64,000 nucleotides of DNA from Bacilli bacterium (lineage in GTDB: Bacteria > Bacillota_I > Bacilli_A > RF39 > UBA660). The translations under genes were made by a program, and so were the position numbers. The number at the start of each line of letters is the position of its first letter. The stretch's first letter is position 1. The stretch spans positions 11,759 through 75,758 of the forward strand of contig JAFRIS010000032.1 in assembly GCA_017432665.1 (NCBI GenBank), read 5' to 3'. Below the pieces are notes generated by a model. That model did no database searches and was not told where the DNA came from. It was given only the letters and a program-made list of their open reading frames with translations. Below, in pieces: positions 1 through 64,000 of this stretch.

Positions 1-1396
1 TGAATGCTGGAGCTTCAATGACGTTAGAAATATCGTTTTCAGTATTCTTTTTAGTTCCATCATCTAGTAAATCATCGCTACTAATTTCAGGAGGTGCTTC
101 TGGAATAGTGTCTTTTATTTCAGTAGCTATCTCATTTTCATAGTTATCATCATCTTCATTTTCAATTTCAATTGTACGATACACTTCTTCAAATGTAGTT
201 TTACCTTCTAAACATTTAATTAAGGCATCTTGTAGCATTGTAATAGTACCACCATCATATACCATTTTAGCCAAATCTTCTTTTTCAAGATTTTCATTAT
301 TAATAGCATTTCTGATTTCATCAGTAAGTTCTAGTACTTCATGAACAGCAATACGTCCATGATAACCACGACGACAATGGTCACAACCATGTGGATTAGC
401 ATCCCATACTGTTGCGACGTCCATATGCATATATTTCTTAAATACTTTTTTCTCGTATTTAGTTGTTTCTCTTTGATATCTACAATCAGGACATAGCATT
501 TTTGCAAGTCTTTGAGAAATGATTCCTGATAGGGCAGTAGATAATAAGTAACGTTCAACATCCATATCTAGTAAACGTTCAACGGTAGCTAAAGCATTGT
601 TAGTATGGATTGTAGATAAAACTAAGTGTCCAGTAATAGACGCACGTACGGCTATTTGTGCAGTTTCAGCATCACGAATCTCTCCGATAAGAATAACGTT
701 CGGGTCTTGACGTAGGATAGAACGAAGTGCTGCAGCAAAGGTCATACCTATTTCAGCATTTACTTGAACTTGGTTAATACCTTCAATATTCATTTCTATC
801 GGATCCTCAACAGTAATAACATTAGTCTCGGGTTTATTTAATCCTTGTAGAATTGAATATGTTGTTGTAGATTTACCGGAACCAGTAGCTCCAGTAGTTA
901 GGATAATTCCGTTTGGAAGGCCCATCATTCTTTTTATTTTCTCAAGGTTTTTAGGATGGAATCCTAAACTATCAATACCTTGTAAACTACGAGTATAATC
1001 TAAGATACGAATAACTATTTTCTCACCTTGATTAAGTGGTAATGCAGACACACGCATATCAAGATATGTATCACCAAACATACCCTTAATCGCACCATCT
1101 TGTGGTAAACGAGATTCAGTAATATTCATATTTGCTAATAATTTTAGTCTTGTCGTTAAATTTCTTTCATAAGCTTTAGGAACGAATGTATAATCTTGAC
1201 AGTCACCATCAATTCTGAATCTTACCATCATTCCTTCTTCACGAGGATCGAAATGGATATCGGAAGCATTGTGTTTAGATGCAGAAATAATAATGTAGTC
1301 GGCTATTTGAGTAACGGGAGTCTTCGCAAAATCAAAAGACACCATGAAACTCTCGGTTCCTTTTTGGACACGTTTGACATCAAATTGAACCATCAT
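1..1396 (-). CDS. Type II/IV secretion-family ATPase (PilB/GspE/ComGA-like); 3' end runs off the window
   Basis: Absent from the ORF track because there is no stop in the window. My minus-strand translation from ATGATG at 1396 gives MMVQFDVKRV.... Motifs: Walker A GATGSGKST, VEDPIE, Asp box/Walker B ILIGEIRD, His box TGHLVLSTIHTN, tetracysteine CPDC..CDHC. AAGGGG SD lies 5-6 nt upstream. Confidence 0.9.
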   Translation of the reverse strand, partial: MMVQFDVKRVQKGTESFMVSFDFAKTPVTQIADYIIISASKHNASDIHFDPREEGMMVRFRIDGDCQDYTFVPKAYERNLTTRLKLLANMNITESRLPQDGAIKGMFGDTYLDMRVSALPLNQGEKIVIRILDYTRSLQGIDSLGFHPKNLEKIKRMMGLPNGIILTTGATGSGKSTTTYSILQGLNKPETNVITVEDPIEMNIEGINQVQVNAEIGMTFAAALRSILRQDPNVILIGEIRDAETAQIAVRASITGHLVLSTIHTNNALATVERLLDMDVERYLLSTALSGIISQRLAKMLCPDCRYQRETTKYEKKVFKKYMHMDVATVWDANPHGCDHCRRGYHGRIAVHEVLELTDEIRNAINNENLEKEDLAKMVYDGGTITMLQDALIKCLEGKTTFEEVYRTIEIENEDDDNYENEIATEIKDTIPEAPPEISSDDLLDDGTKKNTENDISNVIEAPAF

Positions 1397-1487
1397 TTCA
1401 ACCCCTTTGTCTACTTTCTATGGTATTTTATTCATAATTATTATATAATGAATTTAAGAGAATATCAAGGAAAGAGAGAAAGAAAAT

Positions 1488-2219
1488 ATGAAAAAAAATA
1501 ACAATAAAGGTTTTGTTCTTGCAGAAACCTTAGTAGTAACTGTATTTTTAATGACGATTTTCTCAATGATATATTACTATTTCTATCCTTTGATGGGTGA
1601 ATATGAGAAAAGAGAAGTATATGATGATGTTGACGACAAGTACTCAGTATTTTGGATAAAAAGAATTATTGAAGACTCAGAATATTCAATTACAGCTGGA
1701 AGTGCTAAAGCAAATAATTTCCAAAAATATGGTTATTTCCGATTCGAATGTAAAGATGTTCCACCAGCAGATGAAAAGCGTCAAATGTGCAAAACGCTTG
1801 TCAATGCTTTACAAGTAGAAGGCTGTTCAACAGGTGGTAATAATTGTAATATTTTTATTACTGCTTATCAACTTGGAGGAACCACTATGCCAAAGCCTAC
1901 AATGAAGAAATTTAAGGATATGGCGACTAATGCGACTAATCCAATTATGCGTTGGCAAGAAGACTGTGATAAGTCGGAAGACGAGTGTAAACAAGATTTT
2001 CTAACATATTGTGGAAACGAAGGGTTTGACAGCGATTACTGTGCAGAAGCTGTAAATAAAAAGGTGTTTAATGATGGTTTTCAAGACTATATTGAATTAC
2101 TTCCTGATTATCGATTTGCTTCGAAAAATGGTGCTAAATATCGAATAATTGTTAGTTTTCAGCATCTTGTTGATAATAATAACTATTATTCATATGCCAA
2201 CATAGAGGTAGGTGGATAA
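1488..2219 (+). CDS. Type IV pilin-like protein (prepilin-type class III signal), Cys-rich
   Basis: N-terminus MKKNNNKG|FVLAETLVV: short basic leader, Gly at -1, Glu at +5, hydrophobic helix. 10 Cys in the globular part. Confidence 0.7.
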   Translation: MKKNNNKGFVLAETLVVTVFLMTIFSMIYYYFYPLMGEYEKREVYDDVDDKYSVFWIKRIIEDSEYSITAGSAKANNFQKYGYFRFECKDVPPADEKRQMCKTLVNALQVEGCSTGGNNCNIFITAYQLGGTTMPKPTMKKFKDMATNATNPIMRWQEDCDKSEDECKQDFLTYCGNEGFDSDYCAEAVNKKVFNDGFQDYIELLPDYRFASKNGAKYRIIVSFQHLVDNNNYYSYANIEVGG

Positions 2220-2221
2220 AC

Positions 2222-2851
2222 ATGAGAAAACTAAATAATAAAGGTATGACTACTGTCGAAGTAATTGTTTGTTTTATCTTAGTAGTTACAATAGCCACAT
2301 CTATGTATTCCACAGTGGCATCATTTAATCAAAAAAGAATAATTGAACAGAATAAAGAAGAAATATATACATATAAAAACTTATTAACAAAAGAAGTTCA
2401 AGATGATTTTATTAAAATCGGTATAACTAGTGCATCTTATGGAAGACAAGTATCACAAGGTGGAGCTAGAATAGAACACACTCTTAACTGTGCTATGAGA
2501 GATGGTACTAAGAGACGATTAGTTATAATTCAACAATTTACTAAGTCTCAGTATCATACATCTGGTTCAGAGTCAGTAGATGACTATTATATGATTAAGT
2601 ATGGTCCTCCTACTGATATGATTGATTATCCAATCCCTGAATTAGGTACTACAGAACTACCATCGGGTAAAAAAGCTAAAGATTTTAGTATTAATAATGT
2701 TTGGATAAGTATTTCCGATGATAATGTTTTAAACATTTATATAGGTTTCTATCATCCAGAATTAACTACTAGATATGGTGTTCAAATAATTGCTCCAATT
2801 AACTATATTACATCTAGTAGAGATACTGGAGATCGTTTCCATTTGTATTAA
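2222..2851 (+). CDS. Type IV pilin-like protein (prepilin-type signal)
   Basis: N-terminus MRKLNNKG|MTTVEVIVCFILVV (Gly -1, Glu +5). 2-nt gap to the upstream pilin gene. Confidence 0.65.
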   Translation: MRKLNNKGMTTVEVIVCFILVVTIATSMYSTVASFNQKRIIEQNKEEIYTYKNLLTKEVQDDFIKIGITSASYGRQVSQGGARIEHTLNCAMRDGTKRRLVIIQQFTKSQYHTSGSESVDDYYMIKYGPPTDMIDYPIPELGTTELPSGKKAKDFSINNVWISISDDNVLNIYIGFYHPELTTRYGVQIIAPINYITSSRDTGDRFHLY

Positions 2852-2875
2852 AAGATTCCTATGAATCTTTTTTTT
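2852..2875 (+). terminator. Intrinsic terminator after the pilin pair
   Basis: AAGATTC-ctat-GAATCTT followed by a T run. Confidence 0.7.
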
Positions 2876-2953
2876 GTGACAAGTAACTGATATTTTTAGT
2901 CTTTTTTTATATATTTTGGTTATTATTTGATATAATTAAGTTAAGGTGATAGA

Positions 2954-3970
2954 ATGTTCAAAAAAATTATGACTGTTATTAAAGATGCTATCAAAGAAGA
3001 ATATAAATTTATTATTGCCTTAATTGTTATATATGGTATATTACAAATTCCTTTAAACTACTATATTATAGTAGGAGGAGGAATAGATGATGTGGCAAGC
3101 AGAATTAATGTAGAAAACAAACATAAAAGTAAAGGTAGTTTCAACATTAGCTATGTAACTGAATTAAAAGGCAACTTATTAACATATGGACTAAGTTATA
3201 TAATTCCTACTTGGGATAGAGAAAGCGCAGATGATTATAAATATAATACTAATGAAAGTATCGATGATATTGAATTTAGGAGTGATTTATATTTAACAGA
3301 TGCTAATGAAGTAGCTAAATACTGGGCTTATACTTTAGCTAATAAAGAAGTAAAAGAAAAAGATTCCAAGTTATACATAATTACAGTCTTTGATGAAGCA
3401 GATGGGAGTTTAAAAGTACAAGATCAAGTCTTAAGTATGGATAATAATACATATAAAACAGTTGATGAGTATCGAGATTATCTTCAAACTAAGAATGAAA
3501 AGGATACTGTTGAAGTAAAAATACTTAGAAATAATAAGGAAAAAACCGTTAAGACTAAATTAACTAAAGTCGATGATAGAATAGTTCTAGGAGTAGGATT
3601 AAAATATGTTACTGAATATAAAACTGATCCTAATGTAAGTATAAAGTTTAAAAAATCTGAATCAGGTTCTTCTGGGGGGTTAATTACTACATTAGAAATT
3701 TATAATCAATTAACAAAAAAAGACTTAACAAAAGGTTATAAAATTGCTGGAACTGGTGCTATAGAACCAGATGGAACAATAGGAGAAATAGGTGGAGTAG
3801 AATATAAAATACTAGGTGCATCTAAAGATAAAGCAGACTATTTCTTAGTACCAGCAGGAGATAATTATAAAGCTGCAGTAAAATACAAGAAAGATAAACA
3901 TTTAAATATAAAACTAATTAAAGTAAAAAGCATTAATGATGCTATTACTAAACTGGAGAGTTTAAAATGA
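2954..3970 (+). CDS. YlbL/SepM-like membrane-anchored PDZ + Lon-type (S16) serine protease
   Basis: N-terminal TM segment. C-terminal SGSSGGLITTLEIYNQLTKKDLTKGYKIAGTGAIEPDGTIGEIGGVEYKILGA matches the YlbL Lon-protease-like signature. Confidence 0.8.
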   Translation: MFKKIMTVIKDAIKEEYKFIIALIVIYGILQIPLNYYIIVGGGIDDVASRINVENKHKSKGSFNISYVTELKGNLLTYGLSYIIPTWDRESADDYKYNTNESIDDIEFRSDLYLTDANEVAKYWAYTLANKEVKEKDSKLYIITVFDEADGSLKVQDQVLSMDNNTYKTVDEYRDYLQTKNEKDTVEVKILRNNKEKTVKTKLTKVDDRIVLGVGLKYVTEYKTDPNVSIKFKKSESGSSGGLITTLEIYNQLTKKDLTKGYKIAGTGAIEPDGTIGEIGGVEYKILGASKDKADYFLVPAGDNYKAAVKYKKDKHLNIKLIKVKSINDAITKLESLK

Positions 3971-4506
3971 GAATAGGTATAGATTTAGATGAAACAATTT
4001 GTAATACATCAAAGATTATCAATGAATATATTAATGAATATGCTACAGAAGAAAAGATAGACCCAAATCAAGTAATGCTTACTAAAAGAGATGATTTCTT
4101 TAACAAGTATACTATTGATATATTTGAAAATGTAGAAATAAAACCATATGTGAGCGAAGTATTAAATAGACTAAAAGATTCGGGACATGTGTTATATGCA
4201 ATTACTGCTCGTAGTGGTGAACTTACATCTAAACAAATGAATATAGTAGAACCTACTACTAATTGGTTTGAGAAACATAATATTAAAATAGATAAGTTAA
4301 TTACTAATTCTTATCATGAAGAAAAAGCAGAAGCTTGTCTTAAAAATAAAATAGATATTATGATTGATGATGATATTAATAATTGTCAAGAATTAGAAAA
4401 GGTAGGAATAAAATATATTTTGTTTGATGATAAAAATAAATATAATATAGAAAACAAAGTAACTAATTGGTTAGATGTTGAAAAGATTATTGAAAGGAAT
4501 GAGTAA
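3967..4506 (+). CDS. HAD-superfamily phosphatase (5'-nucleotidase NT5C-like)
   Basis: Motif I IDLDETICNT (DxDxT) and motif IV IMIDDD. ATGA overlap with the upstream gene. Confidence 0.6.
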   Translation: MRIGIDLDETICNTSKIINEYINEYATEEKIDPNQVMLTKRDDFFNKYTIDIFENVEIKPYVSEVLNRLKDSGHVLYAITARSGELTSKQMNIVEPTTNWFEKHNIKIDKLITNSYHEEKAEACLKNKIDIMIDDDINNCQELEKVGIKYILFDDKNKYNIENKVTNWLDVEKIIERNE

Positions 4507-5284
4507 AATGAAAAAAATATTTTATCTAATAATAGTATTAGTAGGTTTGGTAACAGTTAATGTAAAAGCTGCGAATTATGAATTTAATGAATTAATTCCA
4601 GCTAACATTAAAAATACTTTAGTAACCAATAATTTTAGTTATCGTAAATTTTATTATGATGGTGATGGAAAAGTAGTATTTGGTAGTATTAAAAATCTTT
4701 CTGATAAAGAATTACCAATTTCTATTTCAATAGCTTTTTTTGATGAAAACAGAAAAAATATGGGAATTATGAATTTTTGTTCTAAAGATGATATGATAAA
4801 GTCTAAAGAAGAAATAGAATATACTATTAATGTTACTAGTAGTGAAATAGCTAAAGGTATGAGTGTTAAAGGTATTAAGTATATTGCTATCATAACTGAT
4901 AATATTAACTGTAATACTGAAAGATCTTTTGATTATGTAGGACATCCAGTTGAAGATATTGGATTACCTAAAAACAATACTATTGATCGTGATAGTCAGT
5001 ATTTATTAAATATTATGACAGTAGTAGGAGCAGTGCTATTAATACTATTCTTATATAGATACTTATTCACAACTGCATATCAAAATATGGATGGTTCTGA
5101 AACAAGAGCTGGATTTAGAAAATATAATAAGGATTTGAAAAAAGAAAGAGAAGAAGAATTAAAAAGAAATCCTCCTAAGCCAAAAGAAAAAGTAAAAGTA
5201 AAAACAGATAAGGTAATTGCTCAAGAAGAAGCTGCTTCAAAAGAAGATAAATCAGGTACAGACTTACATAATTTATATAAATAG
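4499..5284 (+). CDS. Secreted/single-pass membrane protein with a K/E-rich cytoplasmic tail, unknown function
   Basis: Signal-like MSKMKKIFYLIIVLVGLVTVNVKA, second TM VVGAVLLILFLYRYLF, charged tail. I prefer the start at 4499/4508 (AAAGGA SD) over the track start at 4475. Confidence 0.5.
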   Translation: MSKMKKIFYLIIVLVGLVTVNVKAANYEFNELIPANIKNTLVTNNFSYRKFYYDGDGKVVFGSIKNLSDKELPISISIAFFDENRKNMGIMNFCSKDDMIKSKEEIEYTINVTSSEIAKGMSVKGIKYIAIITDNINCNTERSFDYVGHPVEDIGLPKNNTIDRDSQYLLNIMTVVGAVLLILFLYRYLFTTAYQNMDGSETRAGFRKYNKDLKKEREEELKRNPPKPKEKVKVKTDKVIAQEEAASKEDKSGTDLHNLYK

Positions 5285-5292
5285 AGGTTTAT

Positions 5293-5763
5293 ATGCAAGA
5301 AGTAATTAGACTGTTAAAAGAAAAGAATTTATATATTTCAACAATGGAATCTTGTACTGGTGGAGGAGTAGTAAATGCTTTAACTAATGTTGAAGGAGCT
5401 AGTGAAGTATTAAAATATAGTGCGGTTACTTATTCCAATGAATTTAAAATTAAAATGGGAGTAAGTGAAGATATTATTAATAAGTATAGTGTTTATAGTA
5501 TAGAGACTGCTAAAGAGATGGCTAAAAGTATTGTTAACTTTACTAATAGTGATTTAGGAGTAGGTATAACTGGTAAATTAAATAGAGTAGATAATAATAA
5601 TTTAGTTGGAGACAATAATAGAGTTTTTATAAGTATTTATGATAAAAATAATGATAATTATTACAATAAAGAAGTAGTAGTTGATAAGAATACTAGAAGT
5701 GAAAATAAATTATTAATAATAGATATTATAAAAGATATGTTATTAGAAATATTAAGTAGATAA
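5293..5763 (+). CDS. CinA C-terminal domain protein (PncC-like nicotinamide-nucleotide amidohydrolase)
   Basis: TMESCTGGGVVNALTNVEGASEVLKYSAVTYSNEFKIKMGV and GVGITG match the CinA-C signature. Confidence 0.85.
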   Translation: MQEVIRLLKEKNLYISTMESCTGGGVVNALTNVEGASEVLKYSAVTYSNEFKIKMGVSEDIINKYSVYSIETAKEMAKSIVNFTNSDLGVGITGKLNRVDNNNLVGDNNRVFISIYDKNNDNYYNKEVVVDKNTRSENKLLIIDIIKDMLLEILSR

Positions 5764-5780
5764 TTAGTATCTACTTTTTT
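5755..5780 (+). terminator. Intrinsic terminator overlapping the stop codon
   Basis: AGTAGATA-attag-TATCTACT plus T run. Confidence 0.7.
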
Positions 5781-5809
5781 TATGTTATGTTATAATTAAA
5801 ATATGAGGT

Positions 5810-6325
5810 ATGGTTATGAACAAAGGGTATAAGGCTTTTTATGGTAATATGGAAAATCGTTATGGTATGGCCTTTGAAGAAGGAAAAACTTATAGTATAG
5901 AAGGTCCTTTAAAATTTGGTGTTAATGGCAATGGTTTTCATTATGCAAAAAGATTAGAAGATACATTACGATATTTTCCAGCTATGGAAGAAGAAGTGAG
6001 TATTGCTGAAGTAACTAGCTTAGGAGAACAAGTAGAATATAATGATGACTATTATGGTTATTATGACTTGTTTGCTGCTAGAACTATTAGAATAGATAAA
6101 TTTTTAACAAGAGAAGAAATTGTTGATATGTATTTAGTAATGGATAATGATGATCGAATAATAAGATTTATTTCTGGCTTTAAACTAACTCCAGATGAAA
6201 TAGAATTATTTAAATTAAGATATGGTGATAGATTAAGAGTAATGCAAGCTATTAGTTATTATCAAGAAAACGAAAAAGATGTCTATAATAATCAAAAAGT
6301 AAAAAAGAAAAGGTTTGATAAATAA
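5810..6325 (+). CDS. Conserved-looking hypothetical protein
   Basis: Clean ORF with its own TGtTATAAT promoter. The N-terminal KGYKAF...GFHYAKRLEDTLRYF pattern resembles an uncharacterised family I cannot name. Confidence 0.5.
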   Translation: MVMNKGYKAFYGNMENRYGMAFEEGKTYSIEGPLKFGVNGNGFHYAKRLEDTLRYFPAMEEEVSIAEVTSLGEQVEYNDDYYGYYDLFAARTIRIDKFLTREEIVDMYLVMDNDDRIIRFISGFKLTPDEIELFKLRYGDRLRVMQAISYYQENEKDVYNNQKVKKKRFDK

Positions 6326-6903
6326 TGTATAAAGATAAATTGTTTTATAAGATAATAAAACCAATCATAAAATTATTAATAAAAATATTTTATCCTTCTC
6401 AAGCACTAGGTCTAAATAACATACCCAAAACAGGACGTATACTACTCGCAGGAAATCATAAAGCATGGCTAGATCCTGTGATGCTGGTTGGTACTGTTAA
6501 TCGTCAAGTTCATTTTTTAGCTAAAGAAGAATTATTTCATGGCTTAACTAAGTTTATTGTTAAAGGAATGGGCTGTGTTCCTGTTAATCGTAAAATACAT
6601 GATCATGATGCACTACAAGGAGCAATAGATTATTTGAATAATGATTTATGCGTTGGAATTTTCCCAGAAGGAACATATAATACTACAAAAGTTCCTGTTT
6701 TACCTTTTAAAATAGGTGCGGTTAAAGCTTGTAGTGAAACTAATACTAAGTTAGTGCCTTTTGTCATAACAGGAGAGTACAAAATATTTAGAAAGAATGT
6801 AAAAATAGAATTTTTAGAGCCAATTACTGTTTCTAACAACTTAGATAAATCTAATGAAGAATTAATGAATATAATTAGTAATAAGCTAAAAGGAGGTAAA
6901 TAA
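6325..6903 (+). CDS. 1-acyl-sn-glycerol-3-phosphate acyltransferase family (PlsC-like)
   Basis: Motif I GNHKAWLD (NHx4D), motif III FPEGT, motif IV LPFKIGAV. Confidence 0.8.
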   Translation: MYKDKLFYKIIKPIIKLLIKIFYPSQALGLNNIPKTGRILLAGNHKAWLDPVMLVGTVNRQVHFLAKEELFHGLTKFIVKGMGCVPVNRKIHDHDALQGAIDYLNNDLCVGIFPEGTYNTTKVPVLPFKIGAVKACSETNTKLVPFVITGEYKIFRKNVKIEFLEPITVSNNLDKSNEELMNIISNKLKGGK

Positions 6904-7755
6904 ATGGATCATCATACTAATGAAAATATGCCTGTTTATAAAATAGGTAAACCGATTTTAGGATTCATTTATAAATTATGGTATAATCCCAAAATTATTG
7001 GTAAAGAAAATATCCCTAGTAAGGGACAATTTTTAATAGTTGGGAATCATGTCCATTTAATGGACCAATGTAATGTTATTCTAGCTACTAAAAGACATAT
7101 TCACTATTTGGCAAAAATGGAATATTTTGATCCTAATTCAAGTGTTGGTAAATTTGCTTGGTTTTTTAGAGGATCCGGATGTATACCAGTAGATAGAAGT
7201 ACTAAAGATACTGAAGCTACTTCAATGGCTTTAGAAGTATTAAAAAGTGGTCATGTTTTAGGGTTGTTCCCAGAAGGAACTAGAAATTCTTTAAAAGATG
7301 AAAGGATAAAAGAATTATATGAAAGATTCGGGCCAGAGAATATGTCTTATACTGAATTCTATAAAAGAATTAAAAAACAAAAAACAACATTTGTTGATTA
7401 TTTAGTAGAATTATATGATATGAAATTTATTACACAAGATGAATTTGATGATAATTTATTTAATGTTGAAGAATTCTTGGATGACTTACTATTAAACCAT
7501 AGAATAACTCTAGATGAATATGTAGATCATTACTTATTACCATTAAAATTTGGCGCAGTTTCAATGTCAAATAAAACGGCTAGTCCAATTGTACCTTATG
7601 CAATCACAGGTCATTATAAGTTTAGAAGTAAAGATTTAACAATCAGATTTGGAGAACCATTTGTAGTAGGAAATGACTTAGAAAGGGCTAATTTAGAACT
7701 GGCTGAGAGAATTAAAAATTTAGTAAAAGAAAGTCTAAAAAATAGTGGTAAATAG
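6904..7755 (+). CDS. PlsC-like acyltransferase paralog with a large internal insertion
   Basis: GNHVHLMD, FPEGTRN, PLKFGAV. About 80 extra residues lie between motifs III and IV compared with the neighbouring paralog. Confidence 0.75.
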   Translation: MDHHTNENMPVYKIGKPILGFIYKLWYNPKIIGKENIPSKGQFLIVGNHVHLMDQCNVILATKRHIHYLAKMEYFDPNSSVGKFAWFFRGSGCIPVDRSTKDTEATSMALEVLKSGHVLGLFPEGTRNSLKDERIKELYERFGPENMSYTEFYKRIKKQKTTFVDYLVELYDMKFITQDEFDDNLFNVEEFLDDLLLNHRITLDEYVDHYLLPLKFGAVSMSNKTASPIVPYAITGHYKFRSKDLTIRFGEPFVVGNDLERANLELAERIKNLVKESLKNSGK

Positions 7756-7766
7756 TGTCAAATAAA

Positions 7767-7796
7767 GGAACTAAATAAATATTAGTTCTTTTTTTA
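7767..7796 (+). terminator. Intrinsic terminator
   Basis: GAACTAA-ataaata-TTAGTTC plus T run. Confidence 0.7.
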
Positions 7797-7820
7797 TGAT
7801 ATTATTAAAATGGTGATAGT

Positions 7821-8624
7821 ATGGGAGAAATTAAGCTATTTAGAAATATAAAAGAATTATTACATCCGTCCATTTCAAAGAAAAATATTAGTAATTATGA
7901 AATTATTATTGATGAAGATATTTTACCGGCGCATATTTATTATCCAAAAAAGATATCTGATTTAAATAGAGTAATTATTTATATTCATGGTAATAGCGAA
8001 ATAACTGGAACAGATTATTCGGAAGTTTATAAATTTTTAAGTAAAGAATTAGACAGTATGTTAATAGCGATTGAATATGAAAACATTAATTATAAAGGAA
8101 TGTATAAAAGTGTTTATGAGACAGTAAAATATTTATACAAAGGATTGGTAAGAAACACAATTAATCCTAGTAAAATAATTTTAATGGGAGATTCAACAGG
8201 ATGTAATATAATTACAGGAATTAATTATTTAAATAAGGATGAATTTGTTGTTGAAAAAGAAATATTATTATATCCGGTATTAAGTATGGAATATGAGAAT
8301 GCTAAATATGAATCAATGGTTAAAAACAAAGATTTTAATCTAGGATTATTAACTAAGTTAAGAAACTATTATGAATCAATTGAATATCAAAATGATAAAT
8401 TATTAAGACCATTAGAATTAAAAGATTATAGTAAAATACCAAGTACATTAGTAATTACTGGTAATGTAGATTCTTTAAAAGATGAAGCAAAAGAATATTA
8501 TGAAAAATTAGTTAACGATAAAGATTATTTAGAATTAGAATTTTCTGCACATGGATTCTTAACTAAATTAGATAAAGATGTTTCTAAAGAAATAATTAAT
8601 AAAATGAAGAAGTTTATGGAATAA
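7821..8624 (+). CDS. Alpha/beta-hydrolase (HSL/fold-3 type esterase-lipase)
   Basis: YIHGNSEITG (degenerate HGGG box), nucleophile elbow GDSTGCN (GDSAG-like), C-terminal HGF. Confidence 0.6.
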   Translation: MGEIKLFRNIKELLHPSISKKNISNYEIIIDEDILPAHIYYPKKISDLNRVIIYIHGNSEITGTDYSEVYKFLSKELDSMLIAIEYENINYKGMYKSVYETVKYLYKGLVRNTINPSKIILMGDSTGCNIITGINYLNKDEFVVEKEILLYPVLSMEYENAKYESMVKNKDFNLGLLTKLRNYYESIEYQNDKLLRPLELKDYSKIPSTLVITGNVDSLKDEAKEYYEKLVNDKDYLELEFSAHGFLTKLDKDVSKEIINKMKKFME

Positions 8625-8668
8625 CTTCTTTTCATGACTAATAATCAAATGATTATATTAGAATAATA

Positions 8669-8693
8669 AAGAACAATTATTTGTTCTTTTTTT
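8669..8693 (+). terminator. Intrinsic terminator
   Basis: AAGAACAA-ttat-TTGTTCTT plus T run. Confidence 0.7.
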
Positions 8694-8726
8694 CTTTGTT
8701 GTGATATAATTTAAATGGTGATACTA

Positions 8727-9251
8727 ATGGAGAATAGAAAGACTAAAAAAGAAATAGTTAAAATGTTATTAAAGAATAATGAGTTGGATTCAAAAGATGA
8801 AGAGGAATTATTAGATTTACTTATTGATCAACCAATCAGTATAGATGTTGATAAGCAAGAAGAATCTAAGATGACATTTGGGGATAGAGTGGCTGATAAG
8901 GTAAGTGAAAGAGCAGGTTCTTGGGGATTTATTTTTGGATTTACTTTATTCTTAATATTTTGGATTGTTTTAAATACCAAGTTATTAGTAGATGGAGAGC
9001 AAATAGATCCGTATCCTTTTATTTTACTTAATCTAGTTTTATCATGTATTGCAGCTTTACAAGCGCCTATTATCATGATGAGCCAAAATAGGCAAGCGGC
9101 AAAAGATAGTTTACGAAATCAAAATGATTATCGTACTGATTTAAAGAGTGAAATAATTTTAGAAGAATTACATGATAAAATGGAAATTATTTTAAAGAAC
9201 CAAAGAAAGATTATGCGTTATTTGGAGGATGATGATGAAGAGAAGAAGTAG
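8727..9251 (+). CDS. DUF1003-family membrane protein
   Basis: FGDRVADKVSERAGSWGFIF...DPYPFILLNLVLSCIAALQAPIIMMSQNRQ matches the DUF1003 signature. I prefer the start at 8727 (GGTGAT SD) over 8715. Confidence 0.8.
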   Translation: MENRKTKKEIVKMLLKNNELDSKDEEELLDLLIDQPISIDVDKQEESKMTFGDRVADKVSERAGSWGFIFGFTLFLIFWIVLNTKLLVDGEQIDPYPFILLNLVLSCIAALQAPIIMMSQNRQAAKDSLRNQNDYRTDLKSEIILEELHDKMEIILKNQRKIMRYLEDDDEEKK

Positions 9252-9762
9252 TCTACTAGTTCTACTATTAGTTTTACTGTTACTAGTTACTGGTTGTGTA
9301 GAAAAAGAAATAGTAGAAACTAATGGAGAAAAAGTAAATGTTGGTAAAATGCAACATAAGCATTGTACTAGATTGGGTAATGCTGACGGAGCAGAAGTTA
9401 ATCTTAACTATGATCTTTATTATACTGATGATATTCTAAATATTTTAAAATCGGAAGAACAAGTTGTTTCTGAAAGCAGTGATATTTTAACAACTTATGA
9501 AGATGCATATAAACAAATTCATAGTAATTATCAAGGATTAGATTATTATGATGCTAATGTAGTTAGAGAGAATAATTCAGTTACTAGTACTATTACTATT
9601 AATTATGATAAAGTTGATATTAATCGATTAATTGCGATTGAAGGAGAAGAAGATAATATCTTTGAAGATGGAAAAGCTAAGGTTGACAAATGGTTAGAGT
9701 TAGCAAAAAAACTAGGGGCAAAATGTACTGATGTTACTGAAGAAGAAAATAGTGAAGCTTAG
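9235..9762 (+). CDS. Lipoprotein (possibly YehR/DUF1307-like)
   Basis: Lipobox LLVTG|C after a hydrophobic leader. GGAGG SD; three in-frame ATGs at 9229-9237. Overlaps the upstream gene. Confidence 0.6.
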   Translation: MKRRSSLLVLLLVLLLLVTGCVEKEIVETNGEKVNVGKMQHKHCTRLGNADGAEVNLNYDLYYTDDILNILKSEEQVVSESSDILTTYEDAYKQIHSNYQGLDYYDANVVRENNSVTSTITINYDKVDINRLIAIEGEEDNIFEDGKAKVDKWLELAKKLGAKCTDVTEEENSEA

Positions 9763-9777
9763 GCTTCACTATCTTAT

Positions 9778-9853
9778 GTTTGGATAGTTTAATTGGATAA
9801 AATATTTCCCTCCGACGGAGATGATGGAGGTTCGATTCCTCTTCCAAACACCA
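9778..9853 (+). tRNA. tRNA-Arg (anticodon CCG)
   Basis: Hand-folded cloverleaf. Acceptor GTTTGGA/TCCAAAC, anticodon arm TTTCC-CTCCGAC-GGAGA, T arm GGAGG-TTCGATT-CCTCT, encoded CCA. Confidence 0.85.
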
Positions 9854-9856
9854 ATA

Positions 9857-9885
9857 TTGTCAAAAAAACTAAAATGTGCTATAAT
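9857..9885 (+). promoter_or_regulatory. Sigma-A type promoter with extended -10
   Basis: TTGTCA, 17-nt spacer, TGcTATAAT; about 20 nt upstream of the 9906 gene's SD GAGAGGGA. Confidence 0.6.
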
Positions 9886-9905
9886 ATGTCGCCGAGAGGG
9901 ATAGT

Positions 9906-10367
9906 ATGAAAATAGTTAAAGATATTATGTGTATGAGTACACCATATGGAGAAATATATACGGACGATGAATTAAATGGTACAGTTGTTATTGATGATAA
10001 TAAAGTTAGCGGTATTCTTAGAAAAGAAGGTACTGCCTACTTAACATTTGGTAAAATTACTGATGAAACTGTTGAATTAATTATTAGTAGAGATTTTGAT
10101 AAAGAATTACCTAAAATATATGAGGGTAGTTTTGCTGGTAGAAGTTATTATGGTAATAAATCAGTTATTACTAGTTTCGATAAAATACCTATTGAAGAAT
10201 GCTATATAACAGTATTTAATCCCGAATTATATCGAAATGTAGAAGACGATGAAATGGTAAAGATAGAAAAAGCAGTAGAAGATAGAAAGAAAATAATGGG
10301 AGAAGAATCTAGTAAATTATTTGAACAATATTTTAATAATCATAAAACTAATGATTATATGTTATAA
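9906..10367 (+). CDS. Hypothetical protein
   Basis: Clean ORF with promoter and SD. No recognisable motif. Confidence 0.5.
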   Translation: MKIVKDIMCMSTPYGEIYTDDELNGTVVIDDNKVSGILRKEGTAYLTFGKITDETVELIISRDFDKELPKIYEGSFAGRSYYGNKSVITSFDKIPIEECYITVFNPELYRNVEDDEMVKIEKAVEDRKKIMGEESSKLFEQYFNNHKTNDYML

Positions 10368-10380
10368 TAAAAATGGTAAT

Positions 10381-10456
10381 GCCGATTTAGCTCAGTTGGT
10401 AGAGCAACTCATTCGTAATGAGTAGGTCAAAGGTTCAAGTCCTTTAATCGGCACCA
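10381..10456 (+). tRNA. tRNA-Thr (anticodon CGU)
   Basis: Acceptor GCCGATT/AATCGGC, D arm GCTC-AGTTGGTA-GAGC, anticodon arm ACTCA-TTCGTAA-TGAGT, T loop TTCAAGT, encoded CCA. Confidence 0.9.
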
Positions 10457-10479
10457 TTTTTTTGTGAGAAGGTGAAATA

Positions 10480-11190
10480 ATGGAAAAAGAAGTACAAGAA
10501 GTTATAAATAAAATTAATGAACTTAGAGGTAAAGAATTTGGACAATACATTGATTATTTAATTAATCAAAATGATCCCAAGATTATGAAAAATAAGGAAG
10601 TCTTAATAGCAATTGCTCAAAGAGTAAATGATTATGGTTATCATCAACGTATAATCAAGTCTAAATTTGAAGATATTGGTCTTAGTATGCGTGATGAATT
10701 AGATAAAATTGATCAAGCTAAAACAATGGTGTTTTTGGAAGAACATCCAGAACTTTCAGAAATAATTGATATTGCAACTAAATGGTGGATAGAAGTTATT
10801 AAGAAACCATATTTTGCTAATTATAATTCTCAACAAATGCCTATTGAGATGGGAATTTGGTTTCAACCTACACCAAGTGAAAAGAAAATTGAAGATCGTA
10901 ATAATCAGATGCTTACTAAAGAAAAAGAAAAAGCATTTGTTGAATCTTTATCATATGAAATCGCAGATAGAGTTAGAAAAGAAGGTTCTTGCAAACTAAG
11001 TGCTGATACTTTTGGTTTTGATGTTTTAGGAAAAGCATTGGAAGAAGCTGACTTAAGAGTATCTTTTCCTAAAAAGATAACAATGATTGTTACTACTAAT
11101 CAAATTAAATTGTCAAATAGTAATAATAATTTGGATATTGTTTATACCAATGATAGTTCTAAGGAAAATGATTCTAATAAGAAAATGTAA
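10480..11190 (+). CDS. Hypothetical protein
   Basis: ORF with GAAGGTGA SD, starting 24 nt after the tRNA. No recognisable motif. Confidence 0.5.
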   Translation: MEKEVQEVINKINELRGKEFGQYIDYLINQNDPKIMKNKEVLIAIAQRVNDYGYHQRIIKSKFEDIGLSMRDELDKIDQAKTMVFLEEHPELSEIIDIATKWWIEVIKKPYFANYNSQQMPIEMGIWFQPTPSEKKIEDRNNQMLTKEKEKAFVESLSYEIADRVRKEGSCKLSADTFGFDVLGKALEEADLRVSFPKKITMIVTTNQIKLSNSNNNLDIVYTNDSSKENDSNKKM

Positions 11191-11208
11191 ACCACAATAG
11201 TGGTTTTT
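11189..11208 (+). terminator. Intrinsic terminator overlapping the stop codon
   Basis: AAACCAC-aata-GTGGTTT plus T run. Confidence 0.7.
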
Positions 11209-11298
11209 ATTTTACTGTAAAGTGTTTATTAGTTTACGTGGATATTTGCTTTTTGTGGTATAATTAATTCGTAAGGTAAAAAATAGGAGGAATTATAT

Positions 11299-12057
11299 AT
11301 GTTTAATTTAAAAGGAAGAGTAGCCGTTATTAGTGGTGCTTCAAGTGGATTAGGAAAGCAAATGGCAAGAGGATTTGCTGAACAAGGAGCTGATCTAGTA
11401 ATATTAGCTAGAAGAGTAGAAAAATTAGAAGAATTAAAAGCCGAATTAGAACAAAAAGGAGTTAAAGTATTACCCGTTAAATGTGATGTTACTTTAACAG
11501 AAGATATTGATAATGCCGCTAAGGTGGCAGAAGAAACATTTGGTAAAGTTGATATTTTAGTTAACTGTGCTGGATCTTCTAAAGATAAAGGTGTTTTAGA
11601 AATGAATGATGAGGAATGGGATTTTACTATTGCTACTGATGAAACTTCAGTATTTAAGATGACTAGAGCATTTGGAAATATTATGAAGAAAAACAATTAT
11701 GGTAGAGTAATTAATATTGCCTCTATGTATGGAATGGTAGGTAATACTGAAATACCTACAATTGCATACCATTCATCAAAAGGAGCGGTAGTTAACTTTA
11801 CTCGAGCTGCTGCTGCAGAACTTGCAAAATATAATATTACAGTTAATGCAATTTGTCCTGGCTATTTCTATACTGAATTAACTACTGAAGTATTAGATAC
11901 TGATATGTTTAAAGCATTTGCTGATTCTCATGTTCCTATGAAGAGATATGGTGCTGAAGGAGAATTAAATGCTGGAGCTATCTTCTTAGCTAGTGATGAA
12001 GCAAGTTATGTAACTGGCGTAATATTACCAATTGATGGTGGATATACAGCTGTTTAA
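11299..12057 (+). CDS. Short-chain dehydrogenase/reductase (SDR) family oxidoreductase
   Basis: Cofactor motif SGASSGLG, catalytic YHSSKGAV (YxxxK), NAICPG. AGGAGG SD. Confidence 0.85.
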   Translation: MFNLKGRVAVISGASSGLGKQMARGFAEQGADLVILARRVEKLEELKAELEQKGVKVLPVKCDVTLTEDIDNAAKVAEETFGKVDILVNCAGSSKDKGVLEMNDEEWDFTIATDETSVFKMTRAFGNIMKKNNYGRVINIASMYGMVGNTEIPTIAYHSSKGAVVNFTRAAAAELAKYNITVNAICPGYFYTELTTEVLDTDMFKAFADSHVPMKRYGAEGELNAGAIFLASDEASYVTGVILPIDGGYTAV

Positions 12058-12192
12058 TGAATAAAAAAAGCTGTAAATTAAAAAATTACAGTTTTTTTAT
12101 GATCTTTATGATATAATAAATTACACAAAAAAGAACCGGTGATTATTATATAGCGTGACCTATGTATAAACCGAATAAAAAGTTTTGAAGGT

Positions 12193-12438
12193 ATGGTGAA
12201 AAATATGTTAGATTTTGATGAGGAATATGGATATTTAAAAGTTGAATCTCTAGAAGACTTGGAAAAAAGATATCGAGCTCTAACTGAAGAAAGAAATAGT
12301 TGTGAGAGATTTTTACAAAATAGTAATATTCGTACTGAAACCAAAAATGATGTTTATAATGATTTAATGTATTTTGATGACTTAATTAATCATATAGAAC
12401 TAATAATGCAAGAAAGAGAAAGTGAAAAAACTATTTAA
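12193..12438 (+). CDS. Small hypothetical protein
   Basis: 81-aa ORF between its own TGaTATAAT promoter and its own terminator. Confidence 0.4.
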   Translation: MVKNMLDFDEEYGYLKVESLEDLEKRYRALTEERNSCERFLQNSNIRTETKNDVYNDLMYFDDLINHIELIMQERESEKTI

Positions 12439-12440
12439 AA

Positions 12441-12460
12441 AAGGAGTTAACTCCTTTTTT
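12441..12460 (+). terminator. Intrinsic terminator
   Basis: AAGGAG-ttaa-CTCCTT plus T run. Confidence 0.7.
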
Positions 12461-12513
12461 CTTTTGTTTACATTTGATATAATATAGTAAGAATAGAAAG
12501 AATTGGTGATTAC

Positions 12514-15144
12514 ATGAAAGAAAATCGTTATTATGCTATGAATCAAGATGAAGTATTTAAAAGATTTCAAGTAGATGAAAATGGTCTTAGTACTAGAGAA
12601 GCTACTAAGAGACTTAATAAATATGGTAAAAATGAATTGCCTAAAAAAGAAAAAGATAGCATCATAAAAATATTTTTATTAGAATTATTGGATCCAATAG
12701 TTTTATTATTAATGGTAGCTATTATTGCTTCTTTTATAGTAGGAGAAGTGGTAGATGCTTGTGCTATTATTTTTATAGTTTTAGTTGATTTAATTATTGG
12801 TACTTATGAAGAAAATAAAGCTAATACGACAGTAGAAGCATTAGCTTCTTTAGTTCCTGAAAAAGTAAAAGTAGATCGTGATGGTAGAGAAGTCTTAATA
12901 GATGCTAAAGATTTAACTGTTGGTGATTATGTTTATTTAGAGTCAGGAGATAAGATAAGTGCTGATTTACGTTTAGTAGAAGCTCATAATTTTACTGTAG
13001 ATGAATCTATTCTTACTGGTGAAAGTATAACAATCGAGAAGAATGCTAAAATGCTACCTAATAAAGAATTAGCTATTACTTCTCAATCTAATATGGTATT
13101 TGCTGGTACTAGTGTAGTTACTGGTAGAGCAAGAGCTATTGTTATAGGTGTTGGTTTAAATACTGAAATAGGTAAGATTGCTAATACTTTAAATGAAACA
13201 GTAGAAGAAAAATCCCCTCTTACTATTAGAGTAGATAAATTTTCAAAACAAATTAGTATTTTAATTGGAGTATTATCAGTCTTTTTAGCTTTATTATTAT
13301 TTAGTAAAGGATTACCTTTTCAAGAAGTATTAGTATCAGTTATAGCTTTAGCAGTATCTGCAATGCCCGAAGGACTACCTTTGGCTTTAACTATGGCTTT
13401 AACTATTGCTTCTAATAAAATGGCTAAAAGAAAAGTAGTTGCAAAAAAACTGAATTATGTAGAATCATTAGGTAGTTGTACGGTAATAGCTAGTGATAAA
13501 ACTGGTACTTTAACTGTTAATGAGCAAACTGCTAAGAAAATAGTTTTACCTAATGACTTAGAATATGCTGTTTCTGGATCAGGTTATTCTGTAGATGGTA
13601 GTGTTGTAGGAGAAAAATTAAATTATGCTAAAGAAATAGCTAAACTAGGAGTTATTAATAACGAAGCTAAGTTTAGTAAAAGTGAACAAATAGGAGATTC
13701 TATAGATATAGCCTTCTTAGTTTTAGGAGAAAAAATGAAAACTAAGACTAATGATATAGAAATATTAGAGACTATTCCATATGAATCTGCGAATAAGTAT
13801 TCAGCTGTTTTCTATAAAAAAGACGGAGAAACTTATTGTACTATTAAAGGTTCATTAGAAGTAGTTATGTCTTTCTGTAATAAAATTAATTTAAAGAAAG
13901 ATTTTTCTCCTAATAAAATAGAAGAACAAAATGAGTCTTTATCAAGTGATGGTTATCGTGTTATTGCTATTGCTAATGGAAAAATTAAAGAAAAAGATGA
14001 TTATAGTGAAAAAGATATTAAAGATATAACATTTATGGGATTAGTTGGATTTATTGATCCAATTCGTAAAGAAGCAGTTAATGCTATTAAGAAGTGTACT
14101 AGTGCAGGTATTAAAGTATTAATGATTACGGGAGATCACCCATTAACAGCTTTTAAAATAGCTAAAGATTTAAAATTAACAAAGGATTTTGAAGAAGTAA
14201 CTACTGGTAGTGAAGTAGAAGAATATCTTAAGAAAAGTGAAAAAGAATTTGATGAGTTTGTTAAGAGTAAAAAGATATTTACTAGAGTTACTCCAATAGA
14301 AAAATTAAAAATAGTTGAATCTTTAAAAAGACAAGAAGAATTTGTAGCGGTTACTGGTGATGGAGTAAATGATGCTCCAGCTTTGAAGGTAGCTAATATA
14401 GGTATTGCTATGGGTAGTGGTACTGATATTGCTAAAGAAACTGCTAAAATGATTGTTATTGATGATAATTTTAAATCTATTGTAAATGGTGTTTTAGAAG
14501 GAAGAGTAGCTTATGCTAATATTCGTAAAATAACTTATTTCTTAATATCTTGTGGTTTAGCAGAAGTGTTATTCTTTGCTTTCTCAATATTCTTTGATAT
14601 GCCTATGCCTTTAGTAGCCATTCAATTACTCTGGTTAAATGTAGTTACTGATGGTATTCAAGATATTGCATTATCATTTGAAAAAGCAGAACCAGATATT
14701 ATGAATAAAAAACCAAGAGATCCAAAAGAAAGTTTGTTTGATAATGTTTTATTGGATGAAATATTACTTTCTGGAATATGTATTAGCGTTATAGTATTTG
14801 GTTTATGGTATTACTTATTAAATGTTGTTCATATGGAAATAAGTATTGCTAGAGGATATACTATGGCTTTAATGATTATTCTTCAAAATATACATGCATT
14901 TAATTGTCGTAGTGAAGATAAAAGTTCATTTAAAATACCATTATCTTCTAATCCAATATTCTTAGTAGGAGTACTTGGTTCTATGATTTTAGGAGTAGCA
15001 GTTTTAGAAGTGCCTTTCTTAACAGTATTTTTAAAGACTGCTCATGTACCAGGATTACATTTAGTATATTTAATTCTATTTGGGTTTACGATTTTAGTCA
15101 TTATGGAACTATATAAGTGGCTTAAATATTCAAGAAAAAAGTAA
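12514..15144 (+). CDS. P-type cation-transporting ATPase, P2 (Ca2+-ATPase/YloB-like)
   Basis: TGES, phosphorylation site DKTGTLT, PEGLP in M4, TGDGVNDAPAL hinge. About 10 predicted TM segments. Confidence 0.9.
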   Translation: MKENRYYAMNQDEVFKRFQVDENGLSTREATKRLNKYGKNELPKKEKDSIIKIFLLELLDPIVLLLMVAIIASFIVGEVVDACAIIFIVLVDLIIGTYEENKANTTVEALASLVPEKVKVDRDGREVLIDAKDLTVGDYVYLESGDKISADLRLVEAHNFTVDESILTGESITIEKNAKMLPNKELAITSQSNMVFAGTSVVTGRARAIVIGVGLNTEIGKIANTLNETVEEKSPLTIRVDKFSKQISILIGVLSVFLALLLFSKGLPFQEVLVSVIALAVSAMPEGLPLALTMALTIASNKMAKRKVVAKKLNYVESLGSCTVIASDKTGTLTVNEQTAKKIVLPNDLEYAVSGSGYSVDGSVVGEKLNYAKEIAKLGVINNEAKFSKSEQIGDSIDIAFLVLGEKMKTKTNDIEILETIPYESANKYSAVFYKKDGETYCTIKGSLEVVMSFCNKINLKKDFSPNKIEEQNESLSSDGYRVIAIANGKIKEKDDYSEKDIKDITFMGLVGFIDPIRKEAVNAIKKCTSAGIKVLMITGDHPLTAFKIAKDLKLTKDFEEVTTGSEVEEYLKKSEKEFDEFVKSKKIFTRVTPIEKLKIVESLKRQEEFVAVTGDGVNDAPALKVANIGIAMGSGTDIAKETAKMIVIDDNFKSIVNGVLEGRVAYANIRKITYFLISCGLAEVLFFAFSIFFDMPMPLVAIQLLWLNVVTDGIQDIALSFEKAEPDIMNKKPRDPKESLFDNVLLDEILLSGICISVIVFGLWYYLLNVVHMEISIARGYTMALMIILQNIHAFNCRSEDKSSFKIPLSSNPIFLVGVLGSMILGVAVLEVPFLTVFLKTAHVPGLHLVYLILFGFTILVIMELYKWLKYSRKK

Positions 15145-15185
15145 AATATGTTATAATATAAAAGCAATAGGAGTGGGTTGATTTT

Positions 15186-17147
15186 ATGGAAATGGAAATA
15201 AATGAGACAAAAATAATAGATCAAATTAGATGCTTAGGTATAGATATGATTGATAAAGCACAGAGTGGTCATCCGGGAATAGTTTTAGGAGCTGCTCCAA
15301 TTATTTATACTTTATATGCTCATCATTTGAAATTTGATCGTAATCATCCTGAATACTTTAATAGAGATAGATTTGTTATGTCTGCTGGACATGGTTCAGC
15401 ATTGTTATATGCTACATTACATATGGCTGGATTTGATATTAGTTTAAATGATTTAAAAGATTTTAGACAAATAGATTCTATTACTCCAGGACATCCTGAA
15501 TATGGAGTAACTCCTGGAGTAGATTGCACCACTGGTCCTTTGGGACAAGGTTTTGCTACTGCTGTTGGTATGGCTATGGCAGAGGCTTCTCTTAGAAGTA
15601 GATATAAAGATGTTATTGATTATAATACTTATGTATTATGTGGTGATGGAGATTTAATGGAAGGAGTTTCTTATGAAGCTGCATCACTTGCTGGTACTTT
15701 GGGTCTAAATAAATTAATAGTTTTGTATGATTCAAATGATGTATGTTTAGATGGTAAAACATCTGATACATTTAATGATAATGTTTCAATGAGATTTGTA
15801 GCTCAAGGTTGGAATGCTATCACAGTAGATGATGGAACTAACGTAGATTTAATATCTAAAGCGATTGAAACTGCTAAGAAAAGTATTGATAAACCAACTA
15901 TTATTGAAATCAAAACTGTTATTGGTAAATATTCTAATTTAGAAGGTACTAATAAAGTTCATGGTTCACCATTAAAGAAAGAAGACATTACTAGTATTAA
16001 AGAAAAAATGGGCTTTAGAGATATACCTTTCGCAGTAAGTCAAAACTCAGTAGATGAAATGCAAGCAATGATAGACGAAAGATGTAATAATTTAAATGAT
16101 AAATTCTTAGAATTAGTTGATTCTTTAGACGATAGAGTAAAAGAAGAATTACATTACTTTATGAATAAAGATAAAAGTATTGAAGTTAAAGATTTATTCT
16201 ATGATCTTCCAGAAGATAAGAAAGAATCACCAAGAGATGCTTCTTCTAAGATTTTAAATGCTATTGTTAAAGATAATCCATATTTATTTGGAGGAGCTGC
16301 TGATTTATTTGGAGCTAATAAGACTTATATTAAAGATGCTGGTAATTTCCAAAAAGATAATTATTTAGGAAAAAATATTTATTTTGGCGTTAGAGAACAT
16401 GCAATGGGAGCTATTTTAAATGGTTTAGCTTTATGTGGATTTAGACCATATGGTTCTACTTTCTTATCATTTAGTGATTATTTAAAGCCTTCATTAAGAT
16501 TAGCTTCTATGATGGATTTAGCAAATATATATGTATTTACTCATGATTCAATTGGGGTGGGAGAAGATGGACCAACTCATCAACCTATAGAACAATTATT
16601 AATGCTTAGAAGTTTACCTAATTTAGATGTCTTTAGACCAGCTGATACTAATGAAGTATTAGGTGCATATAAAGCAATTTTAGCTAAAGATCATGGTCCT
16701 AGTGCTATTGCTTTGGCCAGAAATTCATTACCTATTTTAGAAGAAACAAAAGTAACTGAGGTAGAAAAAGGTGGCTATATTGCTTTAGACACTGTAGAGA
16801 AACCAAAAGGAATAGTAATTACTTGTGGTGAAGAATTACATGCAGTATTAGAAGTTGCTAAGAGATTAAAAACTAAAGGTATAAATATTAGAGTAGTATC
16901 AATGCCTAATCTAGAGAGATTCTTAGCTCAAGATGATGAATATAAGGAAGAAGTATTACCTGTAGAAGTTAGAAAGATAGTTGTAGAAACATCATCTAGT
17001 TTCTCATGGAATAGACTAATTTATAATAGTAAGTATTTAATTACATTAGATCAGTTTGGAGCTAGCGGACCAGCTTCTGATGTTTATAAGAAATTTGGTT
17101 TTGATGTAGATTCATTAGAAGAAAAAATAGATAATTTATTAAAATAA
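15186..17147 (+). CDS. tkt: Transketolase
   Basis: SGHPG, GDGDLMEG (ThDP motif), full-length 653 aa with the typical C-terminal domain. Confidence 0.95.
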   Translation: MEMEINETKIIDQIRCLGIDMIDKAQSGHPGIVLGAAPIIYTLYAHHLKFDRNHPEYFNRDRFVMSAGHGSALLYATLHMAGFDISLNDLKDFRQIDSITPGHPEYGVTPGVDCTTGPLGQGFATAVGMAMAEASLRSRYKDVIDYNTYVLCGDGDLMEGVSYEAASLAGTLGLNKLIVLYDSNDVCLDGKTSDTFNDNVSMRFVAQGWNAITVDDGTNVDLISKAIETAKKSIDKPTIIEIKTVIGKYSNLEGTNKVHGSPLKKEDITSIKEKMGFRDIPFAVSQNSVDEMQAMIDERCNNLNDKFLELVDSLDDRVKEELHYFMNKDKSIEVKDLFYDLPEDKKESPRDASSKILNAIVKDNPYLFGGAADLFGANKTYIKDAGNFQKDNYLGKNIYFGVREHAMGAILNGLALCGFRPYGSTFLSFSDYLKPSLRLASMMDLANIYVFTHDSIGVGEDGPTHQPIEQLLMLRSLPNLDVFRPADTNEVLGAYKAILAKDHGPSAIALARNSLPILEETKVTEVEKGGYIALDTVEKPKGIVITCGEELHAVLEVAKRLKTKGINIRVVSMPNLERFLAQDDEYKEEVLPVEVRKIVVETSSSFSWNRLIYNSKYLITLDQFGASGPASDVYKKFGFDVDSLEEKIDNLLK

Positions 17148-17207
17148 TTATCTATTTCTTGTCTAATTAAAATGTTTTTAGTAAAATAAATTTAAGGAGA
17201 TGAATTT

Positions 17208-17417
17208 ATGTTACATGATATATTGATATTAGTAGTAGGATTAGTCCTAGGTGCTGTAATTGGTTTCTTCGCATCTCGTAAATTTATGAAGAGTTATTTA
17301 AAGAAGAATCCACCAATTAATGAAGATATGATTAAAGCTTTAATGATGCAAATGGGTAGAAAACCTAATCAAAAGCAAATAAATCAAATGATGAAAGCAA
17401 TGGAAAAATACCAATAA
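17208..17417 (+). CDS. yneF: UPF0154 family small membrane protein (YneF-like)
   Basis: Near-collinear with B. subtilis YneF as I remember it: ...[41 protein letters not shown]. The tkt-yneF neighbourhood matches Bacillus. Confidence 0.85.
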
Positions 17418-17504
17418 TTGGTATTTTTTTATTTACATATTTGACATAGCAAGATATTGTTTGAAACTATTATTTATAATAAAATATATAATAGGAGAGG
17501 TATT

Positions 17505-18272
17505 ATGAAAAAAAACACTAAAGATATAACCGTATCATCAATTTTTACGTTATTATACTATTCTTTATATGGTGCCTTTTTCAGTATAGTAATATCATTC
17601 CTACTAGTAATATTATTATCCGAGAAAATTGATGAAAAAATTATTGTTTATCCAGAATTGTATTTTATAATTGGATTAATTGTAGGAGTCTTTGGTTTTT
17701 TCTTGGATATGTTTTTAGAAAGTAAAGGTAAAAATATTCTGTTTAGAGTAAGAATAAGTACATATAAACAGTTTAGAAAAGCAGCAGTAGTTTTAGCAAT
17801 TGCATTTGTTCCAATAATTATTATTGGAATGGCAATGTTTAATTATATTGATTATATTAAACATAATCCTAGTACTGATACTAGTAATATATTATATAGC
17901 ACTAAATCATATAGATTAGATGATGAAATTTCTTATAAAGATTTAAAAAAAGATTATAAAGAGTTAAATTCTGATGTTTTTCTAGGTTATTATATTGATG
18001 ATGAGACAATTTTTTCTAATTATGTCTGTTTCATAAAAGAAAAGCAATTAACATGTTTAGAAGGTTTTGGTTTTGATGACAGTACATATGAAAGTAATTA
18101 TGAAATAATGGTCAAAACTTTCGGTAATAATGCTTGTGGTGAAAAAGATGATGAATTTATATGTTCCGATGATGAAATAATTGTTTCACTTATTCAAGAT
18201 GGAACAGTTTCAGTTCGCAGCGATAATCGCTATTGTGAGGCAAAGAGTAATGGAAATTCTAGCTGTGATTAA
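17505..18272 (+). CDS. Polytopic membrane protein with Cys-rich C-terminal domain, unknown function
   Basis: I prefer the ATG at 17505 (AGGAGAGG SD) over the track's TTG at 17457. 4 TM segments, then a soluble domain with 6 Cys. Confidence 0.5.
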   Translation: MKKNTKDITVSSIFTLLYYSLYGAFFSIVISFLLVILLSEKIDEKIIVYPELYFIIGLIVGVFGFFLDMFLESKGKNILFRVRISTYKQFRKAAVVLAIAFVPIIIIGMAMFNYIDYIKHNPSTDTSNILYSTKSYRLDDEISYKDLKKDYKELNSDVFLGYYIDDETIFSNYVCFIKEKQLTCLEGFGFDDSTYESNYEIMVKTFGNNACGEKDDEFICSDDEIIVSLIQDGTVSVRSDNRYCEAKSNGNSSCD

Positions 18273-18294
18273 AAAATAAAATTGGAAGGTATTT

Positions 18295-18855
18295 ATGAAA
18301 GATAATGAATATAAGGAATTAAAGACATATGATGAAATGTCAAGGAAAGAAAAAAGAGAACTACGATTAAGTTCTAGGGATCCTCGTAAAGAAGAGGCTC
18401 ATGATAGTATTTTGTTTGATATTGTAGGATTAATTACGTGCATAATTATAGCAATACTATTTTGTGGTATGGGAATTGTAGCTCTATTACAAGCAAATGA
18501 TGTCAAAATATTGGGAGTTATTTTCTTAACAGGAGGATTATATATTGCATACAAAGGATTTATATTTGCAAGGGATATAAAAGCTAATATATTGAAGGTA
18601 AAAAAGACTAAAAATGTAGTTATTACACTAAGTACAATAGCTTACTTTATTTATAGTTTGCCAGTCTTTACCTCAGTATTGGTTATTAGTTTAATGGTAA
18701 TAGATCCAGGAAATGAATTTCTTACAAGAAATCATGCTGTATTAGTAACTTCAATTATAGTTGAAATAGTATTAGGTTCATTATTATTAGCAATTAATGT
18801 GTTAACATCTGGTGATATTAAAGTTTTTGAAATAGGTAAAAAGAAGAAAAAATAG
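18295..18855 (+). CDS. Membrane protein, unknown function
   Basis: N-terminus MKDNEYKELKTYDEMSRKEKRE, then 4 TM segments. Confidence 0.5.
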   Translation: MKDNEYKELKTYDEMSRKEKRELRLSSRDPRKEEAHDSILFDIVGLITCIIIAILFCGMGIVALLQANDVKILGVIFLTGGLYIAYKGFIFARDIKANILKVKKTKNVVITLSTIAYFIYSLPVFTSVLVISLMVIDPGNEFLTRNHAVLVTSIIVEIVLGSLLLAINVLTSGDIKVFEIGKKKKK

Positions 18856-18865
18856 AGGTGATACA

Positions 18866-19132
18866 ATGCCTAAAAAAGAAGGAAAAAATTATAATCAAAT
18901 GACAAGTAGTGAAAAGAGGGATTATAACATTGCAAATGCTTCTTTAGATTCAGTGTTTGTATATTCAATTCTTACTATAATTGGTATAGGTATTACATTT
19001 CATTTAATTACTGCCGCACCAATTAATGCTTGGTTAATAATAGTTTCTGCTGTAGTAACTATTTCTTTTATAGTTTTAATATTTGAAAGTTTAACTTATT
19101 GTATATTACAATTTAGAAGAAAAGATTGTTAG
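18866..19132 (+). CDS. Small membrane protein, unknown function
   Basis: NYNQMTSSEKRDYN head plus 2 TM segments. Confidence 0.45.
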   Translation: MPKKEGKNYNQMTSSEKRDYNIANASLDSVFVYSILTIIGIGITFHLITAAPINAWLIIVSAVVTISFIVLIFESLTYCILQFRRKDC

Positions 19133-19145
19133 AATAGGAGCTAGT

Positions 19146-19412
19146 ATGAATAATAATGAATATAAAGAAATAAAATTTGATAGTGAATTAACTTCTAATG
19201 AAAAAAAAGAAAAAAGAATTAATGAAGCTAAGTTAACCACATATTATAAATATATGTTTGCTTTTATGATAAGTATTGCTTTAGCTGTTTATATGTATAT
19301 TATGGCTTTATCTATTGTATCTTCTTATAAAGAACTTTGTATTATAGCATGTGTTCTAACGTTAATAGCTATAGTTTTTTTAACAAGAGCTTTAATGGAA
19401 TTATATTTTTAA
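19146..19412 (+). CDS. Small membrane protein, unknown function
   Basis: MNNNEYKEIKFDSELTSNEKKEKR head (same pattern as the 18295 gene) plus 2 TM segments. Confidence 0.45.
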   Translation: MNNNEYKEIKFDSELTSNEKKEKRINEAKLTTYYKYMFAFMISIALAVYMYIMALSIVSSYKELCIIACVLTLIAIVFLTRALMELYF

Positions 19413-19485
19413 AAAAAAAAGAAATAAACGGTTTTGATTTAAAAACCTTTTATTTTTGATATAATATGTACATGGACGTGATATT

Positions 19486-21246
19486 ATGAAGGATTTTAAA
19501 GAAAAACTTAGCTTAGTTCCAACTAAACCAGGTTCTTATCAAATGAAGAATAAAGATGGAATAATTATTTATGTTGGAAAAGCTAAAAACTTACAAAAAA
19601 GATTAAGAAGTTATTTTACTAGAACTGTTACTGGTAAAACTAAAATGTTAGTAGATGATATAGATGATTTTGAATACATTGTTACATCTAGTGAATTAGA
19701 AAGTTTAATTTTAGAAATAACTTTAATAAAAAAGTATGATCCTAAATATAATATTTTATTAAGAGATGATAAATCATATCCATATATTGAATTAACTAAT
19801 GATAAATATCCTACTTTAAAAGTAGTAAGAAACGTAAAAAGAAAAAGAAATAAAAATCATTTATATGGTCCATATCCTAATGTAAATGCTGCTAGAAAGA
19901 CAGTTAATATGATTAATAGGATTTATCCATTACGTAAATGTGATAAATTAAAAAAAGATTTATGTTTGTATTATCATATTGGAGAATGTTTGGGTTATTG
20001 TAAAAAAGAAATTGCTCCAGAAATAATTGAAGAGATGAAAAAAGAAATAATTACTTTTTTAAAAGGAGATCCTAAACATATAACTGAAAAGATAAAAGTT
20101 GATATGGAAAAAGCATCAAGTAATATGAATTATGAAAAAGCTTTGGAATTAAAGAAGATGCTAGAAGATATAGAAACCACTCTAAGAAGACAAAAGATTG
20201 ATCTTAATAAGGAATATAACTTTGATATGGTTAACTATTATTCTGATAATAATTATCTAAGTATAGAATTATTCTTTATTAGAGACGGTTTATTATTTGG
20301 TAGACATAATGAGATAATTACTTCACTTGGAGATATTTCTAATGAAGTAATTGAGTATTTAATAAAATTTTATGATAAAGGAATATTACCCCGTGAATTA
20401 TTAGTACCTAGTGATATTGATAGAGACTTATTAAGTGAATATTTTAATATTAAAGTTAATAGTCCACAGAAAGGTAAATTGAAGAGTCTGTTAGATTTGT
20501 GTAGAGAGAATGCTAAAGAACAATTAGAATTACAAGAAGAGACTTTGAAGAAAGATGATGAAGAAAGATTAAAAGCAATTAATGAATTAAAAGAATTATT
20601 ACATTTAGATAAACTACATCGTATGGAATCATTTGATAATAGTCATTTATTTGGTACTTTCTATGTAGGTGGTATGGTTGTGTTTGATGACTTCTTACCT
20701 AATAAAGATTTATATAGAAAGTATAAGATAAGTACTGAAGTAAAAGATGATTTAGGTGCTATGAAAGAAGTAATTTATAGAAGATACTTTAAAACTATTA
20801 TGGAAGAGTCATATACTCCTGATTTAATAGTAATGGATGGTGGAAAATTACAAATAAATGCTTGTAAAGAAATACTAAATTCATTAAATTTAAATATTCC
20901 AGTAATAGGTTTAGTAAAAGATAAAACACATCGCACTAATAAAATAATGACTGATAATTATGAAATATTAGAAGTAGATAAAGACTCTAAACTATTCTTA
21001 TTCTTAACAAGAATACAAGAAGAAGTACATAGATATGCAATTACATATCATAGAAATATTAAAGCTAAAGGGGCACTTTCTAGTATGTTAGATGTAGTTC
21101 CAGGAATAGGAGAAGTAAGAAAAAAAGAATTATTAAAGAAGTATGGTTCTCTAAAGAAAATGAAAGAAGCTTCTTTAGAAGAACTAAGTACTATAGTAGG
21201 AAAAGACACTGCATCTAAGCTGAAATCTTATTTACAAGAAATGTAA
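19486..21246 (+). CDS. uvrC: Excinuclease ABC subunit C
   Basis: GIY-YIG (PGSYQMKNKDGIIIYVGKAKNLQKRLRSY), UVR domain, C-terminal RNase H-like and (HhH)2 regions. Confidence 0.95.
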   Translation: MKDFKEKLSLVPTKPGSYQMKNKDGIIIYVGKAKNLQKRLRSYFTRTVTGKTKMLVDDIDDFEYIVTSSELESLILEITLIKKYDPKYNILLRDDKSYPYIELTNDKYPTLKVVRNVKRKRNKNHLYGPYPNVNAARKTVNMINRIYPLRKCDKLKKDLCLYYHIGECLGYCKKEIAPEIIEEMKKEIITFLKGDPKHITEKIKVDMEKASSNMNYEKALELKKMLEDIETTLRRQKIDLNKEYNFDMVNYYSDNNYLSIELFFIRDGLLFGRHNEIITSLGDISNEVIEYLIKFYDKGILPRELLVPSDIDRDLLSEYFNIKVNSPQKGKLKSLLDLCRENAKEQLELQEETLKKDDEERLKAINELKELLHLDKLHRMESFDNSHLFGTFYVGGMVVFDDFLPNKDLYRKYKISTEVKDDLGAMKEVIYRRYFKTIMEESYTPDLIVMDGGKLQINACKEILNSLNLNIPVIGLVKDKTHRTNKIMTDNYEILEVDKDSKLFLFLTRIQEEVHRYAITYHRNIKAKGALSSMLDVVPGIGEVRKKELLKKYGSLKKMKEASLEELSTIVGKDTASKLKSYLQEM

Positions 21247-21272
21247 AGGACCAATTTAAATTGGTCCTTTTT
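21246..21272 (+). terminator. Intrinsic terminator
   Basis: Palindrome AAGGACCAATTT/AAATTGGTCCTT plus T run. Confidence 0.75.
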
Positions 21273-21325
21273 CTTTTTATAAATCATTATTATTGATATA
21301 ATTAAAGAGAATAGAGGTGTCTTCA

Positions 21326-22312
21326 ATGGCTAAGAAGAAGAAAAAAGAATTAAAAGATTATTTAACTATAAAAAATATAATGAGTATATTATTGCCGGAA
21401 ATAGCATTTGGTATGTGTCTTTGGGCATGGTATTATGATCTCATAGTTTTAGGAATAATAATTATATTTGCTATATTTTTCTATCAAATGTTAAAAAATA
21501 AAGCAGAGTTTTCACATACAAATATTACTTTGGCAATATTCTTCGGTATTAATGTTATTTTAGAAGTTTTTGTTTTTATACCTGGTTTGATCAGTGCAAG
21601 TGACTTGGTTAGCTATAACATTGTTTATTCTGCGCTATTCTTTGTCTTAAATGGTATCGCAGTAGGTATTAATAAGAAGAAAAAAGATTTGCTATTTTTA
21701 ATGATCTTTATAGGATTAGTATTATTCTGTATGGTAATGTTTTTCATTATATCATTTAATAGTTATTCAGCTAAACCAATTATTTATATTTATCCAGAAA
21801 AAGATATGGATGTAGAAATAAAGGTATCAAACCCAGAAAGATTTACTGTTACTTATCCTAAGTATGAAGAAGGTTGGAAAGTAAAAGCATTAACTGATGG
21901 AACTTTAATAGATAGTAATAATAAAAAGTATTATGCACTTTATTGGGAAGGTAAAAATAAAAGTAATACTATTAAAGAAGATGGATTTATTGTTAAAGGA
22001 AAAGATAGTGCTGAGTTCTTAGAAGAAAAATTAGAAATATTAGGATTAAATTATAAAGAAGCTAATGAATTTATAATGTATTGGTTACCTAAGTTAGAAA
22101 GTAATAAGTATAATTATATTAGATTTAAGACTAGAGAAGAAATAGATAATAATATGAAATTAAATATAAATCCTGAACCAGATACATTAATAAGAGTAAT
22201 GATGGAATATAAAGGATTAGATAAAAAGATAAAAGTAAAAGAAGAAAAATTAACTAAAGTAGAACGTAAAGGATATACAGTAGTAGAATGGGGCGGAACA
22301 GAAATTAAGTAG
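21326..22312 (+). CDS. Membrane protein: variable polytopic N-terminal half + conserved 179-aa C-terminal domain (paralog 1)
   Basis: I prefer the ATG at 21326 (AGAGGTG SD; MAKKKKKELK) over the track start. C-terminal KPIIYIYPEKDMDVE...VVEWGGTEIK is shared with the next gene. Confidence 0.6.
   Translation: MAKKKKKELKDYLTIKNIMSILLPEIAFGMCLWAWYYDLIVLGIIIIFAIFFYQMLKNKAEFSHTNITLAIFFGINVILEVFVFIPGLISASDLVSYNIVYSALFFVLNGIAVGINKKKKDLLFLMIFIGLVLFCMVMFFIISFNSYSAKPIIYIYPEKDMDVEIKVSNPERFTVTYPKYEEGWKVKALTDGTLIDSNNKKYYALYWEGKNKSNTIKEDGFIVKGKDSAEFLEEKLEILGLNYKEANEFIMYWLPKLESNKYNYIRFKTREEIDNNMKLNINPEPDTLIRVMMEYKGLDKKIKVKEEKLTKVERKGYTVVEWGGTEIK
21773..22309 (+). repeat. Direct repeat copy A (3' 537 nt of paralog 1)
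   Basis: Collinear with 22858-23394. Includes a 47-nt identical run (22259-22305 = 23344-23390). Confidence 0.85.
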
Positions 22313-22320
22313 GTGATTAT

Positions 22321-23400
22321 ATGGCAAAGAAAAAAAAGAAAAGAAATTTATCATATTTTATTATTTCGATAGTAGCTCCTATTATTATAGTAATGATATT
22401 TCATACAGTTGAGATTTCTGTTGATACGTTAAGTGATATACCTTATTTTATTTTAGCATTACTTACAGTTGTATTTATAATAGCTGTTTCAATAGAAGCT
22501 GAACCTCACCAATATAAAACTAAAACAGTAGCTATTGTCTTGGGAATATTCATTTTAGCAAATATTTTAATATATCATTATATTGGTGATTGTAGTTATG
22601 ATGGTCGTGGTTATTCTAGATGCACTGAATTTATGCAAAACATACGATCACTTTGTGCTAGCAATTGTATTTACTCAGGAGTGTCACTAATAATATATTC
22701 ATTTAGTAATATTTTAAAGTATAAGAAAAAAATATATACGGTATTGATTTTAGTTGCCTTAGGTATTATCAGTTTCTTGCTTATGAATTTTATATATGCT
22801 TTCATTCATACAGCAATTTTAAGATCACAATATGGTGATTGGCAAGGTAATTGGAAAAAACCAATTGTTTATATCTATCCAGAAGAAGATATGGATGTAG
22901 AAGTAACTGTATCTAATCCAGAAAAACTTACTGTTACATATCCCAAATATGAAGATGGATGGAAAGTAAAAGCACTTATTGATGGAACTTTGATAGATAA
23001 TAATAAAAAGTATTATGCACTATACTGGGAAGGTATTGATAATAAAAATACCGGTATCAAACAAGATGGTTTTGTAATAAAAGGAGAAGACAGTGCTAGT
23101 TTCTTAGAAGAGAAATTGGAAATACTGGGATTAAATTATAAAGAGAAAAATGAATTTATAATGTATTGGTTACCTAGATTAGAAAGTAATAGATATAACT
23201 ATATAAGATTTATGACTAAAGAAGAAATAGATCAAAATATGAAGCTTAATATTAATCCTGAACCAGATACTTTAATAAGAATAATGATGGAATATAAAGG
23301 ATTAGATAAAAAGATAAAAGTAAAAGAACAATCTTTAACTAGAGTAGAACGTAAAGGATATACAGTAGTAGAATGGGGCGGAACAGAAATAAAGAGGTGA
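22321..23400 (+). CDS. Membrane protein: variable polytopic N-terminal half + conserved 179-aa C-terminal domain (paralog 2)
   Basis: MAKKKKKRNLS start. C-terminal KPIVYIYPEEDMDVE...VVEWGGTEIKR. Confidence 0.6.
   Translation: MAKKKKKRNLSYFIISIVAPIIIVMIFHTVEISVDTLSDIPYFILALLTVVFIIAVSIEAEPHQYKTKTVAIVLGIFILANILIYHYIGDCSYDGRGYSRCTEFMQNIRSLCASNCIYSGVSLIIYSFSNILKYKKKIYTVLILVALGIISFLLMNFIYAFIHTAILRSQYGDWQGNWKKPIVYIYPEEDMDVEVTVSNPEKLTVTYPKYEDGWKVKALIDGTLIDNNKKYYALYWEGIDNKNTGIKQDGFVIKGEDSASFLEEKLEILGLNYKEKNEFIMYWLPRLESNRYNYIRFMTKEEIDQNMKLNINPEPDTLIRIMMEYKGLDKKIKVKEQSLTRVERKGYTVVEWGGTEIKR
22858..23394 (+). repeat. Direct repeat copy B (3' 537 nt of paralog 2)
   Basis: See copy A. By eye, roughly five of six encoded residues are identical. 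Confidence 0.85.
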
Positions 23401-23404
23401 AAAT

Positions 23405-23737
23405 ATGACAAAAAGTAAAGAATATAAATTAGTTTATTTTGTACCAAATGTAATTCTATTATTATTTGGATTGTTTATTATATATATGAGTAAATTGAAT
23501 CTTGATTTTGAAGGGAACCTAGTATTATTGCCATGTTTTTTAAGCCCGATAGTATCTTTGTTTATATATAAAAGCAAGAAGATTAGTATAGAAAAGAAGA
23601 ATAAAAAATTAAAAGTAATTGCACTTATAGATATAGTTATACTTGCTTTACTTATTGTTTGGTTAATGTGGCCATCTATTCATTCTACACCACTTCCTGA
23701 ATTTGGAACTACTCAAATTGAAAAAAAAGTGAATTAA
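23405..23737 (+). CDS. Small membrane protein, unknown function
   Basis: 3 TM segments. 4-nt gap to the upstream paralog; a terminator follows. Confidence 0.45.
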   Translation: MTKSKEYKLVYFVPNVILLLFGLFIIYMSKLNLDFEGNLVLLPCFLSPIVSLFIYKSKKISIEKKNKKLKVIALIDIVILALLIVWLMWPSIHSTPLPEFGTTQIEKKVN

Positions 23738-23817
23738 ATACAAATGTTCATAAGAAATGATAATTTCATTTCTTTTTGTTTTATGTTATATTATTAATGT
23801 TAGAAGCAGGTGATACT

Positions 23818-25596
23818 ATGAGTAAGATTAAAGTGATGGATGAAGTTCTAGCTAATAAAATTGCGGCTGGAGAAGTAGTTGAAAAAACTATGAACGTTGT
23901 GAAAGAATTAGTCGAGAATTCTATTGATGCTAATGCTAATGAAATAACTATAAAACTAGTTGATTCTGGAGTAAAAGAAATAGAAGTTAGTGATAACGGA
24001 ATTGGAATGGATCCAGAAGATGCTAAATTAGCTTTTGAAAGGCACGCTACTTCTAAATTGAAAAATCTTGATGATTTATTCTATATTGAATCTCTAGGAT
24101 TCCGTGGAGAAGCTCTTCCTTCTATTGCCAGTGTTAGTAATGTTAGACTTAAAACTAGTAATGGAGAAGTAGGTACATTAATTACTATTAATGGAGGAGA
24201 AGATTTAAAAAGTAAAAGGAGTGATCTACAAGTAGGCACTACTATTACTGTAAGTGATTTATTTTATAATACTCCTGTTAGATTAAAATATTTAAAGAAC
24301 TTATATGTAGAACTTGCTCATATAGTTGAATATGTTAATAAGATGGCTTTATCTTATCCAAATATTAAATTTACCTTAATTAATAATGAAAAAGTATTAT
24401 TAAGTACTGATGGTAGTGGAGATCTATTAAAAGTAATTTATGAAATATATGGAGTAGATATTACTAAGAAGATGATTCCTATTTCTAATGAGAATGATGA
24501 TTATAATATTAGTGGTTATATATCATATCCAGAAGTTAATAAAGGTAATAGAAATTCTATTACTACTTTAGTTAATGGAAGAGTAATTAAAAATAATGAA
24601 TTAAATAAATGTATTATTGAAGCTTATCATACTTATATGCATAAAGGTAGATATCCAGTTGTTGTATTAAATATTGATGTTGATCCAATACTTATTGATA
24701 TTAATGTTCATCCGACAAAAATGGATATTAAATTTAGTAAGATTGATAGTTTAAAAGAATTAGTAACTAAAACTATTGCAAAGAGATTAGAAGAAATATC
24801 TTTAATACCAGAAGTATCAGTTAGAGATAGTTATTCAGTTAGTGAAGTAAGAAACCAAATTACTAAAGAAAAAGAAGAAGTAATAGATAATACTAAATAT
24901 GAAGAAATTAAATTAGATTTTGAAGTCTTTGAAGAAAAAGAAAAATATGATAAAGAATTAGAAGAAAAAATAAGAGAGGAATTACCATTTGATTTACCAG
25001 AGGAAAAGAAAACTCGTATTAAGAAGATGATTCCAAGAGGAGTAGTTCTTTTAACTTATATAATTGCAGAAAATGAAGACGGAATGTATTTAATAGATCA
25101 ACATGCTGCAGCAGAGAGAATTAATTATGAAAAGATTTTAAAACAGATGAAAGAGAAACCTATTATAATTGATTTGTTAATCCCAATTAGAATAGAACTT
25201 CGTAAAGATGAATATATACTAGCTAAAGAGAGATTTTCTTTACTAGAAGAATATGGTTTTACTTTAGAAGACTTTGGTAAAAACACAATTATTATTCGTA
25301 GTCATCCAGCTTGGATACCTGAAGATAAATCAGAATCTATAATTAGAGAAATAGTTGATTTAATTATCGAGAAAGGTAACTTTGATTTTGATCAATTTAT
25401 TTGGAGAATGGCTGCGACTACTGCTTGTCGTATGAGTGTTATGGCTGGAGATTATATATCTTTAGAAGATCAAGAATGGATATTAGAAAATATTAGATAT
25501 TGTGATAATCCATTTACTTGTCCTCACGGTAGACCAACTATTATTACTTATACTAAGTATGAATTAGAGAAAATGTTTAAAAGGCAACTTGATTAG
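23818..25596 (+). CDS. mutL: DNA mismatch repair protein MutL (endonuclease type)
   Basis: I prefer the start at 23818 (GGTGAT SD; MSKIKVMDEVLANKIAAGEVV). GHKL ATPase motifs, DQHAAAERINYEK endonuclease motif, C-terminal CPHGRP. Confidence 0.95.
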   Translation: MSKIKVMDEVLANKIAAGEVVEKTMNVVKELVENSIDANANEITIKLVDSGVKEIEVSDNGIGMDPEDAKLAFERHATSKLKNLDDLFYIESLGFRGEALPSIASVSNVRLKTSNGEVGTLITINGGEDLKSKRSDLQVGTTITVSDLFYNTPVRLKYLKNLYVELAHIVEYVNKMALSYPNIKFTLINNEKVLLSTDGSGDLLKVIYEIYGVDITKKMIPISNENDDYNISGYISYPEVNKGNRNSITTLVNGRVIKNNELNKCIIEAYHTYMHKGRYPVVVLNIDVDPILIDINVHPTKMDIKFSKIDSLKELVTKTIAKRLEEISLIPEVSVRDSYSVSEVRNQITKEKEEVIDNTKYEEIKLDFEVFEEKEKYDKELEEKIREELPFDLPEEKKTRIKKMIPRGVVLLTYIIAENEDGMYLIDQHAAAERINYEKILKQMKEKPIIIDLLIPIRIELRKDEYILAKERFSLLEEYGFTLEDFGKNTIIIRSHPAWIPEDKSESIIREIVDLIIEKGNFDFDQFIWRMAATTACRMSVMAGDYISLEDQEWILENIRYCDNPFTCPHGRPTIITYTKYELEKMFKRQLD

Positions 25597-25641
25597 TTGT
25601 CTTTTATTATGATATAATATGTGCCGAAATGAAGTGTTTAT

Positions 25642-26523
25642 ATGAAAGATATTATTGTTATTGTAGGACCAACTGGTGTTGGTAAAACTAAATTAAGCAT
25701 TGAACTTGCTAAAAAGTTAGATGCTGAAATTATTAACGGAGATAGTGTCTCTATTTATAAAGAATTAAATATAGGTAGTGCTAAACCTAGTCTTGAAGAA
25801 AGAGAAGGAATAGTTCATCATTTGATTGATATTAAAGATGTTTCTGAAGATTATACTGTATATGATTATCAAAAAGATGTTAGATCTTTAATAGAAGATA
25901 TTAATAGTAGGGGTAAAAGAATAATAATTGTAGGTGGTACTGGTCTATATATAAAAGCTGCTCTATATGATTATAAATTTACTGAAGGTACTACTTATAA
26001 TGAATATAATAATTTAAGTAATGTAGAATTATTAGAAAGAATTAAAAAGTATCAAGTAGATACTTTACCAGAACTTAATAATCGTAAACGTTTAGTTAGA
26101 CTACTAAATAAATTAGAAAACAATGAAGAAATTACTCATGATAAAGATAAACTGTTATATCCAATAAAAGTAATAGGTTTAACCACTGATCGTAATACTT
26201 TATATGAAAGAATTAATAAAAGAGTAGATATTATGATGGAAAATGGTTTACTTGATGAAGTTAATTCATTAAAAGATAAGTATATGGATTCTAGAGTATT
26301 AAATACTGGTATTGGTTACAAAGAGTTTTATGAATATTTATATAGCAATAAATCTTTGGATAAAGTACTTGAAGAGATAAAGCAGGATTCTAGAAGATTT
26401 GCTAAGAGGCAATATACTTTCTTTAATCATCAATTTGATACTAAATGGTTTGATGTTAATTTCGATGATTTTAATAAAACTATTAATGAAATAATTGATT
26501 ACATAGAAAAAGGAACTAATTAA
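25642..26523 (+). CDS. miaA: tRNA dimethylallyltransferase
   Basis: P-loop GPTGVGKT, IVGGTGLY, typical length. Confidence 0.95.
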   Translation: MKDIIVIVGPTGVGKTKLSIELAKKLDAEIINGDSVSIYKELNIGSAKPSLEEREGIVHHLIDIKDVSEDYTVYDYQKDVRSLIEDINSRGKRIIIVGGTGLYIKAALYDYKFTEGTTYNEYNNLSNVELLERIKKYQVDTLPELNNRKRLVRLLNKLENNEEITHDKDKLLYPIKVIGLTTDRNTLYERINKRVDIMMENGLLDEVNSLKDKYMDSRVLNTGIGYKEFYEYLYSNKSLDKVLEEIKQDSRRFAKRQYTFFNHQFDTKWFDVNFDDFNKTINEIIDYIEKGTN

Positions 26524-26534
26524 TTAGTTCCTTT
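26507..26534. terminator. 28-nt perfect palindrome: bidirectional terminator spanning both convergent stop codons
   Basis: AAAAGGAACTAATTAATTAGTTCCTTTT equals its own reverse complement. Confidence 0.7.
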
Positions 26535-27446
26535 TAATTCTGAATAAATTTCTTGATCAAAATTATGTTGTGTTTTTTCTTGATTTAATAATTTATCAGT
26601 ATCTATTAAGAAATAGTTGTGTTCTAAGTATTGTTTACCATCAGCAGCAACAGGATCATCCCATGTTAAGTCTAAATGTTTCCATTTATCATTGATATAT
26701 ATTGCATTCCAGACATGTAATTCACTAGATACTTTAAAGCTTTTAACTTTCATTCTTTCTAGGAATAATTCCATTAAATCAGTATATCCTCCACAAATAC
26801 CATATCCTTCGTATAAAGGACCGTAAGCAATATCAGAACGATATTTAACAATTTTCTTATCACTTCGTTCAGAATCATATTTAGTATGATTAATTATATA
26901 ATCATGAACACTTTTAATATTATCTTCAACTGATTTATTATCTTTAACTAATTGGGGATATAATTCATCTACTTTTTTATCTATTAGTTTTATATCATCA
27001 TCAGAATAACTCTTATCAATTCTAATAAATACCTTTCCTAATGAATTATATTCTGTTTCTATATGAGAAAAACCATTATATGGATGAACAAAATTATTTA
27101 TATCAGATAATTTACCTTGGTCTTTAGCTAATGTTTGAACATCTTCTAAGCAATTACTATATTCTTTAGGACAATAAAATGAAAATTCAGTTTTACCAGC
27201 ATTAATAACAGTATAGTAAATATTTAAGATATCTTGAATATTAGTAGGAGAAAAATCATTTGTATTTTGAACATAAGTAAAATCATAATGACGGTAATAA
27301 TCATTCTTATCTCCTAATTTTACGGAACTATTAGGAGACAAGTAAGTATGAATAATTGTAATAAGATCTTCTTTACGAATCATTATTAATCCAACTAATA
27401 TTAATATTAGTCCAAATGTAAGTAAACTTTTCAGTATCTTTCTCAT
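26520..27446 (-). CDS. Membrane-anchored transglutaminase-like (papain-fold) domain protein
   Basis: N-terminal TM segment. GICGGYTDLMELF...HVWNAIYINDKWKHLDLTWDD matches the Cys/His/Asp transglutaminase-core pattern. Confidence 0.75.
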   Translation of the reverse strand: MRKILKSLLTFGLILILVGLIMIRKEDLITIIHTYLSPNSSVKLGDKNDYYRHYDFTYVQNTNDFSPTNIQDILNIYYTVINAGKTEFSFYCPKEYSNCLEDVQTLAKDQGKLSDINNFVHPYNGFSHIETEYNSLGKVFIRIDKSYSDDDIKLIDKKVDELYPQLVKDNKSVEDNIKSVHDYIINHTKYDSERSDKKIVKYRSDIAYGPLYEGYGICGGYTDLMELFLERMKVKSFKVSSELHVWNAIYINDKWKHLDLTWDDPVAADGKQYLEHNYFLIDTDKLLNQEKTQHNFDQEIYSELKGTN

Positions 27447-27535
27447 ATATCCTCCAATTATATTATAATTTTACTCTATTATTTAATTAAAGTAAATAAA
27501 AAGTACTATCTTAGAGAAGTACTTTACTTATTATT

Positions 27536-27799
27536 TTATTCCATAGTATTCTTCATTTTTGTTAATCTTGATTTTAAACGAGCTGCTTTATTTTTGTGAA
27601 TTTTACCGCTAGACATAGCTTTGTCAATTCTTTGAATAGCTATATTTAAGTTATTACTAGCTTCTTCTTTATTACCAGCTTTTACTTCTTTTTCAAACTT
27701 TTTAATTGCAGTCTTCATACTAGAAGTTATTAATGTATTAACATCAGCTTTCTTAGCATTTGAACGCATACGCTTTTTAGCACTTTTAATATTTGGCAT
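27536..27799 (-). CDS. rpsT: 30S ribosomal protein S20
   Basis: MPNIKSAKKRMRSNAKK... I prefer the start at 27799 (AGAGAGGTGA SD) over the track start at 27838. Confidence 0.95.
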   Translation of the reverse strand: MPNIKSAKKRMRSNAKKADVNTLITSSMKTAIKKFEKEVKAGNKEEASNNLNIAIQRIDKAMSSGKIHKNKAARLKSRLTKMKNTME

Positions 27800-27863
27800 A
27801 ATTTCACCTCTCTTTTGTAAACATATTAATAATAACAAATAATTCCGGAAAAAGCAAATGAAA

Positions 27864-27892
27864 TTGACTTTTTCTCTTAATTATGTTATAAT
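27864..27892 (+). promoter_or_regulatory. Near-consensus sigma-A promoter with extended -10
   Basis: TTGACT, 17-nt spacer, TGtTATAAT. Drives the 27919-29710 gene pair. Confidence 0.65.
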
Positions 27893-27918
27893 ATGCGCTT
27901 GTAAATGGGGGTTTTACT

Positions 27919-28404
27919 ATGTCAAATAAAAAGAAATACATGTCTATCAAAGATTATCAAGAAAATGATAACTTACCAGGAGCTGTTTCTACTGAAACTG
28001 AATTTTTGTGTTTGGATGAAGGTAAACCAGATTTTATACCAATTAGAGATCATGTTCCTGGAGAATATGGAGAAGATGTAGAAAATGGTTTGTTTGTAGA
28101 TTTGAATGGTGCAGTAGCTAATGCATTTGATTTGAAATTTTATGAGGAATCAGAACAAAATAAAGCTGTAAAAGAAATATTATCAGAGTATAAAACTAAA
28201 TATCCTGAATATGAATTTGAAATGAAAAAGGGTAAATTTCCTGTAAAAGTGGATTTGGGAATGAAATTTGATTTTGGAAGAATAAGTAATTATCCTACAA
28301 TGTCAACACATGTTTTATATATTAAAAATTATGGTAACTTTGTAAAATCACCTAAGTTAATGATTAGAAGAAGAGGTTATAAAGATGGAAAAGGCAACTA
28401 TTAA
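27919..28404 (+). CDS. Hypothetical cytoplasmic protein
   Basis: GGGGG SD. No recognisable motif. Confidence 0.5.
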   Translation: MSNKKKYMSIKDYQENDNLPGAVSTETEFLCLDEGKPDFIPIRDHVPGEYGEDVENGLFVDLNGAVANAFDLKFYEESEQNKAVKEILSEYKTKYPEYEFEMKKGKFPVKVDLGMKFDFGRISNYPTMSTHVLYIKNYGNFVKSPKLMIRRRGYKDGKGNY

Positions 28405-29710
28405 TTTAAACACTAAATCATTAATAAAATATTGTTCTAATGGTACTATACCTAATGAAGATATCTTATATAAGTTACAACTGATTAATAGAAGAGCAGG
28501 TAGTGATGTTCATACGGTATTTGGTTATCGTAAGTTTAATGATGATTTTGTTGATAAAGTAACTGTTTATGTTAATGATGATGGAAATGAAACTATTAAA
28601 TTTAGTTATGATGACTTTTTAATAAAACTATTTAAACTATTAAATGTAGATGGAAAACCTAATACTATGACGGAAGAAGAAATAGATAAAGTTTTAAATG
28701 AAAGATTAGTAGTTTTAAATAGCTATAATATAAAAGAAAAATTAAGATATGAGTTTCCACTTATTTATAATGATTATCATAATGGTATAAAATTCTTAAG
28801 AGAAGTAGAAAAAATGAGAGAGTCTACTTCTGAAGAAAAAACTCGTAAAAATATTCAGAGAAAGCATTATTATAGATGTGCGCTTCATCCTACATATTTT
28901 AAATTTGTTGATAGACAAAAAGATTTATATGGTAGATTTGTTACAAGAAGAGAAGAGTATAAGAAATTTGTTGAAGAAGGTAGTTTAAATAATTTCTTTA
29001 AAAAGTTTTTTGATATGAATAAAGTAGCTATGTATACAGCTAATAGTTACTTAAATATCTGTGATTATTTGGAAGATAGATCATTAATTAGTTATTATGT
29101 TTCTTTAGTAGAAAAGTATTTAGAATCTGATTATGATAAAAATGTAGAGATAGAAGTAGAAAACAATCTTAAAATTAATTTAAATGTTATTGAAGCAAGA
29201 CTTTCTAAAGTAAAAAGTAAAATAGCTCCTCAAATAGGAATAGTTAATTGGGAGTTAATTCCTCCTGGTAAAGATGGAATTATAAGAGGAGAATTTAATC
29301 ATAGAAATAGAGTTGTATTAACTGATAAAGAAGCTGAGTTTTTAAGAAGAAAAGGTAAAGAAAAAGAAGAGTTTTATAGTAAATCTAATCCATACGCAAA
29401 AGCTTATGGTGTATTAAAACACGATTGTTATGTTGCTTATATTTATGATAATGGAGAAATATTATTAGATACTTTGTATGATGATAATAATCCGAAAACA
29501 GCAAGAGGTAATGCTACATATAATATTAAAGCAAGTGATTTTGATATAATTTCTGGATTAGATAAGAGTGTATTAAAATCTCATCCAAAGGTTACTAAAT
29601 TAAACCATTCTAAAAATTGGCAAATGAGAGTTTCGGAAATAGTTAATCGTGAAAATAACTCTGAAGAAAAACAAGAAGCTATTACTTTAGTAAGAAAATT
29701 AAAAAAGTAG
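28385..29710 (+). CDS. Hypothetical cytoplasmic protein (441 aa)
   Basis: Start overlaps the upstream gene by 20 nt. No recognisable motif. Confidence 0.5.
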   Translation: MEKATINLNTKSLIKYCSNGTIPNEDILYKLQLINRRAGSDVHTVFGYRKFNDDFVDKVTVYVNDDGNETIKFSYDDFLIKLFKLLNVDGKPNTMTEEEIDKVLNERLVVLNSYNIKEKLRYEFPLIYNDYHNGIKFLREVEKMRESTSEEKTRKNIQRKHYYRCALHPTYFKFVDRQKDLYGRFVTRREEYKKFVEEGSLNNFFKKFFDMNKVAMYTANSYLNICDYLEDRSLISYYVSLVEKYLESDYDKNVEIEVENNLKINLNVIEARLSKVKSKIAPQIGIVNWELIPPGKDGIIRGEFNHRNRVVLTDKEAEFLRRKGKEKEEFYSKSNPYAKAYGVLKHDCYVAYIYDNGEILLDTLYDDNNPKTARGNATYNIKASDFDIISGLDKSVLKSHPKVTKLNHSKNWQMRVSEIVNRENNSEEKQEAITLVRKLKK

Positions 29711-29730
29711 ATTTAATAATCTACTTTTTT
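29706..29730. terminator. Bidirectional intrinsic terminator between convergent genes
   Basis: AGTAGATT-taat-AATCTACT flanked by an A run and a T run. Confidence 0.75.
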
Positions 29731-30595
29731 ATTGATATAATTCTTTCTTAATTGATTCTAAGTTATCATTCATAATAGTTGTGTAATCTTCTTTTTCACT
29801 TCGCTCTTCATCACTTAAATTATCTAATTTATGAAGACCAATAGTTTTAACATCACCATGATTATTAAGTAAATTTTGGGCATTTTCATTAGCTTTTTGA
29901 CCTTTGAATAGATAAATGTAACGAATAACTCCAGCATTAATTAATTCTTCAGCATCACTTAAAGTCTTTTGATTAGCATCACTATCAATACAAATTACTT
30001 CAAGACCAAACTTTTCTAAATATTTAAGAGCACTATCAGCAACTAAAAGAGTTTTATTATCAGTACTTTCAACAGCTACTCGATAATCAGCATCTATTTC
30101 ACTTAAAGTAATTTTTAATTCATCGTAAGCTTCATCTATTTCTTTCTTCAAATAAGTACTAGAAACATATTCATTTAAGCTAATACGCACATTTTGACTC
30201 ATCATTAGTAGAGAAGATGGATTTAACCATAATTCTTCAGGAGAATAGTCTGTTTCTAAGACATAGGCTGTATCAATAATTTTTAATTCAGGATTAATTG
30301 CGAGTAAATCAACAGCTAAATTTCTTTCTTTTTCTAATAGACCATTATAGACAAATAAGTCTTTTTTAGCATATTCATTCTTTTCTTTATTACTAATTTC
30401 ATAAGTGTTAATATCTACTCCATCAGGATAAATAGATTTAATAGTAGCATGTTCCCCATATAAATTCTTTACTATATATTCATTAGGATAATTGGTAACG
30501 ATTACTTCGATGTTATCCATACTATCATTAGTACAACCTGTTAGAAAGAATGGTATAAATAAAATTAATAATAATATAAGTTTAGTTCTTTTCAT
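29729..30595 (-). CDS. Cluster-9 (ZnuA/PsaA/TroA-like) solute-binding lipoprotein with non-canonical ligand positions
   Basis: Lipobox FLTG|C. Collinear with PsaA as I remember it ([13 protein letters not shown].., [30 protein letters not shown]). Confidence 0.7.
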
Positions 30596-30818
30596 GTTTT
30601 TTCTCCTTCTTTAATGGTACTGGATCATATCCAGAAGGACCTAATGGATGACATCTTAATACTCTTTTAATAGCTAAGTATGTTCCTTTAATAGATCCAT
30701 AAGTTAAAATAGCTTCTTTAGCATAATTACTACAAGTAGGTATAAATCTACATTGTTTATGACTAGAGAAAGGTATTTTTTGATATAAATTAATGATAGA
30801 AATCAAAAGATATTTCAT
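30582..30818 (-). CDS. yidD: Membrane protein insertion efficiency factor YidD
   Basis: [15 protein letters not shown]...[15 protein letters not shown]. Confidence 0.9.
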
Positions 30819-30909
30819 ACTATCACCATAATCATTTTACTATGGATAAACTCTTTTTTCAAGACTATTAAAATTAATTATTATTTGATATAATGGAGCT
30901 GGTGATAGT

Positions 30910-31572
30910 ATGGAAGAGTTATTTAAACAATTGAAGATTAAACCTAAAAGTATTGATTTATATAAAACAGCTTTTTCTCATAGTTCATATGTCAATGAAC
31001 ATAAAGTTAAGAATAATTATGAAAGATTGGAGTTTTTAGGAGATGCAGTATTAGATTTAGTGGTTGCAGACTATTTATATAGTAATCATAAAGAAGACGA
31101 GGGTGAAATGACTAAAGTTAGGGCTAGTTATGTTTGCGAAAATGCCAATTACTGTTATGCTTTGAGTCTTAATTTACCTAATTATATATTAGTGGGCCAT
31201 GGCGAACAAAAAGAGGGCTTAAAAAAAGCAATTGTTGCTGATATATTTGAAGCTTTAATTGGAGCTATTTATTTGGATTTAGGATATGCTACTGTTAGAA
31301 AAGTGGTTTTAAATGTGATAGTTCCATATATTGAAGATCCGCATACTAGTTTCTTTAGTGATTATAAAAGTACTCTTCAAGAATATGTTCAAACAGAACA
31401 AAAAACTATCGAATATAATTTGATTAAGGAAGAAGGTCCTGCTCATGAGAGAAAGTTCACGGTTGAAGTTCAAATAGATGGAATAGTTTATGGTGAAGGA
31501 AATGGTTCTTCTAAAAAAGAAGCAGAACAAGAAGCTGCTAAAGTGGCAATTGCTAAAATGGCAAAGAAATAA
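30910..31572 (+). CDS. rnc: Ribonuclease III
   Basis: ERLEFLGDAVLDLVV signature, DIFEALIGAIYLD, C-terminal dsRBD (GPAHERKF..GSSKKEAEQEAAK). Confidence 0.95.
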   Translation: MEELFKQLKIKPKSIDLYKTAFSHSSYVNEHKVKNNYERLEFLGDAVLDLVVADYLYSNHKEDEGEMTKVRASYVCENANYCYALSLNLPNYILVGHGEQKEGLKKAIVADIFEALIGAIYLDLGYATVRKVVLNVIVPYIEDPHTSFFSDYKSTLQEYVQTEQKTIEYNLIKEEGPAHERKFTVEVQIDGIVYGEGNGSSKKEAEQEAAKVAIAKMAKK

Positions 31573-31664
31573 AAGAACAACTTAGTTCTTTTTTTTGTTA
31601 GTATTGATTTTATACAAGAATATTTATGTAATGTATATAGAATAGGCTGTGAGCCGAATATATT

Positions 31665-32006
31665 TTGGAAAAGAGAGGTAAGAAAAATGAACAAAAGAAT
31701 GGAACATTCTTTATTATCCCAGCTACAAATAGTATTATTTATACATATGCTTTAAGAGTAGTTGATATTAAAGCTAAGATAGATGGGAAAGAAATACCAA
31801 CTTATGATATTACTGAGATACCACATCCAGATTTTAAGAAGAATAAAAAATATACGGATAAGTATATTAAAGATCAAATTACTATGACTACTGCTATGAG
31901 AAAAGTAGATGTCGATAATGTTATTAAAGGTAACAAAGATAAAGATACTGATTTATATGATCAATTAGAAAAGACAAGTAGTTATAAATTTAAGTTTAAA
32001 AAATAG
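31665..32006 (+). CDS. Doubtful ORF / possible frameshifted remnant
   Basis: TTG start with no SD. The only good SD+ATG (31687) is in another frame and stops after 22 codons. Confidence 0.25.
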   Translation: MEKRGKKNEQKNGTFFIIPATNSIIYTYALRVVDIKAKIDGKEIPTYDITEIPHPDFKKNKKYTDKYIKDQITMTTAMRKVDVDNVIKGNKDKDTDLYDQLEKTSSYKFKFKK

Positions 32007-32093
32007 AGTTTATCTCTATTTTTCTTTATTTTGACAGTAAAAAGTGCTATAATTAATATGCTGTTTACTTGAAGAAAAAGAAAGGAGAATAAA

Positions 32094-33746
32094 ATGAGTA
32101 AAATTAAAATATTTGCTTTAGGTGGGTTAAATGAAAACGGTAAAAACATGTATGTTGTAGATGTTGATAATGATATTTTTGTTTTTGATGCGGGTTTAAA
32201 ATACGATAATGATTTAAATTTAGGTATAGATTATATCATTCCTAATTTTGATTATTTAGTAGATAATAAAAAAAGAATAAAAGGAATTTTCTTAACTCAT
32301 GGACATGAAGGTAATATGGGAGCTATTCCTGATATTTTAGAGGTTATACCTGATGTACCAGTATATGGTACTAAGTTAACTTTAGAGATAGTTAAGAATG
32401 ATATTGATGAATCTATAAGTAATAATATAAAGTTAGTAGAGATTAAACCACATGTTAAGATAGATTTTGGGAATAATTCAGTTTTCCCAATAAGTGTAAC
32501 TCATTCAATTCCAGATTGTGTTTGTTATGTATTATATACACCTGATGGAGCAATTGTTTATACAGGAGATTATGTCTTTGATTCAACGATGATGGGTGCT
32601 TATAAGACTGATATAGGTAAATTAGCTTATGTTGGAAAGCAAGGAGTATTATGTTTACTAAATGAATCTTTCTATGCTGACAAACCTGGTCATACTTCAC
32701 CTCAAAATAGAGTAAGTGGTTTTGTTAAAGAAGTATTAAATAAGAATCCAGATCGAATTATTGCGACTATATTTCCTGCTCATTATTACCGTATTCAAGA
32801 AATATTTAATGAAGTAATGAAAACTCATCGTAAAATTGTTATTATGGGAAAGACTCTTCAAAATCAAATTAACAGTGCAATTAAAGAAGGGTATTTAACT
32901 ATTGATAAGGATAAGATAGGTTCTTTATCCGATTTAGATAGTAAAGATTCAGTAGTATTAATTTCAGATGAAAAAGAAAAGCCATTTGCTAATCTAGAAA
33001 GAATTATCAAAGGCTTTGATAAATTTATTACAATCAAGGAAACAGACACTATTTTTATTACTGAGCCTTCATATGCTGGAATTGAAAAAAGAATGGCTGT
33101 TATTATGGATGAAATAGCTATGTTAGGGGCTAATGCTATTAGTTTATCTAGTAAAAAACATTTATTACATCATGCTTCTCGTGAAGATTTAATGTTAATG
33201 ATTAATTTGATGAATCCTAAATATTATTTCCCAGTAAAAGGAGAATATCGTAATCAATATGAAAATGCTGAAATTGCAGAAGAATTAGGTATTCCAAAAG
33301 AAAACATTATTTTAAAACTAAATGGTGATGTTGTAGAATTTGATAATGGAAAAATGATAGAGAGTTTTGAACATATTGATACTGATGAAATACTAATAGC
33401 TGGTAATCAAGGAGAAGATATTGGAGATTTAGTCTTAAAAGATCGTGAAATGTTAGGATCTAGTGGTATTGTAATAATTAGTTGTACTCTAGATAAGAAT
33501 ACTAAGAAGATACTTGGAGGTCCTGAAATTCTAACTAGAGGATTCATTTATGTAAAAGAAAGTCAAACTATGTTAGAAGAAACTAAAGCAATATCTAGAG
33601 AAGTGATTGAGAATAGTATTGGAGAAAACTCTGGAAGAGTAGATTATGCTAAAATAAAGAATGATGTAAGAGAAGTCTTAGGTAAATTCTTTTATCAAGA
33701 AACAGAATCAAAACCTATGATTATTACTGTTGTTCAAGAAATATAA
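32094..33746 (+). CDS. rnj: Ribonuclease J family protein with degenerate metal-binding motifs
   Basis: Collinear with RNase J1 (KIFALGGLNENGKN.., VTHSIPD, TGDYVFD, beta-CASP and C-terminal domain). However, HxHxDH reads HGHEGN. Confidence 0.85.
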   Translation: MSKIKIFALGGLNENGKNMYVVDVDNDIFVFDAGLKYDNDLNLGIDYIIPNFDYLVDNKKRIKGIFLTHGHEGNMGAIPDILEVIPDVPVYGTKLTLEIVKNDIDESISNNIKLVEIKPHVKIDFGNNSVFPISVTHSIPDCVCYVLYTPDGAIVYTGDYVFDSTMMGAYKTDIGKLAYVGKQGVLCLLNESFYADKPGHTSPQNRVSGFVKEVLNKNPDRIIATIFPAHYYRIQEIFNEVMKTHRKIVIMGKTLQNQINSAIKEGYLTIDKDKIGSLSDLDSKDSVVLISDEKEKPFANLERIIKGFDKFITIKETDTIFITEPSYAGIEKRMAVIMDEIAMLGANAISLSSKKHLLHHASREDLMLMINLMNPKYYFPVKGEYRNQYENAEIAEELGIPKENIILKLNGDVVEFDNGKMIESFEHIDTDEILIAGNQGEDIGDLVLKDREMLGSSGIVIISCTLDKNTKKILGGPEILTRGFIYVKESQTMLEETKAISREVIENSIGENSGRVDYAKIKNDVREVLGKFFYQETESKPMIITVVQEI

Positions 33747-33766
33747 AGGCTTAAAGCCTTTTTATG

Positions 33767-33843
33767 TATCCGTAGCTCAGTAGGATAGAGCAATCGCCTC
33801 CTAAGCGATAGGTCACGAGTTCGACTCTCGTCGGGTACACCAT
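33767..33843 (+). tRNA. tRNA-Arg (anticodon CCU)
   Basis: Acceptor GTATCCG/CGGGTAC, anticodon arm ATCGC-CTCCTAA-GCGAT, T arm ACGAG-TTCGACT-CTCGT, encoded CCA. Confidence 0.9.
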
Positions 33844-33897
33844 ATAAAAACAAAGGTTATACATAAAATGTATAATCTTTTATTGTAAATATATTAT

Positions 33898-33925
33898 TGA
33901 CATTTGGTAAAAAAGTGTTATTATA
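33898..33925 (+). promoter_or_regulatory. Sigma-A promoter with consensus -35 and extended -10
   Basis: TTGACA, 16-nt spacer, TGtTATTAT. Upstream of the adhesin gene. Confidence 0.6.
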
Positions 33926-33956
33926 GAAAACAATTTATAGCTTATGGGAGGTTCGA

Positions 33957-35243
33957 ATGAAAAAGAGTTTATTAATAACAAGTTTATTTTTGTTAGTTTT
34001 TTTGTTTGGTATCTTTTTACCAACTAAAGTTTATGCTTTGGAAGATAATGAAAAAACTACTGAAGAAATAGAGATACATAAGGTACAAGTAATTACTACT
34101 AAAGTTGATGAAGAGGGTAATCCTTTAAGTGGTGCCACATTAGAAATCATTGATAGTGAAGGAAATGTAGTTGATAGTTGGATTTCAGATGATTCTGAAC
34201 ATGTTACTATGCTACCAGAAGGAGAATATACTTTACATGAAGTATTAGCTCCAATTGGATATGAATTAAGCGCTGACCAAAACTTTACTGTCGAGGTCAA
34301 AATTAGTGATATTAATGCAGGAGTAGATCATCAAAAAGATTCTGAAGTGTGTAAAGATTATGGAGGAATTGCTTTCTATTATGTTGAAAGTGAAGGAGTA
34401 AAAGAAGAGGCGTATTGTATTAATCAAGGGTTAAAAGAACCTAATGATACTTCTTATGATGGTTCAGTTCTAACACCAGAAAATATTAGAGATTTTGCTC
34501 CAGAAGCAGATCCTAATATGACAGATGAAGATTTGTATAATAAAGTATTAGATATTGTTAATAATCGTGCAAATGCTGAAGAAGAGTTTTCAGATTTAAC
34601 AGAAGAAGAAATTAGATTTATTACTGAATATGCTTTAAAGACTTACACATCTGCAGAAGTAACAAATCAGCAAGCTAAAAGAGATGAAAATGGTAAAATT
34701 ATAAGAGATGATGAAGGAAATATTGTTTACGAAGATGTTAAATTTTTAAGACAATATAGATATGTACCTGAATCAAGAACAGGATATGTAGAAGATAGAG
34801 ATAATGGTGATGGTTTTGGTAAACTAGCACAACATTGGTGGACAGGACATGGACATAAAAAAATACCAGCTAGATATGCAGAATTCTTCTATTATTTAAT
34901 AGGTAATGAAGTATCTCATCCTGTTGATATGCATTTATATGTTTATACAACAAAGACGACTACAGCTGATGGAGAAAATTATCAAAATTTACTAGGTATC
35001 AAATGGTTTAATCCATATGATGAAAACTATACAGTTAATTTAAAAATGGTGAATACTAAAAGAGTTTTTCCTGAAGAAGAAACTGAAGAGGATATACAAG
35101 AGGAAAAAACTGTTCAAATGAAATCAACTGCAGAAATAGTACCACCAGTAACGGGTGTATCTACAAGTAGCAATAATAGTATATTAATTATACTATTAGC
35201 TAGTATGTTATTATTACCAGTTATGAAAAAGATAAATGAATAA
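33957..35243 (+). CDS. Cell-wall-sorted adhesin: SpaA/Cna-B-type domain + thioester (TED/TQXA-like) domain + PPVTG sorting signal
   Basis: Signal peptide. EGNPLSGATLEIIDSEGNVV..LPEGEYTLHEVLAPIGYEL; YCINQG Cys154; LAQHWW and YQNLLG. C-terminal PPVTG + hydrophobic stretch + KKINE. Confidence 0.7.
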   Translation: MKKSLLITSLFLLVFLFGIFLPTKVYALEDNEKTTEEIEIHKVQVITTKVDEEGNPLSGATLEIIDSEGNVVDSWISDDSEHVTMLPEGEYTLHEVLAPIGYELSADQNFTVEVKISDINAGVDHQKDSEVCKDYGGIAFYYVESEGVKEEAYCINQGLKEPNDTSYDGSVLTPENIRDFAPEADPNMTDEDLYNKVLDIVNNRANAEEEFSDLTEEEIRFITEYALKTYTSAEVTNQQAKRDENGKIIRDDEGNIVYEDVKFLRQYRYVPESRTGYVEDRDNGDGFGKLAQHWWTGHGHKKIPARYAEFFYYLIGNEVSHPVDMHLYVYTTKTTTADGENYQNLLGIKWFNPYDENYTVNLKMVNTKRVFPEEETEEDIQEEKTVQMKSTAEIVPPVTGVSTSSNNSILIILLASMLLLPVMKKINE

Positions 35244-35332
35244 AATAAGCATTAGCTTATTTTTTTTGTATAAAGATTATGTCTTTTTTTAATAGTATGA
35301 TTATGATACAATGAGTATAGGTAGGGATCGGT

Positions 35333-35827
35333 ATGAAGTATTTTAGTGATGGCGAAATACTCTTATCAGATTTTGATGGAGTATTTTTAGATTCTCAAAA
35401 GAGATTTAATGAAGTAATGAAAGAAGAAACTGATTTAGATAAGTGGATGAATTTCTTAAATGGAATTAATTGGAAAAAATTTGTTCGTGAATGTGAATTT
35501 GTCCCAGGAGCAGTAGAAACATTTACTGAATTACAAAAACTCAATATTTTAAAAGGTTTTATTACTAGAATTCACTCTTTTGATGAAGGAAAAGAAAAAT
35601 GTTTGTTGCTTCGAGATTTAGGAATTGAAGTACCAATCTATTATGTCCTTCCTGAACAACCTAAGAGTTCAGTTTACATTCCAAACCGTAAAGTTATTTT
35701 GCTAGACGACAATTTGGAAAATTGCGAGGAATGGAATTTAAACTGTGGAAAATCAATACTTTATGACCCATCTCAAAAAGACTGTGGAAAAAAATATGTC
35801 AAATCATTGTATGATTTGTTGAAATAA
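35333..35827 (+). CDS. HAD-like hydrolase (small)
   Basis: Motif I LSDFDGVFLD, motif IV-like LLDDN. Confidence 0.45.
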   Translation: MKYFSDGEILLSDFDGVFLDSQKRFNEVMKEETDLDKWMNFLNGINWKKFVRECEFVPGAVETFTELQKLNILKGFITRIHSFDEGKEKCLLLRDLGIEVPIYYVLPEQPKSSVYIPNRKVILLDDNLENCEEWNLNCGKSILYDPSQKDCGKKYVKSLYDLLK

Positions 35828-35956
35828 AAAACTATCCATATTAAAATTATAATAGAGAGTAGGTTGATAATATGACAAAGACATGTTTTATACAACTTAA
35901 CCGATTATTATAAGAAGTGACACTATAAGTGCCGCTTTTTTTGGGGAGGAAAAAAA

Positions 35957-37984
35957 GTGGATAGAGTAGAGAGCGAAGAATTTATACCAATGGAAGAATA
36001 TTCCAAGGAAACAATTGATAATTTACTTGAATTTATCAAAAAAGAAAAAAACATCTCTCAAGTAGCTAGTGTTTTAGAATTAAGCCCGTTCGAGATACTA
36101 GGTTTAGTACATGATTTGAGAGATAGTGGATTCAATATTATCGTAAAAGAATATGATGATGGATTCCATTTACTTAATCAAGGTGATCAAACTAATAATG
36201 AACATAGTCATTATGAATTTGAAACTGATGAGAACAATGAATTTAAATTTGTAGCTATTTCTGATGTAAGATTAGGTGCTAAATCGCAACAATTAGCTAT
36301 CTTGAATGATATTTATAAAAAAGCTAAAGAACAAGGTATTCATAATGTTATTGTTTGTGGTAATATTTCTGCAGGGTTAAAGCCGATAACCGATACAGAT
36401 ACTAATTTTATAGATGATACTCAGGCACAGATTGATTATATTGTGAATAATTATCCAAGAGTAGAAGGAATTAATACTTATTTTATTTCAGGTAAATTAG
36501 ATAATACACATTTAACTAAGAACAAAATTAATATAGGGCAAAGAATAGCTTCTCAAAGATCAGATATGATTTATTTAGGAGAAGATGCTTGCGATATTGA
36601 TATTGATAGAATAAAGATGCAGGTAATGAGTAGTAAGCTTAGTAAAACTTATACTGCGTCATATCGTACTCAACAAACAATAGATGCTTATCGTAGTGAA
36701 GATAAACCAGATGTTTTAGTTTATGGTGGATTACTTCAAATGGAGAAATATAATTATCGTGATGTTAAATGTATTTCTACACCAAGTGTTTGCGCAACTG
36801 ATAAAGAGATGAAGACTAAGAGATATGCTAATACTATTGGTGCTTGGTATGTTACTTTAAAAGCTAAAGAAAATGGTAAATTAGACCATATAACTGCGAT
36901 TGATTCACCATACTATGTAACTAATAAGAAAGATTATCAAGGTACCAATATTTCTTCTAATATGAATAAAAAAACACCAGATATGGATAGTGCAAGTATT
37001 CAAACAGCTTTAAAAACACTTAAGTATGTTAAGAATGGTATGCCTATTGATACATTTATGTCAAAGTTCCATATTAGTTATAAAGAATTACAGGGTTTAC
37101 TATTAATATGGGAAAGTTGTAATAAAAAAGTGGATATTGTTCCAGACGGAAAAGAAATGGTCTTTAAAAAGAACTATCAAAGATCAGTATCCATGAGTAA
37201 ACCTAGCCTAGATAGTTTAATCGAAAATGAAATATTAGTTGTATCAGATACACATTTTGGTAATATTCATAATCAATTACATTTATTAAATGATTTATAT
37301 GAAGAAGCATATAAAAGAGGAATAACTACTGTTCTTCATGTGGGTGATATGACTGATGGTAATTATCTAGAGAGAAAGGAAAGTCCTAGACAACAATTCT
37401 TACATGGTTTTGATGAACAAGTAGGATATGTAGTTGATATGTATCCAGAAATTGATGGAATGGAAACTTTCTATATTTTAGGTAGCCATGATGAAACCCA
37501 TTATAAAAATGGTGGTGCTACTGTTAGTAAATGGGTTGATAAAAATCGTAAAGATATGCATTATTTAGGACAAGATACAGGTGAATTTATGCTTGACAAG
37601 GTAAAGATTGTTTTAGATCATCCAGGAGGAGGTTCTTCTCAATCAGTATCTTATAAACCACAAAAGAGAATTGAAATACTTGAATCACATATTAAGCCAA
37701 AGATATTATTAATTGGTCATTATCATAAATCATATGCTTTTGTTTATCGTAATGTTCAGTGTATTGAAGTACCTGCTTTATGTGCTAAGACTCAATTTCA
37801 ACAAAAACAAGGTTTAATAAATAGTATGGGTGGATATTTCTTGAAGATATATTCTGATAAAAAAGGAAATATTCAATACTTAGAGCCGGAAGAAGTTGTC
37901 TATGATCATAAAGATATTTGGGATGAAGCTGGTAAAGATAAGAGAAAAGTTAAAAAATTAGAAATTAAACATGGAATTTATTAA
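35957..37984 (+). CDS. Internally duplicated (HTH-like + calcineurin-type metallophosphoesterase) x2 protein; only the second half is catalytically intact
   Basis: GTG start with GGGGAGG SD. C-terminal half has VVSDTHFGN, HVGDMTDGN, GSHDETH, DHPGGG, GHYHKS. N-terminal half is collinear with these residues replaced. Confidence 0.7.
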   Translation: MDRVESEEFIPMEEYSKETIDNLLEFIKKEKNISQVASVLELSPFEILGLVHDLRDSGFNIIVKEYDDGFHLLNQGDQTNNEHSHYEFETDENNEFKFVAISDVRLGAKSQQLAILNDIYKKAKEQGIHNVIVCGNISAGLKPITDTDTNFIDDTQAQIDYIVNNYPRVEGINTYFISGKLDNTHLTKNKINIGQRIASQRSDMIYLGEDACDIDIDRIKMQVMSSKLSKTYTASYRTQQTIDAYRSEDKPDVLVYGGLLQMEKYNYRDVKCISTPSVCATDKEMKTKRYANTIGAWYVTLKAKENGKLDHITAIDSPYYVTNKKDYQGTNISSNMNKKTPDMDSASIQTALKTLKYVKNGMPIDTFMSKFHISYKELQGLLLIWESCNKKVDIVPDGKEMVFKKNYQRSVSMSKPSLDSLIENEILVVSDTHFGNIHNQLHLLNDLYEEAYKRGITTVLHVGDMTDGNYLERKESPRQQFLHGFDEQVGYVVDMYPEIDGMETFYILGSHDETHYKNGGATVSKWVDKNRKDMHYLGQDTGEFMLDKVKIVLDHPGGGSSQSVSYKPQKRIEILESHIKPKILLIGHYHKSYAFVYRNVQCIEVPALCAKTQFQQKQGLINSMGGYFLKIYSDKKGNIQYLEPEEVVYDHKDIWDEAGKDKRKVKKLEIKHGIY

Positions 37985-38007
37985 AAGCACTTCAAGTGCT
38001 TTTTTTT
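37984..38007 (+). terminator. Intrinsic terminator
   Basis: AAAGCAC-ttcaa-GTGCTTT plus an 8-T run. Confidence 0.8.
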
Positions 38008-38133
38008 ATAAAAATGTAGCATCCTTATTTGTAAAGTGTTGCAATTATATGTAAAATTTATTTAATAAACTTGAAATTGAAATAATGATTTGATACGATT
38101 AAAATGTAAAAATAAGATAGAAGGAGATTTTTT

Positions 38134-38721
38134 ATGGAAAAGAAAAGAAATAGTCAAACAATTATTATTGCGGTTTTAGCAGTGGCCGTATTATTTATGT
38201 CAATTGGTTTCGCTGCATTCTCACAAACTTTAAATATTCAAAGTAGTGTTGATGTAGCAGAAGCTAAATGGGATATCCATTGGGATACTTCATCATATGC
38301 AAAATCTGCAGGAAGTGTAGATATTTTAAATCCATCAAAGACAGCTAATTCAAGCCCAACTTTAACTAACACAGATATTAGTTTTGGAGCTAAATTAGAA
38401 AAACCTGGAGATTACGCTGAATTTACAGTGAACGCAGTTAATGCTGGTACTTTTGATGCTAAATTAACAGCAATTACTATCTCACCAGAATTAACAGCTG
38501 CACAACAAAAATATTTAAGTTATACTGTAACTTATGCTGGAACAGAATATCATACATCAACAAGTGGTTTAAATGTTTCGTTACCAGCTAAATCATCAAA
38601 TACTGTAACTGTAAAAGTAAGAGTTGATTATAATCAACCAACTAATGCAGCAGATTTACCATCAGCTGATACAACAATCGCTGCAACTATTTCATTTGAT
38701 TACGAACAAGCTACAAATTAA
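38134..38721 (+). CDS. TasA/camelysin-like secreted fibre subunit with SipW-type signal peptide
   Basis: ..VLFMSIGFA|AFSQTLNIQSS parallels the TasA ..GGGTWA|AFNDIKSK cleavage region. LEKPGDYAEFTVNAVNAGTFDAKL parallels TasA LKPGDKLTKDFQFENNGSL. Strong AGAAGGAG SD. Confidence 0.75.
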   Translation: MEKKRNSQTIIIAVLAVAVLFMSIGFAAFSQTLNIQSSVDVAEAKWDIHWDTSSYAKSAGSVDILNPSKTANSSPTLTNTDISFGAKLEKPGDYAEFTVNAVNAGTFDAKLTAITISPELTAAQQKYLSYTVTYAGTEYHTSTSGLNVSLPAKSSNTVTVKVRVDYNQPTNAADLPSADTTIAATISFDYEQATN

Positions 38722-38750
38722 TAAAAACCTATAATTAGATAGGAGAACAC

Positions 38751-39887
38751 ATGAAAAAAAATATTAAAGTTATATACTGTATAGAATTGGCGTTATTACT
38801 TGTAAACTTAATATTTTATGGACTTATAAAAGTGATACCTAGTAAGTATAATATATATCTAGTTATCACTTTCTTGCTATTAATGGTTGTTCCATTAAGA
38901 CTCTTTTTTGGCAAGCAAAAAAACAAGAGTTATTACGCAGGATATACAAACAGAACAATAATTACTGTTTTAATGATCATGGGAATGATTATCTATGCTT
39001 TGGGATTAATCCTTAATTTTGGAAAAGGATATGGATATAATTCTCAAGCATTAATAAGTGCATTATCAGTAACTTCTTTAGTATTAGTAATGGAATATTT
39101 TAGAATGCTTGTAATTAAGAATAGTTATAGTAATGTAAAAACTATAATTATCTTTACAGTATTACTATCTGCGTTAGAAATATTTGCTAATACTGGTATT
39201 GGTACATTAAATTCATCATATAGAATATTTATCTATATTAGTAAAGTTATCATACCAATATTAGCAGAAAACTTTTTGTGTACTTATTTAACATATAAAG
39301 TAGATATAGGACCTAGTTTAATATTTAAACTAACGGTTAGTTTATATATGTATTTATTACCAATTGTTCCTAATCTAGGTGATTATTTGCTTTCTGTTGT
39401 AAAAATATTAACGCCATTTATAATATTTTATATTATTAATAGGGCATTGGTTGAAGAAGAAAAGAGTAAAAGAATTATTACTAACAATACATTAAAAGTA
39501 TTTAGTATTCCAATTATTGTGGTTTTAGTAATGCTAGTTATCTTAGTATCAGGTGTTTTTAAGAATAAGTTAGTTGCTATTGCTTCTAATTCAATGGCTC
39601 CAACATATTATCGTGGAGATGCAATTATATTAGAAAAAATGAAACCTGAAGATCTAAGAAAAGGTGATATTCTAGTATTTGAACGAAGTGATAGAATTAT
39701 TACACATAGAATAGTTGATATTAAGAAGAAACAAGATACATATTACTTTACCACTAAAGGTGATGCTAACAAGAGTGCTGATGGTTATGTTAGTACTAGT
39801 GATGATGTAATTGGAAAAGTAGATTATGTGGTAAAATACGTTGGCTTTCCAACTATATTAGTTAATGAATTGTTTGAGAGGAGTTAG
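38751..39887 (+). CDS. Fusion: ~270-aa polytopic membrane domain + archaeal/ER-type (SipW-like) signal peptidase I
   Basis: C-terminal IASNSMAPTYYRGDAIIL..GDILVF..IITHRIV..TTKGDANKSADGYV gives the Ser, His and Asp boxes of S26B peptidases. About 8 TM segments precede it. Confidence 0.8.
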   Translation: MKKNIKVIYCIELALLLVNLIFYGLIKVIPSKYNIYLVITFLLLMVVPLRLFFGKQKNKSYYAGYTNRTIITVLMIMGMIIYALGLILNFGKGYGYNSQALISALSVTSLVLVMEYFRMLVIKNSYSNVKTIIIFTVLLSALEIFANTGIGTLNSSYRIFIYISKVIIPILAENFLCTYLTYKVDIGPSLIFKLTVSLYMYLLPIVPNLGDYLLSVVKILTPFIIFYIINRALVEEEKSKRIITNNTLKVFSIPIIVVLVMLVILVSGVFKNKLVAIASNSMAPTYYRGDAIILEKMKPEDLRKGDILVFERSDRIITHRIVDIKKKQDTYYFTTKGDANKSADGYVSTSDDVIGKVDYVVKYVGFPTILVNELFERS

Positions 39888-39893
39888 GCTATT

Positions 39894-40940
39894 ATGAAGA
39901 CTATAAACAAAGTTATTAGAATTATCATATTAACTTTTTTACTAGTTGCTGGAACAGCACTAATTGTTTTTGGTCTAACTAAAAGTTATATTTCTCTTAA
40001 ATATAAAGAGAATAATTCACTAGAATATAAAGTTTTTCTAAAAAAGAATAATTATTTTGATACAGCTTATTTAGGAGAAAATAGAACTTATATTACTAGT
40101 ATTATTGATTATATAAAAATAAATTATCATTATAATTTAAATTTTAGTGAAAATGTTAATGGGGATTATACTTATCGTATTGATGCTGTTGTTTTAGCTA
40201 ATAAGCCAAATGGAAAAGATGGATATTATTGGCAAAAAGAGTATAATTTAGTAGAACCTAAAACATTAAAACTAAATAATGTAAATGCTATTTATATTAA
40301 TGAAATAGTAAAGGTGGATTATAGTAAATATAATAAGATATTAGAAGGATTTACTAAAGATTATTCTATTGAAACAGATGGACAATTAAAAATACAATTA
40401 GTAGTTGAAAGTAATGTAACTGGTGAAAAGTACACTGATACTATTAAAGTTCCATCTAATCTTAATTTAAAGATACCATTATTACAAAAAGCAGTAGAAG
40501 CTTCAATTGAAAAGAATGCTGTAAGTAATGATAGTGTTTTAACAATGGTTGATCCAATAGCTAAGAAGTTTAAACTAATATGTTTATTATTAGGTATTAC
40601 AATAATTATTCTTACTGTTGTATTAATTATTAGGATTATTATTAATAGAAATATTAATCGTCAAACTCATTTATACGCTTCTACATTAAAGAAATTTGTA
40701 GATTCTCATGATAGTATTATTGCAAATGTTACTAATCTACCTGATATAAGTGATTTAAGCTTAGTTAAAGTTAGTTCATTTGATGAATTAATTGATGTTT
40801 ATAATGAAGTAAGAATGCCTATTAACTTCTATGAAAATAAAGAACACACTAAGGCAACATTTAGAATTATAAATGATCGTATGTGTTGGGAATATGTCTT
40901 AGATAAAGACATAATAGAAAAGAAAAAACGTAGAAAATAA
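39894..40940 (+). CDS. Bitopic membrane protein (TM - ~200-aa outside domain - TM - ~100-aa cytoplasmic domain), fibre-locus accessory
   Basis: TM segments IIILTFLLVAGTALIVFGL and LICLLLGITIIILTVVLIIRIII. I recall a DUF5305-type family next to SipW genes, but this is unverified. Confidence 0.5.
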   Translation: MKTINKVIRIIILTFLLVAGTALIVFGLTKSYISLKYKENNSLEYKVFLKKNNYFDTAYLGENRTYITSIIDYIKINYHYNLNFSENVNGDYTYRIDAVVLANKPNGKDGYYWQKEYNLVEPKTLKLNNVNAIYINEIVKVDYSKYNKILEGFTKDYSIETDGQLKIQLVVESNVTGEKYTDTIKVPSNLNLKIPLLQKAVEASIEKNAVSNDSVLTMVDPIAKKFKLICLLLGITIIILTVVLIIRIIINRNINRQTHLYASTLKKFVDSHDSIIANVTNLPDISDLSLVKVSSFDELIDVYNEVRMPINFYENKEHTKATFRIINDRMCWEYVLDKDIIEKKKRRK

Positions 40941-40959
40941 TAGATAAAGGAAGATTGCT

Positions 40960-43380
40960 ATGAAGAGAAAGAAAAATAAGAATTCAAAGGATTATCGTGT
41001 AATTAGATTGAGTTTATTTCTTTCTCTTTTTTTCGTGTTTATTTTTATTGGAATATCAGTAGGATTTGCTCTATATACACAAGTTATTAATATTAATAGT
41101 AGTATTGGAGTAGATACTCAAGGAGCTTTTGAAATAACTAATGTTACTAAAACTAGTTCAAGTAATACTAGTGAAGCAGTACCTAGTTGGACTGCTGATT
41201 CAATTGATTTTAATTTAACATTTATTAAGAGTAATGAAGCTAGTCCAGTATATAGTGCTACTTATAATGTTACTTTAAAGAATGATACTTTCTTTGAAAG
41301 GTTAGTTTCAGCATTTAATTTTAATTTTACTGTTAATGATTCAAATGATCAGCCTATGGGTGTATTAGATTATGAAATAACTGGTATGGAAGAGGGAGAA
41401 GTAATGCAACCTCTTACAGAAAAGATAGTAACAGTTACTTTTACTTTTGTACCTACAGTAGATGCAAATGAGTATGAAGTTGACGGTAGCGGAACAGTTG
41501 AGTCAAATGAAAAACCAGCTGGTACAATTACGGTTAATTCTATGACTCCAGCAACAGGTAGTGTTAAAGATGGAGCACTACAACAAGTAACTATTAGTCT
41601 TAATAGTACTTATGCTGAAGCAAAAACATTTAATATTAGTATTGCCAGTGATAAATTAGAATTAGTAACTGCTGGGGGAACACCTTTAGGTACTTTTAAC
41701 ATAGCTGCTAACTCAGAAAATCAAAGTTATACTTTTTATATTAAAGCTAAAGATGATGCGTTATTCCCTGATGATACTATTACAGCAAGTCTTTCAGCTA
41801 TTTCAACAGGACTTCCTATAGTCAGATTGGGAAATATTACTTTAGATGTAAATAAACATGAAGAATATAATGATACAACTCCACCAGTTATTAGTAATTT
41901 AACTGCTACAATGAGTAATGAAGTAGGAGTAGTTAATTTAACATGGGATGGTACTGATGATTATAGTGGTGTTAAGAATTATACGATATTAGTGTGTAGT
42001 AACAATGGTAATGTTTTAAGAACTATTGATGCAGGTACTAATACTAGTTATGCAGTAAATGATTTAAGTAATGGTACGCAAGCAAATACTTATAATTTTA
42101 AAGTATATGGTACTGATAATGAAAATAATACAGCTAGTAATAGTGATATTAATAATGCAGGTACAGGTAGTGGTTATTGTGTAGCTACGGGAAATAATTC
42201 ATATCAATGGGTATATACTGTTACTAGAACACTAAACAATTTAAGTAGTAGTGGAGAAAATACCGCTAATATAGGAAGTACTTATACTTGTACTTTAACT
42301 GCTAATAATAACTATAGTTTACCTAATACAATTACAGTTAGAATGGGTAATAGAAACTTAACAGTTAATAATGGTTATACATATAATGCTAATAATGGTA
42401 GAGTTAGTATTCCTAATGTTGATGGTAATATTACAATTACTGCTAGTGGAAATAGGACGGGTATTTGTTTAATAGAAGGTACAAAAATCTTAATGGCTAA
42501 TGGAAAATATAAGAATATTGAAGATATTGGTTATGATGATCTAATGGCAGTATGGAGTTACAATACAGGAAGTTTAGTATATGAATATCCTATATGGATA
42601 GAATCTACTAGTGTTGAAGATAAGTATCAACAAACAACATTCTCTGATGGTACAACTCTAAATACATCAGGAGATCATGGTATATATAATTATGATTTAG
42701 GAATGTTTGTTTCAATAGAAGATAGAGAATACTTCAATGTAGGGAGTACGGTTGCTAAAGTCAAGAATGGAAAAATAAAGAAAGTTAAAGTTACTGATAT
42801 TAGAACTATCTATAAAGAAGTAAAACTATATCATGTAATATCATCATATTACTTTAATATTATTTCTGATGATGTTATTACTACTGATCGTAATCTTATG
42901 ATTTCTAATCAATATGGCTTTACAAGTAATATTACATGGCCTAATAAAAATCAGTATAAAGTAAAGAATGACCCTAGTCATTTATATACTTATGATGATT
43001 TTAAAGATATTATGCCATATTATATATTTAAAGGATTAAGAGTTGATGAAGGTAAATACTTAGTAGATATTGGATTGATATCTCACGAAGAATTAAAAAT
43101 GTATTTATACTTATATCCAGCTAATCCAGATTATTATAGACCAGTAGAAACAAATAAAGATGGCAAAAGAATGTGGATGGTTACTACTTCTAAAGATAAA
43201 GTAACTGATAAAAACAAATATAAATATAAGGTAGAAGAAGGATCTATTTATCAATTAAAGAAGAATAAGAAAATAAAATGTTATCGTAACAGCATTGATA
43301 ATAAGTGTTATAAACCTGGTAGTAAGATCAAAGTTTATTCAGGAATGCACTTTACAGTTGAATATAAGAATAATAAATAG
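40960..43380 (+). CDS. 806-aa secreted protein: TasA-like N-terminal signal/strand + beta-rich domains + FN3 + Hint (intein-like) domain + unknown C-terminal module
   Basis: GISVGFALYTQVININSS mirrors the 38134 product. FN3-like PPVISNLTAT..VNLTWDGTDDYSGVKNYTI..YNFKVYGTDNENN. Hint block starts at Cys503 (GICLIEGTKILMANG). Confidence 0.7.
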   Translation: MKRKKNKNSKDYRVIRLSLFLSLFFVFIFIGISVGFALYTQVININSSIGVDTQGAFEITNVTKTSSSNTSEAVPSWTADSIDFNLTFIKSNEASPVYSATYNVTLKNDTFFERLVSAFNFNFTVNDSNDQPMGVLDYEITGMEEGEVMQPLTEKIVTVTFTFVPTVDANEYEVDGSGTVESNEKPAGTITVNSMTPATGSVKDGALQQVTISLNSTYAEAKTFNISIASDKLELVTAGGTPLGTFNIAANSENQSYTFYIKAKDDALFPDDTITASLSAISTGLPIVRLGNITLDVNKHEEYNDTTPPVISNLTATMSNEVGVVNLTWDGTDDYSGVKNYTILVCSNNGNVLRTIDAGTNTSYAVNDLSNGTQANTYNFKVYGTDNENNTASNSDINNAGTGSGYCVATGNNSYQWVYTVTRTLNNLSSSGENTANIGSTYTCTLTANNNYSLPNTITVRMGNRNLTVNNGYTYNANNGRVSIPNVDGNITITASGNRTGICLIEGTKILMANGKYKNIEDIGYDDLMAVWSYNTGSLVYEYPIWIESTSVEDKYQQTTFSDGTTLNTSGDHGIYNYDLGMFVSIEDREYFNVGSTVAKVKNGKIKKVKVTDIRTIYKEVKLYHVISSYYFNIISDDVITTDRNLMISNQYGFTSNITWPNKNQYKVKNDPSHLYTYDDFKDIMPYYIFKGLRVDEGKYLVDIGLISHEELKMYLYLYPANPDYYRPVETNKDGKRMWMVTTSKDKVTDKNKYKYKVEEGSIYQLKKNKKIKCYRNSIDNKCYKPGSKIKVYSGMHFTVEYKNNK
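42466..42894 (+). other. Hint/bacterial-intein-like domain inside the 806-aa protein
   Basis: N-terminal C-LIEGTKILMANG, block-B-like TSGDHGIY, C-terminal LYHVISSYYFNIISDDVITTDRN. There is no HN+Cys/Ser/Thr splice junction. Confidence 0.65.
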
Positions 43381-43388
43381 GAGGTATT

Positions 43389-44408
43389 ATGAAATACTTA
43401 TTAATTGCTATTATAGTTGGTGTAATTATTAAAGTGATTAGGGACAAGCAAAATACTAGTAATAAAAAAATAAAAGATATTAATAATTTCACAATCTATG
43501 CTATTAAAGATTATGTAATAATTTTGGATATTGCTACTATATTTTTCTTTGCGTTAGCAGTATTTGCTATTAATCCAAGTGATGAAAGTCAAAAGTTTAT
43601 TTGGATTGCATTTGTTTTATGGGGATTTTTATCTTTACTAGGATCATTGGCTATTAGAAAAAAGATAGTTTTTAAAAACGATACTATTACAGTAAAAAAG
43701 GTTTTATTACCAAGTTTTAAAAAATATAGTATTAAAGATATTACTAGAGTAGAAAAATCAGAACAATTCTTTAAAGTATATAGTAATGATAAATGTATTT
43801 TTACTTGTGATAATGATTTAATTGGATATGATGCTGCTTTAAAAAGATTTGAAACAGAAGGTATTAAAATCACTGGATATAAAGGAAGATTATTAACTAA
43901 GAAAAGCATGTTGCATAGTCAAATATTATTATTTACTTCTTTACTCTTTTTCGTTTTAGTCTTTTGTTTTGAAATTCCTTTAATTCTTCAAGAACCAACA
44001 TTTAAAACGGTGTTAGATTCTCTTTTGGTAGGTGTAGTAATAATTGGTATACCAATGGGATTATTATACTTATGGTTTGTACCTAGAGGCTATTTTCAAA
44101 TATCTAAAATAGAAAAGGCTTTAAATATTGATTTTGATGATGAAATGAAAAAGTTGGATGTTACTGATAAACAATTTATTAATAATGATTGGTTTATTGA
44201 TATTCCTGCTAGGATGATAACTTATCCAATTATTTATCATAAAAAATATATAAAATCGTTAGATGAATTCAAAAAAGAAGAAGATAGAGAAGACTATACT
44301 ACGATGATAGAAACCATAGATGGAGTTCAAAAAATACATTTTTATAGTTACAGTAGTAGATGTCAATTTGAAGATTGGTTTAAAGGAATTTCATCTAAAA
44401 AACATTGA
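43389..44408 (+). CDS. Polytopic membrane protein with two soluble inserts, unknown function
   Basis: 8-nt gap after the Hint protein gene. 5 TM segments. The segment after TM3 (IVFKNDTITVKK..YSIKDITRVEK) reads like a bacterial PH-type domain, but this is unverified. Confidence 0.45.
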   Translation: MKYLLIAIIVGVIIKVIRDKQNTSNKKIKDINNFTIYAIKDYVIILDIATIFFFALAVFAINPSDESQKFIWIAFVLWGFLSLLGSLAIRKKIVFKNDTITVKKVLLPSFKKYSIKDITRVEKSEQFFKVYSNDKCIFTCDNDLIGYDAALKRFETEGIKITGYKGRLLTKKSMLHSQILLFTSLLFFVLVFCFEIPLILQEPTFKTVLDSLLVGVVIIGIPMGLLYLWFVPRGYFQISKIEKALNIDFDDEMKKLDVTDKQFINNDWFIDIPARMITYPIIYHKKYIKSLDEFKKEEDREDYTTMIETIDGVQKIHFYSYSSRCQFEDWFKGISSKKH

Positions 44409-44458
44409 CAATTAGAAATTATGATATAATATTATATATATAATAAAGGAGTATGATT

Positions 44459-46012
44459 ATGGAAGAAAATAACAAAGAAAACATTGAAGAAGTAAATGCT
44501 GAGCAATCAGTAGATGTTCAACCAGTTGAAGAAAATCAAGCGCCAGTTGAAGCTGCACCAGTTGAACCAGAAACAACACCAGTTGAATCTACACCAGTAG
44601 TAGAGGCAGCACCTGCTGCTACAGAAGCACAACCAGAAGGATCAGAACCAATGGTCGCAGAAGACAAGAAAGGAAATAAAGGACTTTTAGTTGGAGGAAT
44701 AATTTTAGCAATTCTTGCTATAGGATTCCTAGTAGTGTTCTTATTCCCTGGAATCTTAATAAGTAAGAAAGCAATTGTATCTAAAGAAGCAGGGTTGTTT
44801 TTCACAGAAGCAAGAAAAGTATTAGATAAAGCAGAAAAGAATACTTTAAAATATGATTTTGAAAAAGATGCAATAGGATTAAGTGGAAGTATTACATTTG
44901 ATTCAGATTATAAAGATAAAGATGTAGATTTAACTAAATTAAAAGATTATTCTATCTCATATAAAGGTGTAATTGATAAAAAGGGTAATCAAGCAAGTGT
45001 TGGATTAGGACTAGATGGAACAAAATCAATTGTTGATGCTAATGCAATGATGAAGGGTAAAGAAGTATTCATTAATTTAGGAGATTTATATAGTAAAACA
45101 CTATACACACAAACAGAGCAAGAAGTAAAAGACTTAGAAATAAGTAGTGTTACTGTTGATGATATTAGATTATTAGTTAATAAAACTGAAACAGTAATTA
45201 ATGAAAATATTAAGAATGAAGATATTACTCAAGAAAAAGTTAAACAAAATGCTAGTGGCAAAAAAGGTAATTTTACAAAGACAGCATATAAAGTAGATGT
45301 AAATGCTTACACTGAAAAACTAATTGAAGCATATAAGAGTGATTCAGAAGTAGTAGATGTATTAACTCGTCTATCTAACTCTACTGAAAAAGAAGTTAAA
45401 GCACAATTAGATGAAGCATTAAAAGAAGTAAAGAAAGCAGAAAAAAGTACATTTGATCTTAATATGTATTCTTCAGGATTAATGTCTAAATCAAAAGAAA
45501 TGGAAATAGTTGCTGATGGAGAAAAAATTATAATTGATGTAGAAGGAAAAGTATATAATTATAAAGCTGTAGATAGTAAAGGTAAAGAAATATTATCTGG
45601 TGTATATGATACTGCTAAACAAGAATTTTCATTTAAAGCAGAAGATGAAGGTGTAAAAGTAGAATATAGCATGAAGAGTGAAAATGATAATAAAATTACT
45701 GGTAAACTTTCAGCTGTTACTGGACAAGATGAAGTAGAAGCAACATTTGAAATTAGCAATAAGATTTCAGGTAAGAGTGCTGATACTGCTGTAACCGCTA
45801 CTGTTAATGTTAAGGGTAGTCAAAAGTTTAGTTTTAAAGTAAAAGCAGATTCTAAGACTACTGTAGGATCTAAAGTAGAAGATATTAGTACTAGTAACAC
45901 AGTAAGTATTGACAAATTGTCAGAACAAGATATGAATAATATTTATATGAAATTAATGCAAAAATTACAACCAATAATTATGGAAGTAGCTCCTGGAGCT
46001 TTTGCAAGTTAA
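44459..46012 (+). CDS. Single-pass membrane protein: acidic Pro/Glu/Val/Ala-rich N-terminus, TM, ~420-aa outside domain
   Basis: I prefer the ATG at 44459 (AAGGAG SD spacing). VEENQAPVEAAPVEPETTPVESTPVVEAAPAATEAQPEG, then LLVGGIILAILAIGFLVVFLF. Confidence 0.5.
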   Translation: MEENNKENIEEVNAEQSVDVQPVEENQAPVEAAPVEPETTPVESTPVVEAAPAATEAQPEGSEPMVAEDKKGNKGLLVGGIILAILAIGFLVVFLFPGILISKKAIVSKEAGLFFTEARKVLDKAEKNTLKYDFEKDAIGLSGSITFDSDYKDKDVDLTKLKDYSISYKGVIDKKGNQASVGLGLDGTKSIVDANAMMKGKEVFINLGDLYSKTLYTQTEQEVKDLEISSVTVDDIRLLVNKTETVINENIKNEDITQEKVKQNASGKKGNFTKTAYKVDVNAYTEKLIEAYKSDSEVVDVLTRLSNSTEKEVKAQLDEALKEVKKAEKSTFDLNMYSSGLMSKSKEMEIVADGEKIIIDVEGKVYNYKAVDSKGKEILSGVYDTAKQEFSFKAEDEGVKVEYSMKSENDNKITGKLSAVTGQDEVEATFEISNKISGKSADTAVTATVNVKGSQKFSFKVKADSKTTVGSKVEDISTSNTVSIDKLSEQDMNNIYMKLMQKLQPIIMEVAPGAFAS

Positions 46013-46020
46013 ATATAAAA

Positions 46021-46042
46021 AGTAGATTTTAATCTACTTTTT
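46021..46042 (+). terminator. Intrinsic terminator
   Basis: AGTAGAT-ttta-ATCTACT plus T run. Confidence 0.75.
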
Positions 46043-46068
46043 TTGTATAATGTTACCTAGGTGATTTT

Positions 46069-46914
46069 ATGAAGACATGTTTAGTTTTAGAAGGTGGAGG
46101 CTTAAGGGGTATATATAGTGCTGGAGTCTTAGATGAAATGTTTAAAGATAAAATTAAAGTAGATGCTATTATAGGTGTATCTATGGGAGCTTTAGTAGGT
46201 ATCAATTATAAGTCTAAACAACCGGAGAGAGCTATTAGATATAATTTAAGATATTGTGATGATAAAAGATATATTGGTCTTCGTAGTTTATTAAAAACAG
46301 GTAATATTGCTAATAAAGAATTTGCTTATTATAAAGTGCCCAATGAATTAGATAAATTTGATTATGAAACTTATAAAAAATCTAAAATTAAGATGTATAT
46401 TACTGCAACTAATATAGAAACAGGAGAAGCAGAGTATATAGAAGTAAAAGATGCTACTGATAACATTGAATATTTTAGAGCTAGTTCTTCAATACCGGGA
46501 GTGTCTAGAATAGTGGAAATAGGTGATAAAAAATACTTGGATGGAGGAATGGCTGATTCTATTCCGATCAAAAAAGCTTTGGAACTAGGATATGATAGAG
46601 TAATAGTTGTTTTAACTAGGCCAATAGAATATCGTAAAAAAGATTCTAAAATGAAATGGCTACAATCTCGTTATAAAAAATATCCTAAATTTCAAAAGTT
46701 AATAGCTACTAGAAATAAAAGATATAACGAACAAGTAGAAGAAATATTAAAGTTAGAAAAGAAAAACAAAATATTTTGTATAAGACCAAGTAGAAGTATA
46801 AAAATAGGCCGAATGGAAAAAGATGAAAGAACTATTTTAAAACAATATAATCTTGGCAAAGAAGATTACTTAAATAGAAAAAGTGATTTAAAAAAGTATT
46901 TAAAAAAGAAATAG
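46069..46914 (+). CDS. Patatin-like phospholipase
   Basis: GGGLRG oxyanion box, GVSMG (GxSxG), DGG catalytic Asp motif. Confidence 0.85.
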   Translation: MKTCLVLEGGGLRGIYSAGVLDEMFKDKIKVDAIIGVSMGALVGINYKSKQPERAIRYNLRYCDDKRYIGLRSLLKTGNIANKEFAYYKVPNELDKFDYETYKKSKIKMYITATNIETGEAEYIEVKDATDNIEYFRASSSIPGVSRIVEIGDKKYLDGGMADSIPIKKALELGYDRVIVVLTRPIEYRKKDSKMKWLQSRYKKYPKFQKLIATRNKRYNEQVEEILKLEKKNKIFCIRPSRSIKIGRMEKDERTILKQYNLGKEDYLNRKSDLKKYLKKK

Positions 46915-47050
46915 AAACATTTCTTTTTTATTTTTTATGGTGAACTTTTTTAATACATTTAAAATAGACAGTTTTTGTCTTGTTTTATCTATATTTTTAT
47001 TGTAAAAAAGTATGAAAACTGATATATTTATAATAGAAGGGATAGATGAT

Positions 47051-50008
47051 ATGAAAAGGAGTTTTAAATTATTTAGTTTAGTACTATTACTTGCTATTTT
47101 ATTTTTACCATTTAATGTAAATGCAGAAGAAGTAATACATTTTAATTTACCATCAGCACCAGTTGTTGGTGAAACGGCTTCTACTATAGCAAGTAATCAA
47201 TATATTGATGTTGAAGACCAATATTGGGTTAATTTTTCAGAACATAGATTAATGACTGCTAACGAAACATTCGCCGCTGATAAAGTTTATGGTTATTTTA
47301 TTAATTATTCTTTAAAAGATAACATCGAGTATGATTGGTTTACAGATTTGGTTTTGAATCCGTATTGTTATGAATCATTAGATGTTGATAACGATGGAGA
47401 TAAACATGCAGAAGCATATTTTTATATGGGTAAGATTAGTGAAGCATTAGGTCCTACTGATGCTGATAAATATCAAATTGATATTGATGCACCAGAATTG
47501 GGAGAGACTCAACCACTTGCTAGAACAAATAGTAAATATACTATCCTTGATCAAGCATGGGAAAATGTAACAGATGATCATCCAATGCGAACAGAAGAAG
47601 AGTTTGAAGAAAATAAGTGGTACAAATATACGATTACAGTTAAATCATTTTATTTTGCGGATGGTACTGATGTGTTTAGAGCATTTAATGGTGCAGGGGA
47701 TGCATATTTAGGAATGGATCAACGAGACTCTAAGTATGATGTGGCTCCTAAGACAATTAATGGATATTTCTATTTTGGTGATACATCTGGTTTCTTAATT
47801 AGTACATCAGATGTAATAATTAGAGAAGATCATCCACCAGTAATTGGAGGAATATTAACAGTGCCACAAATGGCTCTTACCGGTACTGTGGAAGCTTCTG
47901 CCAAGTGGGAAGTTCTTGAGGGCGATGAATTTGTCGATGCTGAAGTAAATGAAGAAGTAGTAGCAGGAAAAACATATAGATTTGTTTTAGAATTAATTGC
48001 TGCTCCCGGTTATCATTTTGCCGATGATTTTGAAGTGTTAGATGAAAATAGAAATGCAAATTTTGTTGATAGAGAAGGTCACATTGAAGAAGGAAATAAA
48101 TATATATACACTTCAACATTTGTAATTTTACCTGAAGGATCAACGATTGGTATTGTTGGTGATGACCTTATTTATCCGGGAGAAACAACACAATTAACAG
48201 TTTTCCCAACTAATGATGTTAATGCTAATGTAACATGGTCAAGTAGTAATAACGCAGTCGCAACAGTAGATCAACAAGGAAATGTTACTGGTGTTGCTTC
48301 TGGTACAGTATATATTACTGCAACAAATAGTATTAATGATTTTACTACTTTTGAAATGACTATTGGAGTACCAGTTGAAGATATTGAAGTACAATCTAGT
48401 GAAATAACATTGTATGTTGGTGATTCTCAACAATTGAAGGCTGCGGTTTTACCAGATGAGGCTACTAATCAAGGTATTAGTTGGGAATTAGATTTAGATT
48501 TAGGTCATCAATATGGAGATGATTACAATCCTGATGCTGCTATATTAGTGGGAGATCGCATATATGCTCAGGAAGAAGGTGTAATTAAAGTCTTTGCTAT
48601 CGCTGACTATGATGATAGTATTAGAGTACCAGTAACAATTACTGTTATTCCTAGACCAATTGATGTAGAAAGTGTATCTTTTGAACGAAATAGATTTGAA
48701 ATATATGAAGGTGAAAGTGTAGTTTTATCACCAATAGTACTTCCAGAAAATGCTACTGATAAAACATTAGCTTGGAGTTTTGAAGGAACTAGTTATGTTA
48801 GTTTTAATCCAAGTACTTTAACTGCTACAGGAATAAAAGAAGGTACTGGTCGTATAATTGCTAGATCAGTTAATAATATAACTGCTACATGTACTGTGAT
48901 TGTTAAGAAGAGACCACCTGAAGCAGAGGAAATAACTTTCCAAGATCAAACATTAGAACTTGGAGTAGGAGAAACAAAAACATTAACAGTAAATATTGTT
49001 CCAGAAAATGCATTAGTTGAATCTATTACTTGGTCAAGTGCTGATTCTACTATTGTTTCAGTAACCGATGCAGGTGTTATTGAGGCATTAAAAGAAGGAA
49101 CAACTACAATAAAAGCTAGAACAAATAAAGGATTAGAAGCAACATGTACTGTAACAGTATCTAATATTGTAGCAGTTACTAAAATAAGACTAAATAAAGA
49201 AGAAACAACTTTAACAGTAGGTGAAAGTGAAACGTTAACTGCTACACTTACACCAAGTAATGCAACTGATAAAACAGTTATTTGGACATCTGATCATCCA
49301 GAAATTGTTACAGTTAATAACGGAGGAAAAATCACAGCTGTTAAAGCTGGAACAGCTATGATTGTCGCTGAAGCATCTAATGGAAAGAAAGCTACTTGCT
49401 TTGTAACAGTAAAATCAGCAGCACCAGTTCAAGAAATTAGTTTTCCAGATGTTTCTAAAAGCAGTTGGTATTATGAAACAATAAAAACAGCTTATAACAA
49501 AGGAATAATTGCAGGGTATGCATCTGGTGAGTTTGGACCAAACGATAAAATTACAAGAGGACAATTAGTAACGCTTCTTTGGAGATTAGATGGAAGTCCA
49601 AGTGCAGCATCATATTCTAATAAATTTAGTGATGTAAATGTAAGTCAATATTATGGAGCTGCAGTAAAATGGGCGGCAGCAAAAGATATTGTACATGGTT
49701 ATGGTACTGCAGCTGGTAAGTTCGGACCGAACAATTATATAGTTAGACAAGATTTAGCAATTATCTTATATAACTATGCAAGATATAAAGGATTAGATTT
49801 AACTGCTAGTGGTAATCTGTCTGGGTTTGCTGATTACAATAAAGTAAAAGGAAATTATTCAGAAGCAGCATTTAAATGGGCTGTTAAATATAACATAATA
49901 AGCGGTAAAAATATTAAGAATAAGAAATATTTAGAGCCGGGAAGTAATACAACTCGTGCAGAAGCAGCAGCTATGATAGTCAATTTTGCAAATGCATTTG
50001 ACATATAG
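47051..50008 (+). CDS. SLH-anchored surface protein: 3x novel N-terminal module + 5 Big_2 domains + 3 SLH domains
   Basis: I prefer the start at 47051 (MKRSFKLFSLVLLLAILFLPFNVNA signal). Big_2 pattern ..TWSSSNNAVATVDQQGNVTGVASGTVYITAT. SLH pattern FPDVSKSSWYYETIKTAYNKGIIAGY..FGPNDKITRGQ. Confidence 0.85.
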   Translation: MKRSFKLFSLVLLLAILFLPFNVNAEEVIHFNLPSAPVVGETASTIASNQYIDVEDQYWVNFSEHRLMTANETFAADKVYGYFINYSLKDNIEYDWFTDLVLNPYCYESLDVDNDGDKHAEAYFYMGKISEALGPTDADKYQIDIDAPELGETQPLARTNSKYTILDQAWENVTDDHPMRTEEEFEENKWYKYTITVKSFYFADGTDVFRAFNGAGDAYLGMDQRDSKYDVAPKTINGYFYFGDTSGFLISTSDVIIREDHPPVIGGILTVPQMALTGTVEASAKWEVLEGDEFVDAEVNEEVVAGKTYRFVLELIAAPGYHFADDFEVLDENRNANFVDREGHIEEGNKYIYTSTFVILPEGSTIGIVGDDLIYPGETTQLTVFPTNDVNANVTWSSSNNAVATVDQQGNVTGVASGTVYITATNSINDFTTFEMTIGVPVEDIEVQSSEITLYVGDSQQLKAAVLPDEATNQGISWELDLDLGHQYGDDYNPDAAILVGDRIYAQEEGVIKVFAIADYDDSIRVPVTITVIPRPIDVESVSFERNRFEIYEGESVVLSPIVLPENATDKTLAWSFEGTSYVSFNPSTLTATGIKEGTGRIIARSVNNITATCTVIVKKRPPEAEEITFQDQTLELGVGETKTLTVNIVPENALVESITWSSADSTIVSVTDAGVIEALKEGTTTIKARTNKGLEATCTVTVSNIVAVTKIRLNKEETTLTVGESETLTATLTPSNATDKTVIWTSDHPEIVTVNNGGKITAVKAGTAMIVAEASNGKKATCFVTVKSAAPVQEISFPDVSKSSWYYETIKTAYNKGIIAGYASGEFGPNDKITRGQLVTLLWRLDGSPSAASYSNKFSDVNVSQYYGAAVKWAAAKDIVHGYGTAAGKFGPNNYIVRQDLAIILYNYARYKGLDLTASGNLSGFADYNKVKGNYSEAAFKWAVKYNIISGKNIKNKKYLEPGSNTTRAEAAAMIVNFANAFDI

Positions 50009-50032
50009 AACCAATAAATTGGTTCTTTTTTC
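49169..50032 (+). repeat. Paralogous 3' block, copy A (last Big_2 + SLH triplet + terminator)
   Basis: Collinear with 53735-54597. 51-nt identical run 49462-49512 = 54035-54085. Same AGAACCA..TGGTTCT terminator. Confidence 0.85.
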
Positions 50033-50090
50033 TTTTTTAAATTGTATAAATAAAAAAAAATTGTTATATTTATAATAGAGGGATGATGTT

Positions 50091-53000
50091 ATGAAAAAAT
50101 ATTTTAAACTATTATACTTGATATTATTAACAGCATTAATCTTACCATTTGGGGTAAGAGCAATAGGGGAAGGAGGAGCTGGAGAAGCACTTTATTTAAC
50201 GTTGCCATCTGCACCAGAAATTGGTCAAGCACCAACAATATTTGCTGGGCATGAAGGAATAACAGTTCTTAGTGATCGATGGATAAATGTCACTGAACAT
50301 AGAGAAATGTTAAACAATGAAACGTTTGCAGCTGATAAAGAATACGCTTATATTGTAAATTATATTAACAATACTAATTTAACTGAGTATTGGTTTGCAG
50401 ATATACAGGAAAATTCTTCTTATTGTATAGGAAACAATATATATGATCCTCCAACAACTTTGTATCCTAATGAAAAAATGGCAATAGTAAGGTTCTATAT
50501 GGGTGATTTCAATGATATGCCAGCACCTACTGAAGATGATTATTACTATATAGATATTGATACTCCTGAATTAGGAGAACAAGCACCTTTAGCTAGGAAT
50601 AATAGTAAATATACTATTGTCAGTCAATCTTGGAAGAATATAACAGATAATCGTGATATGACTAGTAGTGATGTCTTTGAAGAAGATAAATACTATGTAT
50701 ATACAATTAATGTACAATCCTATTATGTTGCTCCTCATAGTATTGATTCACTTTTTGATAGTGAATACTGTAAAGGATTAAGATTTACTGGAGAAATACC
50801 ATATTCAGAAACAATTAATGGATATTTCTATTTTGGCGATGATGAATCTAATTTAGTAATAAATACAGGAGATGTAGTTATTAATCAATCAAATCCACCA
50901 GTCGCAGGAGAAACATTATCTATGCCTAATGTTACTGTTGCTGATACTGTAATATCTCATGGTGAATGGTCAGTTAAAGATGGGGAGTATTTCAATTATC
51001 TTTCTGAATTACCTGAGGTAGAAGTTGGTAAAGTATATAGATATGTATTAAATTTGGAACCATTATTTGGATATCATTTTGCTGATGATTTTAAAGTGAT
51101 TGATAATAATAAAAATATTAATTGGATAAGATCTGATTACAGTACATATGATTATAATGATACATTTACATATGAATCATTATTTAGTCCATTACCAGAA
51201 GGAACCAGTATGGCAATTTATGGTGATGAACTTATTTGGCCAGGATATACAACTACAGTATCTGTTTATCCTGTTAATGATGCAAATGCTAATATAACAT
51301 GGTCAAGTAGTAATCAAAATATAGCCACAGTAGATCAAGATGGAATTGTAGAAGGTATAGCTCCTGGGAACGTAACAATTACTGCAACTAATAGTCTTAA
51401 TGAATCAACTACATTTGATATAACAGTTGGTATACCGATTGAATCAATAGAAGTACAAACAAATGAAATAACTATGTATCCTGGAGATAGTCAACCTCTA
51501 AGATATGCAGTAGAACCAGAAAATGCTACTTACCAAGAAGTACAATGGCAGCCTGACATGCCTAATGATGAAGATGGTGATGATTATAATCCATATGCCG
51601 CTTGGGTAAATGATGAAGGAGTATTATATGCTTCGGAAATAGGAACAGTTAGAATTATAGGTCAATCACCAGATCCCGAACAAGCAAGTGCAACAGTATT
51701 AGTTCATGTTGTTGCAAGACCAATTGAAAGTATGGAATTCGCAGAAGGAGATAGCATAACTAGATATGTAGATACAACATCTGATTTACCTCTAAATGTT
51801 ACTCCAGCAAATGCTACTATTACAGGAATTACTTATGAAAGTAGTGATCCAACTGTAGCGATAGTCAATGAAGATGGGGAAATAGTTACTAAGGCATTAG
51901 GAACTACAACAATAACTGCAACAGCACCAAGTGGAGCAACTGCAACATGTACAGTAACTGTTATTGAAGATGATCCAGTAGAAATAACATCAATTACATT
52001 GGATAAAACAGAAATGACCTTAGTAGTGGGAGAAAGTGACTTTTTAGGATTTACATATGAACCAAGTGAAGCTGCAATATTTGCTTCATATACAAGTAGT
52101 AATCCTAGTGTAGCTACTGCAGATCCTAGTGGAGAAATAGTAGCGGTAAGTCCAGGAACAGCTATTGTTACAGTGTCTTCTGGAAATGTTTCAGCAACAT
52201 GTACAGTAACGGTGGTACCACAATTAACTGGAATTGAATTAAATAAAGCAACGCTTACATTAACTGAAGGTGAAAGTGAAACATTAGTAGTTTCTCCAAT
52301 CCCAAGTGGAGCAAACGTTCCACCTGCTGTTTGGACAAGCAGTGATCCTAGTGTATTTACTGCTGATGAAACTGGTTTAATAGTAGCTAATCATCCAGGA
52401 ACAGCTACATTAACTGTATCAGTTGGAAATAATATTTCAACAACATGTACAGTAACAGTACTATCTTCAGAAGTACAAGCAACAGGAATTACATTAAATA
52501 AAACAACTCTTACTTTAGAAGAAGGAGATATTGAAACATTAGTAGCTACAGTTATACCTGCTAATGCAACAAATAAAACTGTAACATGGACAAGTAATGA
52601 TCCAAGTATAGCTAGTGTAGATAGTAATGGATTAGTAACTGCTAGAGAAGATGGAACAGCTACTATAATTGCTAGAACTAATAATGGATTCACTGCCACA
52701 TGTGAAGTAACAGTACTTGATTATATATCAGTAAGAGATATTGAATTAAATAAAACAGCTATTACACTAGAAGTAAATGAGACTGAGACATTAGTGGCAA
52801 CTATTACTCCAGATGATGCAACCGATCAAACAATTAGATGGAGTTCTTCTAATGAGAATGTTGCTACTGTAGAAGATGGAACAGTAACAGCAGTTGGTGC
52901 TGGAACAGCAACTATTACGGTTACTTCAATTAATGGTTTAGAGGCAACATGCCAAGTAACAGTACCAGAACCTTATATAGAAGTAGAAGGTATTACTTTA

Positions 53001-54575
53001 AGTGAAACAGAATTAGACTTAGAAGAAGGAGAAACAGCAACACTATCTGCAACAATTACACCAAGTAATGCAACAAATAAGGCGGTTGAATGGACTTCTT
53101 CAAATGAAAATGTTGCTACTGTAGAAGATGGAGTAGTAACAGCAGTTAGCGCAGGAACAGTAATAATAACTGCTACGACAGTTAATGGTTTAGAAGCAAC
53201 ATGTCAAGTAACAGTATCCGAAGCTTATGTAGCAGTGGAAGAAATCACATTGAATAAAACGACACTTACCTTGGAAGAGGGGGCAACAGAAACATTAACT
53301 GCTACAATTACACCAAGTAATGCAACTGATAAAGAAGTTAGATGGACATCATCAAATGAAGATGTAGTGACTGTTGCAAATGGATTAGTAACAGCTATTA
53401 ATGAAGGAACTGCTACAATTACTGCTACAGCAAGCAATGGCTTAGAAGCAATATGCGAAGTAACAGTATTTGAACCTGTAATAGAGGTTACAGGAATATC
53501 ATTAAATAAAAATAGTCTTACATTAAGAACAGATGAAAACGAATATTTGGTTGCAACACTTACACCAAGTAATGCAACTGATAAAACAGTTACTTGGACA
53601 ACATCAAATGAAGAAGTTGCTGCTGTTAACAGTAATGGTAGAGTAATTGCTGTTGCAGAAGGAACAGCTATAATAACAGCTAGAACAAGCAATGGACTAG
53701 AAGCAACATGTACTGTAACAGTCTCTGATACAATAGTTGTAACTAAAATAAAATTAAATAAAGAAGAGACAACTTTAACTGAAGGAGAAAGTGAAACATT
53801 AACTGCTACACTTACACCAAGTAATGCAACTGATAAAACAGTTACTTGGACGTCTAATCATCCAGAGATAGCTACAGTTGATAATGCTGGTAAAATAACT
53901 GCTGTTAAAGCTGGAACAACTATGATTATTGCTCAAGCATCTAGTGGTAAAAAAGCAACTTGCTTTGTAACAGTAAAACCAGAAGAATCAGAAGAACCAA
54001 CATCAGAAGTAACTTTCCCAGATGTATCTAAAAACAGTTGGTATTATGAAACAATAAAAACAGCTTATAACAAAGGAATAATTGCTGGATATGCATCTGG
54101 TAAGTTTGGACCAAATGATAAAATAACTAGAGGACAATTAGTAACACTTCTATGGAGATTGGATGGAAGTCCAAGTAGTATGTCATATTCTAATAAATTT
54201 AGTGATGTAAATGAAAGTCAATATTATGGAGCTGCAGTAAAATGGGCAGCAGCAAAAGATATTGTTCATGGATATAATGCAACTAAGTTTGGACCTAATA
54301 ATCCAATAATTAGACAAGATTTAGCAGTTATTATAAATAACTATGCAAGATATAAAGGATTAGAAAGTACTGGAGATAAAGATTTATCTGAATTTGCAGA
54401 TTGCAGTAAAGTAAAAGGCAATTACTCAGAACCAGCACTTAAGTGGGCAGTACAGTACAAAGTAATGAGTGGTAAAAATATTAAGAACAAGAAATATTTA
54501 GAACCAGGAAGTAATACAACTCGTGCAGAAGCAGCTGCTATGATAGTAAACTTTGTAAATGCATTTGACATATAG
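50091..54575 (+). CDS. SLH-anchored surface protein, paralog of the previous gene: 3x N-terminal module + 11 Big_2 domains + 3 SLH domains
   Basis: Same architecture read from the translation. 11 units ending ..ATC.VTV. before the SLH triplet. Confidence 0.85.
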   Translation: MKKYFKLLYLILLTALILPFGVRAIGEGGAGEALYLTLPSAPEIGQAPTIFAGHEGITVLSDRWINVTEHREMLNNETFAADKEYAYIVNYINNTNLTEYWFADIQENSSYCIGNNIYDPPTTLYPNEKMAIVRFYMGDFNDMPAPTEDDYYYIDIDTPELGEQAPLARNNSKYTIVSQSWKNITDNRDMTSSDVFEEDKYYVYTINVQSYYVAPHSIDSLFDSEYCKGLRFTGEIPYSETINGYFYFGDDESNLVINTGDVVINQSNPPVAGETLSMPNVTVADTVISHGEWSVKDGEYFNYLSELPEVEVGKVYRYVLNLEPLFGYHFADDFKVIDNNKNINWIRSDYSTYDYNDTFTYESLFSPLPEGTSMAIYGDELIWPGYTTTVSVYPVNDANANITWSSSNQNIATVDQDGIVEGIAPGNVTITATNSLNESTTFDITVGIPIESIEVQTNEITMYPGDSQPLRYAVEPENATYQEVQWQPDMPNDEDGDDYNPYAAWVNDEGVLYASEIGTVRIIGQSPDPEQASATVLVHVVARPIESMEFAEGDSITRYVDTTSDLPLNVTPANATITGITYESSDPTVAIVNEDGEIVTKALGTTTITATAPSGATATCTVTVIEDDPVEITSITLDKTEMTLVVGESDFLGFTYEPSEAAIFASYTSSNPSVATADPSGEIVAVSPGTAIVTVSSGNVSATCTVTVVPQLTGIELNKATLTLTEGESETLVVSPIPSGANVPPAVWTSSDPSVFTADETGLIVANHPGTATLTVSVGNNISTTCTVTVLSSEVQATGITLNKTTLTLEEGDIETLVATVIPANATNKTVTWTSNDPSIASVDSNGLVTAREDGTATIIARTNNGFTATCEVTVLDYISVRDIELNKTAITLEVNETETLVATITPDDATDQTIRWSSSNENVATVEDGTVTAVGAGTATITVTSINGLEATCQVTVPEPYIEVEGITLSETELDLEEGETATLSATITPSNATNKAVEWTSSNENVATVEDGVVTAVSAGTVIITATTVNGLEATCQVTVSEAYVAVEEITLNKTTLTLEEGATETLTATITPSNATDKEVRWTSSNEDVVTVANGLVTAINEGTATITATASNGLEAICEVTVFEPVIEVTGISLNKNSLTLRTDENEYLVATLTPSNATDKTVTWTTSNEEVAAVNSNGRVIAVAEGTAIITARTSNGLEATCTVTVSDTIVVTKIKLNKEETTLTEGESETLTATLTPSNATDKTVTWTSNHPEIATVDNAGKITAVKAGTTMIIAQASSGKKATCFVTVKPEESEEPTSEVTFPDVSKNSWYYETIKTAYNKGIIAGYASGKFGPNDKITRGQLVTLLWRLDGSPSSMSYSNKFSDVNESQYYGAAVKWAAAKDIVHGYNATKFGPNNPIIRQDLAVIINNYARYKGLESTGDKDLSEFADCSKVKGNYSEPALKWAVQYKVMSGKNIKNKKYLEPGSNTTRAEAAAMIVNFVNAFDI
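51981..53980 (+). repeat. In-frame tandem array of 8 Big_2-coding units (~250 nt each)
   Basis: Units each start I(T/E)L(N/D/S)K..L.L.EGE.ETL and end ATC.VTV. This explains the long antisense ORFs at 52391-52699 and 53225-53692. Confidence 0.85.
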
Positions 54576-54597
54576 AACCAAGAAATTGGTTCTTTTT
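53735..54597 (+). repeat. Paralogous 3' block, copy B
   Basis: See copy A. Confidence 0.85.
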
Positions 54598-54646
54598 CTT
54601 GGTCTTTTTGATATAATTATATTAGATATAATAAAGGAGTTGTCTT

Positions 54647-57600
54647 ATGAAAAAGAAACTTATCTTATTAATTCTTTTATCATTACTTTTGGTAGGAGAT
54701 AAATTTAATAAAAAAGAAGATCAATATATAAGTAAAGCACTAAAAGAGGATGCTTACTCGTATTTATCTCCAGCAGCTAAAGAATATGTTAAAGAATATT
54801 ATGAAGCAACAGGTGAACTTATATTAACAGAACAAAATAAAGAGGAAAATGTCCCTTATTTAAATCCTCAATATATTAAGTATTTGGAACTATCTGAAAA
54901 AGAAAAAGAACAGGTTGAATACATTCCTGATTCAATAGTATTAGACTTTGTTGGTACAGAGGTAGAAGAAGCTAGTTATCCTAGTACTTATGATTTAAGA
55001 AATGTCAATAATAAGAATTTTATTACGCCAATGAAATATCAAGCTAATTTGCCTATCTGTTGGTCTTTTGCGACAGTAGAGAATGCTGAAACACTATTAT
55101 TGAAGAATAAAGATGTATCTTATAGTAGTTCTTCTGATGTCTTTTCAGTAAGACAAATAGATTATGCTTCATCTAATAATGGAATGATTGATAGATATAC
55201 TAGTGATAGTACAACTAATTGTAATCCACCCGATTCGTGTAGTTATGTTGCTTATACTAATTCTGATAATGCTAGTAGAGAAATTGCTTCTGGTGGCAAC
55301 TTCTACGTTTCATCAATTATCGCAGCTAATGGTTTAGCTTTTATGGCTGACAGTAATTTACCTTGGTCAGCTAATTCTCCAGCTAAATGGCCAAAAGATA
55401 TTTTAAATTATAATAAATCACTTTATGAAGTTAATTCGACTATTCAAATTCCCACAATTGAGTCCAATACAGCTAGTAGTGATACAATAAATAGTTATGT
55501 CAATAAAGTAAAAGGTTATATGCTTAGTTATGGAGGGCCTTTTGTAGGTACTTATTCTCCTGATTGTAGTTGTGGATTTACCAATACAGATGGTAATAAA
55601 GTAATGAAAACAGATGATTGTGCTACTGTTAATCAAAATCAAGGTCATGCTATGCAAATAATTGGTTGGAATGATAATTACAGTTATGCTTATTGTGATG
55701 CTGGTACTAGTCATTATTCTGCTAGTAATGGATCTTGTAGTAGTGGTACTTATAAAACAGGTAAAGGTGCTTGGTTAGTAAGAAATTCTTGGGGAAATGA
55801 TACACCATATAAATATGTTTATATTACATATGATTCTACAAGATTAATTACTTCTTTTATTACTTCATTAACTAGAATGGATAGTAGATATTGGGATAAT
55901 AATTATCACGTTAATCCTTGGGTAAATCAAACAATGTCTAGTGGCCTTTATACTACTGCAGCTCAAATGATGGAATTTGATACCCATAATAAGAAACCTG
56001 AAAGATTGGAAAAAGTGAAAATACTAAATGCTTCTACAAATGCTAACTATACTTTAACTATTAATACAGGAACTAATGTTTATACTAATGTAGCTACTGC
56101 TACTGTTGCAGAACCAGGTTTTTATACTTTTAATCTTGGTAGTAAAAATATAATTTTAGATAATCAAGAATTCAAAGTAACAGTTTCAAGTACTAATGGA
56201 AGTAGATTTGTTTATGATGGAATATCTGTATTTACTGCGAATGTTAGAGATAATTATGATTTATATCCAATAGTAAGCGGTAGTGGAACTACATATGATG
56301 AAGATGAATCTGGAGTAATTGATACTGATAATCCGCTCTTTATAGAATCTACTAATTCTATTTATCAATTGAATTTAGAGTATTATAGTAAGAATCTACC
56401 TGCAAATGCTGAATTAAGTTATCGAGTAATGGATGGTACTAATAATGTTACTAGTGATTATTTTACTAACTGGAGAAGAGATAAATTAGTTAATTTATAT
56501 GGTTTAATTAGATTAGAGCCAAAGCTTAATAATAGTGTTTGTGGAAAAACAGTTACTTTTGAATTACTATATAATAATCAAGTGATTAAATCAGTTCCGT
56601 TAAAAAGAATATGTAAGCCTACTAGCGGTAGTTATACATATTCTACTTCAAATATAAAATTTAATAAGAATGATGGTAGCTATTATTCTACAACTGAAAA
56701 GTGGAAAGACTTATCTTATTATGCTTTAATGACATCTAACGGACAAAGTAATGTTGATATTAATAATATGAACAGATTATTTAGATATGATAAGCATATT
56801 ACTAGTTGGAACACTAAAGCAGATGGTACTGGTACTATGTATAAGAATGATTCTTTCTTGTTATATCATGATTTAGATTTATATGCTCAATGGGGTAATG
56901 GACATACTTATCAAATTGTTTATTACTGTCCATATAATGTTTGTAAAGAAAATGACTCTATATCTAATAATTATACTAAAAATTATGGAACACAATTTGC
57001 TTTGAATAATAATAGCTTTACTAATTTAAGTGGTAAAGAATTCTCATATTGGAGGATTAATGATGAAGTTTATTATGAAGAAGAAAAAGTAGTGGATATA
57101 GCTCCTATGACTAGTCCATATAATGCTGATAATTATGTTTCTATTGAACCAGTATGGACAAGTGATTATAAGACTATTAATTTTAATGCTAATGGTGGTA
57201 GTGGAAGTATGCGAGCTACGAAGTTAACTACTGGTAAGAACATTAGATTAAAATATAATTTATTTACTAAAGCAAACAATAACTTTATAGGTTGGAATAC
57301 AAAAGCAGATGGCTCAGGAGATTCATACACTAATGGACAAGTAATCACTGTTGCTAGTGATTTAACATTATATGCTCAATGGTCTGAATCTACTAATCCA
57401 ATTAATAGTATTAGTCTAAATAAAGGTACTTTAAATCTAGTAGTAGGTGGTAGTGAAACATTAATAGCTACTATTGCTCCAAGTAATACAACAGATAGCA
57501 AAGTAATAACTTGGACAAGTAGTAATACTAATGTAGCGACTGTAACTAATGGTGTAATAAAAGCAATAGGTTCAGGTACAGCTGTTATTACTGCAACGAC

Positions 57601-58468
57601 AGTAAATAATTTAAAAGCTACTTGTGTAGTTACAGTTTCAGATCAAGTGCTAATCCCAACTAATATTAGTTTATCTACTACTAAGTTTTCACTTGAAATA
57701 GGAAAGAGTCGTAATTTAACAGTTACTATTACACCAAGTAATGCTTTAGATAAATCTGTTACTTGGACATCAAGCGATAATAGTATTGCTAGAGTAAATA
57801 ATGGAGTAGTAACAGCTGTTGCTTCAGGTAAAGCAACAATTACTGCAACAACGGTAAATAATTTAAAGGCTACTTGTGTAGTTACAGTAGTACCTAAATT
57901 TAATTTTACTGATGTATCTGTAAATAGTTGGTACTATGAATCTGTTAAACAAGCTTATCAAAGAGGAATAATTGCTGGCTATAATGCTACTAAATTTGGT
58001 CCTAATGATAAAATAACTAGAGGACAGTTAGTAACTATTTTATGGAGAATAGAAGGATCTCCAAGTGGTATTGCTTATAGTAACAAATTTGATGATGTAG
58101 GTATTGGACAATACTATACAGATGCAGTAAAATGGGCGGCTACTAAAGATATTGTTCATGGTTATAGTTCAAATAAGTTTGGTCCTAACAATCCGATAAT
58201 TAGACAAGATTTAGCAGTTATATTAAATAATTATGCAAGATATAAAAAAGTTAACTCAACAGGTACAACTAGTTTGACAAGCTTTGCTGATTATAGTAAA
58301 GTAAAAAACCAGTATTCAGAACCAGCACTTAAATGGGCAGTACAGTACAAAGTAATGAATGGTAAAACAATTAATAACAAAAAGTATTTAGCGCCAGGAA
58401 GTAATACAACTCGTGCAGAAGCAGCAGCTATGGTTGTTAACTTTATGAATACGTTTAATATTGGGTGA
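54647..58468 (+). CDS. SLH-anchored papain-like (C1) cysteine protease with Listeria-Bacteroides-type repeats, 2 Big_2 and 3 SLH domains
   Basis: QANLPICWSFATVENAE (Gln/Cys138), QGHAMQIIGWND (His334), WLVRNSWG (Asn). FIGWNTKADGSGDSYTNGQVITVASDLTLYAQW repeats. SLH triplet. Confidence 0.8.
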   Translation: MKKKLILLILLSLLLVGDKFNKKEDQYISKALKEDAYSYLSPAAKEYVKEYYEATGELILTEQNKEENVPYLNPQYIKYLELSEKEKEQVEYIPDSIVLDFVGTEVEEASYPSTYDLRNVNNKNFITPMKYQANLPICWSFATVENAETLLLKNKDVSYSSSSDVFSVRQIDYASSNNGMIDRYTSDSTTNCNPPDSCSYVAYTNSDNASREIASGGNFYVSSIIAANGLAFMADSNLPWSANSPAKWPKDILNYNKSLYEVNSTIQIPTIESNTASSDTINSYVNKVKGYMLSYGGPFVGTYSPDCSCGFTNTDGNKVMKTDDCATVNQNQGHAMQIIGWNDNYSYAYCDAGTSHYSASNGSCSSGTYKTGKGAWLVRNSWGNDTPYKYVYITYDSTRLITSFITSLTRMDSRYWDNNYHVNPWVNQTMSSGLYTTAAQMMEFDTHNKKPERLEKVKILNASTNANYTLTINTGTNVYTNVATATVAEPGFYTFNLGSKNIILDNQEFKVTVSSTNGSRFVYDGISVFTANVRDNYDLYPIVSGSGTTYDEDESGVIDTDNPLFIESTNSIYQLNLEYYSKNLPANAELSYRVMDGTNNVTSDYFTNWRRDKLVNLYGLIRLEPKLNNSVCGKTVTFELLYNNQVIKSVPLKRICKPTSGSYTYSTSNIKFNKNDGSYYSTTEKWKDLSYYALMTSNGQSNVDINNMNRLFRYDKHITSWNTKADGTGTMYKNDSFLLYHDLDLYAQWGNGHTYQIVYYCPYNVCKENDSISNNYTKNYGTQFALNNNSFTNLSGKEFSYWRINDEVYYEEEKVVDIAPMTSPYNADNYVSIEPVWTSDYKTINFNANGGSGSMRATKLTTGKNIRLKYNLFTKANNNFIGWNTKADGSGDSYTNGQVITVASDLTLYAQWSESTNPINSISLNKGTLNLVVGGSETLIATIAPSNTTDSKVITWTSSNTNVATVTNGVIKAIGSGTAVITATTVNNLKATCVVTVSDQVLIPTNISLSTTKFSLEIGKSRNLTVTITPSNALDKSVTWTSSDNSIARVNNGVVTAVASGKATITATTVNNLKATCVVTVVPKFNFTDVSVNSWYYESVKQAYQRGIIAGYNATKFGPNDKITRGQLVTILWRIEGSPSGIAYSNKFDDVGIGQYYTDAVKWAATKDIVHGYSSNKFGPNNPIIRQDLAVILNNYARYKKVNSTGTTSLTSFADYSKVKNQYSEPALKWAVQYKVMNGKTINNKKYLAPGSNTTRAEAAAMVVNFMNTFNIG

Positions 58469-58472
58469 TTAA

Positions 58473-58940
58473 ATGGAAAAAACTAATGTAATGCGTATAT
58501 TAGAACAAAAGAAAATTGATTATAAAAGCTACAGTTATGTAGGAACTGATGCTATTAGTGGTACAGAAGTAGCTGAAGTATTAAATGAAGATCCTAATCG
58601 CGTTTTTAAGACTTTGGTAACTGTTTCTAATACTAATAATTATTATGTTTTTGTAATACCTGTAAACAAAGAATTGGATTTAAAGAAAGCTGCTAAAGCA
58701 GTAGGAGTAAAAAGTGTTTCTATGTTAAAACAAAAAGACTTATTACCTTTAACTGGTTATATCCATGGAGGTTGTTCTCCTATTGGTATGAAAAAGAGCT
58801 TTTTAACTACATTTGATAGTACTAGTAAAAACTATGAAACAATTATGTTTAGTGCTGGTAAAATAGGTTATCAAGTAGAAGTAAATATTAATGATCTTTT
58901 AGGTATTATAAAACTACAAGTTGCTGATATAATTGTTTAA
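58473..58940 (+). CDS. ybaK: Cys-tRNA(Pro)/Cys-tRNA(Cys) deacylase YbaK
   Basis: MEKTNVMRILEQKKIDY.., FKTLV, GGCSPIG. Typical 155-aa length. Confidence 0.85.
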   Translation: MEKTNVMRILEQKKIDYKSYSYVGTDAISGTEVAEVLNEDPNRVFKTLVTVSNTNNYYVFVIPVNKELDLKKAAKAVGVKSVSMLKQKDLLPLTGYIHGGCSPIGMKKSFLTTFDSTSKNYETIMFSAGKIGYQVEVNINDLLGIIKLQVADIIV

Positions 58941-58942
58941 AA

Positions 58943-58965
58943 AGTAGATATTTTCTACTTTTTTT
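58943..58965 (+). terminator. Intrinsic terminator
   Basis: AGTAGA-tattt-TCTACT plus T run. Confidence 0.7.
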
Positions 58966-58989
58966 AATATACTAAATATAGGTGATGAT

Positions 58990-59877
58990 ATGAACAGTAA
59001 TTCAATAATAGAAAGAGAAAAATCATATATTGAAGAAATATGTAATTTTCATAATTATGATAGTAATCTTAGACATTTACTATATATTATTATCCCAGCA
59101 TTTATTATTAAATATGGTATTGCTAAAGAAAAATTAATATTAGATACTTTTAAAGATATAAAGATAAGTATTAATCCAAAAGAAAGTAAAATAATAAAAG
59201 CTTATTATTTGTCAACTCCAACTAAAGTAAATAATCAATATAAGACTACTAAGAATATGGTAATTAATAATTATCGTAATATAGGTTTAGTAGAATTATT
59301 AGATAACTTAGTTCATGAATTTAATCATGCAGTTAATTCCTATGTTAATGAAATAAAAGTTACTAATAATTATATTTTATTAAGAACTGGTTTAACTTTT
59401 CGTGTTTATAATAGAGATTTAAGTTTTGTAAAGAAAGATGAATCATTTATTTTGGAAGAAATAATTAATACTAAGCAAACTGAAGATATTATTAATATTA
59501 TTAAAGAATTTGATTCTAATGATCCTACTATATATGCAATAAATTCAGAAACAGACCATAAATATAATTCTAATGCTTATTATTTACAAAGTTATATTTG
59601 TAAAGAAATATTAAATAATAGAACTTTTATTTCTACACTAGAAAAACTAAGAATTGCTGGAGAAGTATATGATATAAATAATTGGTTTGATAGTATTATT
59701 GGAACTAAAGGAAAATATAAGGAATTAAACAAATTGTTAAATGAAGTATATGAGTTAGAAATTAGTTTGGTAGATAAAAATTTATTTAAAAAGATTACTA
59801 TTAATAAAATTAGAAGTAAATCGAGAGATATTATGAAAATAGTAGGGGATTTTAATAGTAATGTTAATTTCAAATAG
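58990..59877 (+). CDS. Hypothetical protein with HExxH zinc-metallopeptidase-like motif
   Basis: LDNLVHEFNHAVNSY. No other recognisable family signature. Confidence 0.45.
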   Translation: MNSNSIIEREKSYIEEICNFHNYDSNLRHLLYIIIPAFIIKYGIAKEKLILDTFKDIKISINPKESKIIKAYYLSTPTKVNNQYKTTKNMVINNYRNIGLVELLDNLVHEFNHAVNSYVNEIKVTNNYILLRTGLTFRVYNRDLSFVKKDESFILEEIINTKQTEDIINIIKEFDSNDPTIYAINSETDHKYNSNAYYLQSYICKEILNNRTFISTLEKLRIAGEVYDINNWFDSIIGTKGKYKELNKLLNEVYELEISLVDKNLFKKITINKIRSKSRDIMKIVGDFNSNVNFK

Positions 59878-59982
59878 TTATTGATTTCAAAAAAAGAAAT
59901 AAAACCTATATTTATAGGTTTTTTCTTTTTTATACTTGCAATTTTCTATCTATTTTGATATTATTATTATGCAACTTGACAT

Positions 59983-60059
59983 GGCGAGATAGCTCAGTTG
60001 GCTAGAGCGCTCGGTTCATACCCGAAAGGTCGTGGGTTCGACTCCCTCTCTCGCTACCA
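59983..60059 (+). tRNA. tRNA-Met, elongator type (anticodon CAU)
   Basis: Very close to the Bacillus elongator tRNA-Met as I remember it (GGCG..TAGCTCAG.TGGCTAGAGCG..CGGTTCATACCCG). Encoded CCA. A hairpin terminator follows at about 60068-60093. Confidence 0.85.
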
Positions 60060-60119
60060 TGTATATTAAGGACTAGTAATTAGTCCTTTTTTATTTTATA
60101 ATAATTTAGAGGAGTTATT

Positions 60120-60458
60120 ATGACACATGAAATGAAATTGAAAGAAAAATATTATAATTATATGCTTCATGGTACTAAGAGAATTGAAATAAGACTATTA
60201 GATGAGAAAAGACAAAAGATTAAGATTGGTGATACAATTAGATTTTCTAAGTATGAAAATTTAGATGAATCATTTGAAGTAAAAGTGCTTGATTTATTAA
60301 AGTATGATTCATTTGAAAAATTAATTAATAGTTATAATATTGAATTACTCGCAGATAAGTCTATGACTAAAGAAGATTTGCTAGAAGTATTTAATGAGTT
60401 CTATACTAAAGAAGAACAAGATAAATATGGAGTAGTTGGAATAAAAATAGAAGTATAG
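60120..60458 (+). CDS. ASCH (ASC-1 homology, PUA-like) domain protein
   Basis: LKEKYYNYMLHGTKRIEIRLLDEKRQKIKIGDTIRF pattern. 112 aa. Confidence 0.55.
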   Translation: MTHEMKLKEKYYNYMLHGTKRIEIRLLDEKRQKIKIGDTIRFSKYENLDESFEVKVLDLLKYDSFEKLINSYNIELLADKSMTKEDLLEVFNEFYTKEEQDKYGVVGIKIEV

Positions 60459-60468
60459 AGGTGTTATT

Positions 60469-61104
60469 ATGAAGAAGCTAAGTTTGAATCATTGGTTTGT
60501 TAGAGATAACAGATTAGAAATTGCTTTAATGCATTTTTATGTATGTCTTGATATTGAATACAATAATTGTGTAATGAGTGTCTTTGATGAAGATGCTAAT
60601 GAAACTAGATATAAGTTTAATAGTTTAGAAGATGCTATTAAGTTTACTGAAGAATTTATTGCTAGTTGTAATAGTATTCAAGCAATTTCTGAGACATATA
60701 AAGTTCTAAATAATGAGGATGCTAAAAAGAATGTTTATTTAAATCCAGAGGTTGTTGATGAGGCTCTTTTTGAATACTTTAGTCAAGGTAAAGATTATAA
60801 TGTTTCAGTAAAAGAGGAATTATCAATTGAAAATAATCAACCTAAAATAGATTTCTATTTACTAGAACATTTAAAATATGGTGATATGGTAGAAATTGCT
60901 AAAACTAAATTGACTGAAGAGGATTTATATAAAGCATTTAACTTTTATGTAAAAGACTTAGATTATGAAGTAAAAGATTTTAAATATATTGGGGGAATTC
61001 ATAGAGTGGGTTACTCTTTTGATCAAGATACTCCTCATTATGAAGGCATACAGCTAAATGTGATTGAAAAGAAACAAGAAAAAGTATTAAATAGGAAGGT
61101 GTAA
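60469..61104 (+). CDS. Hypothetical protein
   Basis: ORF with GAGGTG SD. No motif recognised. Confidence 0.45.
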   Translation: MKKLSLNHWFVRDNRLEIALMHFYVCLDIEYNNCVMSVFDEDANETRYKFNSLEDAIKFTEEFIASCNSIQAISETYKVLNNEDAKKNVYLNPEVVDEALFEYFSQGKDYNVSVKEELSIENNQPKIDFYLLEHLKYGDMVEIAKTKLTEEDLYKAFNFYVKDLDYEVKDFKYIGGIHRVGYSFDQDTPHYEGIQLNVIEKKQEKVLNRKV

Positions 61105-61106
61105 TT

Positions 61107-61478
61107 ATGAGAAAAAAACTATTTAGTGTAGTTATTATTTGTTTATTAATGATTAGTTTAACAGGTTGTGTTAATAATAGCGGAAAGGTTAATTTAAAAA
61201 TTGATTGTGATGGAAAAGATATTTCTAATAAGTTTGTAGAGGGAGATAAGTTTAATTGCGAGTTATTTGGAGATGAATTTGAAATAACTATTAAGAAAGT
61301 AGAAAAAGAAAAAATAACTTTAAAAGCAGATCGTTATGGATTGTTTCAAGAAAGAGATGACGGAACATATAGTTTAATCGATGATGTTGATGAATTTGAA
61401 GTTGTAAAAGGTAAAACAACTACTCTAGCATTACAAGTAACTGATGCTTCTGCTACGATAAAAATTGATTGGAAATAA
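61107..61478 (+). CDS. Small lipoprotein
   Basis: Lipobox SLTG|C after a hydrophobic leader. Confidence 0.6.
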   Translation: MRKKLFSVVIICLLMISLTGCVNNSGKVNLKIDCDGKDISNKFVEGDKFNCELFGDEFEITIKKVEKEKITLKADRYGLFQERDDGTYSLIDDVDEFEVVKGKTTTLALQVTDASATIKIDWK

Positions 61479-61484
61479 AAATAT

Positions 61485-62147
61485 ATGAAGAATATTAAAA
61501 TATCGCTAGTATTAAATGTAATAATAGTTCTATTGGTAGTATTTGCTTCATTTTGTATGTTTACCGGCTTTAGATTTATGAGCGGAAGTGAAATAGTATT
61601 AGAATCTAATAGCTTAGAAATGCTTAAATACTTTACTGTAGATTCTAATTTATTTATTGGTATAGTAGCTTTAATATTTTCTTATTATGAATTTGTTTTA
61701 TTAAAAAAAGAAATTAAGAAAATACCTAGAGTTATGTATATATTAAAATTAATGGCTACTACTGGTGTTGCTTTAACATTTTTAATTACTTTCACTTATT
61801 TAGCTTACATAATAGATGGTGGAGTAAAAGTATTAATAATGAATAGTAATTTGTTTTTTCATTTGATTATACCAGTACTTAGTATAATAACTTTTATGCT
61901 TTTTGAAAAAAACAAGGTATTATCATTTAAAGATTCATTTTACGGACTAATGCCAATGTTTGTATATGCAATATTTTATTTAGGAAATATTTTAATTCAT
62001 ATGGAAAATGGTAAAGTAGAACCTATCTATGATTGGTATTGGTTTGTTCAGAATGGAGTATGGACAATAATTATAGTAATGCCTATTATGACTTTGCTAA
62101 CATATGGAATTAGTTTTATATTATGGAAAACAAATAAGGAGAAGTAA
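61485..62147 (+). CDS. Polytopic membrane protein (possibly Pr6Pr/FAR-17a-like)
   Basis: 6 TM segments. YFTVDSNLFIGIVALIF resembles that family's signature (unverified). Confidence 0.4.
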   Translation: MKNIKISLVLNVIIVLLVVFASFCMFTGFRFMSGSEIVLESNSLEMLKYFTVDSNLFIGIVALIFSYYEFVLLKKEIKKIPRVMYILKLMATTGVALTFLITFTYLAYIIDGGVKVLIMNSNLFFHLIIPVLSIITFMLFEKNKVLSFKDSFYGLMPMFVYAIFYLGNILIHMENGKVEPIYDWYWFVQNGVWTIIIVMPIMTLLTYGISFILWKTNKEK

Positions 62148-62651
62148 ATGAAAGATAAAATAAGATTAGTTGGCTGGATATTTATATTTGTTGTTTGTAT
62201 TGGAATATTATTTTTGGGGATAAGATTTATTATGGTTAAAGATCAACATACAGAAGAATTAATGGAATTACCTAATCCTTTAACGGAAGTTAAAAGTGCT
62301 GATGAAATGCGTCTATATTTAGGTTATAATGTTCCAGTAATTCTAGATAAAGATGTCGATAAGTATATTGTTATTGGTAATGATAAATATGCTAATCACG
62401 GTAGGATTATTTATAAAGATAAATCACAATTTGATATAGAAAAAGATATTGATGATCCTAGTGGTATTTATGGAGGAGTAAAAGCAAAAGAAGAAAGTAT
62501 TAGTGGAATAAATATAGAACTATATACATATGAAGATACTTCTTATGCTATTTGGAAATATAATGATTATGCATACTCATATTCAATGATTAATAGCGAT
62601 GAAAATAATCTAAATATAGAAGTAAACAAAATTATTAAAATAATTAGGTAG
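62148..62651 (+). CDS. Membrane-anchored hypothetical protein
   Basis: N-terminal TM segment. Stop/start abutment with the upstream gene. Confidence 0.45.
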   Translation: MKDKIRLVGWIFIFVVCIGILFLGIRFIMVKDQHTEELMELPNPLTEVKSADEMRLYLGYNVPVILDKDVDKYIVIGNDKYANHGRIIYKDKSQFDIEKDIDDPSGIYGGVKAKEESISGINIELYTYEDTSYAIWKYNDYAYSYSMINSDENNLNIEVNKIIKIIR

Positions 62652-62659
62652 GTGATTAT

Positions 62660-63088
62660 ATGTATCTAGCAAACTCTAGTTCATATATATCTGGACTATT
62701 TAATTTGTCTTCTAGTGTTTCTAAAACAATAGGACCTTCTTATATTCAAGCAGATTGTTTTGAAAAGAAGGATTATAAAAAGAAGTTTATTGAAATGTAT
62801 GAGATACCGAAAGAAGAGTTTAATATAGAAAAATATGATAATAGTCTAGAACAATTATTAATTGACTTATTAGGTAATAATAAAGATTTAATAGAAGGAT
62901 TATTACATTGGCTACATATAGAATCTGGAGATGTAAAAGAAATATATACGGTCCCAGAAGATTCTAATGTGATGAACTATATCGGATCAGAATACAATGG
63001 TTACGGACCTTTCTTTTTCTGTGAGGATTTATACTTTATAGAAACAGATAGGATGATTATATGCTTATTAATTGGAAATGATGAATAA
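62660..63088 (+). CDS. Hypothetical protein
   Basis: GGTGAT SD. No motif recognised. A terminator follows at 63091-63112. Confidence 0.4.
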   Translation: MYLANSSSYISGLFNLSSSVSKTIGPSYIQADCFEKKDYKKKFIEMYEIPKEEFNIEKYDNSLEQLLIDLLGNNKDLIEGLLHWLHIESGDVKEIYTVPEDSNVMNYIGSEYNGYGPFFFCEDLYFIETDRMIICLLIGNDE

Positions 63089-63161
63089 AAAAGTCAGAAA
63101 TTGACTTTTTTATTTTGTAAACTTGTGATACAATTTATTGTGAGAATAGAGGTGTGGCTTT

Positions 63162-64000
63162 ATGTTTTGTAATAAATGTGGAGATCCCATTAGACCAAAT
63201 GAAAAATTTTGTAGTAAATGTGGTAATCCGATAGATACTAACAAGAAAAATGATCAAATTCCAAATAATTCTAAAAATAATGTCATAAAGTCATTAGAAA
63301 ATCTTGATGATAGAAATAGAATTATTATTGGAGTAGGAATTGGTTTTGTTTTACTAATTTTAATAGTTTTAGGAGTTCATTTTTCAAGTAATTCAAGTGG
63401 CCGTTATTATTTTGGTGAAAATCCTAATAAACCAGATACTGAGGTACCACAAACACCAGAAGAAGAACTACCTAAAAGAGGAAAATATGAAACTGCAATT
63501 ATTTATGATAATACTTATACCGGTGTTAAATTAACTAATATTAAAGATGCAAATAAATTAATAGTTAAGGACTCAGTAAGTCAAAAGAGTAAATGTCCAA
63601 AAGAAATTAAAAAAATAGAAGAAGAAATAATAAAAGATTATGGAATTACAGCTGTTAATTTATGTGAAATGGATGTTAATTTTGCTAAAGAGATTGGTAA
63701 TGTATTTAAAAGAATTTATAATGAATATCCAAGTGTAAGAGGATATCTAACAAATCTATCATTAGCTAATGTAGATATGAATAATAATTATATTGCTGCA
63801 TTTATGCCAATGTTTACTTTTGCTACTGCTGATACTGATACTGAATATCCTTGGGCTATGAAAACACAAGTATTATTAAATACATCTTATTTTTTAAATC
63901 CGGAGAGATTAAAATCATCAGTAGAGCAAGGTTCTAATTCTGGACACTTTCCAAAGAATGCAACTATGTATTCCCCAGTTGCTCATGAATTAGGTCATTA
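63162..64000 (+). CDS. Zinc-ribbon + TM + extracellular HExxH metalloprotease-like protein; 3' end runs off the window
   Basis: Absent from the ORF track (no stop in window). My translation: MFCNKCGDPIRPNEKFCSKCGNPI.., TM IIIGVGIGFVLLILIVLGV, final residues ..SPVAHELGH. TGtGATACAAT promoter upstream. Confidence 0.65.
   Translation, partial: MFCNKCGDPIRPNEKFCSKCGNPIDTNKKNDQIPNNSKNNVIKSLENLDDRNRIIIGVGIGFVLLILIVLGVHFSSNSSGRYYFGENPNKPDTEVPQTPEEELPKRGKYETAIIYDNTYTGVKLTNIKDANKLIVKDSVSQKSKCPKEIKKIEEEIIKDYGITAVNLCEMDVNFAKEIGNVFKRIYNEYPSVRGYLTNLSLANVDMNNNYIAAFMPMFTFATADTDTEYPWAMKTQVLLNTSYFLNPERLKSSVEQGSNSGHFPKNATMYSPVAHELGH

Follow-up and report, generated by a model that had tools for sequence, protein, structure and literature searches.

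The closest described systems are the AbpX-like fibre loci. AbpX of Pyrodictium abyssi (PDB 9SJ2/9RHP) polymerises by donor-strand complementation, insertion of its strand into the next subunit has been seen by cryoEM, and an aromatic residue at position 2 is a reported feature of such proven donor strands (bioRxiv 10.64898/2026.01.04.697558). The same January 2026 preprint describes AbpX-like loci in Bacillota, with bacterial examples in Clostridium amylolyticum, Natronincola and others, which combine a ten-helix signal peptidase I (SPase I), a DUF5305 accessory protein, minor subunits and tip/anchor proteins, and gives AF3 co-assembly models for this design. Tat-fimbriae comprise TafA/C/E, the peptidase TafD and the DUF5305 protein TafG (PMC11821415, PMC12337348). 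An accessory role has been proposed both for TafG (PMC11821415) and for the DUF5305 protein of the AbpX loci (10.64898/2026.01.04.697558).

Against this backdrop, we consider it probable that the four genes at 38134-43380 of the window (the whole 64,000-nucleotide stretch of DNA analysed) make up a cassette that builds a surface fibre by donor-strand complementation, within the AbpX branch of the TasA superfamily. An initial annotation had held that this locus has no described equivalent. That claim falls with the above preprint, where AbpX loci with the peptidase-DUF5305 pair are described: the general design of the fibre locus was already on record in 2026, whereas an intein-like domain on the giant subunit has not been reported for such fibres.

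A conserved cassette within a longer operon

All the motifs and genes listed in the initial annotation were recovered at their positions in the sequence. On the 5' side, a terminator-like hairpin on the forward strand (37983..38003), found by terminator scan and sequence reading, closes the upstream gene and sets the limit of the operon. It is followed by promoter-like hexamers and a ribosome-binding site (38071..38127, forward strand); the hexamers (TTGAAA-17-TAAAAT and overlapping variants) are consensus matches only, being no commoner near the first gene than in shuffled sequence, and the ribosome-binding site GAAGGAGA stands at 38120-38127. The high expression attributed at the outset to the first gene would draw on these two features. 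At the 3' end, the terminator placed near 46021 could be read directly as an A+T-rich forward-strand hairpin, AAGTAGAT-TTTA-ATCTACTT followed by TTTTT (46020..46044); it lies below the G+C criterion of the terminator scan, which did not list it, and is likely the terminator of the operon.

Among uncultured Bacilli of gut and rumen, 57 of 80 species-level loci have the four genes colinear, and six more have them adjacent in a divergent arrangement. The gene 3' of the fourth varies between loci. The host in the present case is itself from an uncultured, small-genome lineage of gut Bacilli. The two further membrane proteins noted initially are indeed encoded downstream on the same strand. One is a polytopic DUF6560 protein of 339 aa (43389..44408; PF20197, 37.6 bits), with no homologue in any of 83 related loci. 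The other, a 519-aa protein (44453..46012), has by hydropathy and composition one transmembrane segment, an acidic Pro/Glu-rich cytoplasmic N-terminus and about 400 aa on the exterior; its homologues occur in eight of the 83 loci, mostly with the patatin gene after them, and it accompanies the cassette in close relatives only. Thus, the conserved unit is shorter than first delimited: both genes lie outside the cassette, though in the operon here.

The 195-aa protein, a relative of AbpX

The first gene (38134..38721, forward strand) encodes a 195-aa protein, the candidate major subunit or pilin, whose N-terminus reads ...LFMSIGFAAFSQTLNIQSSVDV and which also contains LEKPGDYAEFTVNAVNAGT. It displays a Sec-type signal peptide (aa 1-27) with predicted cleavage at GFA|AF, a putative amphipathic donor strand (aa 28-41, nt 38215-38256) and a beta-sandwich body (aa 48-192). 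We recovered 98 homologues; the pilin alignment shows no variation at G25 and A27, which occupy positions -3 and -1. The AF2 model (pLDDT 87.9) leaves residues 29-47 unstructured. In this model, as in that of the 806-aa protein discussed below, low confidence and lack of structure are confined, beside a confident beta-sandwich, to the segment that follows the predicted cleavage site; a strand awaiting its partner subunit would be expected to look like this.

Foldseek ranks the TasA fibre 8aur first for the 195-aa model (probability 1.00, E = 1.2e-4), followed by archaeal AbpA 7ueg (0.99), the Sulfolobus thread 7pnb (0.99) and chaperone-usher pilins; TM-scores against the fibre subunits are low (0.34-0.37), partly because the model includes the signal helix and the free strand. 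In hhalign, the family profile aligns with AbpX at 86% probability (E = 4.9e-6, 132 columns), setting FA|AFSQTLNI against YA|QWSETLSL, with F29 over W2 and Q31 over E4, such that cleavage sites and donor strands coincide. BLASTP with AbpX gives E = 0.002; in profile searches of PDB sequences AbpX ranks first, but at E = 0.43-0.94, and two such searches differ on the register. The corresponding hhalign comparison with TasA reaches 3% probability and covers the KPGD...N.G motif only. A Pfam search gave no Peptidase_M73 match to the protein at E <= 0.1, with sub-threshold matches in two relatives, and the NCBIfam scan returned no TasA, SipW-substrate or SipW-cognate signal model. Hence, the TasA-like fold suggested at the outset is supported, whereas membership of the TasA/camelysin family is not: the sequence places the protein outside the Pfam and NCBIfam TasA families, as a relative of AbpX within the TasA superfamily.

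A probable giant second subunit with a shared N-terminus

The fourth gene (40960-43380) encodes the 806-aa protein, with the N-terminus ...GISVGFALYTQVININSSIGV. Its N-terminal fragment (40960..42465, forward strand), delineated by hhalign with the pilin, FN3 matches and the AF2 model, comprises a signal peptide (aa 1-37, predicted cleavage VGFA|LY), a putative donor strand (aa 38-51, nt 41071-41112), a pilin-like domain (aa 57-186) and three more beta-sandwich domains. The FN3 domain noticed initially lies at about aa 310-390 (nt 41887-42129) and is found in 28 of 33 homologues. Within the family A37 is invariant and G35 nearly so, and the model (pLDDT 86) is disordered at residues 33-53. That this N-terminus repeats the cleavage motif and strand of the pilin is borne out by both profile-profile comparison (pilin 13-128 against 25-144 of the 806-aa protein, 98% probability, E = 2.6e-13) and BLASTP (E = 2e-5). 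Such scores argue against chance likeness, and indicate that signal peptide, donor strand and first domain are common to the two proteins.

The peptidase and its presumed accessory subunit

The second gene (38751-39887) encodes a 378-aa fusion of a polytopic membrane domain with about nine hydrophobic segments by hydropathy (aa 1-245, 38751..39485, forward strand) and an archaeal/ER-type SPase I catalytic domain (aa 246-378, 39486..39887, forward strand). The presence of such a peptidase beside a small secreted beta-sandwich protein, as first noted, is well founded: the catalytic domain passes NCBIfam TIGR02228, the model for archaeal-type signal peptidase I, at 99.1 bits (cut-off 51.85) and Peptidase_S26 at 31.1 bits (cut-off 22.9). 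Its motifs SNSM, THRIV and KGDAN lie at residues 279, 318 and 336, and the Ser/His/Asp residues picked out initially (Ser281, His319, Asp338) are 100% conserved in 74 homologues. The likeness to SipW does not extend to the SipW equivalog model (61 bits against a cut-off of 190). The polytopic domain is without known family, with no consistent Pfam match at E <= 10 in 10 homologues; its polar residues E115 and R118 are conserved across the 74.

The protein encoded by the third gene, which had been described as bitopic, is a 348-aa DUF5305 protein (39894..40940, forward strand; PF17231, 46.7 bits, cut-off 29) with two transmembrane segments, inside residues 1-33 and 221-255 by hydropathy. The domain between them would be extracellular and the C-terminal domain cytoplasmic. 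By analogy with the systems above, it is presumably an accessory subunit of the peptidase.

Polymerising strand or display module

The strongest rival to a fibre, though we judge it unlikely, is that nothing polymerises and that the conserved N-terminal domain is a generic module for export and surface display. Its hydrophobic N-terminus might stay in the membrane as an anchor, or a private peptidase might remove it; alternatively, the mature N-terminus might serve only as a recognition element for the SPase-DUF5305 complex, or be recognised for a reaction of the polytopic domain, e.g., one that couples the newly exposed N-terminus to a lipid or wall polymer. The conserved E115 and R118, in a domain without assigned function, are in keeping with this rival. 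The pilin-type domain is also widespread, with 8,814 clusters at E <= 0.001, and often heads 300-900-aa proteins with unrelated cargo (BspA-type LRR, DUF285, ricin lectin, glycine-rich, NAGPA, DUF4886), which suits display as much as a fibre subunit. Further, across 55 genomes the first 14 mature residues of the pilin and the 806-aa protein resemble each other more when both come from one genome (BLOSUM62 22.5) than when they come from different ones (18.4; permutation p = 2e-4); this co-variation, in itself a point for the fibre, could equally mean a common peptidase rather than a common groove.

Against display stands the strand itself: its hydrophobic residues alternate around a central Gly, its position 2 is aromatic, the feature reported for proven donor strands, and it matches residue for residue that of AbpX, for which insertion is established by cryoEM. 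Fibre subunits are also the best fold matches. The mature form of the 195-aa protein has 168 residues and no cargo, and its gene comes first in the operon, behind a consensus-like ribosome-binding site, all of which fits a structural subunit.

An intein-like domain and a basic tail

The feature that is new relative to the published AbpX loci is the C-terminal part of the 806-aa protein. The Hint domain noted at the outset is a bacterial intein-like (BIL/Hint) domain (aa 503-650, 42466..42909, forward strand), in which Cys503, His573 and Asn650 are invariant among the 33 homologues; Hint-type families match up to 24 of these, including Pfam Hint, Hom_end_hint and Intein_splicing. Foldseek pairs it with BIL2 6y75 (target TM 0.80, rmsd 3.0) and the Mtu RecA mini-intein 2imz (target TM 0.80). 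Beyond it, a basic C-terminal domain of 156 aa (aa 651-806, 42910..43380, forward strand; pI 9.4, Lys+Arg 19%), delimited by composition and model secondary structure, is predicted by AF2 to form helices and then a small beta domain; it gave no Pfam or PDB sequence match and is without known family.

In polymorphic toxins, Hint domains are found directly before C-terminal toxin modules. This arrangement, together with the basic character of the tail and its lack of a known family, raises the possibility that the 806-aa protein delivers an effector, with the Hint domain freeing the tail from the fibre tip as a toxin or diffusible effector; the Hint-plus-tail module also occurs on type IV pilin-like proteins, which display their C-terminal parts on the pilus, and this is compatible with such a role. 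We nevertheless regard it as improbable. The tail is not hypervariable but, at 49.6% mean pairwise identity, about as conserved as the rest of the protein; its counterparts in the type IV pilin fusions still share 51-53% identity with it; and the compared loci, with their varying next gene, showed no conserved small downstream gene as a candidate immunity protein.

Finally, that the locus is an ordinary tapA-sipW-tasA orthologue, with a TasA/camelysin protein, SipW and the 806-aa protein as TapA, is effectively refuted by the curated-model scores, despite the adjoining archaeal-type SPase, the TasA fibre as top structural match and the common KPGD...N.G motif. The 3% hhalign probability also speaks against it, as do a gene order, polytopic fusion and DUF5305 gene missing from the Bacillus operon and present in AbpX and Tafi loci.

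A proposed mechanism

Most likely, then, the cassette builds a predicted TasA/AbpX-type fibre whose subunits are joined by lent strands, and we advance the following mechanism. The 195-aa and 806-aa precursors would leave the cell through Sec. The dedicated peptidase, an archaeal-type SPase I with its polytopic membrane domain, probably partnered by the DUF5305 protein, would then cut both after the invariant G-[FY]-A, freeing an N-terminal strand that is amphipathic and follows the pattern x-[YF]-x-Q-x-L-x-I-x-G-x-V-x-V. This strand would enter the open beta-sandwich of the next subunit, and by such insertion the 195-aa protein is proposed to form the shaft. The 806-aa protein could join via the same strand and its homologous first domain, as a terminal subunit, at tip or base, bearing a stalk of beta-sandwich and FN3 domains. 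Its BIL/Hint domain might at last make an autocatalytic cut at Cys503, and possibly at Asn650, so that stalk and basic C-terminal domain are separated or re-linked.

Comparison with known systems

The locus compares most closely with the AbpX loci. It shares with them: (i) a small subunit, here of direct sequence homology to AbpX by hhalign and BLASTP, in which cleavage of the Sec signal, predicted in our case, falls immediately ahead of an amphipathic donor strand whose position 2 is aromatic; (ii) a polytopic SPase I, ten-helix there and with about nine hydrophobic segments here; (iii) a DUF5305 accessory protein; and (iv) a larger protein with the same donor strand, which in the AbpX loci co-assembles as tip or anchor. 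In contrast, position 4 of the strand is Gln rather than the Ca2+-binding Glu that defines calcium-dependent AbpX assembly; the pilin, with a pI of 4.6 and 10% Asp+Glu, is not as acidic as its AbpX counterpart (pI about 4.0, Asp+Glu about 15%); instead of LPXTG or SLH, the large subunit has a C-terminal BIL/Hint domain and basic tail; the flanking genes scanned include no histidine kinase, c-di-GMP or Spo0A genes; and the host is the small-genome gut lineage noted above.

With tapA-sipW-tasA of B. subtilis (8AUR) the locus has in common a secreted beta-sandwich subunit served by its own archaeal-type SPase I, an A-F-x-x sequence at the mature N-terminus as donor strand (putative here), the fold that the 195-aa model matches best, and a second substrate with a related N-terminus, which as TapA nucleates or anchors the fibre. 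It departs from that operon in that its proteins fall below every curated TasA/SipW sequence threshold, its peptidase has a membrane domain of ~245 aa absent from SipW, a DUF5305 gene is present, and the order is subunit-peptidase-accessory-large subunit. TapA is not known to carry FN3 or Hint domains. In the haloarchaeal Tat-fimbriae, too, the locus for a donor-strand fibre includes a multi-helix signal peptidase, a DUF5305 partner, a tip adhesin and an anchor; however, they are archaeal and halophilic and their signals are twin-arginine, whereas the proteins here begin MEKKRNSQ and MKRKKNKN, without an RR motif.

The Hint domain resembles BIL domains, typified by BIL2 of Tetrahymena BUBL (6Y75), in fold, Cys1, block-B His and terminal Asn, and its setting in a secreted bacterial surface protein is the usual home of BILs (PMC7765530); a C-terminal domain after Hint recalls Hedgehog, where Hint is followed by a sterol-recognition region. 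Unlike known BILs, it is attached to predicted fibre subunits, a combination for which the searchable literature gave no precedent, its penultimate residue is Ser or Cys rather than His, and instead of lying in hypervariable regions it is vertically conserved at one fixed position in >100 orthologues.

Organization and genomic setting of the candidate fibre locus

The fibre interval of the window comprises six ORFs, all on the forward strand and separated by gaps of 6–44 nt: the genes for the pilin, i.e., the candidate major subunit (38134–38721, 195 aa), a peptidase fusion (38751–39887, 378 aa), a DUF5305 protein (39894–40940, 348 aa), the large subunit (40960–43380, 806 aa), a DUF6560 protein (43389–44408, 339 aa) and a product of 519 aa (44453–46012). 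On the same strand, a terminator scan places a terminator-like hairpin at 37983–38003, 5' of the pilin gene, which is also preceded by the ribosome-binding site GAAGGAGA; sequence reading places an A+T-rich hairpin with a T-run at 46020–46044, 3' of the 519-aa gene. A search for a riboswitch or leader RNA 5' of the pilin gene returned none. The window has a G+C content of ~27% and a positive, uniform GC skew; mutL, miaA, RNase III and RNase J lie upstream of the locus and a patatin gene downstream. Given these housekeeping flanks and the uniform skew, the locus is chromosomal and not an obvious island.

The initial annotation had described 38134–46012 as a divergent TasA/SipW-type locus in which two substrates share an N-terminal motif. 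The observation as a whole is confirmed: each of the motifs it quoted was located in the sequence, as were the six ORFs. Its extent needs revision in light of the comparative evidence presented below.

Other genes of the window include several for surface proteins. Two genes upstream of it, at a position kept in close relatives, a 428-aa surface protein (33957–35243) combines a SpaA prealbumin-like domain with a thioester domain (TED); a PPVTG-like sorting signal followed by a hydrophobic stretch and a KK tail closes the protein, which resembles sortase-class covalent adhesins. The gene directly upstream of the operon in the window, and in the related loci L005 and L007, codes for a 675-aa protein with a calcineurin-like phosphoesterase region (35957–37984); shorter copies are found downstream of the large-subunit gene in L006 and L009. 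Only the C-terminal half of this protein scored in Pfam, but the phosphoesterase region is apparently duplicated, as read from the sequence; there is also a weak match to the small subunit of archaeal DNA polymerase II. Downstream, 47012–58468 encodes three successive large surface proteins, of 998, 1494 and 1273 aa, that have Big_2 repeats and carry SLH domains at the C-terminus; in one of them there is also a papain-like peptidase fragment together with a Listeria-Bacteroides repeat. The host therefore has an SLH-binding wall polymer; the fibre large subunit makes no use of SLH despite these proteins. Finally, two overlapping ORFs of 161 and 441 aa (27919–29710), situated between rpsT and the gene for a ZnuA-type binding protein, match no Pfam family.

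A four-gene cassette conserved in uncultured Bacilli

To delineate the conserved unit, we compared 80 species-level genome loci, chosen as encoding relatives of the 806-aa protein by an alignment search with that protein. All come from uncultured genomes of gut or rumen origin. Most are labelled Bacilli, Erysipelotrichaceae, Tenericutes or Mycoplasma, and some Saccharibacteria or Muribaculaceae, labels that may be binning or labelling errors; one closed chromosome measures 1.34 Mb. The genes for the subunit, peptidase, DUF5305 protein and large subunit are colinear in 57 of the 80, and in six more the triad of subunit, peptidase and DUF5305 adjoins a divergent large-subunit gene. Eight show other or partial arrangements, with SPase or DUF5305 nearby or the pilin undetected, and some of the contigs end inside the cassette; in the remaining nine, neither a peptidase nor a DUF5305 homologue is present within the fetched locus. 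By comparison, among the fetched loci the DUF6560 gene is confined to the window, and the 519-aa gene is present in 8 of 83 (the 80 plus three fetched separately), mostly before the patatin gene. Hence, of the interval originally proposed, the first four genes (38134–43380) stand as the conserved unit, whereas the last two do not belong to it.

Several genomes (L001 at 1–2798, L021, L022, L071, L014, L041 and L060) hold two or three separate triads, suggesting that the triad is a self-contained unit. The second triad of L001 lies just upstream of RNase J, at a place where the window has none. In a comparison of 55 genomes, the pilin and the large subunit resemble each other more closely over their first 14 mature residues within a genome than between genomes (permutation p = 2e-4), which points to a constraint common to both, be it one peptidase or one acceptor groove.

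The peptidase fusion and its DUF5305 partner

The C-terminal 130 residues of the peptidase score 99.1 bits against the archaeal-type SPase I model TIGR02228 (NCBIfam cut-off 51.85), and the catalytic S281, H319 and D338, of the Ser-His-Asp rather than the Ser-Lys type, are invariant across 74 homologues from related loci. Its initial assignment to the archaeal/ER-type signal peptidases is thus borne out. Residues 1–245 contain about nine hydrophobic segments by hydropathy. This polytopic domain (38751–39485) matches no Pfam (ten diverse homologues) or PDB sequence family even at E <= 10; it is marked by a conserved E115-x-x-R118 pair and the conserved prolines P204 and P207, and may serve in substrate docking, a second reaction or complex assembly.

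The 348-aa protein is a DUF5305 member (Pfam, 46.7 bits versus a cut-off of 29) with transmembrane segments within residues 1–33 and 221–255 by hydropathy. Two papers tie this family to the peptidases of donor-strand fibres: in Tat-fimbriae the DUF5305 protein is TafG, which adjoins the peptidase TafD (PMC11821415), and in the loci of AbpX, the TasA-superfamily fibre protein of Pyrodictium abyssi, it is termed an SPase I accessory protein, the SPase I next to it having ten transmembrane helices (10.64898/2026.01.04.697558).

The pilin and its relationship to AbpX

The pilin has 98 close homologues, all of them unnamed proteins encoded in metagenome-assembled genomes under 'Bacilli bacterium' or similar designations. 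Aligned, they all share G25 and A27, and nearly all F26; G25 and A27 occupy positions -3 and -1 of a signal-peptidase site closing a classical positively charged and hydrophobic signal. Two other kinds of N-terminus were considered and set aside. The type IV pilin reading was dropped since the conserved G-F-A follows the hydrophobic segment rather than preceding it, and the RR-x-[FL] motif of a Tat-fimbria (twin-arginine) signal is missing ahead of the hydrophobic region in both substrates, the pilin (MEKKRNSQTIII) and the 806-aa protein (MKRKKNKNSKDYRVIRL). The mature protein (pI 4.59, 10.1% Asp+Glu) begins with alternating hydrophobic and polar residues: an aromatic at position 2, Gln at 4, Leu at 6, Ile at 8, Gly at 10 and Val at 12 and 14. 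The aromatic is F29 in the window pilin and Y39 in the 806-aa protein; it is Tyr or Phe in 47 of the 55 pilins compared and in 53 of the 55 large subunits, and position 4 is Gln in 35 of the 55 pilins and Glu in three.

An AF2 model of the pilin (pLDDT 87.9) displays a signal helix, an unstructured stretch of lowest confidence at 29–47 and a beta-sandwich from residue 48. In a Foldseek search of the PDB its first-ranking match is the TasA fibre structure 8aur_A (E = 1.2e-4, probability 1.00), followed by the archaeal bundling pilin AbpA (7ueg_A, 0.99), the Sulfolobus thread (7pnb_A, 0.99) and then chaperone-usher pilins, with low TM-scores of 0.34–0.37 to the TasA, AbpA and thread subunits. 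At the level of the predicted fold, it is a beta-sandwich resembling the subunits of the TasA superfamily.

Searches with the pilin or its profiles against Pfam, NCBIfam and PDB sequences recovered no significant family; weak matches to DUF11, LEA_2 and FN3 reflect a generic beta-sandwich. AbpX, itself not significant (HMMER, E = 0.43–0.94), was the top PDB sequence. Direct comparisons used an AbpX precursor taken from an OCR'd preprint supplement, in which one stretch was mended by PDB alignment and small errors are possible. The profile of 92 family sequences aligned to this precursor over 132 columns with 86% probability (hhalign, E = 4.9e-6), and the window pilin matched it at E = 0.002, with 24% identity over 148 aa (BLASTP). 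The processing sites fall in register (...SIGFA|AFSQTLNIQSS on ...LTYA|QWSETLSLSAT): F29 pairs with W2, the 'aromatic clamp' of AbpX, and Q31 with its Ca2+ ligand E4, and the PG....T....N.GT..A motif is likewise aligned. CryoEM has established that AbpX polymerises through this N-terminal strand (10.64898/2026.01.04.697558). In view of these matches and the shared register of cleavage site and strand, we class the pilin with AbpX, as a relative of that branch within the TasA superfamily.

The subunit domain is covered by no Pfam or NCBIfam model. Its profile nevertheless gathers 8,814 clusters (50% identity) at E <= 0.001, and 1,156 at E <= 1e-30, from 1.84 billion representative proteins. Many are proteins of 300–900 aa with the AbpX-like domain at the N-terminus and BspA-type LRR, DUF285, ricin lectin, ALK/LTK-like glycine-rich, NAGPA or DUF4886 domains behind it (multidomain carriers include P0216, P0217, P0271, P0279, P0280, P0285 and P0156); P0156 has three tandem copies of the domain. 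It is thus a very large unannotated family with often adhesin-like cargo; given a model of its own, thousands of surface proteins that are now hypothetical in gut metagenomes would gain an annotation. Within the window, the pilin-family HMM matched the pilin alone among all ORFs; hence there are no further substrates in the window, and the link to the 806-aa protein requires profile–profile methods.

The large subunit and its Hint domain

The 806-aa protein matches the pilin at E = 2e-5 by BLASTP, and their profiles align with 98% probability (hhalign, E = 2.6e-13) over a stretch that takes in the signal, the cleavage site, the strand and some two-thirds of the first domain. In its family A37 is invariant and G35 nearly so. 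The model (pLDDT 86) has four beta-sandwich domains, the third being FN3 (Pfam, 28 of 33 homologues), and a disordered part at residues 33–53.

Residues 503–650 are, by fold and key residues, a BIL/Hint domain, whose autoprocessing is putative. They match BIL2 of Tetrahymena BUBL1 (6y75; target TM 0.80, rmsd 3.0, 150 columns) and the mini-intein 2imz (target TM 0.80). C503, H573 and N650 are invariant and T569 nearly so across 33 homologues, fitting the pattern of a Cys, a block-B (T/S)xxH and a C-terminal Asn; Hint-type Pfam families are detected in up to 24 of the 33, the window protein itself being sub-threshold. Asn650 is followed by Gln, Leu or Phe, making classical splicing unlikely; the putative cleavage most likely falls at 502|503, where water or another nucleophile would resolve the thioester. 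The tail (651–806), modelled as a helical and a small beta domain, is basic, with a pI of 9.4 versus 4.2 for residues 38–502, and matches no Pfam or PDB sequence family even at E <= 10.

Four cassette-less loci encode type IV pilin-like proteins (N-terminus MKNKKGFTLIELLAV, N_methyl motif above cut-off) with a Hint domain and basic tail: L078:9221–10894, L077:9533–10891, L080:2145–3806 and L050:9488–11818. The first three share 51–53% identity with the Hint domain and tail of the window protein (residues 503–799), and the last 38% over residues 195–803. The Hint domain and tail are hence portable between two unrelated kinds of fibre subunit; no paper in the searchable literature ties Hint domains to pilins. 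The hosts are other uncultured Bacilli, including Candidatus Aphodocola excrementigallinarum, and in L078 the gene is solitary among thrS, nrdD/nrdG and dut.

Proposed assembly and alternatives

The best-supported reading of the cassette is that of a donor-strand fibre, with polymerisation and the terminal place of the 806-aa protein being proposed. Briefly, a private peptidase complex would mature both substrates, which would then form a donor-strand fibre with the 806-aa protein as the terminal subunit. Two lines of evidence bear on which end it would occupy. The larger protein that co-assembles in bacterial AbpX loci, with LPXTG or SLH at its end, has been interpreted as the cell anchor (10.64898/2026.01.04.697558), and the matching layout of the 806-aa protein favors such a role. 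Conversely, the fusion of the Hint domain and tail to type IV pilins favors an exposed, distal one.

In both models, which are of monomers only, the strand region is low in pLDDT and unstructured, compatible with donor-strand complementation. A less likely rival is that the large protein and the pilin constitute a non-polymerising display module. A toxin freed from the fibre tip, as a Hint domain before a C-terminal tail might suggest, is downgraded: mean pairwise identity is 48–59% across all regions of the 806-aa family, and a tail conserved like the rest is not the variable tip of a polymorphic toxin.

Returning to the donor-strand fibre, we consider one further possibility, albeit an unlikely one: that the BIL/Hint domain and basic tail form a portable, self-contained module by which surface fibres attach covalently. 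In this reading, the Hint domain would convert the peptide bond before Cys503 to a thioester, which a nucleophile brought by the C-terminal domain would resolve. The terminal subunit would thereby be joined covalently, with no sortase involved, to either a wall polymer or a target surface. Comparable nucleophiles are cholesterol in Hedgehog, lysine in the Tetrahymena BUBL system and lipid II for sortase. If true, two unrelated fibre types, counting the type IV pilin-like proteins of other Bacilli, would have borrowed one chemistry.

Comparison with known TasA-superfamily systems

TasA-superfamily fibres serve as a main protein scaffold in the biofilms of Bacillus and in several matrix and cell-surface structures of archaea. 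Against this backdrop, our analysis extends the AbpX-type system to uncultured small-genome Bacilli of the rumen and gut. While the design of such loci is already described, interest lies in the Hint-bearing subunit, its type IV pilin link and the very large unannotated family of the subunit domain. A strictly conserved intein-like domain on the terminal subunit, common to type IV pilin-like proteins, points to a putative, undescribed post-export step in fibre biogenesis.

The least tenable rival is a plain tapA-sipW-tasA orthologue: TasA does lead the structural matches of the pilin, but the peptidase, at 61.2 bits, lies far under the cut-off of 190 of the SipW equivalog NF046067, so that it is not SipW proper, and the pilin finds no match to Peptidase_M73 (PF12389) at E <= 0.1. 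Similarly, neither the 195-aa nor the 806-aa protein matches the NCBIfam SipW-cognate signal or other SipW-exported-protein models at that threshold. PF12389, with a gathering score of 22.5 bits, surfaces sub-threshold in relatives only (20.2 bits in one domain copy of P0156; 1 of the 92 family sequences). Further, hhalign against one TasA sequence, identical to 8aur_A, aligned the KPGD...N.G motif alone, with 3% probability; hence we claim no direct TasA homology by sequence. Accordingly, membership of the TasA/camelysin family proper, as initially suggested, is not upheld. The TasA-like interpretation survives at the superfamily level; the contention that the locus has no described equivalent does not, given the published AbpX-type loci (10.64898/2026.01.04.697558).

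With those loci the window locus shares the aromatic at mature position 2, the adjoining genes for a polytopic SPase I and a DUF5305 protein, and the layout of the large subunit. It differs as follows: (i) Gln replaces the acidic Ca2+ ligand of AbpX at position 4, so that the Ca2+-binding signature is absent; (ii) the pilin is less acidic than AbpX, which has a pI of about 4 and about 15% Asp+Glu; (iii) a Hint domain and basic tail stand where the AbpX-type anchor proteins carry LPXTG or SLH.

Follow-up and report, generated by a model that had tools for sequence, protein, structure and literature searches.

The 806-aa protein encoded at positions 40960-43380 (+ strand) of the window, the 64,000-nucleotide stretch of DNA considered here, carries at residues 503-645 (42466-42894, +) a genuine Hint domain of the intein/Hedgehog type, compact and non-splicing, followed by a tail that runs to the C terminus. 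We consider it probable, though not strongly so, that residues 503-806 form an autoprocessing cassette of the BIL/Hedgehog-Hog type, with a catalytically competent Hint, that detaches an accessory pilin at Ile502|Cys503 via a thioester. In the best reading of its location, the cassette makes up the C-terminal end of a large accessory pilin encoded in a SipW/DUF5305 fiber operon of the TasA/Tafi class. About 75 uncultured species from the gut or rumen have the Hint-tail pair on the accessory pilin of such a SipW-type operon.

All of the features by which the sequence-only reading had recognized a Hint domain with an N-terminal Cys nucleophile are present. The codon for the nucleophile, Cys503, begins at 42466, within G-I-C-LIEGTKILMANG; TSGDHGIY (residues 569-576) supplies the block B residue His573; and LYHVISSYYFNIISDDVITTDRN (residues 623-645) includes Asn633 and the last strand, VITT-D. 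Fold, profile matches, and conservation all back the domain. The AF2 model of residues 495-806 has a pLDDT of 92 and a pTM of 0.89, and a Foldseek comparison with the PDB gave 60 matches at E ≤ 1e-3, the best 50 of which are all Hint-fold proteins. Matches to the Hint domain have E values of about 1e-9 to 1e-7 over 142-153 aligned columns; the best are to BIL2 (6tmm/6y75; E 3e-9, TMt 0.8), and others are to the C. thermocellum BIL domain (2lwy), Hedgehog (1at0 and 6tyy), and many inteins. Profile searches gave a divided answer. The window protein alone reaches no curated Hint-family threshold in Pfam or NCBIfam (Hom_end_hint E 0.0012-0.007 and intein_Nterm E 0.03, both subthreshold), but among 19 relatives Pfam finds Hom_end_hint in 12, Hint in 8 (best 2.7e-5), and Intein_splicing in 7 (best 6.7e-7). 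There is also a PDB profile match to 8w20, an "intein C-terminal splicing domain" protein (2e-4).

Among 162 distinct cassettes, which diverge down to about 30% identity, Cys503, His573, Lys518, and Asp527 are each present in all 162, and Asp563 is present in 161. Of the Thr/Ser-x-x-His that had been read as block B-like, the His is conserved and the Thr/Ser is not, position 570 being V/A/I/F in most relatives; some active Hint domains lack the block B Thr. The intein HN+Cys/Ser/Thr junction is missing, as had been noted: Thr642-Asp643 align with the intein His-Asn, Asn occupies the intein-Asn position in 3/162 sequences, and the residue after it is G/E/D/R, not the C/S/T type of a +1 nucleophile. 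Splicing is absent because there is neither a C-terminal Asn nor a +1 nucleophile. Asp stands at the Asn position in 122/162 sequences, which leaves an atypical C-terminal cleavage possible and is an observation against the cassette model. Across 56 orthologues the mean identity to the window protein is 52% for the Hint domain versus 27-35% for the passenger in front of it, and no other segment of the protein is as well conserved as the Hint domain.

A Hint domain that serves structure or binding at the C terminus of a fiber protein, as some Hint-fold domains do, and undergoes no processing would be consistent with a window sequence that lies under all curated Hint thresholds, with the loss of the block B Thr and the C-terminal motif, and with the prediction of the whole cassette as one rigid unit. 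We regard this as improbable, since the acyl-shift pair Cys503 and His573 is absolutely conserved and the domain begins with Cys503, behind a variable linker of small residues. Degenerate Hint domains usually lose the nucleophile. The passenger ends in ..ITITASGNRTGI, which places the predicted scissile bond at Ile502|Cys503; the linker is short, and position -1 is G/T/S/I/A in 131 of the 162 sequences. In the window protein it is Ile, and a β-branched residue at -1 is generally known from inteins to slow the acyl shift. This Ile, the subthreshold profile scores, and the absent block B Thr are further observations against the cassette model.

The remainder of the protein is pilin-like at its N terminus. 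Residues 1-193 (40960..41538, +) comprise a signal anchor (TM helix 19-37 by TM scan, ..VGFALYTQVININSS..) and a domain that is paralogous to a 195-aa protein encoded upstream, with 25% identity over 195 aa, signal region included (BLASTP E 2e-5). Residues 194-502 (41539..42465, +) are stalk/passenger domains without a match among PDB sequences; they include a weak fn3 match at residues 311-388 (Pfam E 0.0016, subthreshold) and a B-repeat-like domain immediately before the Hint. The 195-aa protein itself, a small pilin-like subunit, is encoded by the first gene of the operon (38134..38721, +) and has an N-terminal signal anchor (..IGFAAFSQTLNIQSS..) with one TM helix at residues 10-28. Its profile matches are weak (DUF11, LEA_2, and Peptidase_M73), and its best matches among PDB profiles, to AbpX and pilus proteins, are nonsignificant (E 0.2-0.5). 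With the genomic context, these matches hint at a pilin nature for the 195-aa protein and for the N-terminal domain of the 806-aa protein.

Two further genes lie between these. The first (38751..39887, +) encodes a 378-aa fusion of a polytopic membrane domain, with about 8 predicted TM helices in residues 8-229, to a SipW/archaeal-type signal peptidase I domain at residues 246-371 (TIGR02228 2.2e-28, Peptidase_S26 2.8e-7), an architecture found again, at 374-390 aa, in most related loci. The second (39894..40940, +) encodes a 348-aa, TafG-like DUF5305 protein (PF17231 3.5e-12) with TM helices at both ends (TM scan). TafG of archaeal Tafi pili is the DUF5305 protein, proposed to work with the pilus signal peptidase TafD, and a DUF5305 protein together with a dedicated signal peptidase is the hallmark of these pili (PMC11821415, PMC12337348). 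Homologues of the 195-aa protein adjoin the cassette in 65 of 86 sources and the DUF5305 gene does so in 63. In 54 of 76 species-level genomes, pilin-like, SipW, and DUF5305 genes are all found no more than 9 kb from the cassette; the other cases are mostly contig ends. The conserved context is a four-gene operon of small pilin-like protein, SipW-type signal peptidase, DUF5305 protein, and 806-aa protein. The upstream partners and the pilin-like N terminus had been overlooked in the earlier reading. This set of signal peptidase, DUF5305 protein, small pilin-like protein, and larger accessory protein with a pilin-type N terminus resembles both TasA/TapA/SipW of Bacillus and the Tafi/ABP systems (TafD, TafG, and the variable large TafC/TafF). 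It differs in that the window SipW is fused to a polytopic membrane domain of about 245 aa, and the TasA-like fold of the 195-aa subunit is putative. The literature that we found on TasA/Tafi/ABP fibers mentions no Hint or self-cleaving module for any subunit.

In the autoprocessing that we favor, the precursor would leave the cytoplasm through Sec and stay attached by its N-terminal signal anchor, and the SipW-type peptidase of the operon, by analogy with TasA/Tafi, would free the pilin-like N terminus for incorporation into the fiber. The Hint domain would fold outside the cell, where Cys503 would attack the Ile502 carbonyl in an N-to-S acyl shift, and resolution of the resulting thioester would detach a mature passenger of about 450 aa from the Hint-tail unit. 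The fold, the invariant catalytic residues, the layout of the cassette, and the linkage of the operon genes are observed; we infer cleavage from conservation, and likewise infer when it happens, what becomes of the thioester, and what the tail does. Of the two roles suggested for the domain at the outset, the one in which the upstream fiber part is autocatalytically released or covalently transferred is the best-supported framework; between these outcomes, we lean slightly toward plain release by hydrolysis over transfer to a specific acceptor. Under plain release, the tail would be a built-in accessory or retention module and not a toxin.

Bacterial intein-like domains offer a precedent: those of the B type have the intein motifs apart from the C-terminal one, and they cleave at their N terminus (PMC7765530). 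Like BIL domains (Amitai et al. 2003, Dassa et al. 2004, via PMC7765530), the cassette places a Hint domain in a nonconserved secreted or surface bacterial protein, has an N-terminal Cys and a block B His, lacks the canonical C-terminal motif, so that N-terminal cleavage without splicing is expected, and counts 2lwy among its top fold matches. We liken it to the B type by these features. Unlike BIL domains, the Hint of the cassette is always terminal, always joined to one specific conserved tail, is the most conserved part of its protein and outside hypervariable regions, and is locked to pilus operons.

The tail is an undescribed companion module made of a novel helical subdomain and a Flg_new/B-repeat-like domain. 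Part 1 (residues 646-730, 42895..43149, +) has a linker motif, S-N-x-Y-G-F..N..W, and a helical subdomain, its helices taken from the AF2 cassette model, that carries a conserved P-x-Y-x-F-x-G-x-R-x-x-E motif; Asn650 is conserved in 155/162 sequences, Phe654 in 152/162, Arg694 in 138/162, and Glu697 in 122/162. It has no Pfam match and no match in the PDB by Foldseek (best E 0.95). Part 2 (residues 731-806 plus the stop codon, 43150..43380, +) is β-rich and resembles Flg_new (Listeria-Bacteroides/InlB B-repeat) domains: the last ~47 positions of the tail profile match 7-13 tandem stretches in proteins called Flg_new by Pfam (3e-87 to 2e-121), the tail of one relative matches Flg_new directly (E 0.0023), and Foldseek gives weak β-grasp/InlB matches. 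The segment joining Hint and tail has a pLDDT of 84-87 when modeled with the Hint and 40-46 when the tail is modeled alone (AF2), which suggests that it packs on the Hint.

The pairing of this tail with this Hint is strict. An exhaustive profile search with the tail only, covering 1.84e9 representatives, gave 294 matches; among the 114 listed matches of at least 400 aa, 106 have the Hint Cys motif, and the others are 7 unrelated repeat proteins of the Flg_new type and a single protein whose Hint is truncated. Save for that one, every evaluable relative pairs the tail with a Hint of this clade, and the Hint Cys always lies 228-331 aa before the C terminus, so that the cassette is always C-terminal. 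Plain hydrolysis leaves this co-conservation of the Hint with a tail of 70-160 aa unexplained, an observation against the cassette model. A sister clade in Clostridia has the same Hint and helical tail at the end of type-IV-pilin-like Flg_new proteins. The minimal conserved unit, common to two pilus classes, is the Hint plus a helical region of ~70-85 aa with the Arg/Glu motif.

These observations bear on the alternative in which the tail recruits a specific nucleophile to resolve the thioester on residue 502, in the manner of the Hedgehog SRR/ARR. Candidates for the acceptor include a peptidoglycan/lipid-II amine, a lipid, a Lys or the new N-terminal amine of another pilin, and a target-surface group. 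If this were true, the accessory pilin would gain a covalent anchor or ligation at its C terminus with no need for sortase or ATP. The alternative gains from the strict co-inheritance of tail and Hint clade, from a constraint on the Hint that exceeds that on the passenger, and from the recurrence of the minimal unit in two pilus classes, which parallels the Hint+SRR/ARR of the Hog domain (PMC2362128). The hosts are all gut or rumen anaerobes, in whose habitat an extracellular Cys would stay reduced. BIL2 of the Tetrahymena BUBL1 locus, the best structural neighbor, has its Hint flanked by small β-rich domains, and there a Lys amine resolves the thioester to give an isopeptide bond with the upstream domain (PMC8616854). 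BIL2 is, however, cytoplasmic and eukaryotic, has a C-terminal Asn (N143) and ubiquitin-like rather than Flg_new-like flanks, and is about 18% identical to the cassette. Hedgehog shares with the cassette a signal peptide, a passenger, a Hint with a Cys nucleophile, a co-traveling C-terminal accessory region of at least ~70 aa, thioester N-terminal cleavage without splicing, and fold matches (1at0 and 6tyy) at E of about 1e-7. Unlike Hedgehog, the cassette is bacterial and extracellular, has no G-C-F cleavage motif (Gly is at -1 in 42/162), falls below the Pfam Hint (PF01079) threshold, and has a tail with an extra Flg_new-like domain and neither detectable SRR homology (Pfam) nor a structural match (Foldseek); any lipid or other adduct on it is hypothetical. 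Against transfer, the small pilin family has no invariant Lys (M, G, A, L, N, G, Y, Y, and P fill its invariant columns); sortase-type substrates (PPVTG, PPKTG) and SLH anchoring are already encoded by the organism and its relatives; and characterized bacterial BIL domains mostly only cleave (PMC7765530). Transfer of this kind seems to us rather unlikely, although worth keeping in mind.

The other role originally proposed was a polymorphic-toxin-like arrangement, in which the Hint frees the tail as an effector and the membrane protein encoded downstream gives immunity. The gene in question is where it had been described, with an ATG at 43389, 8 nt past the stop, and it encodes a 339-aa protein with about 5 hydrophobic TM helices that belongs to DUF6560 (43389..44408, +; PF20197 3.3e-9). 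The 8-nt gap and an AGGAGG that overlaps the stop codon suggest co-translation, there is no terminator-like site between the two genes, and the two stay arranged in this way in 6 metagenome contigs of the window species; the DUF6560 gene is probably co-transcribed with the Hint gene. As in PT-HINT (PF07591) proteins, the Hint lies near the C terminus of a large surface or filament protein and would release the part downstream, and one Clostridial relative has a subthreshold PT-HINT match (E 0.002). The window protein has no PF07591 match, and the downstream module, unlike that of PT-HINT proteins, is conserved and has no conserved immunity gene behind it.

The variability expected of an effector is not seen: the tail is kept throughout the family at a mean identity to the window of 34-42%, without swapping, and by this measure evolves no faster than the passenger. 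It matches no toxin family in Pfam, and its C-terminal half is a Flg_new surface-repeat domain. The Lys/Tyr-rich composition with two Cys that had been pointed out holds for the window tail (42895-43380; 161 aa, 16% Lys, 12% Tyr, pI 9.4, Cys774 and Cys783) but not for the family, in which pI ranges from 4.1 to 9.6 and most relatives have Trp/Tyr in place of the two Cys; its basic nature, its richness in Lys, and its Cys pair are clade-specific. A DUF6560 homologue is found in 0 of 85 related loci. In the nearest relatives (83% and 77% identity) the Hint gene is followed by a p519 homologue with nothing between them, and in L007 and L062 the two are 52 nt apart. Because the gene has no homologue at related loci and the closest relatives skip it, we reject the toxin/immunity reading as very improbable. 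Instead, we judge the DUF6560 gene to be a lineage-specific insertion outside the conserved system and not an immunity partner. Other genes fill its slot elsewhere: in L008 it is occupied by a minus-strand PPKTG protein, a sortase substrate, and the downstream genes of L001, L004, and L006 are unrelated to it.

The Hint protein (806 aa) is encoded by an ORF on the + strand at 40960-43380, in a window of low-GC base composition (~27%) in which nearly all genes lie on that strand. The codon of Cys503 starts at 42466 in the context G-I-C-LIEGTKILMANG, residues 569-576 read TSGDHGIY, and residues 623-645 read LYHVISSYYFNIISDDVITTDRN. The sequence-only reading had taken these segments as parts of a non-splicing Hint domain, and all of its sequence features were recovered in place by ORF translation, by tail composition, and by a check of the next ORF. 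The profile searches that it had proposed gave sub-threshold matches for the window sequence alone (Hom_end_hint, E from 0.007 to 0.0012; intein_Nterm, E of 0.03) and Hint and intein matches at the family level. When residues 495-806 were used as a database query, 18 relatives were found, each covering the Hint domain (residues 503-645) and the tail that follows it (residues 646-806); we refer to the two together as the cassette and to the part upstream of Cys503 as the passenger. In the family (n=19), Pfam models matched as follows: Hom_end_hint in 12/19, Hint in 8/19 (best 2.7e-5), and Intein_splicing in 7/19 (best 6.7e-7). A PDB search with the family profile reached an "intein C-terminal splicing domain" protein at 2e-4, with inteins and BIL2 matched weakly; single-sequence PDB searches with the cassette and with the passenger gave nothing significant, a Hint protein being reached by the family profile only.

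The AlphaFold2 model of residues 495-806, calculated on the family alignment, has a pLDDT of 92 and a pTM of 0.89. Foldseek comparison of this cassette model with the PDB returned 60 matches at E<=1e-3, and the best 50 of the 60 are all Hint-fold structures, with TMt values of 0.7-0.88 over 142-153 aligned columns. The top match is the Tetrahymena BIL2 domain (6tmm/6y75; E of 3e-9, TMt of ~0.8), followed by the Clostridium thermocellum BIL domain (2lwy), Hedgehog (1at0), and many mini-inteins. Given the model confidence and these matches, we consider the predicted Hint fold of residues 503-645 to be established. The Hint domain is also the best-conserved segment of the whole protein among 56 full-length orthologues: mean identity to the window protein is 52% there, compared to 27% in the N-terminal 200 aa, 35% in the middle, 34% in the helical part of the tail, and 42% in the terminal tail domain.

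Conservation of individual residues was assessed on 162 distinct cassettes, with species-level genome loci (n=76) and representative proteins as sources. The nucleophile Cys503 is the first residue of the Hint domain in 162/162, and His573, Lys518, and Asp527 are likewise invariant (162/162), with Asp563 present in 161/162. The block-B Thr/Ser-x-x-His motif noted earlier held up in part: its His573 is found in all 162 cassettes, whereas position 570, where Thr is expected, is occupied by V, A, I, F, or S, and the Ser570 of the window occurs in 8/162. The absence of an intein His-Asn plus Cys/Ser/Thr junction was borne out across the family. In the BIL2 alignment, Thr642-Asp643 lies opposite the intein His-Asn; position 643 is D in 122 of the 162 cassettes, Y in 14, S in 8, E in 6, and N in 3, and the +1 position, 644, is G in 76, E in 16, D in 14, R in 13, A in 11, P in 9, and T in 5. 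The residue before Cys503 is small or variable (G in 42, T in 39, S in 27, and I in 14). The invariant Cys503 and His573, taken with the absent splice junction, point to a non-splicing Hint domain that appears equipped for an N-to-S acyl shift at its own N terminus, as are B-type BIL and Hedgehog domains. A purely structural, noncatalytic role would be highly improbable, since exactly the two catalytic residues, Cys503 and His573, are invariant. Asn650, in an S-N motif seven residues past the last Hint strand, was considered as a displaced intein Asn and dropped as the main reading, because the structural and profile alignment sets T-D opposite His-Asn and because a hydrophobic residue comes next after Asn650; atypical C-terminal cleavage at Asn650 or Asp643 might still occur.

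Several features separate the cassette from inteins, and from its sequence we judge that it is not one. Inteins end their last strand in His-Asn, or a Gln/Asp variant of it, rather than the Thr-Asp seen here and continue with Cys, Ser, or Thr at +1, where this family has mostly G, E, D, or R. They also sit inside conserved host proteins whose halves are ligated, whereas the cassette is always at the extreme C terminus, with a self-contained tail downstream of the Hint domain. In the window, the intein profile TIGR01445 scores 15.2 bits against a cutoff of 24.5, and PF14890 matches 7 of the 19 family members (best 6.7e-7) and not the window protein. The likeness to Hog domains lies in the arrangement, a Hint domain followed by a co-inherited SRR or ARR in Hog and by an ever-present tail here, but this tail has no homology that we found to anything. 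In addition, PF01079 is absent for the window and sub-threshold in 8/19 relatives, and the G-C-F cleavage site of Hog contrasts with Gly at −1 in 42/162 and with Ile-Cys-Leu in the window, so that the cassette does not demonstrably belong to the Hedgehog family. B-type BIL domains have the intein-like motifs except the C-terminal one, undergo N-terminal cleavage, and occur in variable secreted bacterial proteins (PMC7765530); compared by this published description rather than by a BIL profile, the cassette agrees in motif pattern and protein class. By analogy, it may work as a B-type BIL or a Hog domain does.

The tail (42895-43380, + strand) contains 16% Lys and 12% Tyr, with a pI of 9.4 and two cysteines, Cys774 and Cys783. 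The Lys-rich, basic character and the Cys pair are confined to close relatives of the window; tails across the family range in pI from 4.1 to 9.6, and the cysteines are replaced by Trp/Tyr elsewhere. The modeled tail consists of a helical subdomain (~646-730) and a beta-rich subdomain (~731-803). An exhaustive search of 1.84 billion representative proteins with a tail-only profile gave 294 matches at E<=1e-3, of which 192 reach E<=1e-10; most are proteins of 770-810 aa with the tail at the extreme C terminus. Co-occurrence with Hint was counted in 114 proteins of at least 400 aa, drawn from the 150 matches listed out of the 294, the 18 relatives, and the window protein: a C-x-x-x-G-[TS] motif lies 228-331 aa from the end in 99/114, CLAY(N/D)T-like variants occur in 7 more, and the remainder comprises one protein with a truncated Hint domain and seven multirepeat proteins. 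The last were matched 7-13 times each, by the last ~47 profile positions only, and the three that were scanned with Pfam all have Flg_new (Listeria-Bacteroides, or InlB B-repeat) matches at 3e-87 to 2e-121. From the identity of these repeats, we assign the final ~75 tail residues to a Flg_new-type domain. Pfam scans of tails alone (n=17) detected Flg_new in 1/17 at 0.0023 and left the helical part without a match, and Foldseek found no structural match for the tail alone in the PDB (best E of 0.95), its weak matches (ubiquitin-like, InlB B-repeat, and T. ramosa IgA-protease) fitting only the beta-grasp-like Flg_new domain. The segment that joins Hint and tail, S-N-x-Y-G-F..N..W, has Asn650 in 155/162 cassettes; its pLDDT is 84-87 in the cassette model and 40-46 when the tail is modeled alone, a drop which suggests that it packs on the Hint domain. 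Two SipW-type proteins of ~720 aa (P0147 and P0160) end after the helical subdomain (..NQLNPNMYLP..) and have no Flg_new-like domain; they may be naturally short or may be gene calls truncated at the ends of contigs.

The Hint protein is encoded just downstream of three genes on the + strand, for a 195-aa pilin-like protein (38134-38721), a polytopic SipW-type peptidase (38751-39887), and a DUF5305 protein (39894-40940). Both the dedicated archaeal/SipW-type signal peptidase I (TIGR02228 at 2.2e-28, 99 bits against a cutoff of 51.85) and the DUF5305 partner (PF17231 at 3.5e-12, 46.7 bits against a cutoff of 29) score above the curated cutoffs. Residues 1-193 of the Hint protein are paralogous to the 195-aa protein (25% identity, E of 2e-5), and the similarity takes in the signal anchor and a ..GFA.(F/Y).Q..NI.SS.. 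motif; the Hint-tail cassette thus forms the C terminus of a pilin-like protein. DUF5305 corresponds to TafG, which in archaeal Tat-fimbriae is proposed to act with TafD, a dedicated signal peptidase. These bundling pili assemble, as TasA does, by donor-strand exchange, and their loci encode large variable subunits, TafC and TafF, regarded as structural (PMC11821415, PMC12337348). The partner genes, the N-terminal paralogy, and this literature together identify the locus as a putative bacterial fiber operon of the TasA/Tafi class, with the Hint protein as its probable large accessory subunit. The small subunit gave weak matches only when compared with the TasA/AbpA/TafE-like fold (Peptidase_M73 in 2/41, DUF11 in 17/41, and AbpX at E of 0.22), and a neighboring small protein with a weak Peptidase_M73 match is present in two related loci, L001 and L004. 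The start of the operon is likely marked by a terminator-like hairpin (37983-38003), which follows a metallophosphoesterase-like gene upstream, and by promoter-like sites at 38029-38118; the promoter scan as such was uninformative, with 55 sites found against 59 expected. At its N terminus, the SipW-type peptidase is fused to a polytopic membrane domain of ~245 aa, with ~8 TM helices predicted and no Pfam match; this fusion (374-390 aa) is kept in ~55 related loci, among them second operons without a Hint protein.

When one genome per GTDB species was scanned with a trimmed alignment, 79 loci were obtained, 76 of them with the cassette. The hosts are uncultured Bacilli, "Tenericutes," and Erysipelotrichaceae MAGs from gut and rumen, a few Saccharibacteria-labeled MAGs, and Clostridia; the nearest locus (L007), in a rumen Erysipelotrichaceae MAG, has a cassette 83% identical to that of the window. 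We called ORFs in the related loci and compared them with profiles built from the proteins that neighbor the Hint protein in the window. All three partners (a pilin-like protein of 165-250 aa, a SipW-type polytopic peptidase of ~378 aa, and DUF5305) lie within 9 kb in 54/76 cassette loci, nearly always in the order pilin, SipW, DUF5305, Hint protein. A partial operon is seen in 10/76, mostly at contig ends, and no partner gene in 12/76, of which 5 belong to the Clostridia clade and 4 are at contig ends. In four loci (L041, L046, L059, and L072), a second pilin, polytopic SipW, and DUF5305 operon adjoins the Hint-bearing one with no Hint protein detected, and in some of these the DUF5305 gene is enlarged (489-560 aa). 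Five MAGs labeled Candidatus Saccharibacteria (L042, L047, L050, L051, and L057) have complete or near-complete operons with Hint proteins of 806-856 aa and cassettes of 34-38% identity, a pattern that would reflect genuine spread into CPR bacteria or else mis-binning.

A sister clade in Clostridia (L077-L081 and L086, plus many short gene calls) has the same Hint domain with ~70 aa of the helical tail, including a ..YF.GLR.AE.. motif, at the end of proteins that have a type-IV-pilin N_methyl N terminus and Flg_new repeats. The gene lies just upstream of a secA-like gene in L078, where there are two tandem copies, and in L086 (7283-8744), where a frameshift splits it into overlapping ORFs of 251 and 247 aa. 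Proteins matched by a Hint-only profile are all at most 282 aa, and P0179, the Clostridia-type example that was checked in its context, is the 3' half of the frameshift-split gene in L086, so that such short matches are not to be read as stand-alone Hint proteins. An apparent guanylate kinase-Hint fusion (P0005) on a 5-kb contig was taken as a likely chimera or miscall.

Autoprocessing of the Hint protein is, taken as a whole, a reasonably probable model. Following established Hint chemistry, Cys503 would attack the carbonyl of Ile502 to form a thioester, the resolution of which would separate a mature passenger of ~450 aa from the Hint-tail part. We weakly favor plain hydrolysis of this thioester, since it is the default for characterized bacterial BIL domains (PMC7765530). 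Alternatively, a thioester at the C terminus of a pilus subunit could be ligated in the manner of Hog to an acceptor chosen by the strictly co-inherited helical tail together with a Flg_new domain; candidates would be an amine of the cell wall or of a lipid, a second pilin, or the surface of a target. Strict co-inheritance of Hint and tail would fit such a transfer, as would a minimal unit of Hint plus ~70-85 helical residues that is common to two pilus classes and parallels Hint with SRR/ARR, and the best structural neighbor, BIL2, forms Lys isopeptide bonds. On the other side, no acceptor has been identified, an invariant Lys sought in the small pilin family was not found, and sortase-type (PPVTG) and SLH anchoring are present in the same organism, so we regard ligation as a tentative and rather unlikely alternative to hydrolysis. 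The PPVTG motif, followed by hydrophobic and basic segments, is the C-terminal sorting signal of a 428-aa protein (33957-35243, + strand). This protein combines a SpaA prealbumin-like domain with an internal thioester domain (TED), and it shows that the organism already has both sortase-type anchoring and covalent-adhesin chemistry.

Bacterial surface proteins with Hint domains have been described before, and the natural role of these domains is poorly understood. In the literature library that was searched, no paper connects a Hint domain with pili of the SipW/TasA/Tafi type or of any other type, and a preprint on CPR pili makes no mention of Hint or signal peptidase. The cassette represents a new Hint clade: its accessory tail is likewise new and is dedicated to it, and the biological setting is both new and highly consistent. 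The clade is large and coherent (the tail profile matches 294 representative clusters at 50% identity) and is found in ~75 species-level genomes, mostly of uncultured gut or rumen Bacilli. Within an accessory pilin, its Hint domain is conserved best; it is firmly joined to a tail not described before and is genetically tied to a SipW/DUF5305 pilus operon, of a class recently characterized in archaea (Tafi/ABP) and Bacillus (TasA). It thus offers a testable system for the role of an extracellular bacterial Hint domain and for the maturation or anchoring of nonsortase fibers. Were the thioester transferred and not hydrolyzed, the cassette would represent a new chemistry of covalent anchoring or adhesion and could serve as a tool for protein ligation: a donor-strand (TasA/Tafi-class) or type-IV-pilin-like fiber subunit would be covalently anchored or adhesive without sortase and without ATP, by a third covalent surface-attachment route in Gram-positive-type bacteria, beside sortases and TED, and as a prokaryotic counterpart of Hedgehog cholesteroylation.

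The gene that follows encodes a 339-aa DUF6560 membrane protein (43389-44408, + strand; ~5 hydrophobic helices); it starts 8 nt past the stop codon of the Hint gene, which is overlapped by AGGAGG. A terminator scan found no terminator-like site between 43380 and 46200, so the two genes may be cotranscribed. The sequence-only reading had raised the possibility that the tail is a toxic effector and the DUF6560 protein its immunity partner. Searches of 85 related loci found no DUF6560 homologue (0/85), and the arrangement recurs in same-species contigs only. In L007 and L062, 52 nt separate the Hint gene from a downstream homologue of p519, the gene next after DUF6560 in the window; the slot in L008, a close relative, holds a minus-strand gene for a SpaA-like protein with a PPKTG sorting signal; and in more distant relatives, L001, L004, and L006 among them, the slot is taken by rpsO, by an ORF of 113 aa, or by an unrelated one of 343 aa. 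The downstream ORF of L006 was considered as a DUF6560 homologue and found to be unrelated (E of 0.13). With no homologue in the 85 loci and different genes in the slot, we judge the DUF6560 gene to be a lineage-specific insertion at a variable spot just 3' of the Hint gene rather than a functional partner. The PT-HINT profile PF07591 has no match in the window and a below-threshold match (E of 0.002) in one Clostridial relative. The proposed check on tail variability, run across the 56 orthologues, went against the toxin reading as well: tail identity tracks or exceeds passenger identity, without C-terminal polymorphism. With PT-HINT profile, tail polymorphism, and a conserved immunity gene each looked for and none found, we give the tempting toxin/immunity annotation almost no credence and judge it to be wrong; the cassette is not a PT-HINT toxin cassette.

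The SpaA-like protein of L008 (10950-12329, minus strand; 459 aa) resembles by eye the SpaA/TED protein of the window. Farther downstream in the window, three consecutive giant surface proteins of 998, 1494, and 1273 aa (47012-58468, + strand) have Big_2 repeats and C-terminal SLH domains, and the region is a surface-protein island. In the 1273-aa protein, the last of the three, there are in addition a Flg_new repeat and a match to papain-like Peptidase_C1.
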